From positions 1 through 51,484 of the IMG/VR virus record IMGVR_UViG_3300047409_000125: 51,484 nt of DNA. One strand, 5' to 3'. A program made the position numbers and the translations under genes. Positions within the stretch are counted from its first letter, which is position 1. The number at the start of each line of letters is the position of its first letter. Source of the stretch: a virus (lineage: Duplodnaviria; Caudoviricetes). Shown here piece by piece: positions 1-51,484 of this stretch. The notes below the pieces were generated by a model. That model worked only from the letters and a program-made list of their open reading frames with translations, had not been told where the DNA came from and did no database searches.

Positions 1-127
1 ACGCCAAGACCGGTGAAGCCCGGCGTACCGGGAACACCTACGGTGCCGGGAGGGCTTGGACTGAAACCGGTAGCAGTCATGCCGGGAGGTGCAACACCAA
101 CAACGCCGGGAGGGCTTGGACTGAAAC
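1..127. repeat. Terminal overlap, identical to 51358-51484 (circular assembly)
   Basis: The first 127 nt (acgccaagac...ggactgaaac) recur exactly at the window end; 127 is a common assembler k-mer. Confidence 0.95.
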
Positions 128-1322
128 CGGTAGCGGTCATGCTGGCAGGTGGTGCTGGCGGCGGTGCGGGTACGTTCAGCCCGATGTTAGCCGGTGCCGG
201 TGCGAAACTGCCGAACGGCGCGTTATTAAATCCGGTGACGGCAGCGATTGATGGACTTGCTGGTGGTGCCGTAGGCGTTGCTTGCGGTGTTGCTGGCACC
301 CCAAGAATGCCATCAATGACATCTTTCGCCTCTAGTGCCTGCTGCATGGCGATGTTGATTGCTTGCTGTTCAAAAGATTTTGGTGATGTTTCTTCCTGTT
401 GTGCTTCCTTTGCTTCCTTTGCATCTTTCGCATCAATCGCAGCCTGTTGCTCGTCTATGGTCATGCCAAGCAATCCTTGCATATTCTCCTGAACGCTCGT
501 TTCCGGAGCTATCGCAAAACTTGCCTGCTGACCGAACGGGCTTGGCGCATTCACAGTCGGAGCAATGCCAAACAATCCAGTTTGATCGACGCTTATCTGA
601 CTTGGTATGGTTGCTTGCGGTGCAGTGATCGCATTCAAACCTAGTTCTGCATCCATTGATGTTGGCGGTGCCGCAATCGTACCAAAAGGCGATGCCGGTG
701 TACTATGGCTCAATCCCGGCGGTGCGATACCCATCACCGCATTAATAGCGTCCTGTTCAGCCTGCGAGTTGATCGTAGCCTGACTGAGCGCACCGGTATC
801 GTCAAAGCCAAGGTTTACGCCGGGAATGCCAAAGCCTTCGTTGGCACTTGTGAAACCACCGATGTTGCCGAAGCCCATTCCAAGACTACCGGCATCAGTA
901 CCTTGGGCAGCACCTATCGAAGCGTTACCTGTGCCGCTTATTCCGGTTGAACCAATCGACGGTCCAAAACCGAAACCGCCGATGTTACCGACACCAAGTC
1001 CTAAAGTGCCAACGTCGCCATACTGCGATGCCATGGCGTTCAGGGACGCTTGCGCGTCAGCCTGTGCGCTTAGTGCGGACTGACCGATACTCTCGCCACT
1101 AGTGTCATCCTCGCTGGCGTTGTCGCTAACACCGGGAGCGTTGGCATTGTCGCTGACACCAAGACCCGCAGCCGCAGCAGCATTTGCGCCATCGCTGCCA
1201 TCGCCGCCATCGCCGCCGTCGCCGCCATCGCCGCCGTCACCTTCACTGCAATAAAGAAAATTCACGCCATCAATGGCGGCGTGGATTTTCCTCAAGGCAC
1301 CGCAAGGCGGAAACAGCAGCAT
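1..1322 (-). CDS. 5' part of a ~652-aa low-complexity G/P/A-rich putative virion protein that continues across the join into 51357..50721
   Basis: ATG at 1322 (MLLFPPCGALRKIH...EGDGGDGGD...). Translated by hand stop-free to ~420, and in frame with ORF 50721..51437 (1322-80 = 414 codons). Confidence 0.8.
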   Translation of the reverse strand, partial: MLLFPPCGALRKIHAAIDGVNFLYCSEGDGGDGGDGGDGGDGSDGANAAAAAGLGVSDNANAPGVSDNASEDDTSGESIGQSALSAQADAQASLNAMASQYGDVGTLGLGVGNIGGFGFGPSIGSTGISGTGNASIGAAQGTDAGSLGMGFGNIGGFTSANEGFGIPGVNLGFDDTGALSQATINSQAEQDAINAVMGIAPPGLSHSTPASPFGTIAAPPTSMDAELGLNAITAPQATIPSQISVDQTGLFGIAPTVNAPSPFGQQASFAIAPETSVQENMQGLLGMTIDEQQAAIDAKDAKEAKEAQQEETSPKSFEQQAINIAMQQALEAKDVIDGILGVPATPQATPTAPPASPSIAAVTGFNNAPFGSFAPAPANIGLNVPAPPPAPPASMTATGFSPSPPGVVGVAPPGMTATGFSPSPPGTVGVPGTPGFTGLG

Positions 1323-1331
1323 CAGTCATTC

Positions 1332-2087
1332 CTACGGCAAGAGTAGTGCAGAAAAAGCCGGACTTGATCCAGTACTTTGCATAGTGCCTTGAGCACCATA
1401 AGCCCAATAGCGAACGAAGTCGGTTGTCCCATTCATTTGTCCGAAGCAAGTTACTGACTGCCACGTCCATATTTGAGAATTAACCATTCCAAGAACAGTA
1501 TCTGGTCCAGTGTTAGAGAGATCACCATCGTCATTTTTAACAATTGCGATACCTCCGGATGTTCCGCCTGTATTGGGAGAACCACGAACATTGAATGCGT
1601 AGTAACCCGCTTGTTTCGGTGTAAATTTTTTCGTAGCGTTGTCCCAGCCCCCCATCGTATCAACTTGTGGCGTTGCAGTGAGAGGCACAACTCCCCACGC
1701 ACTAGTACTTATTGCCACTTGGCTTTCTTGAGTAATCGCAAATACGAGTGTTGTAGTACCCACTGCTCCATCTCCTCCGTTGCCACCACCACCACTATCA
1801 GTGCTGCCGCCGCTGCCATGAAACAACTCCGGTGTCGCCGGAACGTATGTGGAACCATCCCACAAAAACAACGCACCTTCACTTGAGAAACTAGGATTGG
1901 CTGGTCGAAACCATGCTGTCCCAATTTGATTGGATGCTGGCGCTGTCGCAGAAGTTACGACCCTGAGAAGACCAGCACGGTTAAGTGCTGCCACCACAAA
2001 ATCCAGCCCCGGCATTTCGCCTTTTTCGACACCGCCTGAAACGGCACGCCAGAGACCTACGAAGTCGCTTGGAGGGTTATACGACAT
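1332..2087 (-). CDS. Putative tail fibre/receptor-binding protein with a C1q-like C-terminal domain
   Basis: Gly/Ser linker followed by WDNATKKFTPKQAGYY...MNGTTDFVRYWAY, typical of C1q-like fibre tips. Confidence 0.6.
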   Translation of the reverse strand: MSYNPPSDFVGLWRAVSGGVEKGEMPGLDFVVAALNRAGLLRVVTSATAPASNQIGTAWFRPANPSFSSEGALFLWDGSTYVPATPELFHGSGGSTDSGGGGNGGDGAVGTTTLVFAITQESQVAISTSAWGVVPLTATPQVDTMGGWDNATKKFTPKQAGYYAFNVRGSPNTGGTSGGIAIVKNDDGDLSNTGPDTVLGMVNSQIWTWQSVTCFGQMNGTTDFVRYWAYGAQGTMQSTGSSPAFSALLLP

Positions 2088-2712
2088 GATTGTCTTCCAC
2101 CGTATAGAGGGGGTTAGTCGTCAAGAGAACCAGTTGTCCAGTGCTTGGTACGCCAACCGGTGTCACAGGCTCGCCCGGATTGGCAGTGACCGATAGCGGA
2201 ACAATATATTCGTCCATCAGCCCGACAGCCCACAATCTGGTGCCTGACAAATCTTTTGCATCCGGACCGCTATCCATCAATCCAACTGAACGAACATCAG
2301 ATACCGCAATAACCGGGGTACCGGTATTGCCCGGTCCCTCACCATTCTCAGGCCAGCCGGATACGAGTTTCGGACCCCAGATTTTAAGCTGCATGCCGTA
2401 ATTGTCGTAGCCAGCCCATTGCAGGAAAAAATCACCGGGTCTGCCAAGCGTATTGGCAGGCCCGCTTGGTCCAAACCACTTCATGGAATTTCTGTATTGC
2501 GACGGCACTACCCAGAGATAGTGGCCCCAATCGTCCCTGTCGTTGACCTCGCGTTTTTCAAACAGCTGATAAGTCAGGTTGTCGATATAGAGATCGCCAA
2601 GCACACCAGCTTTCGGGACCGGCGGTCCCCAGCCGCGCAGGATCGAACCATACTGCTTCGATATGTTATCGATGCCCCAGATATTCGAACGGGTGGTTGA
2701 AAACCCACTCAT
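2077..2712 (-). CDS. Virion/tail protein with GxGPP..G..GDxY fibre repeats
   Basis: 211-aa ORF with ILRGWGPPVPKAGVLGDLYID and WFGPSGPANTLGRPGDFF; coupled overlaps. Confidence 0.6.
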   Translation of the reverse strand: MSGFSTTRSNIWGIDNISKQYGSILRGWGPPVPKAGVLGDLYIDNLTYQLFEKREVNDRDDWGHYLWVVPSQYRNSMKWFGPSGPANTLGRPGDFFLQWAGYDNYGMQLKIWGPKLVSGWPENGEGPGNTGTPVIAVSDVRSVGLMDSGPDAKDLSGTRLWAVGLMDEYIVPLSVTANPGEPVTPVGVPSTGQLVLLTTNPLYTVEDNHVV

Positions 2713-3125
2713 GCGTTCGCTCCCGTGTCAGCAGTCCTTGTGACTTGCAGCGCCATCGCAACACCGGTCCCGTCAGTGTTGTTGATGTTGAGAATACGCA
2801 GTCGAACAAATCCGGCGCGATGTATCCTCACGCCTGTCGCAACGACAACATTCTGCCACTGGTCAATCGGCCATGCTTCCGCATGCTTCTGACCGCCGAT
2901 TGATTTCAACTCCAGCAAGACTTGGACTTCCGGTGCAGTCACTTCCTTTGTCACCATCGATGACGCAGCTGACTGAAAATTAATAGACGCGCGAGCTACG
3001 TTGACCGCGCACCAGTCGCCCCGGTTACACGGCAGCCAACCGGTAGCGCCATCGATAGCGTCACAAAAAATTTCGTCATACTGGACGTTGATACGATCAC
3101 CAAAACCGCCCGGACGAAAAAACAT
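2709..3125 (-). CDS. Hypothetical (probable virion) protein
   Basis: 138 aa, ATGA-coupled within the structural operon. Confidence 0.65.
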   Translation of the reverse strand: MFFRPGGFGDRINVQYDEIFCDAIDGATGWLPCNRGDWCAVNVARASINFQSAASSMVTKEVTAPEVQVLLELKSIGGQKHAEAWPIDQWQNVVVATGVRIHRAGFVRLRILNINNTDGTGVAMALQVTRTADTGANA

Positions 3126-3368
3126 TTATTTCTTGCCCCGACTGAAAGCGTTCACGCCTTTACGGAATGTCGTACCGGCTTCACCAGTGCCGACTTTGGC
3201 CTTGGCCAGACGGCGGTTGCCGCTGGAAACATCCAGACTGGGATAGCGATCCAGCTTGCCCTTGGGGAAGCCAGCCGATTTGGGGCCGCACCATTTAGTG
3301 ACGTGCTTGCTCATGTCATCGCCAGCACTATTACCGAAGGCGTTGACGCTATTCTTGAATATCGTCAT
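3126..3368 (-). CDS. Small basic hypothetical protein
   Basis: 80 aa, AAGGA RBS, abuts the next gene. Confidence 0.65.
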   Translation of the reverse strand: MTIFKNSVNAFGNSAGDDMSKHVTKWCGPKSAGFPKGKLDRYPSLDVSSGNRRLAKAKVGTGEAGTTFRKGVNAFSRGKK

Positions 3369-3416
3369 TTCGATTTTTCCTTTATTTTGGCTGGCTTGGC
3401 GAACGCCAGTATAAAC

Positions 3417-3485
3417 GGCTGACCGGGACGGAACAAGCCGGAATGCTTGGCCAGAAGGTAAGTGTCTACACTGGGCCGGTCAGCC
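3417..3485. ncRNA. Candidate structured intergenic element
   Basis: Perfect 10-bp closing stem ggctgaccgg/ccggtcagcc enclosing sub-hairpins caagc/gcttg and agtgt/acact. Confidence 0.35.
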
Positions 3486-3491
3486 AGACGA

Positions 3492-3629
3492 TTATCCCTT
3501 GCGGGTGACCGGGGCTTCGCCTTTTTTCCTTTGGGCATTGAAAATCCTCGCTGCTTTCTTCTTCGCAGGCTTGTCCTTTAAGCCTTCTTTCTTGAACTTG
3601 TCTCGCATCGCTTCATATTTTGCTGGCAT
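3492..3629 (-). CDS. Small Lys-rich protein (MPAKYEAMRDKFKKEG...)
   Basis: 45 aa, AGGA just upstream; start moved from the ORF track. Confidence 0.55.
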   Translation of the reverse strand: MPAKYEAMRDKFKKEGLKDKPAKKKAARIFNAQRKKGEAPVTRKG

Positions 3630-3888
3630 TCCTGAAGTCCTCGTAGGTGAGTGGTGGTTCGCCTTCGAACGTTCGAAGGCGATTTTCGTGATCGAACAAA
3701 ACCAGTTGCTCCGATGTCGGCGGTGGCGGTGGCGGCAGTTCAGGCGGCACGTATGGATCAGGCACGCCGCCGTCCTCGACCCACTTAAGATATTCCACAT
3801 AGTCGCGGTTAGCGGGATCGCTGGGAATGCAGGCACCGTCTGCGGTGCGGATGATGCTGTCAGTGATGGTGAGTTGATAGTCTGCCAT
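3613..3888 (-). CDS. Tail fibre assembly/chaperone-like protein
   Basis: IIRTADGACIPSDPANRDYVEYLKWVEDG motif; directly follows a fibre gene via a TGATG overlap. Confidence 0.65.
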   Translation of the reverse strand: MADYQLTITDSIIRTADGACIPSDPANRDYVEYLKWVEDGGVPDPYVPPELPPPPPPTSEQLVLFDHENRLRTFEGEPPLTYEDFRNASKI

Positions 3889-4919
3889 CAGAGCCTCGCA
3901 CTCAGGGCAAGCCACCCCGCACCAGTGTTTACCGCCATATAAAATCGCCCCGCCGTCAGCCCCGTGAAATTATCAAGATTGTAGGTGCCCGCGTCGCTGG
4001 TGTTGGACAAGGCAGCGATATGCGCGGCGCTTTGGTTATAATTTCCCAGATAGACATCGGTAATCCCGAAGCCACCAACCACTACGCCAGCTGTCGGAGC
4101 ACCACGCATGCCGGGATGCGACGCCCACATTGAAACCGCTGTTGTCGAATAGGCGATCCCGGTCAAAAACTTGGTTAGCTGCCAGTACCGTTTGCACGCC
4201 GCCAGTTCGCTGGCGTAATCCGGCACCATAAACGGCGGCGCTACGGTGCCTTCGGTGAGCGAAACACTGCCAAGCGTGCCCGTATTGAACTCGACGGACA
4301 TCACCGTTCCGTCTGTCTGTCCTGTTATCAGCAGAGGACTGGCTGCATAGGCACCTGCTGGCGTCAACGTATTTACTCCAGCGCGAGCCTGCGCGGTGCC
4401 GGTCCACGCCAATACGTAGCTCCCGCCACCTGTAACCCTGACATCCTCGATTGGCTGTATCAGGGTTTTACCCACCGCAATCGTTATCGTGGTGCTGCTT
4501 GCCGATTGCGTGAAGGAATAATCACCTCCAGCCGCACCCGCTTTCCATTGGTCGTGCCCATACGCAGCAGCGGCAAGCACAGCAGCGGAAACATAACCGC
4601 CTTGATTAATCTGAAACGCACCGTTGATGACGTAATTCTTCTTCGTCACGTCGATGTTGGCGCGGGCCTGCGAACGCTGCGCTGATGTCAGGCTCTGCGC
4701 GGTGTCGTAGCGCACCGCCTGCGCGGCGGCGTCGGAGGGGTGGATATGATCCTCGCGCGCATACTTGACCGACGTGCCGACTGCCGCCGTGCCGTCGATG
4801 ATCGGGGGCGCAGTCGCGGGGCTTGGTATGGGCGTGTTGCTGTTCCACTTTTCGCCATCCCAAATCCAGCCCTGAAAGACTTGGCCGACGGTTGGCGCGT
4901 TCGGGAAATCGAATGCCAT
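3888..4919 (-). CDS. Tail fibre protein
   Basis: FDFPNAPTVGQ..W.WDGEKW N-terminus, AREDHIHP, KNYVINGAFQINQ and ELAACKRYWQ fibre motifs. Confidence 0.8.
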   Translation of the reverse strand: MAFDFPNAPTVGQVFQGWIWDGEKWNSNTPIPSPATAPPIIDGTAAVGTSVKYAREDHIHPSDAAAQAVRYDTAQSLTSAQRSQARANIDVTKKNYVINGAFQINQGGYVSAAVLAAAAYGHDQWKAGAAGGDYSFTQSASSTTITIAVGKTLIQPIEDVRVTGGGSYVLAWTGTAQARAGVNTLTPAGAYAASPLLITGQTDGTVMSVEFNTGTLGSVSLTEGTVAPPFMVPDYASELAACKRYWQLTKFLTGIAYSTTAVSMWASHPGMRGAPTAGVVVGGFGITDVYLGNYNQSAAHIAALSNTSDAGTYNLDNFTGLTAGRFYMAVNTGAGWLALSARL

Positions 4920-4923
4920 GGTG

Positions 4924-7275
4924 CTAGCTCAATGTCACTTGAGGGTCGATGTAGAAAGTCGTGGACGGCTTCGCCGCTCTCACCCGCGCGTGGATGTATC
5001 CGGCAAGCCCCGGCTGTGGCGACGACAGCACGGCGGCGAGCTTGAACGGCGACCAGCTACTGGGCCAGCCCGATGTAAACCCGGACGGCACCGCACCGCT
5101 GAACGCGCTGCCGCCAAAATTGGCGGTCGCGACCTCGCCAGTATTGGAGGCCCAGAACGCTGGGAATTGCGTGCCGGTTATCGTGCTGATGCTGACGCCA
5201 CCCACGCCCGTAGCAGGATTGGCGGTGCCGCTGCCGTTCCAGTTGCCCGACGGAGCGACCCTGAACCAACAGAGGTTGTTGCCGACATCGAGCGCGATGC
5301 CAATGGTATCGCCTGCTGTGCGGGCACCGAGCGTCGAACCCGAAGCGACGTTGTTGACGATGATGGTACCGAGACGAGACATAAACGCAAAACCAAGGTT
5401 GCCGGAACTAAGAGCAGCGGACGCCAACCCGAATCCAACTGAGGTACTAGACTGAGCCCAAGTGCTGACCGTAACCTCCCAGTAGTACTTGCCGGACGCG
5501 AATCCTTCCTTGGCTCGTACCCCGGATGGTGCCGCAGTGTTGGTGGCAGTCAGGTTATTGTTACTCAAAATCATTGCGAGGAGATCAGAAGGGTTCCATG
5601 TCGTAAATGCAGGCATATTCCACGTCGAACCGTCCGACGCTACCGCCGCATTGGCCGCCAGCACGTTCGACTTGGTGGTGGTGACGATGGTGCCGAGCGG
5701 CGTTGCGCTCGATCCAAGATATTCAACTTCGAGCCAGATGTCGTCGTTGTTCGGCAGTGCGCCTGCATTCACCGTGCCGCACACCGTCACCGTGACGTTG
5801 GCACCCGTCACCGCATTCCAGATCGCGTAAGGCTCTGCCTTGAACGGTCGCAGCCATTGCGCGTTCGCCGTGGTAACGATCTTGCGGCTTTGCGCTTGCC
5901 CGGTAGGATCGGACGCGCCGCCGACGCGGGTAATTGAAGTTTCGGTTGTTTCAGTGCCTTCATAGACGTAGCGCGCGGACTTGTAGGATGTGGCGCCGCT
6001 GTCGGCGCGTATGTACTGGACTGTCTGACCGGTGCTCAACGGAGTCGCAAACGTCGCGGAAGCGTTGAGTTTACAGTCCTTGACGACCCAACTACCTTGC
6101 GAAACGTTTGGCATCCCAAAAACAGAAGTAACCTGACTGAGATCAAGCGCCTCAAGTATCACACTGCTCAAGTAGCCGGTGGCAGACTGATTGAATAAAT
6201 TCGTCGGCACCGTCGATCCACTCGCCAGTACCTGTCCAGTGTTGACCCAGGTAAAATTGGCTATGCCAACAAGAATATATTGCCCGGCATTAGCAAACCC
6301 GACTTGACAGTTGTTCCAGATAACGCCCCCCGGAACGGCCTGAAATAAAACTATACCAGACGTGGCATTGGTGGTGGCTAATTTAAAAATACAGTTGTCC
6401 AAGTAGTAGAAAGCATTTTGAGGACCGAGAATAACGCTTGCCGCACCTGATTGTCCGACTCCGGCGATGAATGTCAGCCCGTAAACATAAATTGTTCCAC
6501 CAATAGGATTGAAGCTGAGATTCACCACCCCGGTCGTCGATATTGTCGCAGTGGTTCTCAGATCAGACGACGTTGGTGGATAGCTGCCAGAATGATTATG
6601 GCAAATGATCCTGCCCATCGTCGCTTGGGTCAGCGCGGGCACAATGGTTATGGCCGTCGTCTGGCTCTCCGCGTGGTTGTCACCGACATAGATAGTGTTG
6701 CCCGCCACGAACCATGTGGCGGCGCAGGCACTGGCCAGCCGAGCATGCGGAGCCTGACCTCCGGTCCAGCTCCCGATAGGCCCCAACGACATCCAGACAA
6801 TGGTGCCACTTGCTTCTGTTGTAGTCGTCCCAAGCGTGTCGCTGAAAGCAGGCTCAGAGCCGCCCATCGGAGAGACCGATGCCGCCGTACATAACTGGAA
6901 ACTGACACCGTTGTTGCGCTTGATGATCTGGCCAGCACTGGCAGTGCTGGTTACAGCTTTATACTGCGCCCACGTTGGCGTGTTTGTGGCGTCACCGTTG
7001 AGCGCACATTGACCGGTTACTTCCTGCCATTTTGCCGTGCCGTCCGTGGTAACGGCACCGCGTCCCAGCGACCACGTAGCGTCCGTAGTGTTGGCCGTCG
7101 TTCCTGCCGTATTGCAGATGAATATCCGCTCGCTGCCAACCGCTGGCGCGGTGAACTGCCTGCACAACTGCCCCGCCACCACCGCCGCGTTCTGCGGACG
7201 CAACGGCACGGCGTAGTAGCCGGTGGTGCTCTGGTTGCCCGCGTTGCAGTACCAAACGGTGTCGAAGAAGGCCAT
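4924..7275 (-). CDS. Large tail spike/fibre protein with a beta-rich core and a SPRY/ConA-like domain
   Basis: 783 aa, T/S/G-rich; TWNPSD...LSNNNLTAT...GKYYWEV...GDTIGIALD is SPRY-like. Confidence 0.7.
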   Translation of the reverse strand: MAFFDTVWYCNAGNQSTTGYYAVPLRPQNAAVVAGQLCRQFTAPAVGSERIFICNTAGTTANTTDATWSLGRGAVTTDGTAKWQEVTGQCALNGDATNTPTWAQYKAVTSTASAGQIIKRNNGVSFQLCTAASVSPMGGSEPAFSDTLGTTTTEASGTIVWMSLGPIGSWTGGQAPHARLASACAATWFVAGNTIYVGDNHAESQTTAITIVPALTQATMGRIICHNHSGSYPPTSSDLRTTATISTTGVVNLSFNPIGGTIYVYGLTFIAGVGQSGAASVILGPQNAFYYLDNCIFKLATTNATSGIVLFQAVPGGVIWNNCQVGFANAGQYILVGIANFTWVNTGQVLASGSTVPTNLFNQSATGYLSSVILEALDLSQVTSVFGMPNVSQGSWVVKDCKLNASATFATPLSTGQTVQYIRADSGATSYKSARYVYEGTETTETSITRVGGASDPTGQAQSRKIVTTANAQWLRPFKAEPYAIWNAVTGANVTVTVCGTVNAGALPNNDDIWLEVEYLGSSATPLGTIVTTTKSNVLAANAAVASDGSTWNMPAFTTWNPSDLLAMILSNNNLTATNTAAPSGVRAKEGFASGKYYWEVTVSTWAQSSTSVGFGLASAALSSGNLGFAFMSRLGTIIVNNVASGSTLGARTAGDTIGIALDVGNNLCWFRVAPSGNWNGSGTANPATGVGGVSISTITGTQFPAFWASNTGEVATANFGGSAFSGAVPSGFTSGWPSSWSPFKLAAVLSSPQPGLAGYIHARVRAAKPSTTFYIDPQVTLS

Positions 7276-7276
7276 T

Positions 7277-7573
7277 TCAGAACAGCCCTCCCGCGATGAT
7301 CACCGTGGAAGGCGGACCTGTGGGTCCGACCGCGCCAATCAGAACCCATTGCGTCGAGTTGCCGTCGTTGACAAGGATGAAAAGTTTCCCGGTATCGCTT
7401 TCCCACCAAGTTGAACCTATGGGTGTTGTAGCAATGGATGGGGGTGTGTCGCTGATTAACGTTAAACCTCCAGCGGCAGCAGGCGCTACCAGAAGCCACT
7501 TCTCACCATCCCAAATGTAATTCTGATACACTTGGTTGAGAGTTGGAGAGTTGGGGAAGTCCAAGGCAGCCAT
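7277..7573 (-). CDS. Small fibre adaptor protein
   Basis: Shares LDFPNSPT..WDGEKW with 3888..4919 and WWESDTG..ND.NSTQWV with 7574..8605. Confidence 0.7.
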   Translation of the reverse strand: MAALDFPNSPTLNQVYQNYIWDGEKWLLVAPAAAGGLTLISDTPPSIATTPIGSTWWESDTGKLFILVNDGNSTQWVLIGAVGPTGPPSTVIIAGGLF

Positions 7574-8605
7574 TTAGATTTGCACCCACTGAGATGATGA
7601 TCCGTCATTGTAGCGAAAAAACAGCATGCCGCTGTCGTTCTCGTACCAGAAACTGCCATCAACCGGACTGGCAGGAGCCGTAGCAGATATGACCGCAGCC
7701 GGAAAAATTGTTGGCTTATTAGTGATGCCGTTCCAATCAGTCGTACCGGCAGGACCAGTTGCACCCGCAGGACCGGTAGCGCCGGTAGCACCCGCCGTAC
7801 CGGGAATACCTTGCGGACCTTGTGCGCCAGTCAACCCGGTTGGCCCCGTTGGCCCAGCCGGTCCTTGTGGACCGGCTGGGCCGGGCGTCAAAGCAACATT
7901 CGCGACCGCAGTAGTGACGAACGCTGTCGTTGCGATTGATGTGTCGTTGTCGCCAGCTGTCGGTGTTGGCGCAATTGGATTGCCAGTAAACACAGGTGAA
8001 GCCAGCGGTGCCAGATCAGTAATCTTTTTGCCGCCATCCTTGAGCAAACTGCCATTGGTGTTGGCGTAAGTCGCGATGTCATCGACAACTGACGTTGCTG
8101 GACCGTTGACATTGCCTGAACCAGAACCGCTTGCACCGGGCGGCCCTTGTAGCCCCGGCGGTCCTTGTGGACCGCTGCCAAAAGGTACCCATTGTGTGGA
8201 ATTACTGTCGTTATATTTAAAAAACGAAAGACCGCTGTCGCTTTCAAACCACAAGCTGCTATCTGGCGCACCGACAGGCGGTGTAGTCCCGACCAATACA
8301 GATATGCCGGGCGGTCCTTGCGGACCCGGTGGTCCACCTTCCGGGCCTATCGGACCCTGCGGTCCTACCGGTCCCGGTACTGTGCTGTCGGCACCCTTTG
8401 GTCCTGCCGGTCCAATCGGACCTTGCACGCCTTGCGGACCTTGCGGTCCTTGAACACCTTGAGGGCCTTGCGGACCCGGATCACCTTTCACTCCGATGTT
8501 GGCCAGCCCGTCAATAATCTCCACCATCTCACGGTCAAAATGAACATCGACAGCTTTTACTGTTGACGGGTCAAAATATACGTCGATGGAAGTGATCTGG
8601 TTCAT
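7574..8605 (-). CDS. Collagen-like (Gly-X-Y) fibre protein
   Basis: Extensive GPQ/GPA repeats; [28 protein letters not shown] fibre motif. Confidence 0.85.
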
Positions 8606-8970
8606 TTCACGCGAGCCAGTGGTTGGACCACAACATCAGAATGGGTAACATCCTGCGTCACGATTACGTTGCCTCTTAGTACGGTAAAGATATCTCCACT
8701 GGGATAAGTCAGCTGCAAATCCCAGACACCTGTTGCTGGCAGAGTACGGCTTTGAGTTGCCGTCAAACTCATGTCGATGATATTTGACGATACGGTACAC
8801 GTCAGCAGCAACTGAAAAGTGCCGCCAACTGCCTTGTCGCGAATAGTGGCAGTAGCTATCGCACCGGAAAGATCAGCAGGCACAGTTCTCTTGAGATCAG
8901 ACCATAGCTTGAACTGCCAACGCTTGGTGTCGCCCCGATAAATATCAAGGTTGCCGCTACCGGGGTTCAT
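8602..8970 (-). CDS. BppU-like/Ig-fold virion protein
   Basis: NLDIYRGDT...[12 protein letters not shown]...GVWDLQLT pattern; start moved to MNPGSG. Confidence 0.6.
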
Positions 8971-8975
8971 GGCAG

Positions 8976-9362
8976 TTACGTTCCTACATAATTGATCGTC
9001 ACTACGTCGCCAGTAACAGTGAAAACCTGAAGCTGGTTTGCACTGGTGGAAACATTGTTGAATGTTGCCGACTGACCTTGCAGATACTTCGTGGCAACGC
9101 CGCCCTGAGTGATCGTAACACCGGCCACTGACGTTGTGATGGTGAGCATCACCGTGGAAAACATGGTGGTGAGACCACACAATGTTCCCAGCTGCGCCGT
9201 TGACGTGTTACCGGCCACGCCAGTCAGCGTGGCCGTTCCGGTTTTCTGTGTCGGCGTCACCGCAGTTGTCATGTCAGCCGACATGAACCGCGACTGTCCC
9301 AAATCAACAGCCGCAGCCATTTTCGAGTTCGGAAACTGGTTAAGGATATCAACGCCAGCCAT
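8976..9362 (-). CDS. Virion protein; N-terminus paralogous to 42549..43403
   Basis: FPNSKMAAAVDLGQSRFMSAD vs FPNSKMAAAAQLGQSRFVSGD. Confidence 0.7.
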   Translation of the reverse strand: MAGVDILNQFPNSKMAAAVDLGQSRFMSADMTTAVTPTQKTGTATLTGVAGNTSTAQLGTLCGLTTMFSTVMLTITTSVAGVTITQGGVATKYLQGQSATFNNVSTSANQLQVFTVTGDVVTINYVGT

Positions 9363-9367
9363 GTCTG

Positions 9368-10102
9368 TTACTCCGCGACGAACCCACCTGTACCACGGAA
9401 ATGCCGGGTCTTGTTGAAGGTGACCTTAGCAATGAAGCCCGCCGCAGTCGGATCGTTGCCAATTTCCTCGCCGCTCGACAGAACGCGCAGCGGCAGCGTG
9501 GCTGTGTTGGCAAAAGCCGGATCAAGCGAGACACCGGAGATGCCGAAGCGTGCCGATTGCTGACCGGCATTGGCCTTCACGTCCGCGCCGCTCATGAGGT
9601 TGAGATTGAACGCGGTGCCGGGCACCGTGGGCACGGTGGCGTACATCTCGACGTTGGGGTCCGTCTCGACCGTCAACCATGCCTCAGTGGACGCAGGGAC
9701 GTACTGGAAGCCGTTCTTGGCCATGTAGAGAGTAATGGGGCCGAAGCCGACGCAGACGCCTACGATGACGCTGGTGGCCGCCACGTCGCCGGGTACCCAG
9801 CGGGTGACGTTGCCTGCCATGGACTGGTTGCCAAGCCCGCTGCCGCCACCGCCACCGATGATAACCGATGCAGACGGGGCACTGATGTTGGCTGGGAGAT
9901 CGCCGCCACCTTGGATGCCGATAGCGGAACTGGATGACACGATGATGTCGCCCCGGAAGATTGCAGCCGCGTTGGCCGCTGGAACGTGGAAAATCCTGAC
10001 CGAAGCGTGGTGGGGGTCACCCCCGCCAAGGTTCATGGGCACTAGTCCCGAATAATGGCGGAAACCACCGCCAAGAACGGTTGCATTGACGATGTTAACC
10101 AT
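9368..10102 (-). CDS. Putative capsid decoration/minor capsid protein
   Basis: AAIFRGDII...IVGVCVGF...DPNV...TLPLRVL pattern of proteins usually next to the capsid gene; GAGG RBS before MVNIVN. Confidence 0.55.
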   Translation of the reverse strand: MVNIVNATVLGGGFRHYSGLVPMNLGGGDPHHASVRIFHVPAANAAAIFRGDIIVSSSSAIGIQGGGDLPANISAPSASVIIGGGGGSGLGNQSMAGNVTRWVPGDVAATSVIVGVCVGFGPITLYMAKNGFQYVPASTEAWLTVETDPNVEMYATVPTVPGTAFNLNLMSGADVKANAGQQSARFGISGVSLDPAFANTATLPLRVLSSGEEIGNDPTAAGFIAKVTFNKTRHFRGTGGFVAE

Positions 10103-10151
10103 TTCGGTTCCCTCGTTTGGGGTTGATAATAAATACACGTTACCCTGTAAC

Positions 10152-10163
10152 AGTGTATACAAA
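10152..10163 (-). promoter_or_regulatory. TTTGTATACACT box, copy 1
   Basis: Identical 12-mer at 38866 and 44974; all three lie in divergent intergenic regions. Confidence 0.55.
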
Positions 10164-10177
10164 AAGGAGAATTTTCG

Positions 10178-10369
10178 ATGGACAGGAAGGTAGAAGAGGC
10201 TCTGAACAACGCCAAACGCATCCCCGTCACTGACGAAGAAGACGAACTGTTCAAGGCCGGGAAGCACGTCAGGGCTATCGCCCGCATCAGCGAACGAACG
10301 GGGATACCGCTATCGTCTGGACGTGTGGCGTATGCCCCGGCAATAAAATGTCTGCTGGTTGTCGATTAG
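10178..10369 (+). CDS. Small hypothetical protein, weakly bL12 C-terminal-domain-like
   Basis: AAGGAG RBS; GKHVRAIARISERTGIPL. Confidence 0.5.
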   Translation: MDRKVEEALNNAKRIPVTDEEDELFKAGKHVRAIARISERTGIPLSSGRVAYAPAIKCLLVVD

Positions 10370-10372
10370 CTG

Positions 10373-10401
10373 TTGACGGTACCACGCAATCTGTATACGG
10401 T
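10373..10401 (+). promoter_or_regulatory. Sigma70-type promoter
   Basis: TTGACG-17-TACGGT upstream of the SprT-like gene. Confidence 0.45.
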
Positions 10402-10428
10402 AGCGATATCGCAATCGGAGATATCGTT

Positions 10429-11031
10429 ATGAAGCCCATGGAAACCTACGACGTACTGCGCGAAGCCTTCAATTTTTTTAATAAGGAATTGTTCGAAGGG
10501 AAGTTGTCAGACTGCATGATCCTGCTGCACCGGCACCGAAGTGCCTTTGGTTATTTCTGGGCTGATCAGTTTGGCCAGAACGGCAGCAAGACTACAGTTC
10601 ACGAAATTGCCCTGAACCCCAACCACATTCGAGTTCGCAAGCCGGTCGATACGTTCGGTACGCTGGCGCACGAAATGGTTCACCAGCTTCAGCAAGAGCA
10701 TGGTACCCCGCCCAAAAACGCTTACCACAACAAGCAGTGGGCCGCGATGATGAAGAAGATTGGATTGCAGCCGGATGACGGCGAGGGCAACGAAACTGGC
10801 CGCTATGTCAGCCACAAGATCGTCAAGGGTGGCCGGTTCGATGCTGCTTATGCGAAGTTTGCAGCAAAACGCGACATGAGCCTGTTCGGCGGCATGCCGA
10901 ACGTCAAAAAGGCCAAAGGCAAGACTTCGAAGTTCAAATTTGTCTGCCCGGAGTGCGGTCAGAATGCTTGGGCCAAAGTCACCGCAAAACTGATTTGCGG
11001 TGACTGTGACGCAGAGATGGAGGAAGCTTAA
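10429..11031 (+). CDS. SprT-like zinc metalloprotease
   Basis: FNFFNKELF, HEMVH (HExxH), YHNKQW and C-terminal CPECG..CGDC. Confidence 0.85.
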   Translation: MKPMETYDVLREAFNFFNKELFEGKLSDCMILLHRHRSAFGYFWADQFGQNGSKTTVHEIALNPNHIRVRKPVDTFGTLAHEMVHQLQQEHGTPPKNAYHNKQWAAMMKKIGLQPDDGEGNETGRYVSHKIVKGGRFDAAYAKFAAKRDMSLFGGMPNVKKAKGKTSKFKFVCPECGQNAWAKVTAKLICGDCDAEMEEA

Positions 11032-11570
11032 CGACTGCGTTTACGCTTGCTCTTCTTCCCGTGTTCGTCTTCTACTTCTTCCTCCTCGTCATCATCTTCG
11101 TTTTGTTCAGCCATTATCTGGGCTTGTTCATTCTGGTCCCTGATGCGTGACTGTTCTTGGGACTGCGACGGCCCACCGGGCTGCGTAGTCCCTTTTTTCA
11201 TGTCTTCTTCCTTGGCCTTCTTTTCCGCTTCTTCAAAAACCGACCTGAACCTTTCGCCCACTTCCGGTTTGGAATTGACGCTGGCAAAAATAGCCTGAGC
11301 CTGTTCCTTCAGTTTTGTCATTGTCGTAGCGATAGTGGCTCTCTGATAGATCGGTATCTGCGGATCGGGTGGTATTCCAGCTATGACATCGTTGAAAATC
11401 TGGTTCATTCGCTCAACCAGCACAGGATCAACGTCATTCCCTTCAAGGTGCTTGTCAATTTGCTCTCTGAGTTCTTTCACCCTGAGAGTAATCTCTTCTT
11501 TAGTGTCCTGTTTCTTGAATTGATCACCGCTAGCCTGTTCCTGCGGTGAAGTCTTCGACACGTCCACCAT
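11028..11570 (-). CDS. Acidic helical hypothetical protein with an internal repeat
   Basis: 180 aa, GGAG RBS, poly-D/E tract and basic tail. Confidence 0.65.
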   Translation of the reverse strand: MVDVSKTSPQEQASGDQFKKQDTKEEITLRVKELREQIDKHLEGNDVDPVLVERMNQIFNDVIAGIPPDPQIPIYQRATIATTMTKLKEQAQAIFASVNSKPEVGERFRSVFEEAEKKAKEEDMKKGTTQPGGPSQSQEQSRIRDQNEQAQIMAEQNEDDDEEEEVEDEHGKKSKRKRSR

Positions 11571-11715
11571 GGTCTTCTCCCTTTTTCATGCCTTGTTCAG
11601 CTGCGTCAAAAACCTCTTCAATTTTCTCCATGAACTTTGGTCCTCTGCCCGCTGCACCGAAGTACATGACAGCTACTTCAAAAACCTTAAGTTTCAGCTT
11701 TTTGAGATCGTCCAT
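11530..11715 (-). CDS. Small hypothetical protein
   Basis: AGGAG RBS before MDDLKKLK. Confidence 0.55.
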   Translation of the reverse strand: MDDLKKLKLKVFEVAVMYFGAAGRGPKFMEKIEEVFDAAEQGMKKGEDHGGRVEDFTAGTG

Positions 11716-11725
11716 GGCTACACTC

Positions 11726-12043
11726 CTAGTCAACGTAGTCCTCAAGTATCTTGACCGGCATTGGTTCCGCCTTGGGCACCCAAGACCGGGTTTCCTGCTT
11801 GAGGGCTACGCGGGCTACGTCAACCCCGCGACCGGTCGCCATCAAATACGTCTCGTAGGTGTGCTGCCGCTTGTTGTCGGCAACTTGGTAATCGCGTTCG
11901 TTGGACTTTGCAAACACTTCAGCTTCTTCGACCGTCCAGCCTGCCAATCCCGCTGCTGCCTTGTCGGTGTGACCAGCAGAAATTGCTTCTACAAACAGGA
12001 TGTTTGGTGGCTTCATCGTTTGATCGAAAGGATTGTATGTCAT
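11726..12043 (-). CDS. Hypothetical protein, candidate terminase small subunit
   Basis: N-terminal HTH-like FVEAISAGHTDKAAAGLAGWT, 105 aa; no other TerS candidate found. Confidence 0.35.
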   Translation of the reverse strand: MTYNPFDQTMKPPNILFVEAISAGHTDKAAAGLAGWTVEEAEVFAKSNERDYQVADNKRQHTYETYLMATGRGVDVARVALKQETRSWVPKAEPMPVKILEDYVD

Positions 12044-15000
12044 CGCGACACCGGTACCCGTGCGCCACGGTTTTGCACAGTCGGTTTTTTCCTTGCAAGT
12101 TCATCTCCAACATCACCGCCGACAGTACCGCCAAGCGTTGACGCTGCGCTTTGAATATTTTGTTTGTACGGAGTGACATTGTTTCTGACCAGCTGGTCAA
12201 AATTGACCATCTTGCCCGCCGCCTTCATGGTCATGTAGTTGTCCCACAGACTTTTCAGCTTGGAAAGGCCAACAGTAGCAGCAACAGCACCTACGGCTTT
12301 ACCGGCAGGAGTGCCGATATAAGGAATGGCACCAACCCCGACAGCTGTAGTCCCCAGTATATAAACAAGGTCTCTGCCCTTGCCGCCCTTGTTTTTCTCC
12401 GCTTCCACCATCGCATTCATCCAGCGTTGCGCAGTCGGGTCATTCTTGGCAACTCCCATGAAAGCATTTTTTGCGTCGGTGCCTTCCGGACCGCCTTTGG
12501 CGATGGTCGCTATGATATCCTTGCGGCCAGCGTCCATGGCTTTCGCGTAACGCTCGCCCGCCTGATGAAGATGCTCGATCAAGGCATCCGCCTGCGCTGG
12601 CGGCAACGTGTGCTTGATGATCGTTTCCTGCTGCGTGCGAATGTGATCGCTGATGGCTGTGAGACCTCTTATTCTCGCATCCTGTTGAGCGTAGTCCTTT
12701 CCGGCTTCGCGCGGTATTTCCTGAGTTTTGCGTATTTCTTCCAGCACATGTGTTCGTGCCGTAGCCATGTTGTCGATTGCCTGTCCATAATTGGTGGAAG
12801 GCTTGAACATCTCGTCTTGTGCGGTTTTTGCTTCTTTTTCAAATCCTCGCGGAATGGTGCCGTGCGGATTGGTGTCGCTGACAACGGCATCAACCGGATT
12901 TACTACGTCACGGCCTATGCGGGCATTCAGTCCGGCCCGCTGGCCCATTGGCGTATTGGCATGGGCCGCGCCGACAGCATTCGGCACCTGTTGAAGTTCA
13001 TGGGCAGCATCCAGCCTCGCTGCTTCAGCAGGGCGTTTTATGACGGCAGGACCAAATTCTGTCGATCCCTTGGCTGTCGCTTCATAGTCGGCGGCAATCC
13101 TCTTCGGATCAATGCCCTTGCTTCTCAGGTAGCCTTCAGCCGTCATGTAGGCTGGATTGCCCACCTGATTTCCCTTTGCGTCTATTGTCACCGCTTTTTG
13201 CGTGGCTATGACTTCGGCGGCGTTCTTTACCGGACCATGATCGGCTATAGGCAGCCTTTCCAGATATGGAGCGACGACTTTGTTAATTCCCGCCCCTGCG
13301 AGTTCACCAGCTGCGGTACCAACCCCCGTGGAGATACCCTTGTTGATTGCGTGCTTGGGATCATTGGTTTGCAGGTAGTCCGTCAAACCAGCTACCGCAG
13401 AAGCGCCACCAGTACGAATAAGGCCACCTGTCACTCCCCCGACAGGAAGACTTTGAATACCGCCTTCAACAGCACCCCCAAGACCTGACAAAGCCAGACT
13501 GGAAGCATCCTGCTTGTCCAGATCGCCGGAAAGATAGTCTCTGGCCGGATCGCCAATGGCGCGTCCGATAGCGCCACCGGCCATGGCACCCGCAGGACCA
13601 CCAACAGCCCCGCCAACGATCTGCCCACCAGTCTGCAACGCCGCAGGAACGACATCAGCAGCTGCGTGCTGCAATCCGCGTTGAAGACCGCTGCGATCCG
13701 CTTCCCCGGTGCGTTGGGGAAGTCCCGCAGCTTTTCTTTCTCTGGCTTCCTTGTACATTTCCGATAGCGTCATATCCCCCAAAGGCTTCGGAGAAGCGGC
13801 ACCACCGGTCTGGTAGAAACTAGCGTACTTCGCCTTGCTTTCCGCGACTGTCAGCAGCCTGCCGTTACCACCTTCCCAGAAAAATTTCGGGTTATTTTTT
13901 GCTGCTTCGCGGTCAACATATTTCAACGCGGTATCGCCATCAGGCGCAGTCAAAAGTGACGATGCGCCACCTTTTCCAGCCCCCAGCTGATGCGCCACCG
14001 ACATCGTGAAATTGTTGACCGGCAGACCGGCTTTCGTCAACGCATTCGAGTTTTCTATGATCAGATGATCGTTTGCCGCTTCCTGCTGGGCGGGTGTGGC
14101 ATCCATCGCGCGCATAGCCGTCGCACCCGGTGGCTTCACTCTGTTCCAAGTTTTGTCAACCATCTGGTACTTGCCACTGGCACTCGACAGCTGTTCACCA
14201 GCCTCGTTGCGGGGTGGCGGCGCGGCATAGTTGTTATTGCTCTCACCCCTGCCCAAACCAGCCTTGTACGACTGGGGTTCAAAGCCGGGAGTGACTTGTG
14301 GCTGCACAGCCGCAGGTACGGCGGGCTGTGGCATCGCTGCCGGGGCCGCGCCGCCACCAACACCCCATGAACCGGGAAGATTAACCGGGACCGGTGGTGC
14401 CTCTTCGGCATGCGCCGTAGAGATCGGGTTGATCATGTCCAGCATCGACCTGCGCTGTGGCGCAGGCGGCGGTACAACAGGCACGCCAGCCGGTGCGTTG
14501 GGCGCAAACGGAAAAGGACTGGTGCCACCGCCGGTAAACGGACTGACAGCAGCGGGTGGCGATGGTGGTTGCTGTTGTCGTGCCCGTGCAGCAGCAGCCA
14601 GAGCGTCCGGAGTAAGTCTGCCTACGTTTCCGGCAGTGTTATTCGGCATTGGCGGGAAACGGCTGCCGACAATCGAATTGATGCTTTTCGCGTAAGACCC
14701 TGCGGGCACAAAACCGGGAGTGTCAGCGGGTATGGAATGAATATCAGGCAATTCAAACCAGCGGCCTTTGTAGATAATCCGGTCGCGTTTATCCATTTCA
14801 AGACGGGCACTTTGTTCTGCCTGATCCTGAATTGGCTTCAGATGCTCCGTTGCCTGCCTGCTGAAGCCGACATCCATGGGGTTACCGGCATGTGCGCCGA
14901 TGTAGTCGATGACGCCTCGCGTCCGCTCCAGCGTTTCGTTGCTCTTGTCGAGATTGAATTTACCAATTCTCTTGAAGCCTGCGATGACATCCGGCGACCA

Positions 15001-16650
15001 TTCGTCAGTCCTCGCTTCCATCTCAGGCGGCTCGCCAGCATCTTCACCATTGGCGCGTTGATGCAGCCAGTTCATGTACTGGCCGTAATTGGAGTAGATT
15101 TTGTTCATCGTGCTGCCCATCAACCCCAATTCGTGTTCCCAGACACGAATGAGGCCGATGTTACCGGCAGCACGCGACAGTTCTGAAATGTTGCGGAACG
15201 TACCGGCAGCCGCGTCAGCGATCAAAGTGCGGCCTTGGCTGTCCTTGTAGTTGTTTGGATCGGAAGTGGCTTCGTGAAACTTGACCGCCATGTTGTTCTG
15301 GTCGAGAACGCCTTTTATTTCGGGGTTCTCGCTGATCATCTTGGCAGCTTCTTTTTTCTCAGGCAGACCCCAAGAGTTCCACTTGCCTTTGTTAGTATAG
15401 TCCCCGAGATCGTTGGTGCTGTTCTCGTACTTCACGGCAGGCGTACCGCCCAGCCAAGGTATGCTGACAGGCTTTGCGTAGTTGCTGACCGTGCCGTCTA
15501 CCTTCACGCTGCCATTGAGTGCTGCTTCGCCTGCGGGACCGGACAGCGTTTGCGGCAGCGACAAATCCGCTTGTTGGCGCTTGTAGCCGTTCACCATCTG
15601 GAATGCTTTTTTGAAGTTTCCTTCAGCCAGATTTTTATCGAACTCTTCCCTCTTGAGCGGGATGTTGCTTGGCGTCATGCCGAAAAACTGCGAGTTCTTG
15701 ATATCTTTCGCGCCATTCAGGAGATTGTTGCGGGCGCGTTCGTAATCGTTCTGGTTCGTCGCATCTTCAAGCTTCTGAAACAGCGGCGCGGCTTTTTCGA
15801 CATCCTTGCCTGCCTTGCTCATGAACTGATCGGTGTAGCCTTTGACACGATCAGCATGCGGCGTGGCTTGCAGAGCCATGTAGGTGCCGATGTTGCCTTG
15901 GTTCGCAACTTCGTCCACGGCATGTTCGATGACCGCAGCATTGTCGGCATGGGCATCGACCGGCGTGAAGAATTGCAGGTTCTTGGCGAGAGCCTGCGTG
16001 GTATTCTGTTGCGATATCTGTTCGCGCAGGCTTTTGATTTTATCCCGAATGGCGGGGAGCTTGGTTTCGGCGTCGTCCGCGATGGACTTGTTCCAGAACT
16101 TGGTCCAGTTGCCGGTGTCCTGAACCAAATCCTTTTCCTGCTTCAGTGCTTGGTTCAGGTTGTTTTGCAGTTCGTTTCCGACCGGGTTGAAATCCGGATT
16201 TCTGTAGTCGCGCCGCCAGTTGTCCTTGACTTCCTGATCACCGGGTGACGGTGCCGGTTGCGGTGCCTGTGCATTCGGGGCTGCCGTGACCGATGGCGTG
16301 CCGATTACCGGCTGTTGCGGCGAGCGTGACTGTGCGAGCAATACCGGCGGTGCAATCGAACCTGCCGGAATGACCGGTGCCACCCGTGGCTGCGATACCG
16401 ACAGGTCCGCGCCTTGCATCAGGTTGACCGGCTGGCCGGGGGCCGGTGCCAGCGATGCGACCCGCGTTCCCGGCGGTGTGTAGGTGGTGGAGAGCGGTGC
16501 CAGCAGCGCGGATGAAGTCTCAGGGAAGACCTGCTTGGTGGTCAAGGGGACCGCGCGTATCCCGTAGGTGGGATCGAGGCTGTAGGCCGGATTGAGGTTC
16601 GGGCTTTCAAGATCAGCCGCGTCGATCAGATCGCCGGTATCGTTGGCCAT
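12040..16650 (-). CDS. Large internal virion/DNA-ejection protein with a lytic transglycosylase (Rpf/SLT-like) domain
   Basis: 1536 aa; GESNNNY...SASGKYQM...TW...ATPAQQE...AHQLGAG, followed by Gly/Ala-rich hydrophobic segments. Confidence 0.75.
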   Translation of the reverse strand: MANDTGDLIDAADLESPNLNPAYSLDPTYGIRAVPLTTKQVFPETSSALLAPLSTTYTPPGTRVASLAPAPGQPVNLMQGADLSVSQPRVAPVIPAGSIAPPVLLAQSRSPQQPVIGTPSVTAAPNAQAPQPAPSPGDQEVKDNWRRDYRNPDFNPVGNELQNNLNQALKQEKDLVQDTGNWTKFWNKSIADDAETKLPAIRDKIKSLREQISQQNTTQALAKNLQFFTPVDAHADNAAVIEHAVDEVANQGNIGTYMALQATPHADRVKGYTDQFMSKAGKDVEKAAPLFQKLEDATNQNDYERARNNLLNGAKDIKNSQFFGMTPSNIPLKREEFDKNLAEGNFKKAFQMVNGYKRQQADLSLPQTLSGPAGEAALNGSVKVDGTVSNYAKPVSIPWLGGTPAVKYENSTNDLGDYTNKGKWNSWGLPEKKEAAKMISENPEIKGVLDQNNMAVKFHEATSDPNNYKDSQGRTLIADAAAGTFRNISELSRAAGNIGLIRVWEHELGLMGSTMNKIYSNYGQYMNWLHQRANGEDAGEPPEMEARTDEWSPDVIAGFKRIGKFNLDKSNETLERTRGVIDYIGAHAGNPMDVGFSRQATEHLKPIQDQAEQSARLEMDKRDRIIYKGRWFELPDIHSIPADTPGFVPAGSYAKSINSIVGSRFPPMPNNTAGNVGRLTPDALAAAARARQQQPPSPPAAVSPFTGGGTSPFPFAPNAPAGVPVVPPPAPQRRSMLDMINPISTAHAEEAPPVPVNLPGSWGVGGGAAPAAMPQPAVPAAVQPQVTPGFEPQSYKAGLGRGESNNNYAAPPPRNEAGEQLSSASGKYQMVDKTWNRVKPPGATAMRAMDATPAQQEAANDHLIIENSNALTKAGLPVNNFTMSVAHQLGAGKGGASSLLTAPDGDTALKYVDREAAKNNPKFFWEGGNGRLLTVAESKAKYASFYQTGGAASPKPLGDMTLSEMYKEARERKAAGLPQRTGEADRSGLQRGLQHAAADVVPAALQTGGQIVGGAVGGPAGAMAGGAIGRAIGDPARDYLSGDLDKQDASSLALSGLGGAVEGGIQSLPVGGVTGGLIRTGGASAVAGLTDYLQTNDPKHAINKGISTGVGTAAGELAGAGINKVVAPYLERLPIADHGPVKNAAEVIATQKAVTIDAKGNQVGNPAYMTAEGYLRSKGIDPKRIAADYEATAKGSTEFGPAVIKRPAEAARLDAAHELQQVPNAVGAAHANTPMGQRAGLNARIGRDVVNPVDAVVSDTNPHGTIPRGFEKEAKTAQDEMFKPSTNYGQAIDNMATARTHVLEEIRKTQEIPREAGKDYAQQDARIRGLTAISDHIRTQQETIIKHTLPPAQADALIEHLHQAGERYAKAMDAGRKDIIATIAKGGPEGTDAKNAFMGVAKNDPTAQRWMNAMVEAEKNKGGKGRDLVYILGTTAVGVGAIPYIGTPAGKAVGAVAATVGLSKLKSLWDNYMTMKAAGKMVNFDQLVRNNVTPYKQNIQSAASTLGGTVGGDVGDELARKKPTVQNRGARVPVSR

Positions 16651-16681
16651 GGATGGTACCCCTTGCGAGGTACCATGGGTA

Positions 16682-17218
16682 TCACTTTGTTCCGGGTTCG
16701 TCCACCAGATGTGGCATGTCGTCGGCTACGCCATCATAGTTGTCGTCGGACAGGCCGGAAAATACGATGGCTTCCGAATTGCGCCGCCGGGTCAGTCCCT
16801 TGAGTTCTTTTCCTCCAGCTTTATTCCATTTTTTGAACTCGCGGGCGGCGTCGGCGAAATCTCCGTTGTTGACGTGCTTGAGCAACGTGCTTTTGTTAAG
16901 CGCTCCTGAGCCGACATTAAATGTGAAAGAAACGAGCGCGTCGAACTGATAATCGGTGAGAGGGACGCGGACAGCCTTGCGTACATCTCGCTCGAAAGTT
17001 TCCATATCTTCAAGAAATGCTTGGTGGCATTCCTCAGCCGTCCATCGGGTAGATGCATCGAATTGCCTTCCATGATGGTTCGTGTGACCCCACCCGATTG
17101 TCAGGCAATTTGCGGGACACCTGTACGCTTTGAATTTTCCTTCGTGCGGTTGCAGGCAGCTTTCGAAATGCTGGATTAATCTAGCTCCCTTTTCGGTCAA
17201 CCTTCGATCTTCGTTCAT
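16682..17218 (-). CDS. Endolysin, GH24 phage lysozyme
   Basis: LIQHFESC..AYRCPA..LTIGWGHT, QFDALVSFTFNVG, GLTRRRNSE. Confidence 0.92.
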   Translation of the reverse strand: MNEDRRLTEKGARLIQHFESCLQPHEGKFKAYRCPANCLTIGWGHTNHHGRQFDASTRWTAEECHQAFLEDMETFERDVRKAVRVPLTDYQFDALVSFTFNVGSGALNKSTLLKHVNNGDFADAAREFKKWNKAGGKELKGLTRRRNSEAIVFSGLSDDNYDGVADDMPHLVDEPGTK

Positions 17219-17375
17219 TTATTATCTCCGGATCGATCTGGTGGATAAAAATTTTCAATCTCTGCTGTTGCCACAACGCAGCCTGCGCTGCGGTGACGAC
17301 GACGGCATGGTGCTGCCGTGGTATCCGTCTATAGGTGTACCACTCGACAAGAACCGGTGCGTTGGGGTCTGTCAT
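17181..17375 (-). CDS. Small hypothetical protein
   Basis: ATGA-coupled between the membrane protein and the lysin. Confidence 0.4.
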   Translation of the reverse strand: MTDPNAPVLVEWYTYRRIPRQHHAVVVTAAQAALWQQQRLKIFIHQIDPEIINERRSKVDRKGS

Positions 17376-17629
17376 TTCTTTGTCGCCATATCCACCAGCC
17401 GGTCCAGCCGTTCCTTGTTGTTTGCACTCTGGCTCTCCAGAACCGTTAAACGATTATCGATGACGTTAAGATGGGGGCTGCCCCGGATTTCCAAAGTAGA
17501 CATCCGCTGTTCAAGCCGAACCATGTAGCCCCATCCCGAAAACGCCAGACCGCCAAACAGGGTGGCCTGTGCGATCAGAAAGTAAATCAATCCTGAATTG
17601 TTCCTGAGCCACCCCTTGATTTCGGTCAT
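17372..17629 (-). CDS. Single-TM coiled-coil protein, holin-like candidate
   Basis: Hydrophobic LIYFLIAQATLFGGLAFSGWGY; upstream of the lysin. Confidence 0.5.
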   Translation of the reverse strand: MTEIKGWLRNNSGLIYFLIAQATLFGGLAFSGWGYMVRLEQRMSTLEIRGSPHLNVIDNRLTVLESQSANNKERLDRLVDMATKK

Positions 17630-17721
17630 GGGGGGCATGGTACCACACAATTCAAAGAAACCGGGGAAGCATTTGCGCCTTCCCCGGTCAAGGTGCTGGC
17701 CGGGATAATCAGGCCAGAACA

Positions 17722-17934
17722 CTAACGGTGATGCGCCGCCACACGACTGCGGCGCACCTCACTGGTCCGTGGCTTCGCTACCTCGTGCCCGCTGCGGAAT
17801 ACGGCGTGGCGCAGATGATGCGAGATCGAATGCCAAAGATCATCTTCATCACCCAGTCGCTGCCGCAGTGCGCGAAAATCTTCGTGTGCATGGCAGGCGT
17901 GGCGATGAATGGCATCGCTGTTGGTCCAACTCAC
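17722..17934 (-). CDS. Small His-rich hypothetical protein
   Basis: GGAGG RBS before GTG. Confidence 0.4.
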   Translation of the reverse strand: MSWTNSDAIHRHACHAHEDFRALRQRLGDEDDLWHSISHHLRHAVFRSGHEVAKPRTSEVRRSRVAAHHR

Positions 17935-18017
17935 TTACTTCCTCCATTCATCTTGGAAAACGAAGGGTGCGCATATCTATGGGAGTAGGTAGCGCACCCC
18001 CCGCCTATCCATCTGGC

Positions 18018-18674
18018 TTACGCCAGACGGAAGCCGTGGCCTTCGCGCCTTCGCAGCAGTGAAAGACCGCCGATACCAAAGAAACCAAGGATCATCATTG
18101 CCCATGTCGCGGTTTCCGGCACCGCCGCGAGCGGGGCGGCGATGTCGATCCTGTAGTGTTCGAAATCGGTCAGGTTGCCGGTAGTGGCGACCCTGAATGA
18201 ATCGATCACCTCACCGTTGATGGCGCTCAGGGTAAATCCTGATTGGGCCGACAGGCTTAGCGTACCAAGATCGAAAGTAAACAGCTTCTGGCCGCCGCCC
18301 ACTTCGTCGGCGATCACGAACGCAACCGCATCTCCGGTGCCTTTGAGCGAGAACACGTCAGTCTGGGTTGGCAACACGATGGTGCCAGCACTGTTGAAAA
18401 CCTGAATTTTCAGGTCGTTGGTGTTGGCAATCTTGATGTCGTTGCCGTTGGCGGCACCAGTGAAACCACCGCAGCCGCCAATACAGCTAAAATCGACCAA
18501 CCCGGTATGCTGGCCGTTGAAAGAGCCAACGGCAACATTGGTGACGGCATTGAAGCTGTCGAATACCACGTTGTCGCCGGTACCGGACAGGTGGTTGTCG
18601 ATAATAACGTCGGCCTTGGCGGGCATCGCCGCAAAGGCAAGAAATGCAGTGCTGATCAATAGTAACTTCTTCAT
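18018..18674 (-). CDS. Secreted protein with a PEPxxWA-CTERM-type sorting signal
   Basis: Signal peptide MKKLLLISTAFLAFAAMPAKA; C-terminal VPETATWAMMILGFFGIGGLSLLRRR. Confidence 0.85.
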   Translation of the reverse strand: MKKLLLISTAFLAFAAMPAKADVIIDNHLSGTGDNVVFDSFNAVTNVAVGSFNGQHTGLVDFSCIGGCGGFTGAANGNDIKIANTNDLKIQVFNSAGTIVLPTQTDVFSLKGTGDAVAFVIADEVGGGQKLFTFDLGTLSLSAQSGFTLSAINGEVIDSFRVATTGNLTDFEHYRIDIAAPLAAVPETATWAMMILGFFGIGGLSLLRRREGHGFRLA

Positions 18675-18734
18675 TTGTATAACTCCTCCAGCCGTTAGCT
18701 AAACGGCGCTAGCATTCCGGATAAGCCCGGAATT

Positions 18735-18977
18735 TCATCCATGGTCGAGCTTCCTGTAGCCGACCGTGCATAATTTGATAAAATCCTTTTCCTCTATCTC
18801 CATATGGATGACAAGGGTGAGCAATTCGCTTGCCAGCACCGAAACGACCATCATGGCCGCTTCCTGCGGATCGGTTTCCATCCGTTCGCAGCTGTCAACG
18901 ACATCGACCGTCAGCCTGTGCAGCTTGCTGGCATAGAACTTGCCAATGTCGTTAACCATCTGGGTGGATTTCGGCAT
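18735..18977 (-). CDS. Hypothetical protein
   Basis: 80 aa, GGAG RBS. Confidence 0.55.
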   Translation of the reverse strand: MPKSTQMVNDIGKFYASKLHRLTVDVVDSCERMETDPQEAAMMVVSVLASELLTLVIHMEIEEKDFIKLCTVGYRKLDHG

Positions 18978-19140
18978 CGACTACTCCCCAGTTCTTCCTG
19001 CGTGCATAGTCCATGAAGGCGGTAAAGCTTTGCCCGACTGACCAGCGCAGGACCGGTGCAGCATTTACGATTACACCATCGTTTACGAGAATGCCAGCGT
19101 AGAAATACCGGCCATCAACGGCATAGAGGTGGTTATTCAT
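18952..19140 (-). CDS. Hypothetical protein
   Basis: 62 aa, coupled; FYAGILVNDGVIVNAAPVLRW. Confidence 0.6.
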   Translation of the reverse strand: MNNHLYAVDGRYFYAGILVNDGVIVNAAPVLRWSVGQSFTAFMDYARRKNWGVVDAEIHPDG

Positions 19141-19610
19141 CGCTTCATCAATTCCGCCAGATCAAATCCGGTCTTCATGCAATCGCTGACCGTGACGGTT
19201 TTGCTGGCGTCAAGTTCGGTGCACACCGCGTTGTAGACAATGGCATATTTGGCAATACGCAGCCTGCCATAAAGAAAATCCTCGCCTTTCTTCGTCACTC
19301 GCCACCAGCCTGCGCGACCACCATCTTCGCGTTCAACGCTTGCTTCCTCCAGCAATCCCCAGTAGGCCAGCTTGCCCTCTTCGTGCGACCGCAGCAATAG
19401 TGCCGGGATGTAGACCCATTCGAATTTTGACTGGTTGCCGCTCATGTAGATGCGCAACAGGGACTTGACCATTCCTGCATTGACCTTGCGACGATATCGT
19501 TTTGCAAACTGGCCGCAGCAGGGACAGGTCAACCCGTCGCCCAGCCGCGCACGCAACCGCGCTCTTGCATCACTTAGCGTTTCGGTACTTTCATCCCATG
19601 GCAATCTCAT
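19137..19610 (-). CDS. Zn-finger/winged-helix-like protein
   Basis: CPCCGQ...KLAYWGLLEE...GWWRVTKKGEDF. Confidence 0.65.
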   Translation of the reverse strand: MRLPWDESTETLSDARARLRARLGDGLTCPCCGQFAKRYRRKVNAGMVKSLLRIYMSGNQSKFEWVYIPALLLRSHEEGKLAYWGLLEEASVEREDGGRAGWWRVTKKGEDFLYGRLRIAKYAIVYNAVCTELDASKTVTVSDCMKTGFDLAELMKR

Positions 19611-19716
19611 TCCTCGTTCTCCTTACCATCACAGTGGCCCAAACAATACCATTGCCAGCAGCGCCAGTAATATGGCGGCGAATACCGCCGCCAGCATCAG
19701 CCATGCGTCCCTGCTG

Positions 19717-19860
19717 TCAATCATCCTCGTTCTCATCGTCCAGCAACGCCGTCAGTGCCATCTGCAATTTGGTGATGGCAGTGTCACGTTCCCTGCGCAG
19801 GACCGCCAGCAGGGCCGCTGCTATGACGCGGGCTATGTTGTCGCGAACTTCACTGTTCAT
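19717..19860 (-). CDS. Small hypothetical protein
   Basis: MNSEVRDNIARV..., ATGA-coupled. Confidence 0.45.
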   Translation of the reverse strand: MNSEVRDNIARVIAAALLAVLRRERDTAITKLQMALTALLDDENEDD

Positions 19861-20018
19861 TTTAAATACCGCCAATGTGTCGCCTTGAAATAAAACAGGC
19901 CGGGTGTGCCTTCGTCGGTATAGATACCTTTTTCCTCGCGCCGGAACATCCCTTCCTTGCCGGTGACCGGCTTCCACTCCGTTTCCGGAATGATTTTATC
20001 GCAGTATGGACATCGCAT
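19857..20018 (-). CDS. Small CxxC protein (MRCPYCDKII...), 53 aa
   Basis: Hand-translated; GGAG RBS; not in the ORF track. Confidence 0.5.
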   Translation of the reverse strand: MRCPYCDKIIPETEWKPVTGKEGMFRREEKGIYTDEGTPGLFYFKATHWRYLK

Positions 20019-20051
20019 GTAGGGTTCTCCAGCTAAAAATATTTGGGCTAA

Positions 20052-20263
20052 GTATACCTGTATACTAAAATTCTACAAGGGGTGTAATTCTATAGCCTGT
20101 CCGGCCCCGGCCTTGGCTTAACCGGTACCTGAACACGGTTGCACCACCTCTGAGCGCAAACCCGGTACCTTGCTGGCATCTGGTATACTGTATACCAGAT
20201 ACCAGATGCCACCGCCGTGGTATACAGTATACCAGATGCCAAGGCTGCTGGTATACTGTATAC
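20052..20263. repeat. GTATAC-doublet cluster A
   Basis: GTATAC[W]GTATAC at 20183, 20220 and 20251; 8-nt-spaced pair at 20052/20060; CCAGATGCC flanks. Confidence 0.85.
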
Positions 20264-20293
20264 AACACACCACATGCCAGAGCCGCGAATGGA

Positions 20294-20318
20294 CCGGATC
20301 GGGACTATCCCGATCCGG
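20294..20318. terminator. Perfect 11-bp hairpin after the leftward ORFs
   Basis: ccggatcggga-cta-tcccgatccgg; no clear U-tract. Confidence 0.45.
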
Positions 20319-20327
20319 CCTTAATCG

Positions 20328-20489
20328 TTAGTGGAGCAAGCGACCGTGGGTCAGCTTGTCGATTGTGACATAGATCACTAATACCAGTGGCGCAATGCAA
20401 ATCACCTTGGCGACGTGACTTGCAGCGCGCTCGCCGAATGCTAGTCCGATCAGGGCCAGCAACCCGGCGACCGTCAAGATTGAATGCAT
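20328..20489 (-). CDS. Small two-TM membrane protein
   Basis: MHSILTVAGLLALIGLAFG...LVLVIYV. Confidence 0.5.
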   Translation of the reverse strand: MHSILTVAGLLALIGLAFGERAASHVAKVICIAPLVLVIYVTIDKLTHGRLLH

Positions 20490-20500
20490 CAGTGACCGCC

Positions 20501-20824
20501 CTAGCGCGTTTTGCGACCGGTTAGATTGCAGCTGACCGCGACAGACTTGTAGCACCACTGGTCCCTGAAAACCTCTTCGCCAAAGTGAAGCTTGAGGAGA
20601 TCAGTAGCGGGCCGATCAGAAGTAACAGACTTGATGACCGCCGTGTGCTCCGTTCCGTTTATTCGTTTGGTTCCGGTTTTTTCATCGCAGGGAACGTCAG
20701 CTGCTTTGAGATAATCCTTAATCTGTTCCATCCTGTCTTCAAGTGGTGCAACCTGTGCTTTGAGTTGTGCCAACTCATCTACGAGAGCAGCTAACGCGAT
20801 TGCTGCAATTGGTTCATGTTTCAT
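20501..20824 (-). CDS. Hypothetical coiled-coil protein
   Basis: AGGAG RBS; LVDELAQLKAQVAPLEDRMEQIK. Confidence 0.65.
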   Translation of the reverse strand: MKHEPIAAIALAALVDELAQLKAQVAPLEDRMEQIKDYLKAADVPCDEKTGTKRINGTEHTAVIKSVTSDRPATDLLKLHFGEEVFRDQWCYKSVAVSCNLTGRKTR

Positions 20825-20892
20825 ATCGTTCAGTCTCCTATGTGATGTGGGATAATCCCACAACCTCATAGCGTATACAGTGGGGGCAACCA

Positions 20893-21324
20893 ATGTCCAG
20901 TGAATTAACCGTCTTTCACGCGGCGCGCACTGAGTTACAGCAAATCCTCGATGCTGGCGCAAAGGCACTAAAACAGCCCGGCCTCGAACTAATGCCAATC
21001 AAACGTGAAATGCTCGCACTTCCTACAGATGCAGCTGATTTAGTCCTAGATGCCTGCAATCTCCTGTTCGCCGCATGCCTGTCCTACGAGGGCGCTCAAT
21101 GGACAATCGACCGGGCATCCGATCCGATTCAACTTGTCCAATCCCGCATCGAACAGGGACGCGCGCTAGGCGTGGTCGAAAGCTTATTCTACGGTCCCAC
21201 ATTCGCACTCATCCTAGCCGCCCGCGACCGTGCGCCAATCGCATTCTACGCACTAGCCAAGTCATCGCCCGCCCTGCGCATAATTGACCGCGTTACCCAC
21301 AAGCTGACCGGGCGTCCCACCTAA
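20893..21324 (+). CDS. Hypothetical protein
   Basis: 143-aa ORF, GGGGG upstream. Confidence 0.5.
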   Translation: MSSELTVFHAARTELQQILDAGAKALKQPGLELMPIKREMLALPTDAADLVLDACNLLFAACLSYEGAQWTIDRASDPIQLVQSRIEQGRALGVVESLFYGPTFALILAARDRAPIAFYALAKSSPALRIIDRVTHKLTGRPT

Positions 21325-21990
21325 ACCCCACATCAAAACAGGGCTTTATCTTATGTGTTGTGGGGTTGGTGGGGTGGTGGGGATTGTATACGTAAGCTGT
21401 TGATATCGTTTAAACCCTTGTAAAACTACAGCATTCCGACACCTTGACCACACGGCCAGCTAGGATTTTATCCCTATTGCCTACATAAAACATACACACA
21501 TCAAGAGAAACGGCCTTTTTGACGTAGGGAAAATTAAAATAATCCAATAATTTCATAGACCGGTCATTTCAACCCTACCCGACAGGCACCCCTTGTAGGA
21601 CAGCTGTCGGACGAACTTGTCGGGTTGAAAGTCATCTGATAATCCGAAACAGCTAACATCACACATGCTAAGTCATTGATACTACTCATTAAACAATCCC
21701 ACACGGCCAGGTCGCCCTTACCACTAACCTATTGATATTGCTCAATAATCTATGACACTGAAGCGATATCGCTTGTGTGACGTTTACATCAGGTTGTAGT
21801 GGGATATCCCTACACCTGAGAACAAAAGGCGAAAACGCCACTGGTGCGTTATTTTGCCAAAACCGTATACAGACAGCCCGCATCTGTATGGCTATCCCAC
21901 AGCCCGCTAATTCAATCCTGTGCACGGTACCGTGTAACAATCCGTGATTTGCGATAACGCTATCATTTATGCTTTGATCGGTTGTTTCGT
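21325..21990. other. Longest non-coding, AT-richer region; candidate genome-end/early-promoter zone
   Basis: No credible ORF; three TAANNNNTTGATA motifs and several hairpins. Confidence 0.5.
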
Positions 21991-22014
21991 CACTCTCACT
22001 GGAGATTGTCTGCC

Positions 22015-22206
22015 ATGGTCATCCAAACTTCTTGCGGTCACTTCTATTCGGTCATCGATACCTTCGACGCTAACCTGTCTCACGTCTGGTATGGTCTGCC
22101 GGTCAAGAAGGTAAAAGGCGTTTGGCTTCACAAGACTTCGAAAAAAGGCGTCAAGATCGAGCTGGTCCGAAAGGAGGCAACCCGATTGATCGAAGCCACG
22201 CCATAG
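22015..22206 (+). CDS. Small early protein
   Basis: GGAG RBS; MVIQTSCGHFY... Confidence 0.6.
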   Translation: MVIQTSCGHFYSVIDTFDANLSHVWYGLPVKKVKGVWLHKTSKKGVKIELVRKEATRLIEATP

Positions 22207-22216
22207 CGCAATCAAC

Positions 22217-22284
22217 ATGGTCTTATGCCCGGCAGCTGAAAAGCTTACCGGGCATAAGGCATCAGGGAATGGTCCCTATGGAGG
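22217..22284 (+). repeat. Structured intergenic repeat, copy 1
   Basis: cttatgcccgg-c-agct-GAAA-agct-ta-ccgggcataag + GGGA-ATGG-TCCC + GGAGG. Confidence 0.9.
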
Positions 22285-22291
22285 TTTCAAG

Positions 22292-22570
22292 ATGCTTGAT
22301 CGCCACTATACTTTTTTCAGCGACATGGGCCATGGTTGGCTGCGCGTCACCATTGATGACTGCAAAGCTATTGGCCTGAGCAAATCCGACTTTAGCTGGT
22401 ACAGCTATGCCGATAAGGATTGGCTGTATCTTGAAGAGGATTGCGATGCTGCAAAGTTCATTGCGGCATACGTCAGAACGGTTGGCGAGATGCCGATTAT
22501 CCATGACGTTCACACCAATGGAAACAGCGTGATCCGATCCAAGGCACGCGTTGTGCAACGGAGGGCTTGA
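22292..22570 (+). CDS. Small early protein (DxGHGWLxV...LYLEEDCD type)
   Basis: GGAGG RBS from repeat 1. Confidence 0.75.
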   Translation: MLDRHYTFFSDMGHGWLRVTIDDCKAIGLSKSDFSWYSYADKDWLYLEEDCDAAKFIAAYVRTVGEMPIIHDVHTNGNSVIRSKARVVQRRA

Positions 22571-22573
22571 ACC

Positions 22574-22780
22574 ATGGCAACTTGGCATCAACAGCGAAGC
22601 CCGGTCAGATTGTACAGCGCAACGCATTGGGTTGTTGTGATCGATCCACCAAACGAATGCCGCAACTGCTATCTGGCAAGCACGCAAGAGGCTGCGGAAC
22701 GCTACCTAGAAAATCTCGCACTCAATCAACCGCGATTGGCTAAACATTCCTACATTCTCAGACCGACAGGGAAAAAGTAA
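22574..22780 (+). CDS. Small early protein
   Basis: GGAGG RBS, 68 aa. Confidence 0.65.
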   Translation: MATWHQQRSPVRLYSATHWVVVIDPPNECRNCYLASTQEAAERYLENLALNQPRLAKHSYILRPTGKK

Positions 22781-22781
22781 G

Positions 22782-22973
22782 ATGCAAATTTCATCCGCCA
22801 CAAAAGAAGAACTTGGATTGCTCATCAGCGGATTGCGAGCGATCTATATTCACAGTCAGGAACCATTGCGCCGCAAGCTTGCGGCTCAACTCGAAACCGA
22901 ATTGACAACGCGGTTTGGCTTGCGAGTTGGTGGTGATGACAATCAAGAGAGGAATATGGCCGATGACCGATAA
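22782..22973 (+). CDS. Small early protein
   Basis: Coupled, 63 aa. Confidence 0.55.
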   Translation: MQISSATKEELGLLISGLRAIYIHSQEPLRRKLAAQLETELTTRFGLRVGGDDNQERNMADDR

Positions 22974-23229
22974 AATCACCTATGGCGCTGGTGGTACCAC
23001 ATTCACCGGTCCGTTAGGCGTTGACGTATTTCAGGCTGCTGCATTGCGGTCCGGTCTAGGCTTGATGGCAGTCGGCATCAAGCCGCACCGGTCTTGGACA
23101 AGCCTGAAATTGGCACTGGACAAGGCAACATCCTACACCGGGCAAAAATATTCCGGCAAAAAGGACATTGAGCGAGCGCGGGCTGACCTGCAAACATTCG
23201 TTCAGGAATTGAAAGCCCAACTCGATTAG
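22963..23229 (+). CDS. Small early protein
   Basis: MTDKITYGAGG...GIKPHRSW. Confidence 0.65.
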   Translation: MTDKITYGAGGTTFTGPLGVDVFQAAALRSGLGLMAVGIKPHRSWTSLKLALDKATSYTGQKYSGKKDIERARADLQTFVQELKAQLD

Positions 23230-23240
23230 CACAATCAAAA

Positions 23241-23299
23241 TTGCGCTTATGCCCGGCAGCGAAAGCTTACCGGGCATGAGGCATTGGGAAATGGTTCCC
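23241..23299 (+). repeat. Structured intergenic repeat, copy 2
   Basis: cttatgcccggcagcgaaagcttaccgggcatgag + GGGAA-ATGG-TTCCC. Confidence 0.9.
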
Positions 23300-23318
23300 G
23301 ATCAGGATTGGACGCATC

Positions 23319-23546
23319 ATGAATGGACGAGACGTTAGAAGCATGACGAAAACACCAGAACTGCAACGCAGGCACTTTTGTTTCATTGCCAAGGTGCTGG
23401 CCGAAAGCAAACCCGAACCGCATTGGGACGCAAACAAGCTTGCCCAATGGCAATCGGTCGTTAACTCATTCATCGCGGCATGCCGCCGATCCAATGGCCG
23501 ATTTGACGCTGACCGGTTCCTTGAGGCATGCAGCCATGGCCGATGA
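23319..23546 (+). CDS. Small early protein (RRHF..IA...FDADRFLEAC type)
   Basis: 75-aa ORF after repeat 2. Confidence 0.65.
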   Translation: MNGRDVRSMTKTPELQRRHFCFIAKVLAESKPEPHWDANKLAQWQSVVNSFIAACRRSNGRFDADRFLEACSHGR

Positions 23547-23631
23547 TCCGGTCAGCGATTGGCTAGCATTGGCAACGCTGACCTTGTTCATTGCCTCAAT
23601 GGGCTTTGGCATTGCCTGCATTCTGAGTTGA
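23536..23631 (+). CDS. 31-aa membrane peptide
   Basis: MADDPVSDWLALATLTLFIASMGFGIACILS; GAGG RBS. Confidence 0.4.
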   Translation: MADDPVSDWLALATLTLFIASMGFGIACILS

Positions 23632-23664
23632 CAGGTAAAGCCCGATAGTGATAACGCTATCGGG
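23628..23664 (+). promoter_or_regulatory. Sigma70-type promoter overlapped by palindrome cccgatag-N8-ctatcggg
   Basis: TTGACAGGTAA...CGATAGTG, nearly identical to the promoter at 31335. Confidence 0.55.
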
Positions 23665-23685
23665 CTTTAACCTTTGGAGGTCAAA

Positions 23686-24615
23686 ATGGCTGATTTGAAC
23701 GATTCCCTGTCTAACCTGTTCGACGGTGATACCGGTCCGGTTCGCGTTGAGCCGATCCGCACCAATGCCGTTGAATACAAGCCTGCAACCGCTCGATTTG
23801 AAGAGGGCTGCGACAAGTGCAAAGGTACTGGCAATTTTACCAGCTGGTCCGGTCGCGTTGTCGGACAATGCTTTGCCTGCAAGGGCGCGGGAAAAAAGGT
23901 TTTCAAAACTTCGCCAATGACGCGGGAACAAAATCGCGAGCGGTCCGCAGAACGTAAGGCTGCGAATGCCGGTCAAAGCATGGTCGATTTTGCTGCTGCA
24001 CATCCCGATGTGCACGAATGGCTCAAGGCTGAAACCGCCAAGGCTGCACCATTCGCGTTTGCGGTCAGCATGGTTGAAGCAATCTGCAAGTATGGCGACT
24101 TAACCGATAAGCAATTGGCGACCTGTTACCGATTGGCTGCCAAAGCCAAGGAACGTATCGCCCAACGCGCTACGGCGGTCACCAGTGCCCCTAGCGTTGA
24201 TGTAAGCGCCATTGAGACAGCCTTTGCAAACGCTCGCTCCAAGGCTGCCAGACCGGGCCAGATGGGTATCATGGTTAAGCCGCTCAAGCTTGCTGCCGGT
24301 CCGTCAAAGGAAGATATCGCTTTCAAGGTATCTCCCGGTTCAATCGGCAGCCAATGGGAAGGACAGGTTTTCTTCAAGTCAATCGATGGGGACCGTAAAC
24401 TTGGTTATGTGAAAGACGGTCGCTTTGTTCGGCAGTTCGCTTGCACAGATGCAGAAGCGCAAGCGGTAGTGACTGTTGCGAGCAATCCCAAGGAAGGCTT
24501 GATTGCCTATGCCAAGGCTTGGAGCAAGTGCGGCGTATGTGGCCGTGGTTTGCTCAATGACGAAAGCATCGAGCGCGGGATCGGTCCCATCTGTTTTGCA
24601 AAACTTGGGTTCTAG
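23686..24615 (+). CDS. DUF6011-like protein with an N-terminal CxxCxGxG zinc finger
   Basis: CDKCKGTG...CFACKGAG; C-terminal CGVCGRGLLNDESIERGIGPIC. Confidence 0.75.
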   Translation: MADLNDSLSNLFDGDTGPVRVEPIRTNAVEYKPATARFEEGCDKCKGTGNFTSWSGRVVGQCFACKGAGKKVFKTSPMTREQNRERSAERKAANAGQSMVDFAAAHPDVHEWLKAETAKAAPFAFAVSMVEAICKYGDLTDKQLATCYRLAAKAKERIAQRATAVTSAPSVDVSAIETAFANARSKAARPGQMGIMVKPLKLAAGPSKEDIAFKVSPGSIGSQWEGQVFFKSIDGDRKLGYVKDGRFVRQFACTDAEAQAVVTVASNPKEGLIAYAKAWSKCGVCGRGLLNDESIERGIGPICFAKLGF

Positions 24616-24624
24616 ATTTTCGAC

Positions 24625-24689
24625 ATTGGTTCAAGCCCGGCAGCGAAAGCTTACCGGGCTTGGGGCAATAGGGAATAGTCCCTTGGAGG
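24625..24689 (+). repeat. Structured intergenic repeat, copy 3
   Basis: ttcaagcccggcagcgaaagcttaccgggcttggg + GGGA-ATAG-TCCC + GGAGG. Confidence 0.9.
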
Positions 24690-24697
24690 TTTGAACA

Positions 24698-24877
24698 ATG
24701 GCTGTCACGCGCAAAATTACTTTCGAATATCGTCCCAACGCTGGCATGGGAGCCAAGCCCTATCATTGCGTGAAAATCATCAACAGTACCGAATACAAGC
24801 CCGGTGAATGGTTTGACGCAGAGACCGTTGAAAACCTGTGCCGATCCAATCATTGGGACGTGACGATAACGACCTAG
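24698..24877 (+). CDS. Small early protein, 59 aa (MAVTRKITFEYRPN...)
   Basis: Hand-translated; fills exactly the space between repeats 3 and 4. Confidence 0.7.
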   Translation: MAVTRKITFEYRPNAGMGAKPYHCVKIINSTEYKPGEWFDAETVENLCRSNHWDVTITT

Positions 24878-24883
24878 CCAAAT

Positions 24884-24952
24884 CACATCGCGTTCAAGCC
24901 CGGCAGCGAAAGCTTACCGGGCTTGGAGCAATAGGGAATGGTCCCTTGGAGG
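24884..24952 (+). repeat. Structured intergenic repeat, copy 4
   Basis: Same core + GGGA-ATGG-TCCC + GGAGG. Confidence 0.9.
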
Positions 24953-24960
24953 TTAAAGCA

Positions 24961-25209
24961 ATGCCAAAGAAAACTTACTTTCGCGGAACGTTGACGCTGG
25001 TCATCGATGACAGCAACAGCGACACCCCCGCAATGGTCTATGCCCGGCGAGAAAAATTCGCATCAACGTATGACTGCGCCACTAGCGAAGGAATGGTTGA
25101 TGACGAACATCAACTATCAGAGGCTGATCTTGAATGGTTGGAAAGTCACCGTGACAAGGTGGAACGTGCTTTCGAAATTGCCCGAAAGGACCATCCCGAA
25201 TATTCCTGA
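24961..25209 (+). CDS. Small acidic early protein (MPKKTYFRG...)
   Basis: Between repeats 4 and 5, with RBS. Confidence 0.7.
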   Translation: MPKKTYFRGTLTLVIDDSNSDTPAMVYARREKFASTYDCATSEGMVDDEHQLSEADLEWLESHRDKVERAFEIARKDHPEYS

Positions 25210-25215
25210 TCCAGT

Positions 25216-25270
25216 CACATCGCGTTCAAGCCCGGCAGCGAAAGCTTACCGGGCTTGGGGCAATAGGAGG
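25216..25270 (+). repeat. Structured intergenic repeat, copy 5 (lacks the second hairpin)
   Basis: 44 nt identical to copy 4, then directly AGGAGG. Confidence 0.9.
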
Positions 25271-25272
25271 AA

Positions 25273-25485
25273 ATGCAAATGAGCATCGAAAGCAAGCTTT
25301 GGAAAGTGGTTTCCTATGGGATGCAGATTGCAGTGCTGCAAAAAGCATCTGGGATGCAGCGTTTCGTAACAATCGGAAAATTTCCGAATAGCGAAGCACT
25401 GGCAGCAATGAGCGAGCGACAATTTGACCGGTTATGCCGTGAAACGTTTCATGACGAACCAAAACAGCGAAAGGGAATATGCTAA
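25273..25485 (+). CDS. Small early protein
   Basis: RBS from repeat 5. Confidence 0.6.
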   Translation: MQMSIESKLWKVVSYGMQIAVLQKASGMQRFVTIGKFPNSEALAAMSERQFDRLCRETFHDEPKQRKGIC

Positions 25486-25892
25486 TGGATACCTTACGAG
25501 CGATCAAAAAACGGGATGCTGCAATCGGTCGATTGCGTGACCTGTATAGCAGCGCGGAAAGTTTTGGCTTCACGTCCGCGACAATCAATGAGCGGTTCAG
25601 CGCAATCAATGCTGACCTGTACAAATGCCCATCATGGGTTCGGGAATATGTCGGCGGTTATCGCCGATGCCTTGATGACATGCTCTATCGCTACAAGCTT
25701 GTGCACGGCGGTTTTTATGCGGAAAAATTTTATTCGACGCATTCAAACCGATATGACTACTACGGCAGCAATGGAATTGATGCTGTCGATTATGCCGACA
25801 ATGGCCGCGTTACATTGCGCGGCCACTACTGGATCAAGCACGTTGACAAGGGCAACCCGAAACCGTTTTTTACAATGGAGAACGACCGATGA
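25479..25892 (+). CDS. Hypothetical early protein
   Basis: 137 aa, coupled. Confidence 0.65.
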   Translation: MLMDTLRAIKKRDAAIGRLRDLYSSAESFGFTSATINERFSAINADLYKCPSWVREYVGGYRRCLDDMLYRYKLVHGGFYAEKFYSTHSNRYDYYGSNGIDAVDYADNGRVTLRGHYWIKHVDKGNPKPFFTMENDR

Positions 25893-26302
25893 AACAGCGA
25901 CCGGAAATTATGCTTTGGCTTGACGACCATCGCGGGCAATATATCCCGCGCGACTTTGCGCAATCGTTCGTTGACCGCGCTAGCGCGGTCACAGGCGTAT
26001 CTGACGACCAATGGGCGATCTTAGAAGCTGGTCCAGTTGGCGGATTAGACAGCGAAGGCGATGGCAGCGAATACTATTGGGAAGTGTGGCAAGAGGTTTG
26101 CGACTACGCCATAGTGACAGACGAGCACGGCAACAAATATCGCATTCATCAGGATGGCGCTTGCTGGCTGATCCCTGATGGAATGGAATGGTCCGATCAA
26201 GATGATTGGTTCAGATGGCCCGATGACAGCGATCCCGAATACGAGCACGAGGACAAGCTTGATCCGCCGGGATGGGAAGGCGGGTTTGCCGATAACCATT
26301 GA
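25889..26302 (+). CDS. Acidic Trp-rich early protein
   Basis: DDHRGQYIPRDFA...YWEVWQEV; ATGA overlap. Confidence 0.7.
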   Translation: MKQRPEIMLWLDDHRGQYIPRDFAQSFVDRASAVTGVSDDQWAILEAGPVGGLDSEGDGSEYYWEVWQEVCDYAIVTDEHGNKYRIHQDGACWLIPDGMEWSDQDDWFRWPDDSDPEYEHEDKLDPPGWEGGFADNH

Positions 26303-26307
26303 AACCC

Positions 26308-26336
26308 AAAGCCCGGCATTGCTGCCGGGCTTTTTT
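26308..26336 (+). terminator. Rho-independent terminator closing the early array
   Basis: aaaGCCCGGCA-ttgc-TGCCGGGC-TTTTTT. Confidence 0.85.
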
Positions 26337-26522
26337 CATGCCCTAGCGCGGCTCACTGGTGCGTTATTCCGAACAGCCCGCTAGGTGGATGCCCGGACAG
26401 TGTAAGGCCATTCACCGGGCTTCTAATCGAACAATGACACTAATCGACCTGGACGATTGCGCTATCGTAAAGCTTGAACCTTTCGCTGGGATGTGGTGAC
26501 CAATAGACAGGAAGGAATGATA

Positions 26523-26708
26523 ATGCAGGAACGTGACATCCTATTCGAGCGCGGTCCTTACTGGATCAAGGCTGCCGATACCTTCGTAGGCTTTGAAGTG
26601 TATCGTACGATACAAATCCATAGCGTGCGCGTTGCGTCGATTGGCTGGACCGGAACCGCCGGGCTGGATCGGGCAAAGGCGGAGATAGAGCGCCGCATTG
26701 CACAATAA
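26523..26708 (+). CDS. Small hypothetical protein
   Basis: AAGGA RBS; MQERDILFERGPYW. Confidence 0.6.
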   Translation: MQERDILFERGPYWIKAADTFVGFEVYRTIQIHSVRVASIGWTGTAGLDRAKAEIERRIAQ

Positions 26709-26727
26709 CGAGTGCGGCGCAGCATGA

Positions 26728-26783
26728 TGCTGGTATACAGTATACTGTATACCACCAGCGGTGGCATCTGGTATACAGTATAC
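26728..26783. repeat. GTATAC cluster B (triplet + doublet)
   Basis: GTATAC at 26733, 26740, 26747, 26771 and 26778. Confidence 0.85.
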
Positions 26784-26841
26784 AAAATGCCAGCCGGGTG
26801 CGCGGCGGATCGCCCCGCGCCGCCGGGCCGGGAGTGGAGCG

Positions 26842-27002
26842 GAAAAAGCATGCTTTTTTATACAGGCGAAAAAAGCATGCTTTTTTCCTGCCCCATGGGC
26901 CAATAGCCGGGCGAGAAAAAGCATGCTTTTTATACAGGCGAAAAAAGCATGCTTTTTTGATTGCGCTATCGCTATTGGCGTGCAATAAAAAGCATGCTTT
27001 TT
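26842..27002. repeat. Five AAAAAGCATGCTTTTT palindromes; candidate origin/operator array
   Basis: GCATGC cores at 26848, 26875, 26921, 26947 and 26992. Confidence 0.85.
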
Positions 27003-27018
27003 ACTCAGGGAGGTTCCA

Positions 27019-27216
27019 ATGCCTACATACTATGACGACAACTACGGCTTCTGGCACGGCATGGATGACCCGGACAAGGTGGCGTTCTACCATGAGGTAC
27101 AGCGCAACAGCGTCCGCAAGAAGTGCGAGCGTTGCAATCGCATGGTCAAGATCAGGCGCGACTACGCCATCTGCAATGCGTGCGCGGAGGAGATGGAACG
27201 TGGGGGAGACTGGTGA
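27019..27216 (+). CDS. Small zinc-finger protein
   Basis: GGAGG RBS; CERC...CNAC. Confidence 0.65.
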   Translation: MPTYYDDNYGFWHGMDDPDKVAFYHEVQRNSVRKKCERCNRMVKIRRDYAICNACAEEMERGGDW

Positions 27217-27392
27217 TGGCAGACGTTTCATTTTGCCCATGCGGCAGCGGATATCGCGCAGAGCCGCAGTTCGATGGCTATGCCATCTTCCTGTGCTACA
27301 CCTGCCCGCGCTGTCATGAAAAAAGCATGCTTAGATACCGTCGCGACATTCACGAACGGTATGAATGCGACGAACCGATTGACGAAGAATAG
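27216..27392 (+). CDS. Small CPCGSG/CxxC protein
   Basis: TGATG coupling; CPCGSG...CPRC. Confidence 0.6.
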   Translation: MADVSFCPCGSGYRAEPQFDGYAIFLCYTCPRCHEKSMLRYRRDIHERYECDEPIDEE

Positions 27393-27440
27393 CGGAGTGC
27401 TAATGTCCGCTATCGTACATTTCCTCCGAAAGCCATCATC

Positions 27441-29711
27441 ATGACACGGACAGAACTCGTCAGGCTGGCGCGCGACCTGTACACAACGCACGGCCTGATG
27501 CCTGTTCCGGTCGCTGGCAAGGTTCCGCTTGGTGGCATGGGCTGGAACCAGCTGCCGATTGATGCACGCCTTGCCATCGCAGCCAGCGAAAGCTGCACCG
27601 GCATCGGCATGCAGATGGGATTGATCTTTCATCCCGTGCTGGGACCGAAGGAAGCGAGAACAATAGACTGCGATATAGACGACCGGCAAAAAAGCATGCT
27701 TTTTGCTGGTACCCTGAACAACTACTTCCACCCTACGCATTGGCGTTGGGGCAGGCGACCGGCCACGCTGGTGTTCACTGATCCCGGTGTCATCAAGCGT
27801 GAGAAGTTTGGTGACGTGCAGTTGCTGGGCAGCGGCAAGCAGGTTGTCTACTGGGGCGACTACCTGAACAAGTTGCCATTGCTGACTGACCCCCGCGAAT
27901 ACTGGATGGAAGGCACATCAATCTTTGATCTGATGCCGCCAGTGGTGCCCGCAGGCGTGCTGCAATCGGCACTGGAAGCCGGGGTAACCGCCGCTGGTTA
28001 TACAACGCAGTCAAGGCAAATTGAAGCCGCTCCGCTCAGTGCGGATGATCTGGCGATGCTGAACGGCGATATCCTCAATCAGTTCCGTTCCGACATGCAA
28101 AGCATGCTGGACGACATAGACCGGTCGCCAACAGGCTCTGGCCGGGGCACCAAGCTGCACCGGCTGGGCATCAAGTACGGTGCGCTGATCAAGGCCAGCG
28201 GCAACGCACCGGCACTGGTGGACGCGGCACGCATCTCACCGGACTTCGTGGACTACGCGCCCATCAGCAACCCGGTGCTGGCCGAAATAGGACAGATGGC
28301 TGAAGATGCCTTTGCGCTGCTGCCGGGTTCGTTGGGTCAGGGTGACAGACGTGATTTCGCACGCGGTGTAGGCGCATCGATGGGGCTGGCGCAAGGCGTG
28401 GAGGTTCGCAAGGCGAAGACCCCTTTATTACTGCCCACTGGGCGCGACCACCCCGGTCAGACCGTCCATGACCTGATGCTGGAAAATCTTCCACCGTTGA
28501 AATTTCTGGTGGACAGGTACCTGACCGACAGCGGTTGCGTCATCCTCGCAGGTAAGCCAAAGATAGGCAAAGGGTGGATTGTTCTTGAACTGGGGATGTG
28601 CATCGCTGAAGGAAGCCAGTTCTGGGACCGGCAATGTACCCAAGGCGAAGTCCTGATGTACATGCTTGAGGACAACAAGCGCCGGGTGAGAGAGCGCATC
28701 CGCATCCTGCGGCCAGCTGGTTTCAATCCTTCATCCAAGATGCGCTTCCGCTATTCGGCAGACGGTCCCTTCTTCATCGATAGCGACGGTACCGGCACGT
28801 TGCTGGATGACATGCGCAAGCACATGACCGACTTTCCAGCCATCCGGTTCATCGTGGTTGACGTGCTGCAACGGGTTCGCGGCAAGGTCGAGCGTTCGGA
28901 CAACGCCTATCAGATCGACTACAAGGTGATTGGTGCGCTACAGAAATTCGCAGCCGGGTTCAGCGTGATGATTTTGGTTGTGCATCACGTCAAAAAGGGT
29001 AGAGTGGATGACGCTATCGATAGCGTTAACGGTTCATTTGGCGTGGCTGGTGCGGCTGACGGCGCTATCATTATCGGCAGGGAAGGCGGCATAGTACGGA
29101 TCGAAAGCAGGATGCGCGACATTCCCGATTTCGAATTTGATCTGATAAAGGAAAATGGAAGCCCAATGTGGAAGCCTGCACAAACCGTGGAAGAACTGCT
29201 TGGACCGACTGAAGGTACCAAGACGCAAGCCGTGATGCTGGCGCTGCACGCCGCTGCATGCTGCCTGACAGCTGGCGATCTTGGCGTTCGAACCGGTATC
29301 AGCGAAAAGAATGCTGCGACCTATCTGGTCCGCTTGATGAAGACCAATCAGGTATCGCGACCGTCGCGCGGCTGGTACATGGCTGTCGGACTGCCATATC
29401 GCGAACGGATCAAGGGGGTTATTGACGTACTGAAACGAATGCCCAAGACCGTGGCAACCGCCGACATCAAGGCCAAGTACGGACCCAACGTCGCACCACT
29501 TGAAGCTACCTACATGATCCTGACCCCTGTGGCGATCAAGGAAATCGAGGCTGGCTTCGTTGACGGCAAGGACTGCCTGAACAGCCTGAAGTTTCGTGGT
29601 CTGGCCGTATTTAATAGCGACACCACTTGGCTGATTGGCGATGACTGGGAACCAGCACAGCCGGTCATGAAAGAAAACCCGTTTGCTCAACAGAGGATGC
29701 CTTGGCAATGA
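27441..29711 (+). CDS. Primase-polymerase (PrimPol-like) fused to a RepA/AAA_25-type helicase
   Basis: PVPVAGKVP..GIG..IDCD N-domain; GKPKIGKG Walker A, FIVVD Walker B, VHHVKKG. Confidence 0.8.
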   Translation: MTRTELVRLARDLYTTHGLMPVPVAGKVPLGGMGWNQLPIDARLAIAASESCTGIGMQMGLIFHPVLGPKEARTIDCDIDDRQKSMLFAGTLNNYFHPTHWRWGRRPATLVFTDPGVIKREKFGDVQLLGSGKQVVYWGDYLNKLPLLTDPREYWMEGTSIFDLMPPVVPAGVLQSALEAGVTAAGYTTQSRQIEAAPLSADDLAMLNGDILNQFRSDMQSMLDDIDRSPTGSGRGTKLHRLGIKYGALIKASGNAPALVDAARISPDFVDYAPISNPVLAEIGQMAEDAFALLPGSLGQGDRRDFARGVGASMGLAQGVEVRKAKTPLLLPTGRDHPGQTVHDLMLENLPPLKFLVDRYLTDSGCVILAGKPKIGKGWIVLELGMCIAEGSQFWDRQCTQGEVLMYMLEDNKRRVRERIRILRPAGFNPSSKMRFRYSADGPFFIDSDGTGTLLDDMRKHMTDFPAIRFIVVDVLQRVRGKVERSDNAYQIDYKVIGALQKFAAGFSVMILVVHHVKKGRVDDAIDSVNGSFGVAGAADGAIIIGREGGIVRIESRMRDIPDFEFDLIKENGSPMWKPAQTVEELLGPTEGTKTQAVMLALHAAACCLTAGDLGVRTGISEKNAATYLVRLMKTNQVSRPSRGWYMAVGLPYRERIKGVIDVLKRMPKTVATADIKAKYGPNVAPLEATYMILTPVAIKEIEAGFVDGKDCLNSLKFRGLAVFNSDTTWLIGDDWEPAQPVMKENPFAQQRMPWQ

Positions 29712-29842
29712 AAAAGAAAGAAATGGATGAGTGGCTGAAAAAGTTCGCAGCTATCATGGATGACGGCGAAAAAAGCAAAGCATTTAAAAAGTATATCGAA
29801 CAGCGAAAGAAAGAACTCAAAGATGAAGATCACAATTCCTAA
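29708..29842 (+). CDS. Small hypothetical protein, 44 aa
   Basis: Hand-translated MKKKEMDEWLKKF; ATGA overlap. Confidence 0.45.
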   Translation: MKKKEMDEWLKKFAAIMDDGEKSKAFKKYIEQRKKELKDEDHNS

Positions 29843-30254
29843 AATTCTGGCTGGTGGTGTTGGCTTGTTTTCATTGATGTTTGTATTTGCGCTGGTGCGC
29901 GTCGAGACATCGGAGACACGCCAGACCGCAGCGATGCATGAAGTCAAGAAGGCGATTACTGAAGTGATCAACGTGGTCGAAGTGCCTGAAGCCACCAAAA
30001 TCTGGGCATTGAAACGCGGTTACCAGTTGAATGGCAATTCAATGGTGGGACCGACAATTGATCTGACCAAGGAAAGCCCTGACACCAAGGTTATTGAAAC
30101 CATTGTAGTGAAGCCGGATGAACTCAACGAAATCGACAGGGCCATGCCGGTCGAGAAGATACAGGCGCAGACGCCGGTCGAAACCAATGTCTGCACCCGT
30201 CACGGCATGAAGAAAGTCGTCAAGGGCGATAGCTGGCATTGCCGAAGACTTTAG
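29823..30254 (+). CDS. Membrane-anchored hypothetical protein
   Basis: N-terminal TM; C-terminal CTRHGMKKV..SWHC. Confidence 0.6.
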   Translation: MKITIPKILAGGVGLFSLMFVFALVRVETSETRQTAAMHEVKKAITEVINVVEVPEATKIWALKRGYQLNGNSMVGPTIDLTKESPDTKVIETIVVKPDELNEIDRAMPVEKIQAQTPVETNVCTRHGMKKVVKGDSWHCRRL

Positions 30255-30648
30255 CCCTGTGAACCTTGCACCATGATCCGTTGTTTACTGCCGGGCCGCC
30301 ACAATAGAAACCACCGCGTTTTTCGACCGGCCACAGTGGAAACCTGCAATCGCCATCGCGCAGTTCGTAAATGGTCAACTTCATGCCGGGAATGCGTTTC
30401 TTGACGACCGGTGTGATTGCGGCCATCACTTCTTTCTTCAATCGCGGCTGCACCATGTTCTTGCGCGCCCTTATACCCAGTCGTCTTCCCCTTCCGATAC
30501 AGCTACCCTTGGTAAACGTTACGCCAAATCTGTCGGTCATGATCTTGGCGATCTTGGTGTATGACACACCCGGATTTTCTTCGACCAGCTTCTTCAGTTC
30601 TTCGTCAGCCTCTGTGGTCCAGATAATTCCATTGTTGTTCTTCCGCAT
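30220..30648 (-). CDS. gcrA: GcrA-family cell-cycle regulator
   Basis: WT...LKKL..S...IA...TKGSCIGRGRRLG and LTIYEL...CRFP...FYCG...SWC..H. Confidence 0.85.
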   Translation of the reverse strand: MRKNNNGIIWTTEADEELKKLVEENPGVSYTKIAKIMTDRFGVTFTKGSCIGRGRRLGIRARKNMVQPRLKKEVMAAITPVVKKRIPGMKLTIYELRDGDCRFPLWPVEKRGGFYCGGPAVNNGSWCKVHRAKVFGNASYRP

Positions 30649-30651
30649 CTG

Positions 30652-30680
30652 TTGACTTCCCTTTTCCGATAGCGTATCCG
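30652..30680 (+). promoter_or_regulatory. Sigma70-type promoter with CGATAGCG box
   Basis: TTGACT-17-TATCCG. Confidence 0.5.
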
Positions 30681-30706
30681 ATAACTGTTAACAACAGGGG
30701 GGTACG

Positions 30707-30916
30707 GTGTCAATATCGGAAATCATCTATACAGTCGTGAGAGAAGACGGTATCTACGAAGTGCTGAGAGTAGACGGTACCCACAACTACGTAGTTGTTC
30801 AAACCAACATCCGGACAAAAGAGAAGGCAATCGAAGCATGCAGGACATGGCAACAGAGACAGACAGAAAGCCATACGACTTCGCTACTATCGGAGAACAA
30901 ATCGCAGCAGCCCTGA
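30707..30916 (+). CDS. Hypothetical protein
   Basis: 69 aa, GTG start. Confidence 0.45.
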   Translation: MSISEIIYTVVREDGIYEVLRVDGTHNYVVVQTNIRTKEKAIEACRTWQQRQTESHTTSLLSENKSQQP

Positions 30917-31098
30917 TCGAAGCCGCTGAAAATCAGGTGACCGCAGCTAACAACGTGCTGGCGAATGCCACAGTCGTTGCTGACGGCATCCGGGCGCAAA
31001 TTAAAAACCAGTCGGACTTGCTGGACAACGCCAACTCTCGTTTGATGTTGTTTAGCGATAGCGTCACTCAAGCCTACAATAAGTTCAACGGCGAATAA
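30838..31098 (+). CDS. Hypothetical coiled-coil protein
   Basis: 86 aa, TAATG coupling to the next gene. Confidence 0.6.
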   Translation: MQDMATETDRKPYDFATIGEQIAAALIEAAENQVTAANNVLANATVVADGIRAQIKNQSDLLDNANSRLMLFSDSVTQAYNKFNGE

Positions 31099-31355
31099 TG
31101 TACCCTTGGGAACGGCCCAAGCCATTTGACTACGTTGCTTTCATGAATACGCATATCCGCGTATCTGTTACTGTCAACGGCATGCTGAAAGGTTTGTTTG
31201 CTGTACTGGATGACGGTACTGATATGAACGTCAGTACCGTCATGCCAGACGGCACACCGCTTGTTTTCAAGGTTGAGGGACACCCCCGGACCACAGACCC
31301 GATAATGACACCAGTCCAGCTGGTAAACTATGTGTTGACAGGTAATAAGCGATAG
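31098..31355 (+). CDS. Hypothetical protein
   Basis: 85 aa. Confidence 0.55.
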   Translation: MYPWERPKPFDYVAFMNTHIRVSVTVNGMLKGLFAVLDDGTDMNVSTVMPDGTPLVFKVEGHPRTTDPIMTPVQLVNYVLTGNKR

Positions 31356-31363
31356 CGTATACG
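31335..31363 (+). promoter_or_regulatory. Sigma70-type promoter with CGATAGCG box
   Basis: TTGACA-17-TATACG; ATG 6 nt downstream (possibly leaderless). Confidence 0.6.
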
Positions 31364-31369
31364 TAAACC

Positions 31370-31585
31370 ATGAAATTTTATCGTGTCTCAAAATCAACTG
31401 ACGGCGGCAACAGTGCCGGATTTGAGTTTTTCACTGCAAAGTCAGATGCTGAAAAAGAAATGCGGCAATTTCTTCGTGACGATCCTACAGAATTTTCACG
31501 CATTGACGTAATTGAAATCACGCCAACCAGAACCGGGATATTGCGTGCGTTAAAACTTTATGCCAGCCATGCCGACAATGGTTAA
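31370..31585 (+). CDS. Hypothetical protein
   Basis: 71 aa. Confidence 0.55.
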   Translation: MKFYRVSKSTDGGNSAGFEFFTAKSDAEKEMRQFLRDDPTEFSRIDVIEITPTRTGILRALKLYASHADNG

Positions 31586-31588
31586 ACC

Positions 31589-33193
31589 ATGAACCAGAAA
31601 ATGATCCTCCGAAACCACCAGACTGATTGCATAGACACCCTCTATGCCTATCCGGAGAAATACGCTGTTGCGGAAGTGAGTGTTGCTGGTGGCAAGTCCC
31701 TGATCCTTGGATCGCTCGCCAGCTACAACACTGGTCGAACGCTGATCCTAGCCCACAACAAGGAACTGGTGATCCAGAATGCCGAAGCCTGCCGACAGGT
31801 AGGTTTGAAACCCGGCATCTGTTCGGCCAGCATTGCCAAGAACGTGTACCGGCAGGTTACGGTGGGTACCGTGCAAACGGTGGTGCGTCGAACCAAGTGG
31901 TTTCAGGACGTAACGATGATCTTGGTTGACGAGGTGCATCGCACCCCGATCAACAAGACTTCAAGCTATCGACAGGTATTTGAAGCCATACCGGGTGCGA
32001 AGGTGCGTGGCCTGACAGGGACCGCGTTCCGCGCCGATGGGACCGGATCGTTGGAGAAGACATTCGGTCCCATCATCTTTAAGTACTCGTTTCTTGACGC
32101 GCTACAGGATGGCTACGTCAAGCCGCTGATCCCGGCCTATACAGACGGCAAGGCTGAAATCGACGTTGATGGCTTGAAGGTCGTTGGCGAAGACTACGAC
32201 CTTGAGGAACAGGCCAGCAGGGCGATAGCACTGTCGCCAGTTCATTCCAAGGCCATCGTCCAGACCATGGAACGGCAGCGTCGAAAGTGCGTGCTGGTGT
32301 TTGCCTGCAATATTGCACATGCCGATACGCTGGAAGAAAAGCTGAACAAGCTTGGTGTTGAAGCCGCAGCTGTTCACAGTCATTCACCCAAGGGCAAGCG
32401 CGACAAGATGGTCGCCAAGTTCAGGGCGCGCGAACTGCCCATCATGATATCGGTCGCGATGTTCGACACTGGTTTCAACGTTCCTGACGTTGACATGCTG
32501 GCATACTGTCGCGCCACCAAGTCTCCGGTGTTCTTTGCCCAGTCACTGGGTCGAGGCGCAAGGATTACGCCACATGCGCAGAACTGCGCCGTGCTTGACT
32601 TCGGCGGCAACGTCGCTCGCCATGGCTCGCTGGATCAGATCGCAGCTGCACCCGGTGCGACACTGGTTTGCGATGACTGCAACACCGGATGGGAGACGTG
32701 GGAACATGGAAGAACGTGTCCTAGATGTCAACGAGTTCACCAAAGCGCAACTAAATGCAAAGGGTGTACCGAACGGTTTGATCAACATTTCCACGGTGCT
32801 GTGTGCCCTCATTGCGGATTGCGACAAACGTCCGTTAAATCGTGTAACGCTTGTAATGGAATATACGCAACGTGGCTGCATCCGATTTGTCCTCACTGTG
32901 GATATGACAATACCAGCGTCCAGAAAGCAGGCAAAGACCTGACTGAGACCGGTGCCAACCACGAACTGATCAACGTCACCGACATCATCAAAGCCAACCC
33001 GTGGCAGGACATTTACGAACCGCCATTCAAGTACGGCACCACTTGGCAAGTGCCGACGAAGTATGCCACGGTGATCTGGCCCTATGCAGTGTTGCCAAGC
33101 GATATCGTTAGCGTATACTTGCTCAAGACAGCGAACGGACGCATAACGATCAAGGGCTGGTATGACCGGACTGGCAAGGTGCATCAGATATGA
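31589..33193 (+). CDS. SF2 DEAD/DEAH helicase (RadD/YejH-like) with C-terminal zinc ribbons
   Basis: GGKS, DEVH, TGT, TGFNVPD, QSLGRGAR; six CxxC. Confidence 0.9.
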   Translation: MNQKMILRNHQTDCIDTLYAYPEKYAVAEVSVAGGKSLILGSLASYNTGRTLILAHNKELVIQNAEACRQVGLKPGICSASIAKNVYRQVTVGTVQTVVRRTKWFQDVTMILVDEVHRTPINKTSSYRQVFEAIPGAKVRGLTGTAFRADGTGSLEKTFGPIIFKYSFLDALQDGYVKPLIPAYTDGKAEIDVDGLKVVGEDYDLEEQASRAIALSPVHSKAIVQTMERQRRKCVLVFACNIAHADTLEEKLNKLGVEAAAVHSHSPKGKRDKMVAKFRARELPIMISVAMFDTGFNVPDVDMLAYCRATKSPVFFAQSLGRGARITPHAQNCAVLDFGGNVARHGSLDQIAAAPGATLVCDDCNTGWETWEHGRTCPRCQRVHQSATKCKGCTERFDQHFHGAVCPHCGLRQTSVKSCNACNGIYATWLHPICPHCGYDNTSVQKAGKDLTETGANHELINVTDIIKANPWQDIYEPPFKYGTTWQVPTKYATVIWPYAVLPSDIVSVYLLKTANGRITIKGWYDRTGKVHQI

Positions 33194-33393
33194 GTACGCT
33201 CAGTGTTACTATTGAAGAACTGAAACGAATTGGGCTTCCCTACCAAGTTGAGCACGGGGGCAAGCACATGAAAGTAAAGGCCGCAGGACTACCACTTATC
33301 GTTTGCAGTTTTTCGTGTTCAGACCATCGTGGAGAGATTGAGGCTCGTTCTCTTGTGCGAAGGCTTATCAGACAAAACGGGCTTGGAGGTTAA
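33190..33393 (+). CDS. Small HicA-fold-like protein
   Basis: VEHGGKHMKV...SCSDHRG. Confidence 0.45.
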   Translation: MSTLSVTIEELKRIGLPYQVEHGGKHMKVKAAGLPLIVCSFSCSDHRGEIEARSLVRRLIRQNGLGG

Positions 33394-33394
33394 G

Positions 33395-33835
33395 ATGAAA
33401 ATTACTGTTGAGTTCGATACGTGGGAAGAACTGGAGCAGTTCCGCGTCAGTGGCAAGGCTACCCGGAAGCGCGTCAAGGATGACGAGCCGACCGTGGAGG
33501 AAGTTGCGGAGAAACAGGCGCAGATGCCGCAGCCTGCACCGGCCATCCAGCCGGTCGCAACGCCGCCTGACGTGCAGCAGCACATGCAGTCTGTTGGCTT
33601 CCCCGGTGCCAATGGACAAACTCCCCCAACCCATCCGCTGGTAACCGCAATCCTCGCGAGGATCGACAGTGCCATTGGAAGCGGTCAGCCTGCCGACGCC
33701 ATCGTGACGTGGTTTCGCCAGCAAATTGGACCGGACGCTGCGCAGGCTTCGCTCGACCAGCTAAAGCAGGTATTCATTCCGCGTATGTCGGAAGCGCAGC
33801 TGAAGCAGATCGCTCCGCAGTTGGGTATCGTATAA
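33395..33835 (+). CDS. Hypothetical replication-module protein
   Basis: GGAGG RBS; Pro/Gln linker. Confidence 0.7.
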   Translation: MKITVEFDTWEELEQFRVSGKATRKRVKDDEPTVEEVAEKQAQMPQPAPAIQPVATPPDVQQHMQSVGFPGANGQTPPTHPLVTAILARIDSAIGSGQPADAIVTWFRQQIGPDAAQASLDQLKQVFIPRMSEAQLKQIAPQLGIV

Positions 33836-34854
33836 TGAACGGACACGCCATCTATGCGCCATCATCTGCCTCACGCTGGATGGCGTGTCCGCCGTCTGCC
33901 ACGCTGTCACAAGGCTTGCCCGAACAGACCAATCCGGCTGCATTAGAAGGCAGCCGGGTTCATGCCGTGGTCGAACGCGCATTGCGGACCGGTGAAGAAC
34001 CACCGGCATGGGTGGTACCGGCCAACAAGAACATGCCTGACATCGAAGTGGCACGGTACATCAAGGACTATGTGCGCCAGCTTGGCGGCGGCACGGTGCT
34101 GATCGAAAATCGTGTCTTCCTGACCAAAGGCTGTTGGGGCCAGCTGGACTTCGGTCACGTCGCACCGGAGACGATCACGGTGCTAGACTATAAGAATGGT
34201 GGTTGGGACGTTCAGGCTAAAGACAACAAGCAGATGCTGACTTATGCCGCAACGTTCCTTGACGCTTATCCGCATGTGCAATGGTTTCGGCTTGTGGTGT
34301 TCCAGCCCAACAGCTGGATGAATGGTGTCAATCCGGATCAACAAGATGGCTTCAAGCAGCATGTTCACACCCGTGCCGATGTCGAGCGTCACAAGCAGCT
34401 GGTGCTGGATGCGATATCTTACACCGGACCGCCACGTCCCGGTCCGCAGTGTCGCTGGTGTTCGGCGTTCTCACGATGCCCCGCGATGTCGCAGGACGCG
34501 AACTTTCTGATGGGTGCGATTGCACGCGATCCGCAGATTTTGTTACCTATTGAACTTTTACGCATGCTCCGGATCATCCGTGGCTTATCCGATATGAAAG
34601 AATTGTTAGAGAAAGAACTGACCGACCGGCTAAAGCAAGGTGCCGCCGTGGAAGGCGCTGAATTGAAACCAATGCGTAAATGGCAGGCTTGGAATGATGA
34701 ACGACAGGCAGCCGAAACCCTGTGGCGTCTCACGGGTTCAAAGGGTGTTAAGCCGGTTACCCCGGCGGCGGCGAAAAAGCTTTCGAACGAAGCTGCGCAG
34801 TACGCTGAAATTGCGTCACACAAACCGGAAGTCGAAATGAAAGCGAGTTACTGA
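33835..34854 (+). CDS. Cas4-like PD-(D/E)XK exonuclease (DUF2800-like)
   Basis: HAIYAPSSASRWMACP, GQLD, DYKNG, QMLTYA, CRWC...C. Confidence 0.85.
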   Translation: MNGHAIYAPSSASRWMACPPSATLSQGLPEQTNPAALEGSRVHAVVERALRTGEEPPAWVVPANKNMPDIEVARYIKDYVRQLGGGTVLIENRVFLTKGCWGQLDFGHVAPETITVLDYKNGGWDVQAKDNKQMLTYAATFLDAYPHVQWFRLVVFQPNSWMNGVNPDQQDGFKQHVHTRADVERHKQLVLDAISYTGPPRPGPQCRWCSAFSRCPAMSQDANFLMGAIARDPQILLPIELLRMLRIIRGLSDMKELLEKELTDRLKQGAAVEGAELKPMRKWQAWNDERQAAETLWRLTGSKGVKPVTPAAAKKLSNEAAQYAEIASHKPEVEMKASY

Positions 34855-34855
34855 C

Positions 34856-35005
34856 ATGAGCAATTTCACAGAAACACTGCTGGCTAACGCCGGTAGTGAC
34901 GACATTGATGAAGTCTACGCATGTCTTGTCGAAGCCATCGAGCATATCGAAGAACTGGAAGCATCGCTGGATTGGGTGGCAGAGTACAACGCAAACCCAA
35001 GCTGA
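34856..35005 (+). CDS. Small acidic protein, 49 aa
   Basis: Hand-translated MSNFTETLLANAGSDD... Confidence 0.45.
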   Translation: MSNFTETLLANAGSDDIDEVYACLVEAIEHIEELEASLDWVAEYNANPS

Positions 35006-35124
35006 TGTAGGGAAGTTTCTGGTAAAAATTCCGGGGAAAAAATTTATCGAAGCCTATTGATCGAAGTTCCAGAATATGCAATACCGCTATCGTTGAAACT
35101 CGAAACTTGAACGGAGAAACACGA

Positions 35125-35895
35125 ATGGCACAAGGTCGCGTCTACAAAGCATCCGCAATCTACGACTGCCGCATCGCCGGTCTGCGGTATCTCTGGGAAC
35201 CATCCCGTGAATATCAGGGCAAGCCGGTCGAGAAGCCGAACTATCTTGTCACGGCGCTGATCAAGAAGACCCGCGCGAACTGGTACGAAGAACCGACTTT
35301 AGGTGACTTCGCAAAGTCAGCCAACGAACTTTATCAGGCTGCGATGTCGCACATCCCGTTCCCGCAAGTGGTGTGGCCGGTCAAGGACGGTGATGAACCT
35401 GATGCCACGGGAAAACCCCCGGCAGAGTGGCGCAGGGGCAGCTGGGTCTTGAACGGCTCGTCAACCACTCCGATTGAAGTGTCGATCAATCAGGGTGGCG
35501 TAATCGTCCCGCTGAAGGCACCTGTTGATGTCAAGTCGGGCGATCACGTCATGGTTTCCACGTCCATTGCCGTCAGCGCCCAGAACCCGCGCGGTGTCAA
35601 ATGCTACATCAACAAGGTGGTGTTCATGGGGCCGGGCGAAGAGATTGTCATGGGTAGCTCCGTCAGCACTGCCGAAATGATGGCGAAGGCTAAGGAACAG
35701 GGCATGAACGTGACCGGGTTCAGTGGTGGCGTTGCACCGCAGCAGGGGTTCGGGATGGGTCAGCCAGCACCGTTCCCCGGCAATGGCTCTCAGACGGGCT
35801 TTGCGCCGCCGCCTGTGCAGCCGCCGCAGCAGGGTGGGGGGTTCGCACCTCCCGGTGGTTTTAACGCACCCAGTGGCTTCCCTCCGCGCCAGTAA
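35125..35895 (+). CDS. Single-stranded DNA-binding protein (DUF2815-like)
   Basis: YLWEP..Y..ALI...PVKDGD...GVKCYIN; lies between the nuclease and polA. Confidence 0.75.
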   Translation: MAQGRVYKASAIYDCRIAGLRYLWEPSREYQGKPVEKPNYLVTALIKKTRANWYEEPTLGDFAKSANELYQAAMSHIPFPQVVWPVKDGDEPDATGKPPAEWRRGSWVLNGSSTTPIEVSINQGGVIVPLKAPVDVKSGDHVMVSTSIAVSAQNPRGVKCYINKVVFMGPGEEIVMGSSVSTAEMMAKAKEQGMNVTGFSGGVAPQQGFGMGQPAPFPGNGSQTGFAPPPVQPPQQGGGFAPPGGFNAPSGFPPRQ

Positions 35896-35914
35896 TGGGG
35901 TGAAGGAAGTGGAA

Positions 35915-35954
35915 CCCCTAGTGGACCCAAGCCCAAGCCCCCATCCACTAGGGG
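35915..35954 (+). promoter_or_regulatory. Hairpin sequestering the polA RBS
   Basis: cccctagtgga-N18-tccactagggg, 8 nt before ATG 35963. Confidence 0.5.
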
Positions 35955-35962
35955 CCTACCAC

Positions 35963-37861
35963 ATGCTGTTTGTTGACCTTGAAACCCGGTCCAGATGCAA
36001 TCTCCTGACCGCTGGAGCTAGGAGGTACGCGGCTGACCCTTCCACTCAGATCACCACCGCTTGCTGGCATTTTCAAGGTACCATGAAAACTGCCAGCACT
36101 GTCTTTCCGCAGCTTGGTACCCACCCTATCAGCCAGCTGTACGCTGACCTCTTTGCCTGCGACCGGGTGGTAGCCCACCATGCCGCCTTCGACATCAACG
36201 TCCTGAAAGGTCAGAACCCCTTCCTCGATATCCCGGTCAGCAAAGTCTCCTGCACCATGGCGCGAGCGCAATGCCTGTCACTGCCGGGTGGGCTGGACGA
36301 ACTGTGCTCCACGCTTAACTTTCCCGGCAAAGACCCCCGTGGCCGCAAGCTGGTGCTGCGAACGTGCAAGCCGTTCGACGGCAAGTTTCATGAAAATATA
36401 AACGAGTACCGTGAACTGATAATTTACAACGTGCAGGACGTTCACTGCCTCATGAACGTTCACAGTCTGCTGCCGGAATTGAACGCCGAAGAACGCATCA
36501 TATTCGAACGGTCGTGGCGCAAGAACGATATCGGGTTGCCGATTGATCTTGAACTGGCGACGGCTATCGCCTTGCGCCGGGAGACAATCGAGAACGAATG
36601 CGCTGCGCAGTTGCGTGAAGTCACTGGCAATGTCGTAACCAAGATCACGCAACGCGCTCGCATCCTGACATGGGCCAATGAGTTTCCGCGTTCAGCCAAC
36701 ATACCCGGCACCAAGAAACATGAAGTCGCAGAGGCTTTGGAGAGCGAAGAATTACATCCTGATGTCCGCGCCGTGCTGGAGGTGATCCAAGAGAACGGCG
36801 GCAGCGCGCCCATGAAGGCGCAGGCATTGCTCGACCGGAACGTCAAGGGTTTCTACAAGGATGCTACGCGCTATCACGGTGCCCGCTCCGGTCGCGGCAC
36901 CAGCGAAGGTGCCAACTTGTTTAACATCGCGCGACCGTCTGGCAAGCATGACATTGTGGCGCTGATCAGTGGTCTGAAGGCAGGGTTCTCAAACTATGAC
37001 AACACGGCGCTCACGGATGCCTTACGCGGCTGCATTGTTGCGCCAAGGGGATACGCAATTATTGATAACGACTTGTCCAATGCAGAATTGCGACTGGCAC
37101 TATGGCAGTGCGATGATCGTGACCGCCTCAATATTCTCAAAACTGGTGGCGACCTTTACATGCACAACGCAATCACTATGTGGGGCTTGTCCAACAAGGC
37201 CACCAAAGAAACGCATCCTAAAGAACGTTACAACGGAAAGACCATCACGCTAGGCGCGAACTACCAGCTGGGATGGAAAACATACAAGGCGCACATGCGC
37301 CGCATCAGTGCCAGCATCAGTGACATCAAGGCGCAATCCGACATCGCTGACTACCGAAAGTCCAACCCGAAGCTTGTTCAGCTGTGGAATAGATTGAAAG
37401 ATGCATTCTATAACTGCTATTACGATCCACCGGGCCGGGTCTACTACGCCGGAAAGATAGCGTTGATGAAGGATGGCACCACCATCTGGATGACCCTCCC
37501 CAGCGGCAGAAGTATTCCGCATTACTCAGTGTTCGTTGGACCGGACGGCAACATGGGTTTCTTCCGTGCCAAGTTCGGCGCGATGCTGCCGCAGAAAGTA
37601 TTCGGCGGCAGCCTTCTGGAAATCAGCTGTCAGTCCATGACCCGCGATATCATTACCGCTTGCGAAAGCGATATCGAGCGGGAGCTACCTGATATTACGC
37701 TATTGCTTGATGTCTATGATAGCGTTATAGCTATCGCACCTGTAGAAATCGCGAAGCAACGCGAAGAACAAATGCGGGCTATCATGCGACGGCCCCGGTC
37801 TTGGACCGAAGAATTACCGTTGGATGCAGAAGGTTACAGCGCTGAGAGAATGAGGAAGTAG
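35963..37861 (+). CDS. polA: Family A DNA polymerase with a 3'-5' exonuclease domain
   Basis: DLETRS exo I, DLSNAELR motif A, RYNGKTITLGANY motif B, DVYDS motif C. Confidence 0.9.
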   Translation: MLFVDLETRSRCNLLTAGARRYAADPSTQITTACWHFQGTMKTASTVFPQLGTHPISQLYADLFACDRVVAHHAAFDINVLKGQNPFLDIPVSKVSCTMARAQCLSLPGGLDELCSTLNFPGKDPRGRKLVLRTCKPFDGKFHENINEYRELIIYNVQDVHCLMNVHSLLPELNAEERIIFERSWRKNDIGLPIDLELATAIALRRETIENECAAQLREVTGNVVTKITQRARILTWANEFPRSANIPGTKKHEVAEALESEELHPDVRAVLEVIQENGGSAPMKAQALLDRNVKGFYKDATRYHGARSGRGTSEGANLFNIARPSGKHDIVALISGLKAGFSNYDNTALTDALRGCIVAPRGYAIIDNDLSNAELRLALWQCDDRDRLNILKTGGDLYMHNAITMWGLSNKATKETHPKERYNGKTITLGANYQLGWKTYKAHMRRISASISDIKAQSDIADYRKSNPKLVQLWNRLKDAFYNCYYDPPGRVYYAGKIALMKDGTTIWMTLPSGRSIPHYSVFVGPDGNMGFFRAKFGAMLPQKVFGGSLLEISCQSMTRDIITACESDIERELPDITLLLDVYDSVIAIAPVEIAKQREEQMRAIMRRPRSWTEELPLDAEGYSAERMRK

Positions 37862-37864
37862 TAG

Positions 37865-38092
37865 ATGGAAACCGAAATGACCACCGCCACCACCCCTGCC
37901 AAGTCGATCAGGAGAAGGAAGAAGGAAGTGAAGCGTCCCAACGGTCGCCCACTCCAGTATCCTGACAAGACCATTGTGCGGATGCCCAAGGGTTTTCTGG
38001 CGCGGATCAACAGGGCACTCAGGAAAGAGGAATATCAGGGCGATTTCATGCGCTCCGCAGTCGAGAAAGAACTGCGCGTGCGGCGCAAGTAG
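37865..38092 (+). CDS. Ribbon-helix-helix (Arc/CopG-like) regulator
   Basis: KTIVRMPKGFLARIN...FMRSAVEKEL. Confidence 0.65.
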   Translation: METEMTTATTPAKSIRRRKKEVKRPNGRPLQYPDKTIVRMPKGFLARINRALRKEEYQGDFMRSAVEKELRVRRK

Positions 38093-38848
38093 CTACCCAA
38101 ACAGGGTCTTGACGAATGGCAGGTTGGTGATGCCCGTAAAGATGCTGCCTAGCGCAGACCCAAACCCGGCGGACTGCGCTTGTGCAGCCGTCGCTTGAGT
38201 GGAAGCAAGGCTGCCTAGAGCGCGGGCACCTTGTGCAAGGGTGCCTGCTTCGGCTGTAGCGGCTTGCAGGCCCATGGCTTCCTGACCGTACAGGTTCTGG
38301 TAGGAAGTTTCGCGTTGTGCAAAATCCTGCTGCTGCCCTTGCTGGTACTCGTCAAATCCCTGTTTTTGACCAGCTGCCATAGCTTTGTAGTGGTCCATCA
38401 AATCCTGATTGGAGATGCCTTCGGCAATGCCAGTCTGTGCGCGAAGGTTTGCACCAGTCAGCATACCACCTTTGGCTGACGCAGAACTATCCTGTGCTTG
38501 CTGCGCAGAGTTCATCAGATACTTTGCACCTTCACTTTGGTTGTACGTGCTTGCAAAGTTTTCAAAGTTAACCGGATCAGGATTACTGAATGTATTTGGA
38601 TTGTAAGCATTTGGAGAATTAATGCGTGTGTTTCCAATATTGGATGAAGCTGTGCTGTCACCCAGCAAATTCTGAGCAACAGGACCAAGATACGACGCTC
38701 CAACTTCATTGTACGGGGCCAGCTGTATCGCACCAAGCTGTGTCATCTGATTGACGCTGTTTACGCCGCCTTGAATGGCGTCGTTGACATTGGATGAACC
38801 AAACAGATTGCCAATAAGACTGCCGACACCACCAGCTAAATCTGCCAT
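38093..38848 (-). CDS. DNA transfer/pilot protein (P22 gp7-like)
   Basis: GGVGSLIG N-terminus, LAPY, SASAKGGMLTGA, Gly/Ala-rich C-terminus. Confidence 0.7.
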   Translation of the reverse strand: MADLAGGVGSLIGNLFGSSNVNDAIQGGVNSVNQMTQLGAIQLAPYNEVGASYLGPVAQNLLGDSTASSNIGNTRINSPNAYNPNTFSNPDPVNFENFASTYNQSEGAKYLMNSAQQAQDSSASAKGGMLTGANLRAQTGIAEGISNQDLMDHYKAMAAGQKQGFDEYQQGQQQDFAQRETSYQNLYGQEAMGLQAATAEAGTLAQGARALGSLASTQATAAQAQSAGFGSALGSIFTGITNLPFVKTLFG

Positions 38849-38853
38849 GACGT

Positions 38854-38882
38854 TTGACTTCCTGATTTGTATACACTATCTT
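38854..38882 (+). promoter_or_regulatory. Sigma70 promoter with a TTTGTATACACT box (copy 2, 38866-38877) in its spacer
   Basis: TTGACT-17-TATCTT. Confidence 0.6.
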
Positions 38883-39026
38883 AACCTGAATATATCAGAG
38901 GGAGGCCACTGTGTGGAGGGCCTTGTTCATAGCTTTGCCACTCTGTGGCTGCGTTCAACGCGAGGTTATCGTATCGCCGCGTTTCTATGATCAGAGCGAA
39001 ATCGACGCAATAAACTCCGAAGCCGA

Positions 39027-39287
39027 ATGCAAAAGACTGGCGAGGAACCTCGTTCAAATAGCACGGTGCAGTACAAGACGATGACAAAACCAAGAATTAA
39101 AGGTAACCAGACTGTTGTAATCCACGGCAGAATAAGCACTGCCATGGCTGCAAGGTTTGACTGGTTGATAAGGAACCACGATGCAGTTGAAGACAGGGCA
39201 GGTGGCGTCAAGGAAGCCGTCGAAGCGTGGATCAAAACCCGTGAGCGCGAAGCCCTCTCCCAAGGTCTCTTCCCGCCCAATTTCTGA
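39027..39287 (+). CDS. Second RHH-like regulator (start may be 39081)
   Basis: TVVIHGRISTAMAARFD...VKEAVEAWI. Confidence 0.55.
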   Translation: MQKTGEEPRSNSTVQYKTMTKPRIKGNQTVVIHGRISTAMAARFDWLIRNHDAVEDRAGGVKEAVEAWIKTREREALSQGLFPPNF

Positions 39288-39618
39288 AAAAGAAATCCAT
39301 ATGCATGCGTGGCAGTGGGTCAAGGAAACTCACCCTGACCTGTTGATCTTTCACGTTCCGAATGGTGAGGCACGCGACATCACCGTTGCTAACAAGCTGA
39401 AACGCATGGGAGTGATGCCGGGCGTTGCTGACTTCCTGATGTTTGCAAAGGGTGCCAATGTTGCCATCGAATTGAAAGACAAAGGTGGCAAACCATCAGA
39501 CGCGCAAAAGCTTTTCAAGGAGAAGTGGGAAGCTTGTGGTAACCACTACTGGCTGGCACGGTCGCTGACAGATTTTCAAAACATAGTTGCTACGTATCAC
39601 TGGCCGTGGGTCAAATGA
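39241..39618 (+). CDS. VRR-NUC nuclease
   Basis: FHVPNG...LKRMGVMPGVAD...IELK...Q; start uncertain. Confidence 0.85.
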   Translation: MSAKPSPKVSSRPISEKEIHMHAWQWVKETHPDLLIFHVPNGEARDITVANKLKRMGVMPGVADFLMFAKGANVAIELKDKGGKPSDAQKLFKEKWEACGNHYWLARSLTDFQNIVATYHWPWVK

Positions 39619-39661
39619 TTTTAAAATGTGCATGCGGAAAAACGTTAACAGAGAGTGACGT

Positions 39662-39865
39662 ATGTCCGATCCCGAGTGGGCGAAAATGCAACTACCCCGC
39701 AGATATCACACCGGTCAGATCGTTTTTTCGAACACCTCTCGCGGCAGAGTTCACTCCGTGGCTGACAACACCTTCAGTGTCATCTGGGACGGTGGAGACG
39801 GCTATGCCGTGGTCTACCCCACCGAAATTTCCATGGTGAGACCGGCCTACCCGTGGGAAGCCTAG
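39662..39865 (+). CDS. Small hypothetical protein
   Basis: 67 aa, SH3-like beta pattern. Confidence 0.45.
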   Translation: MSDPEWAKMQLPRRYHTGQIVFSNTSRGRVHSVADNTFSVIWDGGDGYAVVYPTEISMVRPAYPWEA

Positions 39866-40326
39866 ACGATCTGTACCCATGCCCCGGCCACCTTGACACT
39901 GATGTGCTTGGCTGACGTGTCGGCATACCAGTCCCCGTTGGCACCAAGACCGGCAGCAGGCGCAGTAGTCCCGTTCAAGACTTGCGACCGTACAGCCAGT
40001 GCGGATATCTGACCGGTATGGGTTGATATAGCTGACGTGTTCGCTGCGATATCTGATGTGTTTGTCGCGATGTTATTCGTATTCGATGTGATGCCTGCCC
40101 TGTTTGTTGCAATGTTGGCTGTGTTTGTTGCGATATCATCTGTGTTCGCTGCGATGTTGTCTGTGTTCATTGCAACATCCGCAACCAGAGTATCCCAACC
40201 CGGTATCTGGCTGGTATCAATTCCGTTCGAACCTATGAAAGCCGATATGTCGTGAAGCCACCGATTGAAGATTGGATCGTTGACGGCAATCGGTGGCGGT
40301 GGTGGCATCCTTTTGAGCGTTGGCAT
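39862..40326 (-). CDS. Tail needle-like protein (P22 gp26-like coiled coil)
   Basis: N..I heptads NTDNIAANTDDIATNTANIAT...; follows the gp10-like gene. Confidence 0.65.
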   Translation of the reverse strand: MPTLKRMPPPPPIAVNDPIFNRWLHDISAFIGSNGIDTSQIPGWDTLVADVAMNTDNIAANTDDIATNTANIATNRAGITSNTNNIATNTSDIAANTSAISTHTGQISALAVRSQVLNGTTAPAAGLGANGDWYADTSAKHISVKVAGAWVQIV

Positions 40327-41796
40327 TTACATTCCTTCGCTCACCAGCACGAAAAATTCATCGATTTCAAACGGTGCTTTTGATCCGCCATAGAATAATC
40401 TGAACTGTCTGCGGCGCGTAGTACCCAAGGCTCTGGCGATAGCACGTCGCGTACCGGGTTCGGGCCATGTAATTTGCCGCTTGCCTCTCCAGCTGTTCTT
40501 GCGATCTTCTGACCACTCCAGCGTAAACTCACCTGCGTCCGGTCCCATGTAACTGGTGATGTCAATCCGGTCAGTAACATGCCGCTGTTCGTGCGTACCA
40601 ACCCACATCGTTATAATTTCACGCTGTAGCTGCCCCGCTGGTTCGCTGGCAGTTGTCAGGTCCACGTTGCAAATCTCACCTGTAACCAGACCAACGTGAG
40701 TGTCGCCGCCGATGTGTTCCACGGCACACCGGCCTACATGGTCCAAGCGGTCTGTTGATTGCCGGTATATCCAAGTCATGGTTGATAATGCTAGTTCAAC
40801 TGACCACTCGTTTTCAGAAGTCAGTACGTAAAATTCATCCCCGCCTTGCGCGTACATGTACGCTGTCAAATTCTGAAGATCAATTTGTTGCAACAGCAAA
40901 TCTATCCAGCTTGGTGACACTGGTTGACCGGTCTGGCCCTTACCCATCCATATGCGGCGGTCTGTCCCTACCCACAACACCGTACCGTGCAGATTAGCCA
41001 GTGTGCGGCGTGCCGCCATCCCGACTTCAAGCAATGAGTTCGTGAAATTGACAAACTTGAAATCGATCTGGCCGCCCGGATTGTACCACATCTCTACCGT
41101 TCGGCTGCCGAAAGGCCAGAACATCCGTCCAAGCGTTACCACGTCATATACCAAATCCGCTCTGGCTTCAGCCGTGGCAAATGCATTGGCGTCAATGACA
41201 GCCGGTGCCAACGCTTCGGACGAGTACATCTTGTCGGATTGGTTGGCGTAGAGATTGGACGCTCCGGCCCACACTGTGAAACCATCCAGCACGCATACCG
41301 AAGAAGGATCAAAGTTTATGGAATTTCCAAAATCGGCAGGAGTTACGCCAGCAGAGTACGCAGGGATGGGAGGGGGACCGGGTATGGCAGCAGTGGCTGT
41401 AATTCTTGCCGTGTAGCCACTACCGCCCAGACCGTTGGTCTGTGGAGTATTCGTGGCGATAACCAGACAAGTGCGGTCTTCTGCCAACCGAATGATTGGC
41501 GGGTCACCTACAGCCACAGTACCGGCGAATACAGGATTTGGAGTATCCACATCGTAGTAGATACTGCCATCTGCATGGGCGGACCACACCGCACCAACTG
41601 CATTACACAGTGCAAGGCAGGGAGATGTTGTTGGATGGCTAAGAACTGTCAGGCCGGGAGAACCAACCAGACGGGTTAACGCCAACTTTCCTTCTTCCTG
41701 CTTGCGCGCAATAACCCGGCAGTTCAACAGTCTTGCTTCGCCCTGATCCTGATCGAGCGGGTCTGCAAAAGAACCGAATATATTGAGTGCTGGCAT
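40327..41796 (-). CDS. Tail hub/packaged DNA stabilisation protein (P22 gp10-like)
   Basis: SPGL..., LDGF, FATAEARAD, FGSRTVEMW, WSED..W, RALG..RRR. Confidence 0.8.
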   Translation of the reverse strand: MPALNIFGSFADPLDQDQGEARLLNCRVIARKQEEGKLALTRLVGSPGLTVLSHPTTSPCLALCNAVGAVWSAHADGSIYYDVDTPNPVFAGTVAVGDPPIIRLAEDRTCLVIATNTPQTNGLGGSGYTARITATAAIPGPPPIPAYSAGVTPADFGNSINFDPSSVCVLDGFTVWAGASNLYANQSDKMYSSEALAPAVIDANAFATAEARADLVYDVVTLGRMFWPFGSRTVEMWYNPGGQIDFKFVNFTNSLLEVGMAARRTLANLHGTVLWVGTDRRIWMGKGQTGQPVSPSWIDLLLQQIDLQNLTAYMYAQGGDEFYVLTSENEWSVELALSTMTWIYRQSTDRLDHVGRCAVEHIGGDTHVGLVTGEICNVDLTTASEPAGQLQREIITMWVGTHEQRHVTDRIDITSYMGPDAGEFTLEWSEDRKNSWRGKRQITWPEPGTRRAIARALGTTRRRQFRLFYGGSKAPFEIDEFFVLVSEGM

Positions 41797-41797
41797 T

Positions 41798-42478
41798 TCA
41801 ACTTCTCACGAACCTGAGCCATTGTTGGCCTTTCGACCAGTCGCGCCAGCGACGGTCAACAGCTTCGCTGTCAGCCAGCACCGCAGCAATCGCCTGTGGG
41901 TTACGTCCGTAACTGCCGTGGATGCGCCTGCCCAACATCAGCGTTACGTCATGAATGCCTTCAGGCGGTAACCCTACCTCGTCGCTTCCATCCGCTTCGG
42001 TCAAAGCATTTATGCGACCGCCATATTCGATCAGGCATCGTGTTGACTGACGCGGTGGTTGCCACGCAGTCACCAGAACAGAACCGTCGATCTGCCGTTC
42101 CTGATGCCACTTGGTAATGATGCCGGGGTACGTGGTACGGACGCAATCGGCAATCGGTGCCTGTCGCGTTTCGCGATTGACGGTGGGGCTGATGTCGTTG
42201 CACCAGATGGACCTGATCGCTACCGCGTCGATCTGTACGTAATCAGGTTTTGCGATGCCAAACCCAATCTCGTAAACATTGCCTTGGGTACCGGACGGTA
42301 ATGTGGTGATCGCACGGCGCATCAGATATTGCGCGGCCCCATCGACATGCTCACTGCGAAGCAGATCGTTCAGCACTATCGTATTGTTGGCAATATCGAC
42401 AGGCGACGGCTGTTCTGTCTGGTCAATGATACCGTACAGCTTCAAGGCGTTTTCTATGACGGCGGCGGCAGTTGTCAT
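41798..42478 (-). CDS. Head-to-tail adaptor (P22 gp4-like)
   Basis: MTTAAAVIENALKLYGI...LNDLL; position before gp10. Confidence 0.7.
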   Translation of the reverse strand: MTTAAAVIENALKLYGIIDQTEQPSPVDIANNTIVLNDLLRSEHVDGAAQYLMRRAITTLPSGTQGNVYEIGFGIAKPDYVQIDAVAIRSIWCNDISPTVNRETRQAPIADCVRTTYPGIITKWHQERQIDGSVLVTAWQPPRQSTRCLIEYGGRINALTEADGSDEVGLPPEGIHDVTLMLGRRIHGSYGRNPQAIAAVLADSEAVDRRWRDWSKGQQWLRFVRS

Positions 42479-42552
42479 GATACCCCCACGGCGGTCATGT
42501 AGGCTGAGGTCAGCGTGTAGGTGGAGGCGGTTGCGCCGGGGATGTCGGTCAT
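42475..42552 (-). CDS. 25-aa mini-ORF, Ig-domain remnant (MTDIPGATASTYTLTSA...)
   Basis: ATGA overlaps at both ends. Confidence 0.4.
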   Translation of the reverse strand: MTDIPGATASTYTLTSAYMTAVGVS

Positions 42553-43403
42553 GCCCCACACCAACTTTTGAAACTTGCTATGATGGTCGCACGGTCGATT
42601 GCATTCGGCACGGTAGTCCACGTAGCAACCTCGAAAATCTTGCCGGTAAAGGTAACAGCACCATCGCCGCCAAGATAGAAACCCGTACTCGGAACTGCGG
42701 TATTGGTGCCTGCCGCAATCGAAGTCTCTGCACCGCCATCCATGCTGAAGTAGAGCACCCCACTATCGTGCCGCCACACAAATACATGCGGAACGCCCAG
42801 AGTGACTACGGCAGAGTTTGGCGTAACCCTTGCGGCGGTATCCCAATTATAAGAATAACCAACGCCACCAGATATATTCTTCAGATACATACCCGTGTTC
42901 TGAAAGCCGTCATCATTCCATAGCGGATCACCTCCCCATGGGTTTCCGGCGGTGTTGACAATAGCGGTAGGCAACGCACTGATAACAACAAAACCAGAAC
43001 TGCCGGATATGAACGACGAGAGGAGATTACCAATAGTTTGCAGATAATTTCCTGCTCCATTCCATGTTGCACACGCACGACTGTTGGGGCCAGCCGTTGT
43101 CGCGGTTGGGCTATGGCTCGAATTACCTCCATCAAACAGATTGTGCCCACCGCCGGATTGATCGTTGAGAGTATTAACAGCGCTCGCAGTGGCGGAGTAA
43201 AAACCACCCGCATATGCAGTAAGCAGCTTTCGAGAAAACGACCACGCACCAGTTGGAGAAAATCCGTCCAGAGGCGTAGTCCCGCCGCCGCCAGATACAA
43301 GAACGTTCGTTGCGTCTCCTGAAACAAATCTAGACTGCCCCAACTGGGCAGCCGCAGCCATTTTCGAATTTGGAAATTTTGTGATGTCCCCAATGCCAGC
43401 CAT
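42549..43403 (-). CDS. Virion protein with a LamG/ConA-like C-terminal domain
   Basis: GAWSFSRKL, LNDQSGGGHNL, FTGKIFEV; N-terminus shared with 8976..9362. Confidence 0.7.
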   Translation of the reverse strand: MAGIGDITKFPNSKMAAAAQLGQSRFVSGDATNVLVSGGGGTTPLDGFSPTGAWSFSRKLLTAYAGGFYSATASAVNTLNDQSGGGHNLFDGGNSSHSPTATTAGPNSRACATWNGAGNYLQTIGNLLSSFISGSSGFVVISALPTAIVNTAGNPWGGDPLWNDDGFQNTGMYLKNISGGVGYSYNWDTAARVTPNSAVVTLGVPHVFVWRHDSGVLYFSMDGGAETSIAAGTNTAVPSTGFYLGGDGAVTFTGKIFEVATWTTVPNAIDRATIIASFKSWCGA

Positions 43404-43957
43404 TATCCCAAACCTTTAACGACCGTCCATGGAGGAAACCACGGATTAACTAGCTTCACTTCTTCAAGTTGCTCGTTTGCATCCGGTGGGTCAACTGTGC
43501 GTACTGAATTAGACGGAACAAATGTGCCGTCATAGGTCTGCGGATCGACATACTGTAGCGTAGCACGATCTTGGTTCTGGTCGAGGCTGGTTTTGTAGTT
43601 GGTGAAATCAGCGGTGCCGCGATTATTTGTAGCGGGCTTCAGGAGGGCGTTCAAACGCACTGCATCGCTTGGAGCGAGCGTGTACATCGTATTGACCGAC
43701 CAGATGTCATCAAGCCCCCAGCGGGCCGGTAGCGGCTCTGGAGGGGCTTCTATCGAGCGATCCGGATGGACTTGGAAGTCGAAGACTGCTGGCCATGGAT
43801 CGAGGCACGGTTTGACCGGTCTGCCGCTTGAAGACGTGCAGACGAGTAGACCGGTCAGCCGCTCACGCGCGAGCGTGTTATAGGCTACCCGCGCGCCGCA
43901 ACGGCTACAGGCACCCCAAGTCTCGAAACGTTCGAACCGTGGCTTGCTCGCATGCAA
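43403..43957 (-). CDS. Conserved Cys-containing virion-module protein
   Basis: CSRCG...GLLVC...CLDP right after the capsid gene. Confidence 0.65.
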   Translation of the reverse strand: MHASKPRFERFETWGACSRCGARVAYNTLARERLTGLLVCTSSSGRPVKPCLDPWPAVFDFQVHPDRSIEAPPEPLPARWGLDDIWSVNTMYTLAPSDAVRLNALLKPATNNRGTADFTNYKTSLDQNQDRATLQYVDPQTYDGTFVPSNSVRTVDPPDANEQLEEVKLVNPWFPPWTVVKGLG

Positions 43958-44884
43958 TCAGGTTGCTCCGGGGGACATATAGACAGAACGCCAATCGATG
44001 ATCGACGCCGAACAGCGGAACCAGATCGCGATCAGTGAAGCCTGATTGGACCAGTTGCTGTCTTCGCGCGTTTCAAGACCGGAGCGTTCCCAGAACGTAA
44101 AGCCTTCGCCATTGTCCATGTCTTGGATGCTGGTCTGGATGAAGTAGTCATCCTTCGAAACAAGGTACGGCGTTTCGATCACTTCCGGCAAGGCACCGGT
44201 CGCCCGCAGAACGTTGATGTTGTTCGTTTGCGCATTCCATTGCAAAGGCGAGCCAAGGATGCGGCGGGTTTCCGGCCCACTCTCCGGAGAAAGAATGACG
44301 CGCTTCGGAAGCGTATTGATCAGGAAGCCCCTGCCGTTGCGGGTGTAGCCAATCTGGATCACGGCGTTTTCAAAGGCCAGTTCGCTGACATTAGCAGAAA
44401 CCAGAAGATTAGACTGCAAGCCAGCAGCAGTTGGATGAGAAGCAGAAGCGAGTGGTACACCATCCGCGCGAATACCGTTAACAGCATCGATGGCAACCTG
44501 AAGCGGCGCATGTGCAATGTACTCTTCGGTCTGACGAGCGGAGTAAGCCAACTCTTTCATCATTCGCGAGGCGACATCTTCGTAGAGGTTGTCGTCCTTG
44601 GCTTCCCGCGATATCGCTACCCCCAAGCCGTAGCTGGCGTGAGTGACCTGAGTGCGATAGCCTTCGTTTGGAAAGTCAAACTGCACCGGTTCAAGTTCGG
44701 GCTGCTGAACTGCGAGGCCAAGACCGGCCCTCTCCGTCATAAATTCTTCGAACGCTTTCTCCGAACTTTTTTCATCGAAGAAGCTGGTGTAGATAGGCGC
44801 AAGCCTCTCGTAGTCCATGCCAAACAAGGCATGAAGGCCGGGCCAATACTGCGAGGGCTGAAGCGATCTATCGATGACTTGCAT
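43958..44884 (-). CDS. Major capsid protein
   Basis: PGLHALFGMDY, SEKAFEE, YGLGVAISREAKDDNLY, DGVPLASASHP; GGAG RBS before MQVID. Confidence 0.85.
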   Translation of the reverse strand: MQVIDRSLQPSQYWPGLHALFGMDYERLAPIYTSFFDEKSSEKAFEEFMTERAGLGLAVQQPELEPVQFDFPNEGYRTQVTHASYGLGVAISREAKDDNLYEDVASRMMKELAYSARQTEEYIAHAPLQVAIDAVNGIRADGVPLASASHPTAAGLQSNLLVSANVSELAFENAVIQIGYTRNGRGFLINTLPKRVILSPESGPETRRILGSPLQWNAQTNNINVLRATGALPEVIETPYLVSKDDYFIQTSIQDMDNGEGFTFWERSGLETREDSNWSNQASLIAIWFRCSASIIDWRSVYMSPGAT

Positions 44885-44973
44885 TTGGGCGTTCTCCGGA
44901 GGGTTAGCCCAAATGGGCTGTGTGCAAGGTACCACTACCATATTTAGTGGGTTCCTGTAAAATAATACTTGAC

Positions 44974-44985
44974 TTTGTATACACT
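44974..44985 (+). promoter_or_regulatory. TTTGTATACACT box, copy 3
   Basis: Between the divergent capsid and portal genes. Confidence 0.55.
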
Positions 44986-45004
44986 CTGTCATGAGGGTTG
45001 CCCG

Positions 45005-47050
45005 ATGGATTTTGAAAGCCCCGAGCTAAAGCTGAAGCTAGAGGCACCGGAAGATATCGGTAACCTCGCGGAAAAACTTGACGACAGTGAATGCCGCAAA
45101 CTTGCCGACCACGTTATCGAACTCGTAAAGATCGATGAACGGTCCATGTCGGAGTGGCTTGGCAAAGCCAATGGCTACCTTGACGAAATTGACAAGGACG
45201 GCAATGAGACCATGCCGGGCATGGGGGAGCAAGCTGGCAGCGGAGAGGATCAAAGCCAGCCCTCTACATCGCTAACGCTATCGTCAGTCATTCAGGCTAC
45301 CGCACGTATCGTAGGTGCTTTACTTTCAGAACCGGATTTGGTGAAGGCATCAGAACCCGGTGGCGAACCCTTGGCCAACTGGATTTGCTCGCAGCTTCGC
45401 ACCATAGACCCGGACTGGGTGACCGACACAGACCCGCTTATCATGCATATGTGCGTGACCGGTCTGGGATGGCGCAAACGCTGGTTTGATGAACACGAAG
45501 GCGAGTTTCGCAGTTCGTTCCTCAACATCAACGAAGTCATTATAAACAGCACTGCAAAGACGCTTGATCGCGTGCCGCGCATCACCCACAAGATTATAAA
45601 GTACCCCTACGAAATCAAACGTTCGATCCAGATGAAACACTGGGTTGATTACGAACCGAACTTCGATGACATCGATCCGCAAGAACCGCAGGAATTTTAC
45701 GAAGTCGATATGTGGCTCGATATGGACGGTGACGATTACGACGAACCATACACGGTCACGGTAAATCTTGAAGACGTTCCTTGCGTAGTCAAGTGCATTC
45801 CACGGTGGACCAAGAAGACGCTCGTCAAGGACAAGGACTATCTGGTGTTCCGGCCAGTGCGCCGCTACTACGCCTACAAGATGATACCGGATACCAAAGG
45901 ATCGTTCTTCCCCCGTGGCTTCGGCTGGCTCTTGAGCAAGACAGAACATTCAGCCGACCGCTTGCTGGCTTCCATCGATGACACCGCAAAGCTTTCGTCC
46001 GAGAACGGTGGTGTTGCGTCAACTGGCGGCATTGGTCTGCCTGAGAAGATCGAGCTAAGAGGCAACCGTTTAACGTCCATCAATACGGACGGTCGCCCCA
46101 TCAGTGAAGTGGTGTCGTTCTTCCCTACCAAGCAAGTTACGCCGGGAATGTTTCAGTCGCTCGACAAGATGATGACCTTGGGCGACCGTTTGGCTGGCAC
46201 CCTGAACTTGCTGGAAAACGCCCCGGCTTCGATGACCGCTACTCTGGCGAAAGGCATCATCGACAACGGCGCACAACAGCACAGCGCGGTTCATCGTCGT
46301 ATCATTGGCAGCATGACGGAAGAGGTTCGTGCGTTCGCCCGCATGGCAAATGCTTTAGGCGTTCTGCCGGAAAATATCGACGCTCATAATGCTGTTGAAA
46401 TCACTGCCGATCCGAACATGGCAACCGAACTGCATCGTGGTGCAACCGCACAAGCCTATCATGACATGCTTCAAATGCCGATGGTGTTCAACCCGCATGA
46501 AGTTGGACTGCGTTTCTGTCAGATCATGCGCTTCCCCGACCCGAAGAAACTGATTGCACCGCCGCCGCCACAGCCTGAAGCAACGCCGCTGGAACATGCG
46601 GGAATGATGCTGGACATGGAGAAAGAAAAAACCAACCGCCTCAAGGCAAACGCACAAGCAGCAATGCAATTCGCGCAAGCCATCAAGGCGCTGTCGGAAG
46701 CCGCACAGGTGCCGGGAAATATCGCCTTGATGAACGTGCAAATCGCGCAGCTTGAAAAAACAATGGAAGCGATAAACAATGACGCAAGCAGTAATGTCGG
46801 CACAGCAAACGCGGGAATGGGTGGACCACCCGTGCAGCCGCCACCTCAAGCAGCTGGTCCAGCTGCGCCGGGACCGGCTGGTGGGGGAACTCCTTTCGGG
46901 AGTGCCAGCCAACCCAATCCGGCAGGGCCAAGCGGTGGCCCTCCAATGGGTACTCCAGTTGTTGGACCTCCCTCCGGAGCAACTAATGGAGCAATTCAGC
47001 CGCCCGGACCAGTAGAACCGCCAGCACCACCAACAGGATTTATTCAATAG
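45005..47050 (+). CDS. Portal protein
   Basis: 681 aa; NLAEKLD, GLGWRKRWFD, DMDGDDYDEPYTVT, GFGWLL; followed by GroES-like and scaffold genes. Confidence 0.85.
   Translation: MDFESPELKLKLEAPEDIGNLAEKLDDSECRKLADHVIELVKIDERSMSEWLGKANGYLDEIDKDGNETMPGMGEQAGSGEDQSQPSTSLTLSSVIQATARIVGALLSEPDLVKASEPGGEPLANWICSQLRTIDPDWVTDTDPLIMHMCVTGLGWRKRWFDEHEGEFRSSFLNINEVIINSTAKTLDRVPRITHKIIKYPYEIKRSIQMKHWVDYEPNFDDIDPQEPQEFYEVDMWLDMDGDDYDEPYTVTVNLEDVPCVVKCIPRWTKKTLVKDKDYLVFRPVRRYYAYKMIPDTKGSFFPRGFGWLLSKTEHSADRLLASIDDTAKLSSENGGVASTGGIGLPEKIELRGNRLTSINTDGRPISEVVSFFPTKQVTPGMFQSLDKMMTLGDRLAGTLNLLENAPASMTATLAKGIIDNGAQQHSAVHRRIIGSMTEEVRAFARMANALGVLPENIDAHNAVEITADPNMATELHRGATAQAYHDMLQMPMVFNPHEVGLRFCQIMRFPDPKKLIAPPPPQPEATPLEHAGMMLDMEKEKTNRLKANAQAAMQFAQAIKALSEAAQVPGNIALMNVQIAQLEKTMEAINNDASSNVGTANAGMGGPPVQPPPQAAGPAAPGPAGGGTPFGSASQPNPAGPSGGPPMGTPVVGPPSGATNGAIQPPGPVEPPAPPTGFIQ
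46779..47015 (+). CDS. 78-aa protein nested in the portal 3' end (alternative frame)
   Basis: REWVDHPCSRHL...QGQAVAL; GGAAG upstream. Confidence 0.55.
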   Translation: MTQAVMSAQQTREWVDHPCSRHLKQLVQLRRDRLVGELLSGVPANPIRQGQAVALQWVLQLLDLPPEQLMEQFSRPDQ

Positions 47051-47059
47051 GAGAGTAGC

Positions 47060-47554
47060 TTGAGCTTGTATGGCTTCGAAATTCCCCACGAAGAAGGCGA
47101 ACCATGCCGCGATTACATCGCCATTCAAATTCCATACCCACCAAGCAAGGTACGCGGCCTTTGGATACCCGATGTCGCTCGCGATCTTAACCAGCACAGC
47201 GTACAGACCGGCATCATCCGTCAGATGGGACCGCTGGCCTTCCTGCAAAAAGATGGCAACGGCCTGAACAAGCAGCGCGCCGAAGTTGGTGACTGGGTGC
47301 TGATCCGTTGGGGTGCGGGCACCATATTCACGGCAGGCAGAGGCATGTTGAATGCTGTCGGCGGATGGCGCTATATCTCCACCTTCAATGACGTGATTAA
47401 AATCTTCCCGGCCAGAGTGATGCCCGACCCGGCCACGCTGGAGTGGACCGACGAAGGTGTCGTAGATGGCCCGCTACCAGCGCAAGCCGAACTTCCTCTC
47501 GATCCTAATGCTGGCATTCGCGAACGTGTAATCTACGGAGCTAACCATGGCTAA
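47060..47554 (+). CDS. GroES/Cpn10-like protein
   Basis: P..DYIAI...GLWIPD...GIIRQMGPLAF...VGDWVLI; AGGAG RBS, TTG start. Confidence 0.7.
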   Translation: MSLYGFEIPHEEGEPCRDYIAIQIPYPPSKVRGLWIPDVARDLNQHSVQTGIIRQMGPLAFLQKDGNGLNKQRAEVGDWVLIRWGAGTIFTAGRGMLNAVGGWRYISTFNDVIKIFPARVMPDPATLEWTDEGVVDGPLPAQAELPLDPNAGIRERVIYGANHG

Positions 47555-48167
47555 CGATCTTGAACAGATGCTGAAGAACCAGCTTCAGAACAACATCGTC
47601 TATCGTCTCGACAGTGCTACGCAGGCTGGTGATATCCAAGCGGCCAGAAAGGCCGCTCTGGAGCTATCCGAATTTCAGGCCAAGAACAGACCAGCTGATG
47701 TGCCGTCTTTCACCAATGCCGACATCCGCACGGCCATCAAGGCCAAGGCACCATGGTTCGGTGTCGATCCGCGCCGCAGTGCCAAGGTGGTCGAGTTCGG
47801 CAAGAACATGGAACCGGCCAGCTTCAAGAGCGCAGAAGAATTTGCAGACAAGGTGATAGAAGCAATCGAGGAAGAATACGAAGAAGGCGACGAAGAGGAA
47901 GATGACGGGCCGGAAGAAAAAGAAGTAAAGAAACCGGAACGCAAAAAGACCGACGCGCCATCTTCCAGCGGTGCCCGTGCGATCCCTCGCCGTTCAGCTG
48001 GACCGTGGTCGAAACTGTCCGATGCGCCGAAGGAAATTGCCGACACCATCAAGGCGTCAGCCGACAAGTTTACCCGCAACGCCACCAAGGAACAGCGCGA
48101 CAAGTATATCTCGACCGCGCTTGGTACCGCGTACAATGCAGACTTGAGGGCCAAAGGGAGGAAGTGA
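47547..48167 (+). CDS. Putative scaffolding protein
   Basis: Helical/acidic, PWFGVD, C-terminal LS.AP.E helix. Confidence 0.55.
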   Translation: MANDLEQMLKNQLQNNIVYRLDSATQAGDIQAARKAALELSEFQAKNRPADVPSFTNADIRTAIKAKAPWFGVDPRRSAKVVEFGKNMEPASFKSAEEFADKVIEAIEEEYEEGDEEEDDGPEEKEVKKPERKKTDAPSSSGARAIPRRSAGPWSKLSDAPKEIADTIKASADKFTRNATKEQRDKYISTALGTAYNADLRAKGRK

Positions 48168-48379
48168 TGATTGGCACGCTTATAGGAATTATTGTCACTC
48201 TCATAATCGTTGGTGTTGTCTGGTGGGCTATCCAGCAGCTGCTTCCGCTTATCCCGATAGCTGAACCATTCGGGACAATCATCCGCGTGCTTATGACCGT
48301 GGTACTGATCCTGATTGTCCTGTGGGTGATCCTGTCATTGCTTGGCTACGCTGGTGTACACACTCCCTTTCGTTTCTAA
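48167..48379 (+). CDS. Small two-TM membrane protein (Thivi_2564-like)
   Basis: MIGTLIGIIVTLIIVGVVWWAI...IPIAEPF...LWVILSLLG; GGAGG RBS. Confidence 0.7.
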   Translation: MIGTLIGIIVTLIIVGVVWWAIQQLLPLIPIAEPFGTIIRVLMTVVLILIVLWVILSLLGYAGVHTPFRF

Positions 48380-48441
48380 CGACGAACCACCGCTGCCACC
48401 GGCAGAACCTTTTCATCCTAACGTATGCAGGAATTGCTGAC

Positions 48442-49008
48442 ATGCCCGTTACACCTCCATTTTCACCATTCGTCCCGACAGGCGGCCTGTCTGAAAACCT
48501 GATCCCGAACCCACCAGCTGACATACCCGAAGCGCCTGAAGTCAACGACGCCACAGCATTCATGGCAAAGACGCCTGAAGCGCAAGAGGTTGATGACATT
48601 ATCGCTGGCCTGACTTTGAACCGTGAACTTCCACTCTACATTCCGGAGCGGGAAAAACACATGGAGAAGTCGTTTCATATCATCAACGACACACCACAGG
48701 AACTGGCGGCGGCGATGCGCCAGCACTGGAGACCGGAAACTGATCCACATATACTGGCGCTGTTCGAAGGCAAGGTTTCCGGCGTGGACAAGACCGGCAA
48801 GATCATGAAGCCAATGCTGATGCAACGTGATATCCGCATCACGCAGGCTTACGACAAGCTGAAGCGTCAGCAGTTGCATGACATGTACAAAGGCATGGAC
48901 CCGCGTAACCGCAGCTTCAACAGCAAGTATGCCGACACCGAAGCTGTCATCAACTCAGGCACAACCAAGGGCCAGTTCTCAGGGGCCGGATGGAGGATCA
49001 AGGTATGA
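48442..49008 (+). CDS. Hypothetical head-module protein
   Basis: 188 aa, AGGA RBS. Confidence 0.65.
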   Translation: MPVTPPFSPFVPTGGLSENLIPNPPADIPEAPEVNDATAFMAKTPEAQEVDDIIAGLTLNRELPLYIPEREKHMEKSFHIINDTPQELAAAMRQHWRPETDPHILALFEGKVSGVDKTGKIMKPMLMQRDIRITQAYDKLKRQQLHDMYKGMDPRNRSFNSKYADTEAVINSGTTKGQFSGAGWRIKV

Positions 49009-49184
49009 AAAAACCAACACCAAAGAAAGCAGCAAAGCCTAAAGGTCCAACAGCCGACGATCACCGCAAGCTTGCGGACATGCATCGTGCCAAGAGCCGA
49101 CTGCACGAAGCCAAGGCTGACATGCTGGATGTAGACGATCCGCCAAAGACCAAAGGCAGCAAGTTCAACATCAGACCTTACTAG
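49005..49184 (+). CDS. Small basic protein
   Basis: GGAGG RBS; converges with and overlaps the terL stop. Confidence 0.55.
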   Translation: MKKPTPKKAAKPKGPTADDHRKLADMHRAKSRLHEAKADMLDVDDPPKTKGSKFNIRPY

Positions 49185-50724
49185 GCTGCAAGGCGTAATC
49201 GTTGATACCGAAGCTGTTAACGATAGCATCCAGCCGGTCAGGCGAGTGACCGATTTCCATTCTGATCTTTTCCTTCGGTGTCATGAACAGCCGTGCGAGT
49301 TCGTCACGGCGACATCCACCCGTGCCCCATTTGTAGCTGGCACATTCCTCTTGCAGTATCTTGTCGTTGGGCATCCGTACCTGACCCTGCAACCACATCT
49401 GGAATTTAAAGTGTAGCTCCGCACGCTTATTGCCGAACTGCACGGCGTTGTTGGCACCGCTGCCAAAATTGACCGCCACTACGCGGTCAGCCTTGTCGCG
49501 CATTCTCAACCGGCACGCATCCACCAGTCCCTTACCAAGACCGCCACTATCCACAAGAATAACGTCCATGCCAAAGCGGCGATAAGCAGAAACAAGCCAA
49601 TCAGCTTGGACATTCTGGTCCTTCGACTTGATGGCTCCCCAAATCCTTTTTCCGATGACGCATCCCTGACGGTCACAAACCCATGGGTCATCGCTGCCAT
49701 CTCCAGCCGGATCGACACTGATAATCTTGATCGTACCGATTGTAGGCTCGACCACCGAAGTCATAGCCTGCTGCACCAGTGACGCTGCAAAGAAATCCAG
49801 CGTGCTATCGGTCATGAAGCATTCAGCGTAGGTGGCTGGAAACTCTTGCTTCGTCAGCCGATGGATTGCATCAGGCGTGCCACCGTTCATCACTGCGAGT
49901 GTATAGTTCTCGCGATAGAACCAGTATATCTGTTGAGGCGACAGGCTGTGTAACTTGCCGTATTCTGCGAACTCTCTGGGTGCTTCCCATCCAATTGGCG
50001 GTTCATGCACGTATTCCGGCATGATGTGCCACGCCAGAAAATGCAGCCGCCAAAGTCCACGGTTCTTGTCGCGATGCGCCTGTTCACACATATCGAAGAA
50101 CATGCCGCTCGCACCGTTGCCGGTGCTTTCCATGATCACTTCGGTGCCGGGGATATCCAGCACGGTCTTCATCAGGCCGGATGACAAGTCTTCGCTGTTA
50201 TCGAAGAACGCCGCTTCCGACATATGCAGGAGATGCGTGTCATCTGACCGCCCGATATCTCCACCTTCTGCGCTCGACACTTTGTAGGTCGATTGCAGCT
50301 TGTCGAAGATCAGTTCGCGAGCGTTCGACGCGCCTAGAGAGGGCCGGATGTAATCCGGCAGTCCAACGTAGAACTCTTTGACTTCCCGGTGGATGTTGGT
50401 GGCGCTGTCGTTTCGATGAGCCACCACATGGGCGCGAACACCGCGTTGTGTTGCAGTGCGGTGGAAGAACCGCCCGGATATGTAGGTGGAGACACCCATT
50501 CGCCGGGCTTTGGGGACCAACGACCGGAGGTTTCCGTGCTGCTTTAGTTCCTCGTTTAAACGCTTGTTCAGGACCGTCTGGGCAGCGTTGATGCGAAATA
50601 ACGTCCTAGCGCCACCTTCCCTTGGGCGGATAAAAAGGTGATTTTCACGGTACCATTCAAAGTCCTTCAAGCGGCTCACAGCCTTTGCGTGCTTGTCGTC
50701 AGGTAGCGCCCAAGGGTAGTTCAT
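49171..50724 (-). CDS. terL: Terminase large subunit
   Basis: KARRMGVST, LHMSEAAF, ESTGNG, VDPAGDGSD, SPDRLDA. Confidence 0.92.
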   Translation of the reverse strand: MNYPWALPDDKHAKAVSRLKDFEWYRENHLFIRPREGGARTLFRINAAQTVLNKRLNEELKQHGNLRSLVPKARRMGVSTYISGRFFHRTATQRGVRAHVVAHRNDSATNIHREVKEFYVGLPDYIRPSLGASNARELIFDKLQSTYKVSSAEGGDIGRSDDTHLLHMSEAAFFDNSEDLSSGLMKTVLDIPGTEVIMESTGNGASGMFFDMCEQAHRDKNRGLWRLHFLAWHIMPEYVHEPPIGWEAPREFAEYGKLHSLSPQQIYWFYRENYTLAVMNGGTPDAIHRLTKQEFPATYAECFMTDSTLDFFAASLVQQAMTSVVEPTIGTIKIISVDPAGDGSDDPWVCDRQGCVIGKRIWGAIKSKDQNVQADWLVSAYRRFGMDVILVDSGGLGKGLVDACRLRMRDKADRVVAVNFGSGANNAVQFGNKRAELHFKFQMWLQGQVRMPNDKILQEECASYKWGTGGCRRDELARLFMTPKEKIRMEIGHSPDRLDAIVNSFGINDYALQPSKV

Positions 50725-51357
50725 ACCGGTATGCTGTAGAGGCTCTGCATGGCTATAGCCGCCGTAGCAGGGAAACCAGCAGCTACTGCTGCCGCAGCTA
50801 CCGGCCCGTTGGTGGCAGCAATGTTGGCTAGGCTGGACCCCGGCGTGAAACCGGTGATCCCCGTGCCTAGCGTGCCCCGTGACAAGCCTAAACTCTCCAG
50901 CGCCTGCTGCTGCGATTGTGCGAACTGTTGTGGCGTGACCGGCGAAGGCAGCACCCCAAGGGGTGCTGGTGCCACTTGGTTCTGCGCGTTCATTGATGCA
51001 GGGGGTGCTGCAACAGCAGCCATCTGCCCAAACGCATTAACCGTAGGACCAATCAACCCGGTCGTATTGCTGAAGCTTGTAGGTGGAGTTGCTGCTTGCC
51101 CAAAAGGACCGGTAGGAGGACCAACCACCCCGCTAGGCGGCGTGTCCAGAGAAGTAGGAGGACCGACAATACCAGCGTTGGGCAGATTAGCAGCGTCCGG
51201 TCGCGACACCGGCATTGGCACCTGTACCTGCGGCGACAGCATTACCGGGGGAGGTAGTGTTTCTTCAGTGATAGGTGCTGGCCTTCCTAATGGTGGCGAG
51301 TATGCCGGGTTGTCAGGATCGACCGGCGTTGTCGGCGGCGCGGGATTGTCGGGATCG
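50721..51357 (-). CDS. 3' part of the join-spanning ~652-aa protein
   Basis: In frame with ATG 1322; ATGA-coupled to terL. Confidence 0.8.
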
Positions 51358-51484
51358 ACGCCAAGACCGGTGAAGCCCGGCGTACCGGGAACACCTACGG
51401 TGCCGGGAGGGCTTGGACTGAAACCGGTAGCAGTCATGCCGGGAGGTGCAACACCAACAACGCCGGGAGGGCTTGGACTGAAAC
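51358..51484. repeat. Terminal overlap copy of 1-127
   Basis: Exact identity. Confidence 0.95.

Follow-up and report, generated by a model that had tools for sequence, protein, structure and literature searches.

Phage early regions hold many small genes of unknown function, whose expression and exchange are poorly understood. HK022 put (two stem-loops) and lambda boxB (a GNRA-like loop) are cis-acting elements of phage early transcripts; such put/nut sites occur once per operon, near the promoter, with two antitermination sites per genome in both HK022 and lambda. In T7, the hairpins of the early intergenic regions are RNase III sites, which the T7 record used here leaves unannotated. The T4-type PeSL (promoter-early stem-loop) combines a sigma-70-like strong promoter with a terminator stem-loop, according to the account of these elements in PMC2839356. 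In cluster K mycobacteriophages, the SAS is described as a 13-bp motif of the GGGATAGGAGCCC type, located 3-7 bp from the start codon and containing the SD (PMC3203893), while in the ESAS an imperfect inverted repeat stands directly 5' of the SD-containing motif (PMC3203893, PMC12699233).

The soil phage DNA analysed here (the window; all 51,484 nt of IMG/VR record IMGVR_UViG_3300047409_000125) carries five intergenic, co-oriented elements on the + strand at 22207-25278. They lie among small genes that are called early from their position and are presumably transcribed as one polycistronic mRNA. The features are as follows:

22015..26708, + strand: putative early accessory operon of ~17 small ORFs, holding the five elements (from the ORF list and translations)
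22207..22291, + strand: copy 1 (R2 score 67 bits); hairpin 1 at 22220-22260, apical AGCU-GAAA-AGCU; hairpin 2 at 22264-22277; SD GGAGG at 22280-22284; next ATG 22292
23230..23318, + strand: copy 2 (R2 score 71.3 bits); hairpin 1 at 23243-23282; hairpin 2 at 23283-23302; weak SD AGGA; next ATG 23319
23636..23669, + strand: strong hairpin outside the family, with a 13-bp stem, inside the same operon (read from the sequence)
24616..24697, + strand: copy 3 (R2 score 70 bits); hairpin 1 at 24625-24669; hairpin 2 at 24670-24683; GGAGG at 24685-24689; next ATG 24698
24698..24877, + strand: single-ORF cassette between copies 3 and 4, 59 aa, no PHROG family
24878..24960, + strand: copy 4 (R2 score 68.4 bits); hairpin 1 at 24890-24929; hairpin 2 at 24933-24946; GGAGG at 24948-24952; next ATG 24961
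24961..25209, + strand: single-ORF cassette between copies 4 and 5, 82 aa, no PHROG family
25210..25278, + strand: copy 5 (R2 score 69.7 bits); hairpin 1 at 25222-25261; no hairpin 2; AGGAGG at 25265-25270; ATG 25273 or 25279

An initial annotation had reported five copies of a structured RNA element, and all were found where it placed them, on the + strand. The 25-nt core that it gave as identical in copies 2-5, GCCCGGCAGCGAAAGCTTACCGGGC, is exact at 23251, 24635, 24898 and 25230 (0 expected by chance; 0/100 shuffles matched), and copy 1 is indeed one pair longer under the loop (AGCT-GAAA-AGCT). Stop codons end at 22206, 23229, 24615, 24877 and 25209, 7-12 nt 5' of the starts first assigned to the copies. 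The RBS of the next gene, reported for four copies, is present as GGAGG or AGGAGG 3' of copies 1, 3, 4 and 5, copy 2 having AGGA only. The outer stem swaps as described: CTTAT/ATAAG in copy 1, CTTAT/ATGAG in copy 2, TTCAA/TTGGG in copies 3 and 5, and TTCAA/TTGGA in copy 4, with U.G pairs that are present on the + strand only. Copies 3-4 and copies 4-5 each enclose the single ORF ascribed to them. The forms listed for hairpin 2 hold for copies 1-4, but copy 5 has none.

The five copies are members of a wider, undescribed RNA family that occurs in Bradyrhizobium prophages. Family members were found in 21 soil or rhizosphere metagenome contigs, in 9 IMG/VR contigs, and in 11/121 Bradyrhizobium genomes at E <= 1e-6 (14/121 at E <= 0.01). 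Model R2 gives 0-3 clustered matches per Bradyrhizobium genome; these copies form prophage arrays with ~430 nt spacing, and one such locus (L014) belongs to a prophage whose genes include portal, capsid and terminase. Matches to the core only (21 nt, no flanks) were counted as chance, which applies to 3/5 matches in genome contigs (Blautia, Verrucomicrobiia and Gemmatimonadetes) and to 6/27 metagenome matches. Three weak order-level candidate matches were also seen. No Rfam 15 family covers the element: the whole window gave no match at gathering score, 22100-25400 at E up to 10 gave only two chance snoRNA matches, away from the elements, and eight related loci gave only tRNA and a weak sraL match, elsewhere than at the elements. 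BLASTN of 20001-28000 against isolated phages matched nothing, and a short query against phages and plasmids returned a terminator-like hairpin of Pakpunavirus and otherwise 19-27-nt chance matches.

Several known repeat types were rejected on these data. REP/BIME host repeats would have many chromosome-wide copies, whereas matches here are clustered and number 0-3 per genome. A CRISPR-repeat mimic (RNA anti-CRISPR), which should resemble a CRISPR repeat of the host, does not fit: with R2, no Bradyrhizobium genome has more than 3 matches, and repeat arrays are lacking. Group II intron domain V was ruled out along with REP, attC and the CRISPR mimic, on copy number, core motifs or an absent Rfam match. 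For a mimic of a host structural RNA, CCGGYNNNGNRANNNYACCGG was sought in four Bradyrhizobium genomes, and complementary apical stems occur in prophage copies only.

The family signature runs from a stop codon through 14-16 nt, a covarying basal stem, CCCGG and an internal loop (5' C versus 3' UA) to an apical stem of 2-5 bp, CCGGG and the linker YRUYAG, after which a second hairpin may follow before the SD and ATG. The apical cap is GNRA or UNCG in 45/50 copies (37 GNRA, 8 UNCG), the 5' base of the internal loop is C in 43/50, and its 3' side is UA in 36, UU in 7 and CA in 3 of the 50. GAGG is conserved on the 3' strand, pairing with a 5' strand that is CCUC-like, and the flank 3' of the GC helix often begins YUU. 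Hairpin 1 is an irregular helix of ~17-20 bp; it has 14-16 modelled pairs plus 2-4 optional ones, by which the stem can lengthen in about half of the rows. In 36/49 rows a Y.U mismatch lies ~10 steps below the loop, the window's five copies having a Watson-Crick pair there. The position is fixed as well: a same-strand stop codon lies 10-20 nt 5' of the stem in 25/50 copies, against 1/50 for the antisense strand, and, by a crude rule, 39/50 copies are followed within 75 nt by an ORF start with an SD before it.

Small ribozymes typically lie at intergenic phage locations. That location and the conserved unpaired nucleotides (5' ACAUCG, C, UA and YRUYAG) would suit a catalytic or tertiary RNA, such as a new self-cleaving ribozyme. 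We regard this as extremely improbable: even at E up to 10, the known ribozyme families give no match, hairpin 2 lacks conservation, and the fold amounts to a plain hairpin for which no pseudoknot is supported. When the stem is extended into the 5' ACAUCG motif, the added pairs are only ~50% paired, whichever register is chosen.

Covariation was counted in a 50-row alignment (A5), from which two weak R2 matches (L082 and L083) were left out, as they look like an ordinary terminator and a non-member. In this alignment, whose sequences are related and which was fitted to the model, 84.3% of cells are paired versus 76.5 +/- 0.7 in shuffles, and two-sided changes occur in 14/16 pairs, a number reached by 0/500 shuffles; slid controls are 26-57% paired. 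A structure-blind MAFFT alignment of 48 of the 50 rows gives 83.4% versus 73.8, again with 14/16 pairs and 0/500 shuffles. The claim of a structured sense-strand element with real covariation holds. Family-wide conservation is confined to hairpin 1 and its flanks; hairpin 2 differs in sequence and size between members, some of which lack it, and the name "two-hairpin" is therefore too strong.

The copies fold at -26 to -38 kcal/mol (z-scores -2.95 to -4.77). The minus strand folds about equally well (z -3.3 to -5.3), so folding energy alone cannot assign the strand. This equality, the extrahelical bases plus mismatch, and cassette shuffling with breakpoints in the elements are compatible with a DNA-level site, that is, a single-strand hairpin or palindrome for a recombinase, nickase or replication protein (attC- or ssi-like), with incidental RNA features. 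Such a site is nevertheless very unlikely, given that G.U pairs outnumber A.C (54 versus 30), that UNCG and GNRA loops predominate and that the spacing from same-strand stop codons is fixed. Integron attC sites have RYYYAAC...GTTRRRY (R''/R') core sites; the aligned copies lack these and carry CCUCAYG...CUUGAGG in their place, and attC was rejected.

Gene content between the repeats is variable, as the initial annotation had anticipated. The nearest relative, G130 (50-93% aa identity), is syntenic and keeps both flanking genes, but the whole array is missing and homologues of the array ORFs are absent from it. In three Bradyrhizobium prophages, cassettes (F) are reordered or missing between elements (E): the order is E-F17-E-F3-E in L075, E-F3-E-F17-E in L077 and E-E-F3-E in L079. 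Homology blocks of the three prophages end within elements.

Four T7 early intergenic regions, folded here, show a layout comparable to that of the window, in line with the analogy drawn earlier. The T7 early sites R0.3-R1.3 and the elements share (I) several co-oriented copies between small early genes; (II) a hairpin within a few nt of the upstream stop codon, with the next RBS soon after; and (III) an upper stem that is conserved among copies (~10 bp in T7), with a variable lower stem. The T7 hairpins have an irregularity below the upper stem, to which the Y.U mismatch seen in 36/49 family rows may correspond, although the window's own copies are paired at that position. The elements are likewise intercistronic, directly after the upstream stop codon, on what is presumably a single transcript. 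Unlike the T7 sites, to which it has no sequence likeness, the family has a GC-rich CCCGG helix, a C/UA loop and a GNRA/UNCG cap, and is found in phages without common proteins; its cleavage is presumed. The earlier interpretation is partly supported: the structure, covariation, lack of an Rfam family, T7 layout and variable gene content stand, "two-hairpin" is overstated, and the processing, stabilising or antiterminating activity is a hypothesis.

We tentatively favour a T7-like intercistronic processing and stability site, cut by host RNase III and also serving as a recombination linker, a reading that falls a little short of being probable. The repeats would be cis-acting structured RNA modules in a polycistronic early mRNA. 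Hairpin 1, with its invariant GC-rich middle, conserved internal loop and stable tetraloop, would form 14-16 nt 3' of the upstream stop codon and, judging by ribosome footprint sizes, immediately beyond the terminating ribosome. The helix would be bound and cut by an endoribonuclease of the host, of which RNase III is the most probable, leaving the upstream cistron with a protective 3' hairpin and the downstream cistron beginning with the short hairpin 2 and the SD. We propose that with such ends each small gene would become an insulated, separately stable, translatable unit. As a secondary, evolutionary effect, the ~60-nt conserved element may act as a homology patch that lets phages of Bradyrhizobium-type hosts gain, lose and reorder single-gene cassettes among themselves. 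On this favoured reading, the elements would make each small gene a separately processed, easily reshuffled expression unit.

A shared phage-encoded binding protein was rejected, as at 1e-5 the other element-bearing genomes have no protein in common with the window beyond short tail-fibre and distant replication matches. The RNase III gene is present in a Bradyrhizobium host (G006) and not in phage records G000, G001 and G003. Since element-bearing genomes share almost no proteins with the window and RNase III is encoded by that host, a host rather than a phage factor is favoured.

The family combines a clear signature and strong covariation with a defined host clade and a tie to single-gene cassette shuffling, and shows that, by convergence or exchange, unrelated phages of a single host clade can come to carry the same putative regulatory RNA. 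Bradyrhizobium are agriculturally important nitrogen fixers; array-carrying lysogens are in culture collections, and the function is therefore directly testable. Should it prove to be a portable insulator or processing site, the element would also give alphaproteobacteria a useful expression part.

Some observations count against RNase III processing. The helix (14-20 bp) is short and irregular beside a classical substrate, the Y.U position is Watson-Crick paired in all five copies of the window, and the proposed 3'-hairpin-plus-5'-hairpin arrangement is weakened because hairpin 2 is dispensable (none in copy 5 and in some relatives). RNase III recognizes helices largely independently of sequence, so that cutting by it leaves the near-invariance of CCCGG / C / UA / CCGGG across unrelated phages unexplained.

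This near-invariance of the loop and its flanking pairs in phages without common proteins would fit a C/UA loop that binds a conserved host protein or RNA polymerase, as a put- or nut-like processive antiterminator or as a translational operator or enhancer of the next gene. The strong hairpin at 23636-23669, flanked by a 31-aa hydrophobic ORF and a 309-aa DUF6011 gene and missed by the terminator scan because its tail is too poor in T, might require read-through, and the paired GAGG of the 3' strand also agrees with such a site. We consider this reading unlikely. Like put/nut, the elements are cis-acting RNA hairpins of phage early transcripts, but they occur once per gene, which would be redundant for a processive antiterminator, and the translations of the array ORFs include no N-like arginine-rich protein. 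The tetraloop is not the determinant, because UNCG replaces GNRA in 8/50 copies; in four Bradyrhizobium genomes no host RNA of the same architecture was found; and hairpin 1 does not include the SD of the gene that follows. More doubtful is a reading in which the element serves as address tag for an RNA-defined cassette system of Bradyrhizobium phages that works without a recombinase. Here, CCCGG / C / UA / CCGGG would recruit a specific conserved host machine, for example RNA polymerase (as a per-gene antiterminator), or a nuclease or ribosome-associated factor new to sites of this kind; an ORF behind the element would be expressed in any context, and unrelated phages would trade ORFs via the same sequence.

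The elements resemble SAS/ESAS in being one-orientation repeats 5' of non-structural genes of differing families, and the function of SAS/ESAS is described as still unverified (PMC3203893, PMC12699233). They differ in host phylum, with no sequence likeness, and the core here is anchored to the stop codon, 30-75 nt 5' of the next start; with 3-7 bp given for SAS (PMC3203893), an SAS/ESAS identity was rejected.

With PeSLs, as portrayed in PMC2839356, the elements have in common that conserved intergenic elements of ~60-100 nt stand on either side of ORFans within a hyperplastic region, that this region is present in one genome and absent from its nearest relative, and that cassettes are reshuffled between elements. 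ORFan flanking and shuffling are found here too (array absent in G130; F3/F17 reordered or lost). In contrast to PeSLs, the elements carry no promoter consensus: 6 promoter-like sites were found in 19500-31500, all outside the elements, and manual reading of the aligned copies revealed no -10 with A2/T6 at the right spacing, so a sigma-70 promoter inside the element was rejected.

Hairpin 1 might instead be a partial transcription terminator, attenuator or pause site that grades array expression, like the PeSL stem-loops, which function as terminators (PMC2839356). Its apical 23 nt, CCCGG-x-AGC-GAAA-GCT-TA-CCGGG, match in 22/23 a hairpin of Pakpunavirus found in 109 Pseudomonas phage records, between convergent genes and followed by TCTTTGTT; with its U-tract and its annotation as a terminator in some records, that look-alike also counts against a processing site. 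The YUU flank speaks for termination. However, it occurs once per genome, has a T-rich tail and lacks the covarying basal stem and the YRUYAG linker; the likeness is probably that of convergent stable hairpins. The terminator scan listed 13 terminator-like sites and not one of the five copies, there is no T-run, the would-be U-tract positions sit in the covarying basal stem and are followed by YRUYAG, and no promoter consensus lies downstream to restart transcription. An intrinsic terminator was thus rejected as the main reading, and a partial one seems rather unlikely. Finally, L010 has a PeSL-like repeat (TTGACA-17-TATAGG, a hairpin and an RBS), its tie to the window being the 309-aa protein only.

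The element, a structured RNA hairpin module, occurs in the window as five copies (c1 to c5; 22207-25278, + strand) set between small genes, all in the same orientation, as the initial annotation had reported. Its other sequence statements also held: the 25-nt core is exact in four copies (0 matches in 100 shuffles), copy 1 has one additional apical pair, the outer stems take two compensating forms, U.G pairs occurring solely on the + strand, GGAGG follows four of the copies, and the intervals c3-c4 and c4-c5 each enclose a single ORF. The short second hairpin (hairpin 2) is as described in c1-c4 and is missing from c5. The accompanying interpretation, a cis-acting module of the early transcript whose homology could let single-gene cassettes be gained or lost, was supported in part. 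Because the + and - strands of the copies fold about equally well, the strand had to be argued from evidence other than folding.

A 21-nt core of the element is present in 4 further IMG/VR contigs, 2 Bradyrhizobium genomes and 27 metagenome contigs; among the last, 21 fit the full covariance model and 6 fit the core alone. Three other genome matches to this core, located in coding regions, were rejected as chance matches. The Bradyrhizobium locus L014 holds four consecutive intergenic copies, three of which differ in the apical stem and in the loop, which is UUCG or longer, and an 18-mer from this variant led to 7 additional IMG/VR contigs, 5 of them fitting the model. Successive covariance models were built on 11 copies (R1) and on 34 matches (R2). 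When R2 was run against a sample of 121 genomes from the genus of L014, 14 matched at E <= 0.01, of which 11 also passed E <= 1e-6, with 1-3 matches per matching genome, often spaced about 430 nt apart; a sample of 150 further genomes of the same order yielded just 3 matches, all weak. The L014 array sits inside a prophage, with genes for portal, capsid-protease, large terminase, methylase and primase-helicase. Given this distribution and this setting, the element belongs to phages and prophages that live on Bradyrhizobium-type hosts and is not a host-wide repeat, which likewise suggests a host of this type for the window phage. No Rfam 15 family matched the window or eight related loci, and literature searches limited to open-access text listed analogues only, with no title or abstract among them describing the element. 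That the element constitutes a new structured RNA family is well supported.

Anatomy of the element family, drawn from 50 sense-strand matches
Part 1: upstream stop codon
Part 2: single-stranded spacer with a weak ACAUCG motif
Part 3: basal stem of 5-8 covarying pairs, its 3' strand (YUUGAGG) more conserved than its 5' strand
Part 4: position occupied by a Y.U mismatch (36 of 49 rows); the window copies have a Watson-Crick pair here
Part 5: (G)CCCGG/CCGGG(C) helix, almost invariant
Part 6: internal loop, C on the 5' side in 43 of 50; UA on the 3' side in 36, UU in 7, CA in 3
Part 7: apical stem of 2-5 covarying pairs (AGC/GCU, GGC/GCC, GGUC/GACC, GC/GC)
Part 8: tetraloop, GNRA in 37 of 50 and UNCG in 8 of 50
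Part 9: YRUYAG linker, then purines

The linker is usually followed by a short second hairpin without conserved sequence, which some copies lack, and then by an SD and a start codon; by a crude rule under which a few assignments are doubtful, the start lies <=75 nt downstream in 39 of the 50 copies. In A5, the model-fitted alignment of 50 copies, an SD-like GAGG is conserved on the 3' strand of the basal stem and is paired with a CCUC-like (anti-SD-like) 5' strand (columns 20-24 and 72-76). No start codon stands at SD distance downstream of this GAGG in A5.

The predicted pairs hold in 84.3% of A5 cells, versus 76.5 +/- 0.7 in shuffles. Changes on both sides are seen in 14 of 16 pairs, where shuffles give 8.9 +/- 1.1. 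A5 scores 0.283 for covariation (shuffles, 0.147), and none of 500 shuffles attains any of the three values. Sliding the partner by 1-3 columns brings pairing down to 26-57%. Because A5 leans to the model, the count was repeated after a structure-blind MAFFT alignment of 48 rows out of the 50, omitting a copy truncated at a contig end and a copy without the apical part. Pairing was then 83.4% versus 73.8 +/- 0.8, again with 14 of 16 pairs changed on both sides and with a score of 0.340 versus 0.166, and 0 of 500 shuffles came up to this. Since the sequences are related, none of these figures is a probability. The covariation controls are mutually consistent.

As to the strand, the family copies contain 54 G.U pairs versus 30 A.C, and GNRA and UNCG are the two loop classes known for RNA stability. 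A same-strand stop codon that closes an open frame stands 10-20 nt ahead of the first basal pair in 25 of the 50 copies (mode 14-16 nt), compared with 1 of 50 on the antisense strand; at 0-30 nt the counts are 38 sense and 11 antisense. Given the size of the ribosome footprint, a hairpin at this spacing falls just beyond the terminating ribosome, and hence ribosomes translating the upstream ORF would leave it folded. The G.U excess, the loop classes and the stop-codon spacing favour an element that would act as sense-strand RNA.

For comparison, four early intergenic regions of phage T7 were folded. Each has a hairpin that begins a few nt past the stop codon, with the next RBS soon after. An upper stem of about 10 bp is conserved in sequence among the copies; beneath it the helix is irregular and the lower stem varies. 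These hairpins are the classical RNase III sites (the T7 record carries no such annotation). The element family follows the same logic with similar geometry: a conserved upper part of 9 pairs and a small loop, an irregularity about 10 steps beneath the loop, and a covarying lower stem that 2-4 extra pairs could extend in about half of the rows. Because of this shared layout, our leading, though still tentative, proposal by analogy with T7 is an intercistronic processing or stability site that would be cut by host RNase III. Alternatively, the family may have originated from a terminator-type hairpin, or may retain part of that activity: the apical 23 nt are identical at 22 positions to a hairpin in 109 of 114 matching phage records, all Pseudomonas phages. 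In the one record examined, phage EPA1, this hairpin separates two convergent genes, is followed by a T-rich tail and bears a terminator annotation. We consider this origin or role improbable. The T7-type site, for its part, does not explain why the C/UA loop and its GC helix are nearly invariant, which points to a more specific recognition.

To seek a candidate reader, window proteins were compared at 1e-5 with other element-bearing genomes, namely four phage records (two complete, two partial), a prophage and 16 loci. Only short tail-fibre matches and distant replication proteins are held in common, and no window array ORF has a homologue in these genomes at this threshold. The one exception is the 309-aa DUF6011 protein, and its relatives (loci L009-L011) are without the element. 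With so few shared proteins, a common phage-encoded binding protein seems unlikely, and a conserved host factor that reads the element would be the economical reading. An RNase III gene is present in the Bradyrhizobium genome G006 and absent from each of three phage records; a search of four Bradyrhizobium genomes turned up no host RNA of the same architecture.

At 51,484 bp and with direct terminal repeats, the window represents a complete IMG/VR virus record.

Setting of the array in the window
About 20.1-22.0 kb: regulatory non-coding stretch, on one side of the small-ORF block
22015-26708, + strand: block of small ORFs holding the elements
Other side of the block: replication module with primase/helicase (27441-29711), helicase, exonuclease and DNA polymerase

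Tail, head and terminase genes occupy the opposite strand. From its position beside the regulatory stretch and the replication module, the block is reasonably taken to be the early region. A perfect palindrome, TGGTATACAGTATACCA, is clustered at 20170-20285 and 26725-26805, with an imperfect copy near 21866-21893; the clusters flank the entire 6.5-kb early region as 53-nt arms, 83% complementary, and look like operators for one repressor governing both ends. A second palindrome, AAAAAGCATGCTTTTT, has five or six copies, placed ahead of the primase/helicase gene and just within its start (26843-27003 and 27688-27704); they are kept at the same place in the relative G130 (L093 1152-1350) and may be origin or initiator-binding sites. 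A hairpin with a 13-bp stem at 23636-23669, unrelated to the element family, follows a 31-aa hydrophobic ORF and directly precedes the RBS of the 309-aa DUF6011 / zinc-ribbon gene.

G130, the nearest relative found (51,247 bp with DTR), has the same gene order and 50-93% amino-acid identity over head, tail, terminase and replication genes. It retains both flanking genes, the 143-aa ORF (60% identity) and the primase (58%), and the AAAAAGCATGC palindromes upstream of the primase. Because none of the array ORFs has a homologue in G130, which keeps these flanks, and R2 finds no match there, the array is an accessory, replaceable block. In place of window 22015-26708, the otherwise syntenic G130 (L093-L095) has about 2 kb, within which is a homologue of ORF 10348-11031, an ORF located elsewhere in the window. 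In the structural region, a 1536-aa ORF (12040-16650, - strand) belongs to no Pfam or PHROG family; its G130 counterpart has just 28% identity over 535 residues.

The same single-gene cassettes (gene families F3 and F17) recur in differing arrangements in three Bradyrhizobium prophages.

Cassette order in the prophages (E, element)
L075: E-F17-E-F3-E
L077: E-F3-E-F17-E
L079: E-E-F3-E

BLASTN blocks between these loci (76-88% identity) start or stop inside elements, and apical stem-loops are exchanged among otherwise homologous elements. A gene of another family, F2, immediately precedes an element in L007 and L042 but not in L085. These patterns fit recombination inside the elements, which would move cassettes. 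In L077 and L079, tRNA genes (2863-2935 and 2538-2609) lie 1-1.5 kb or less from the element arrays and may mark integration sites. For the promoter-early stem-loops (PeSLs) of T4-type phages, recombination within the elements is described in PMC2839356. Cassette shuffling by recombination is alike in the two; however, PeSLs contain a promoter, and none was found in the element. Locus L010, tied to the window through the DUF6011 protein alone, has promoter-hairpin-RBS repeats at places comparable to the window elements, a different solution in the same niche. In L010 (8409-10885 and 9634-9856), a PeSL-like 73-nt repeat is present in four copies, each with a TTGACA-17-TATAGG promoter followed by a hairpin, GGAGA and ATG, and long tandem arrays of an 11-nt unit, GGCGGTTTATT, adjoin the DUF6011 gene homologue.
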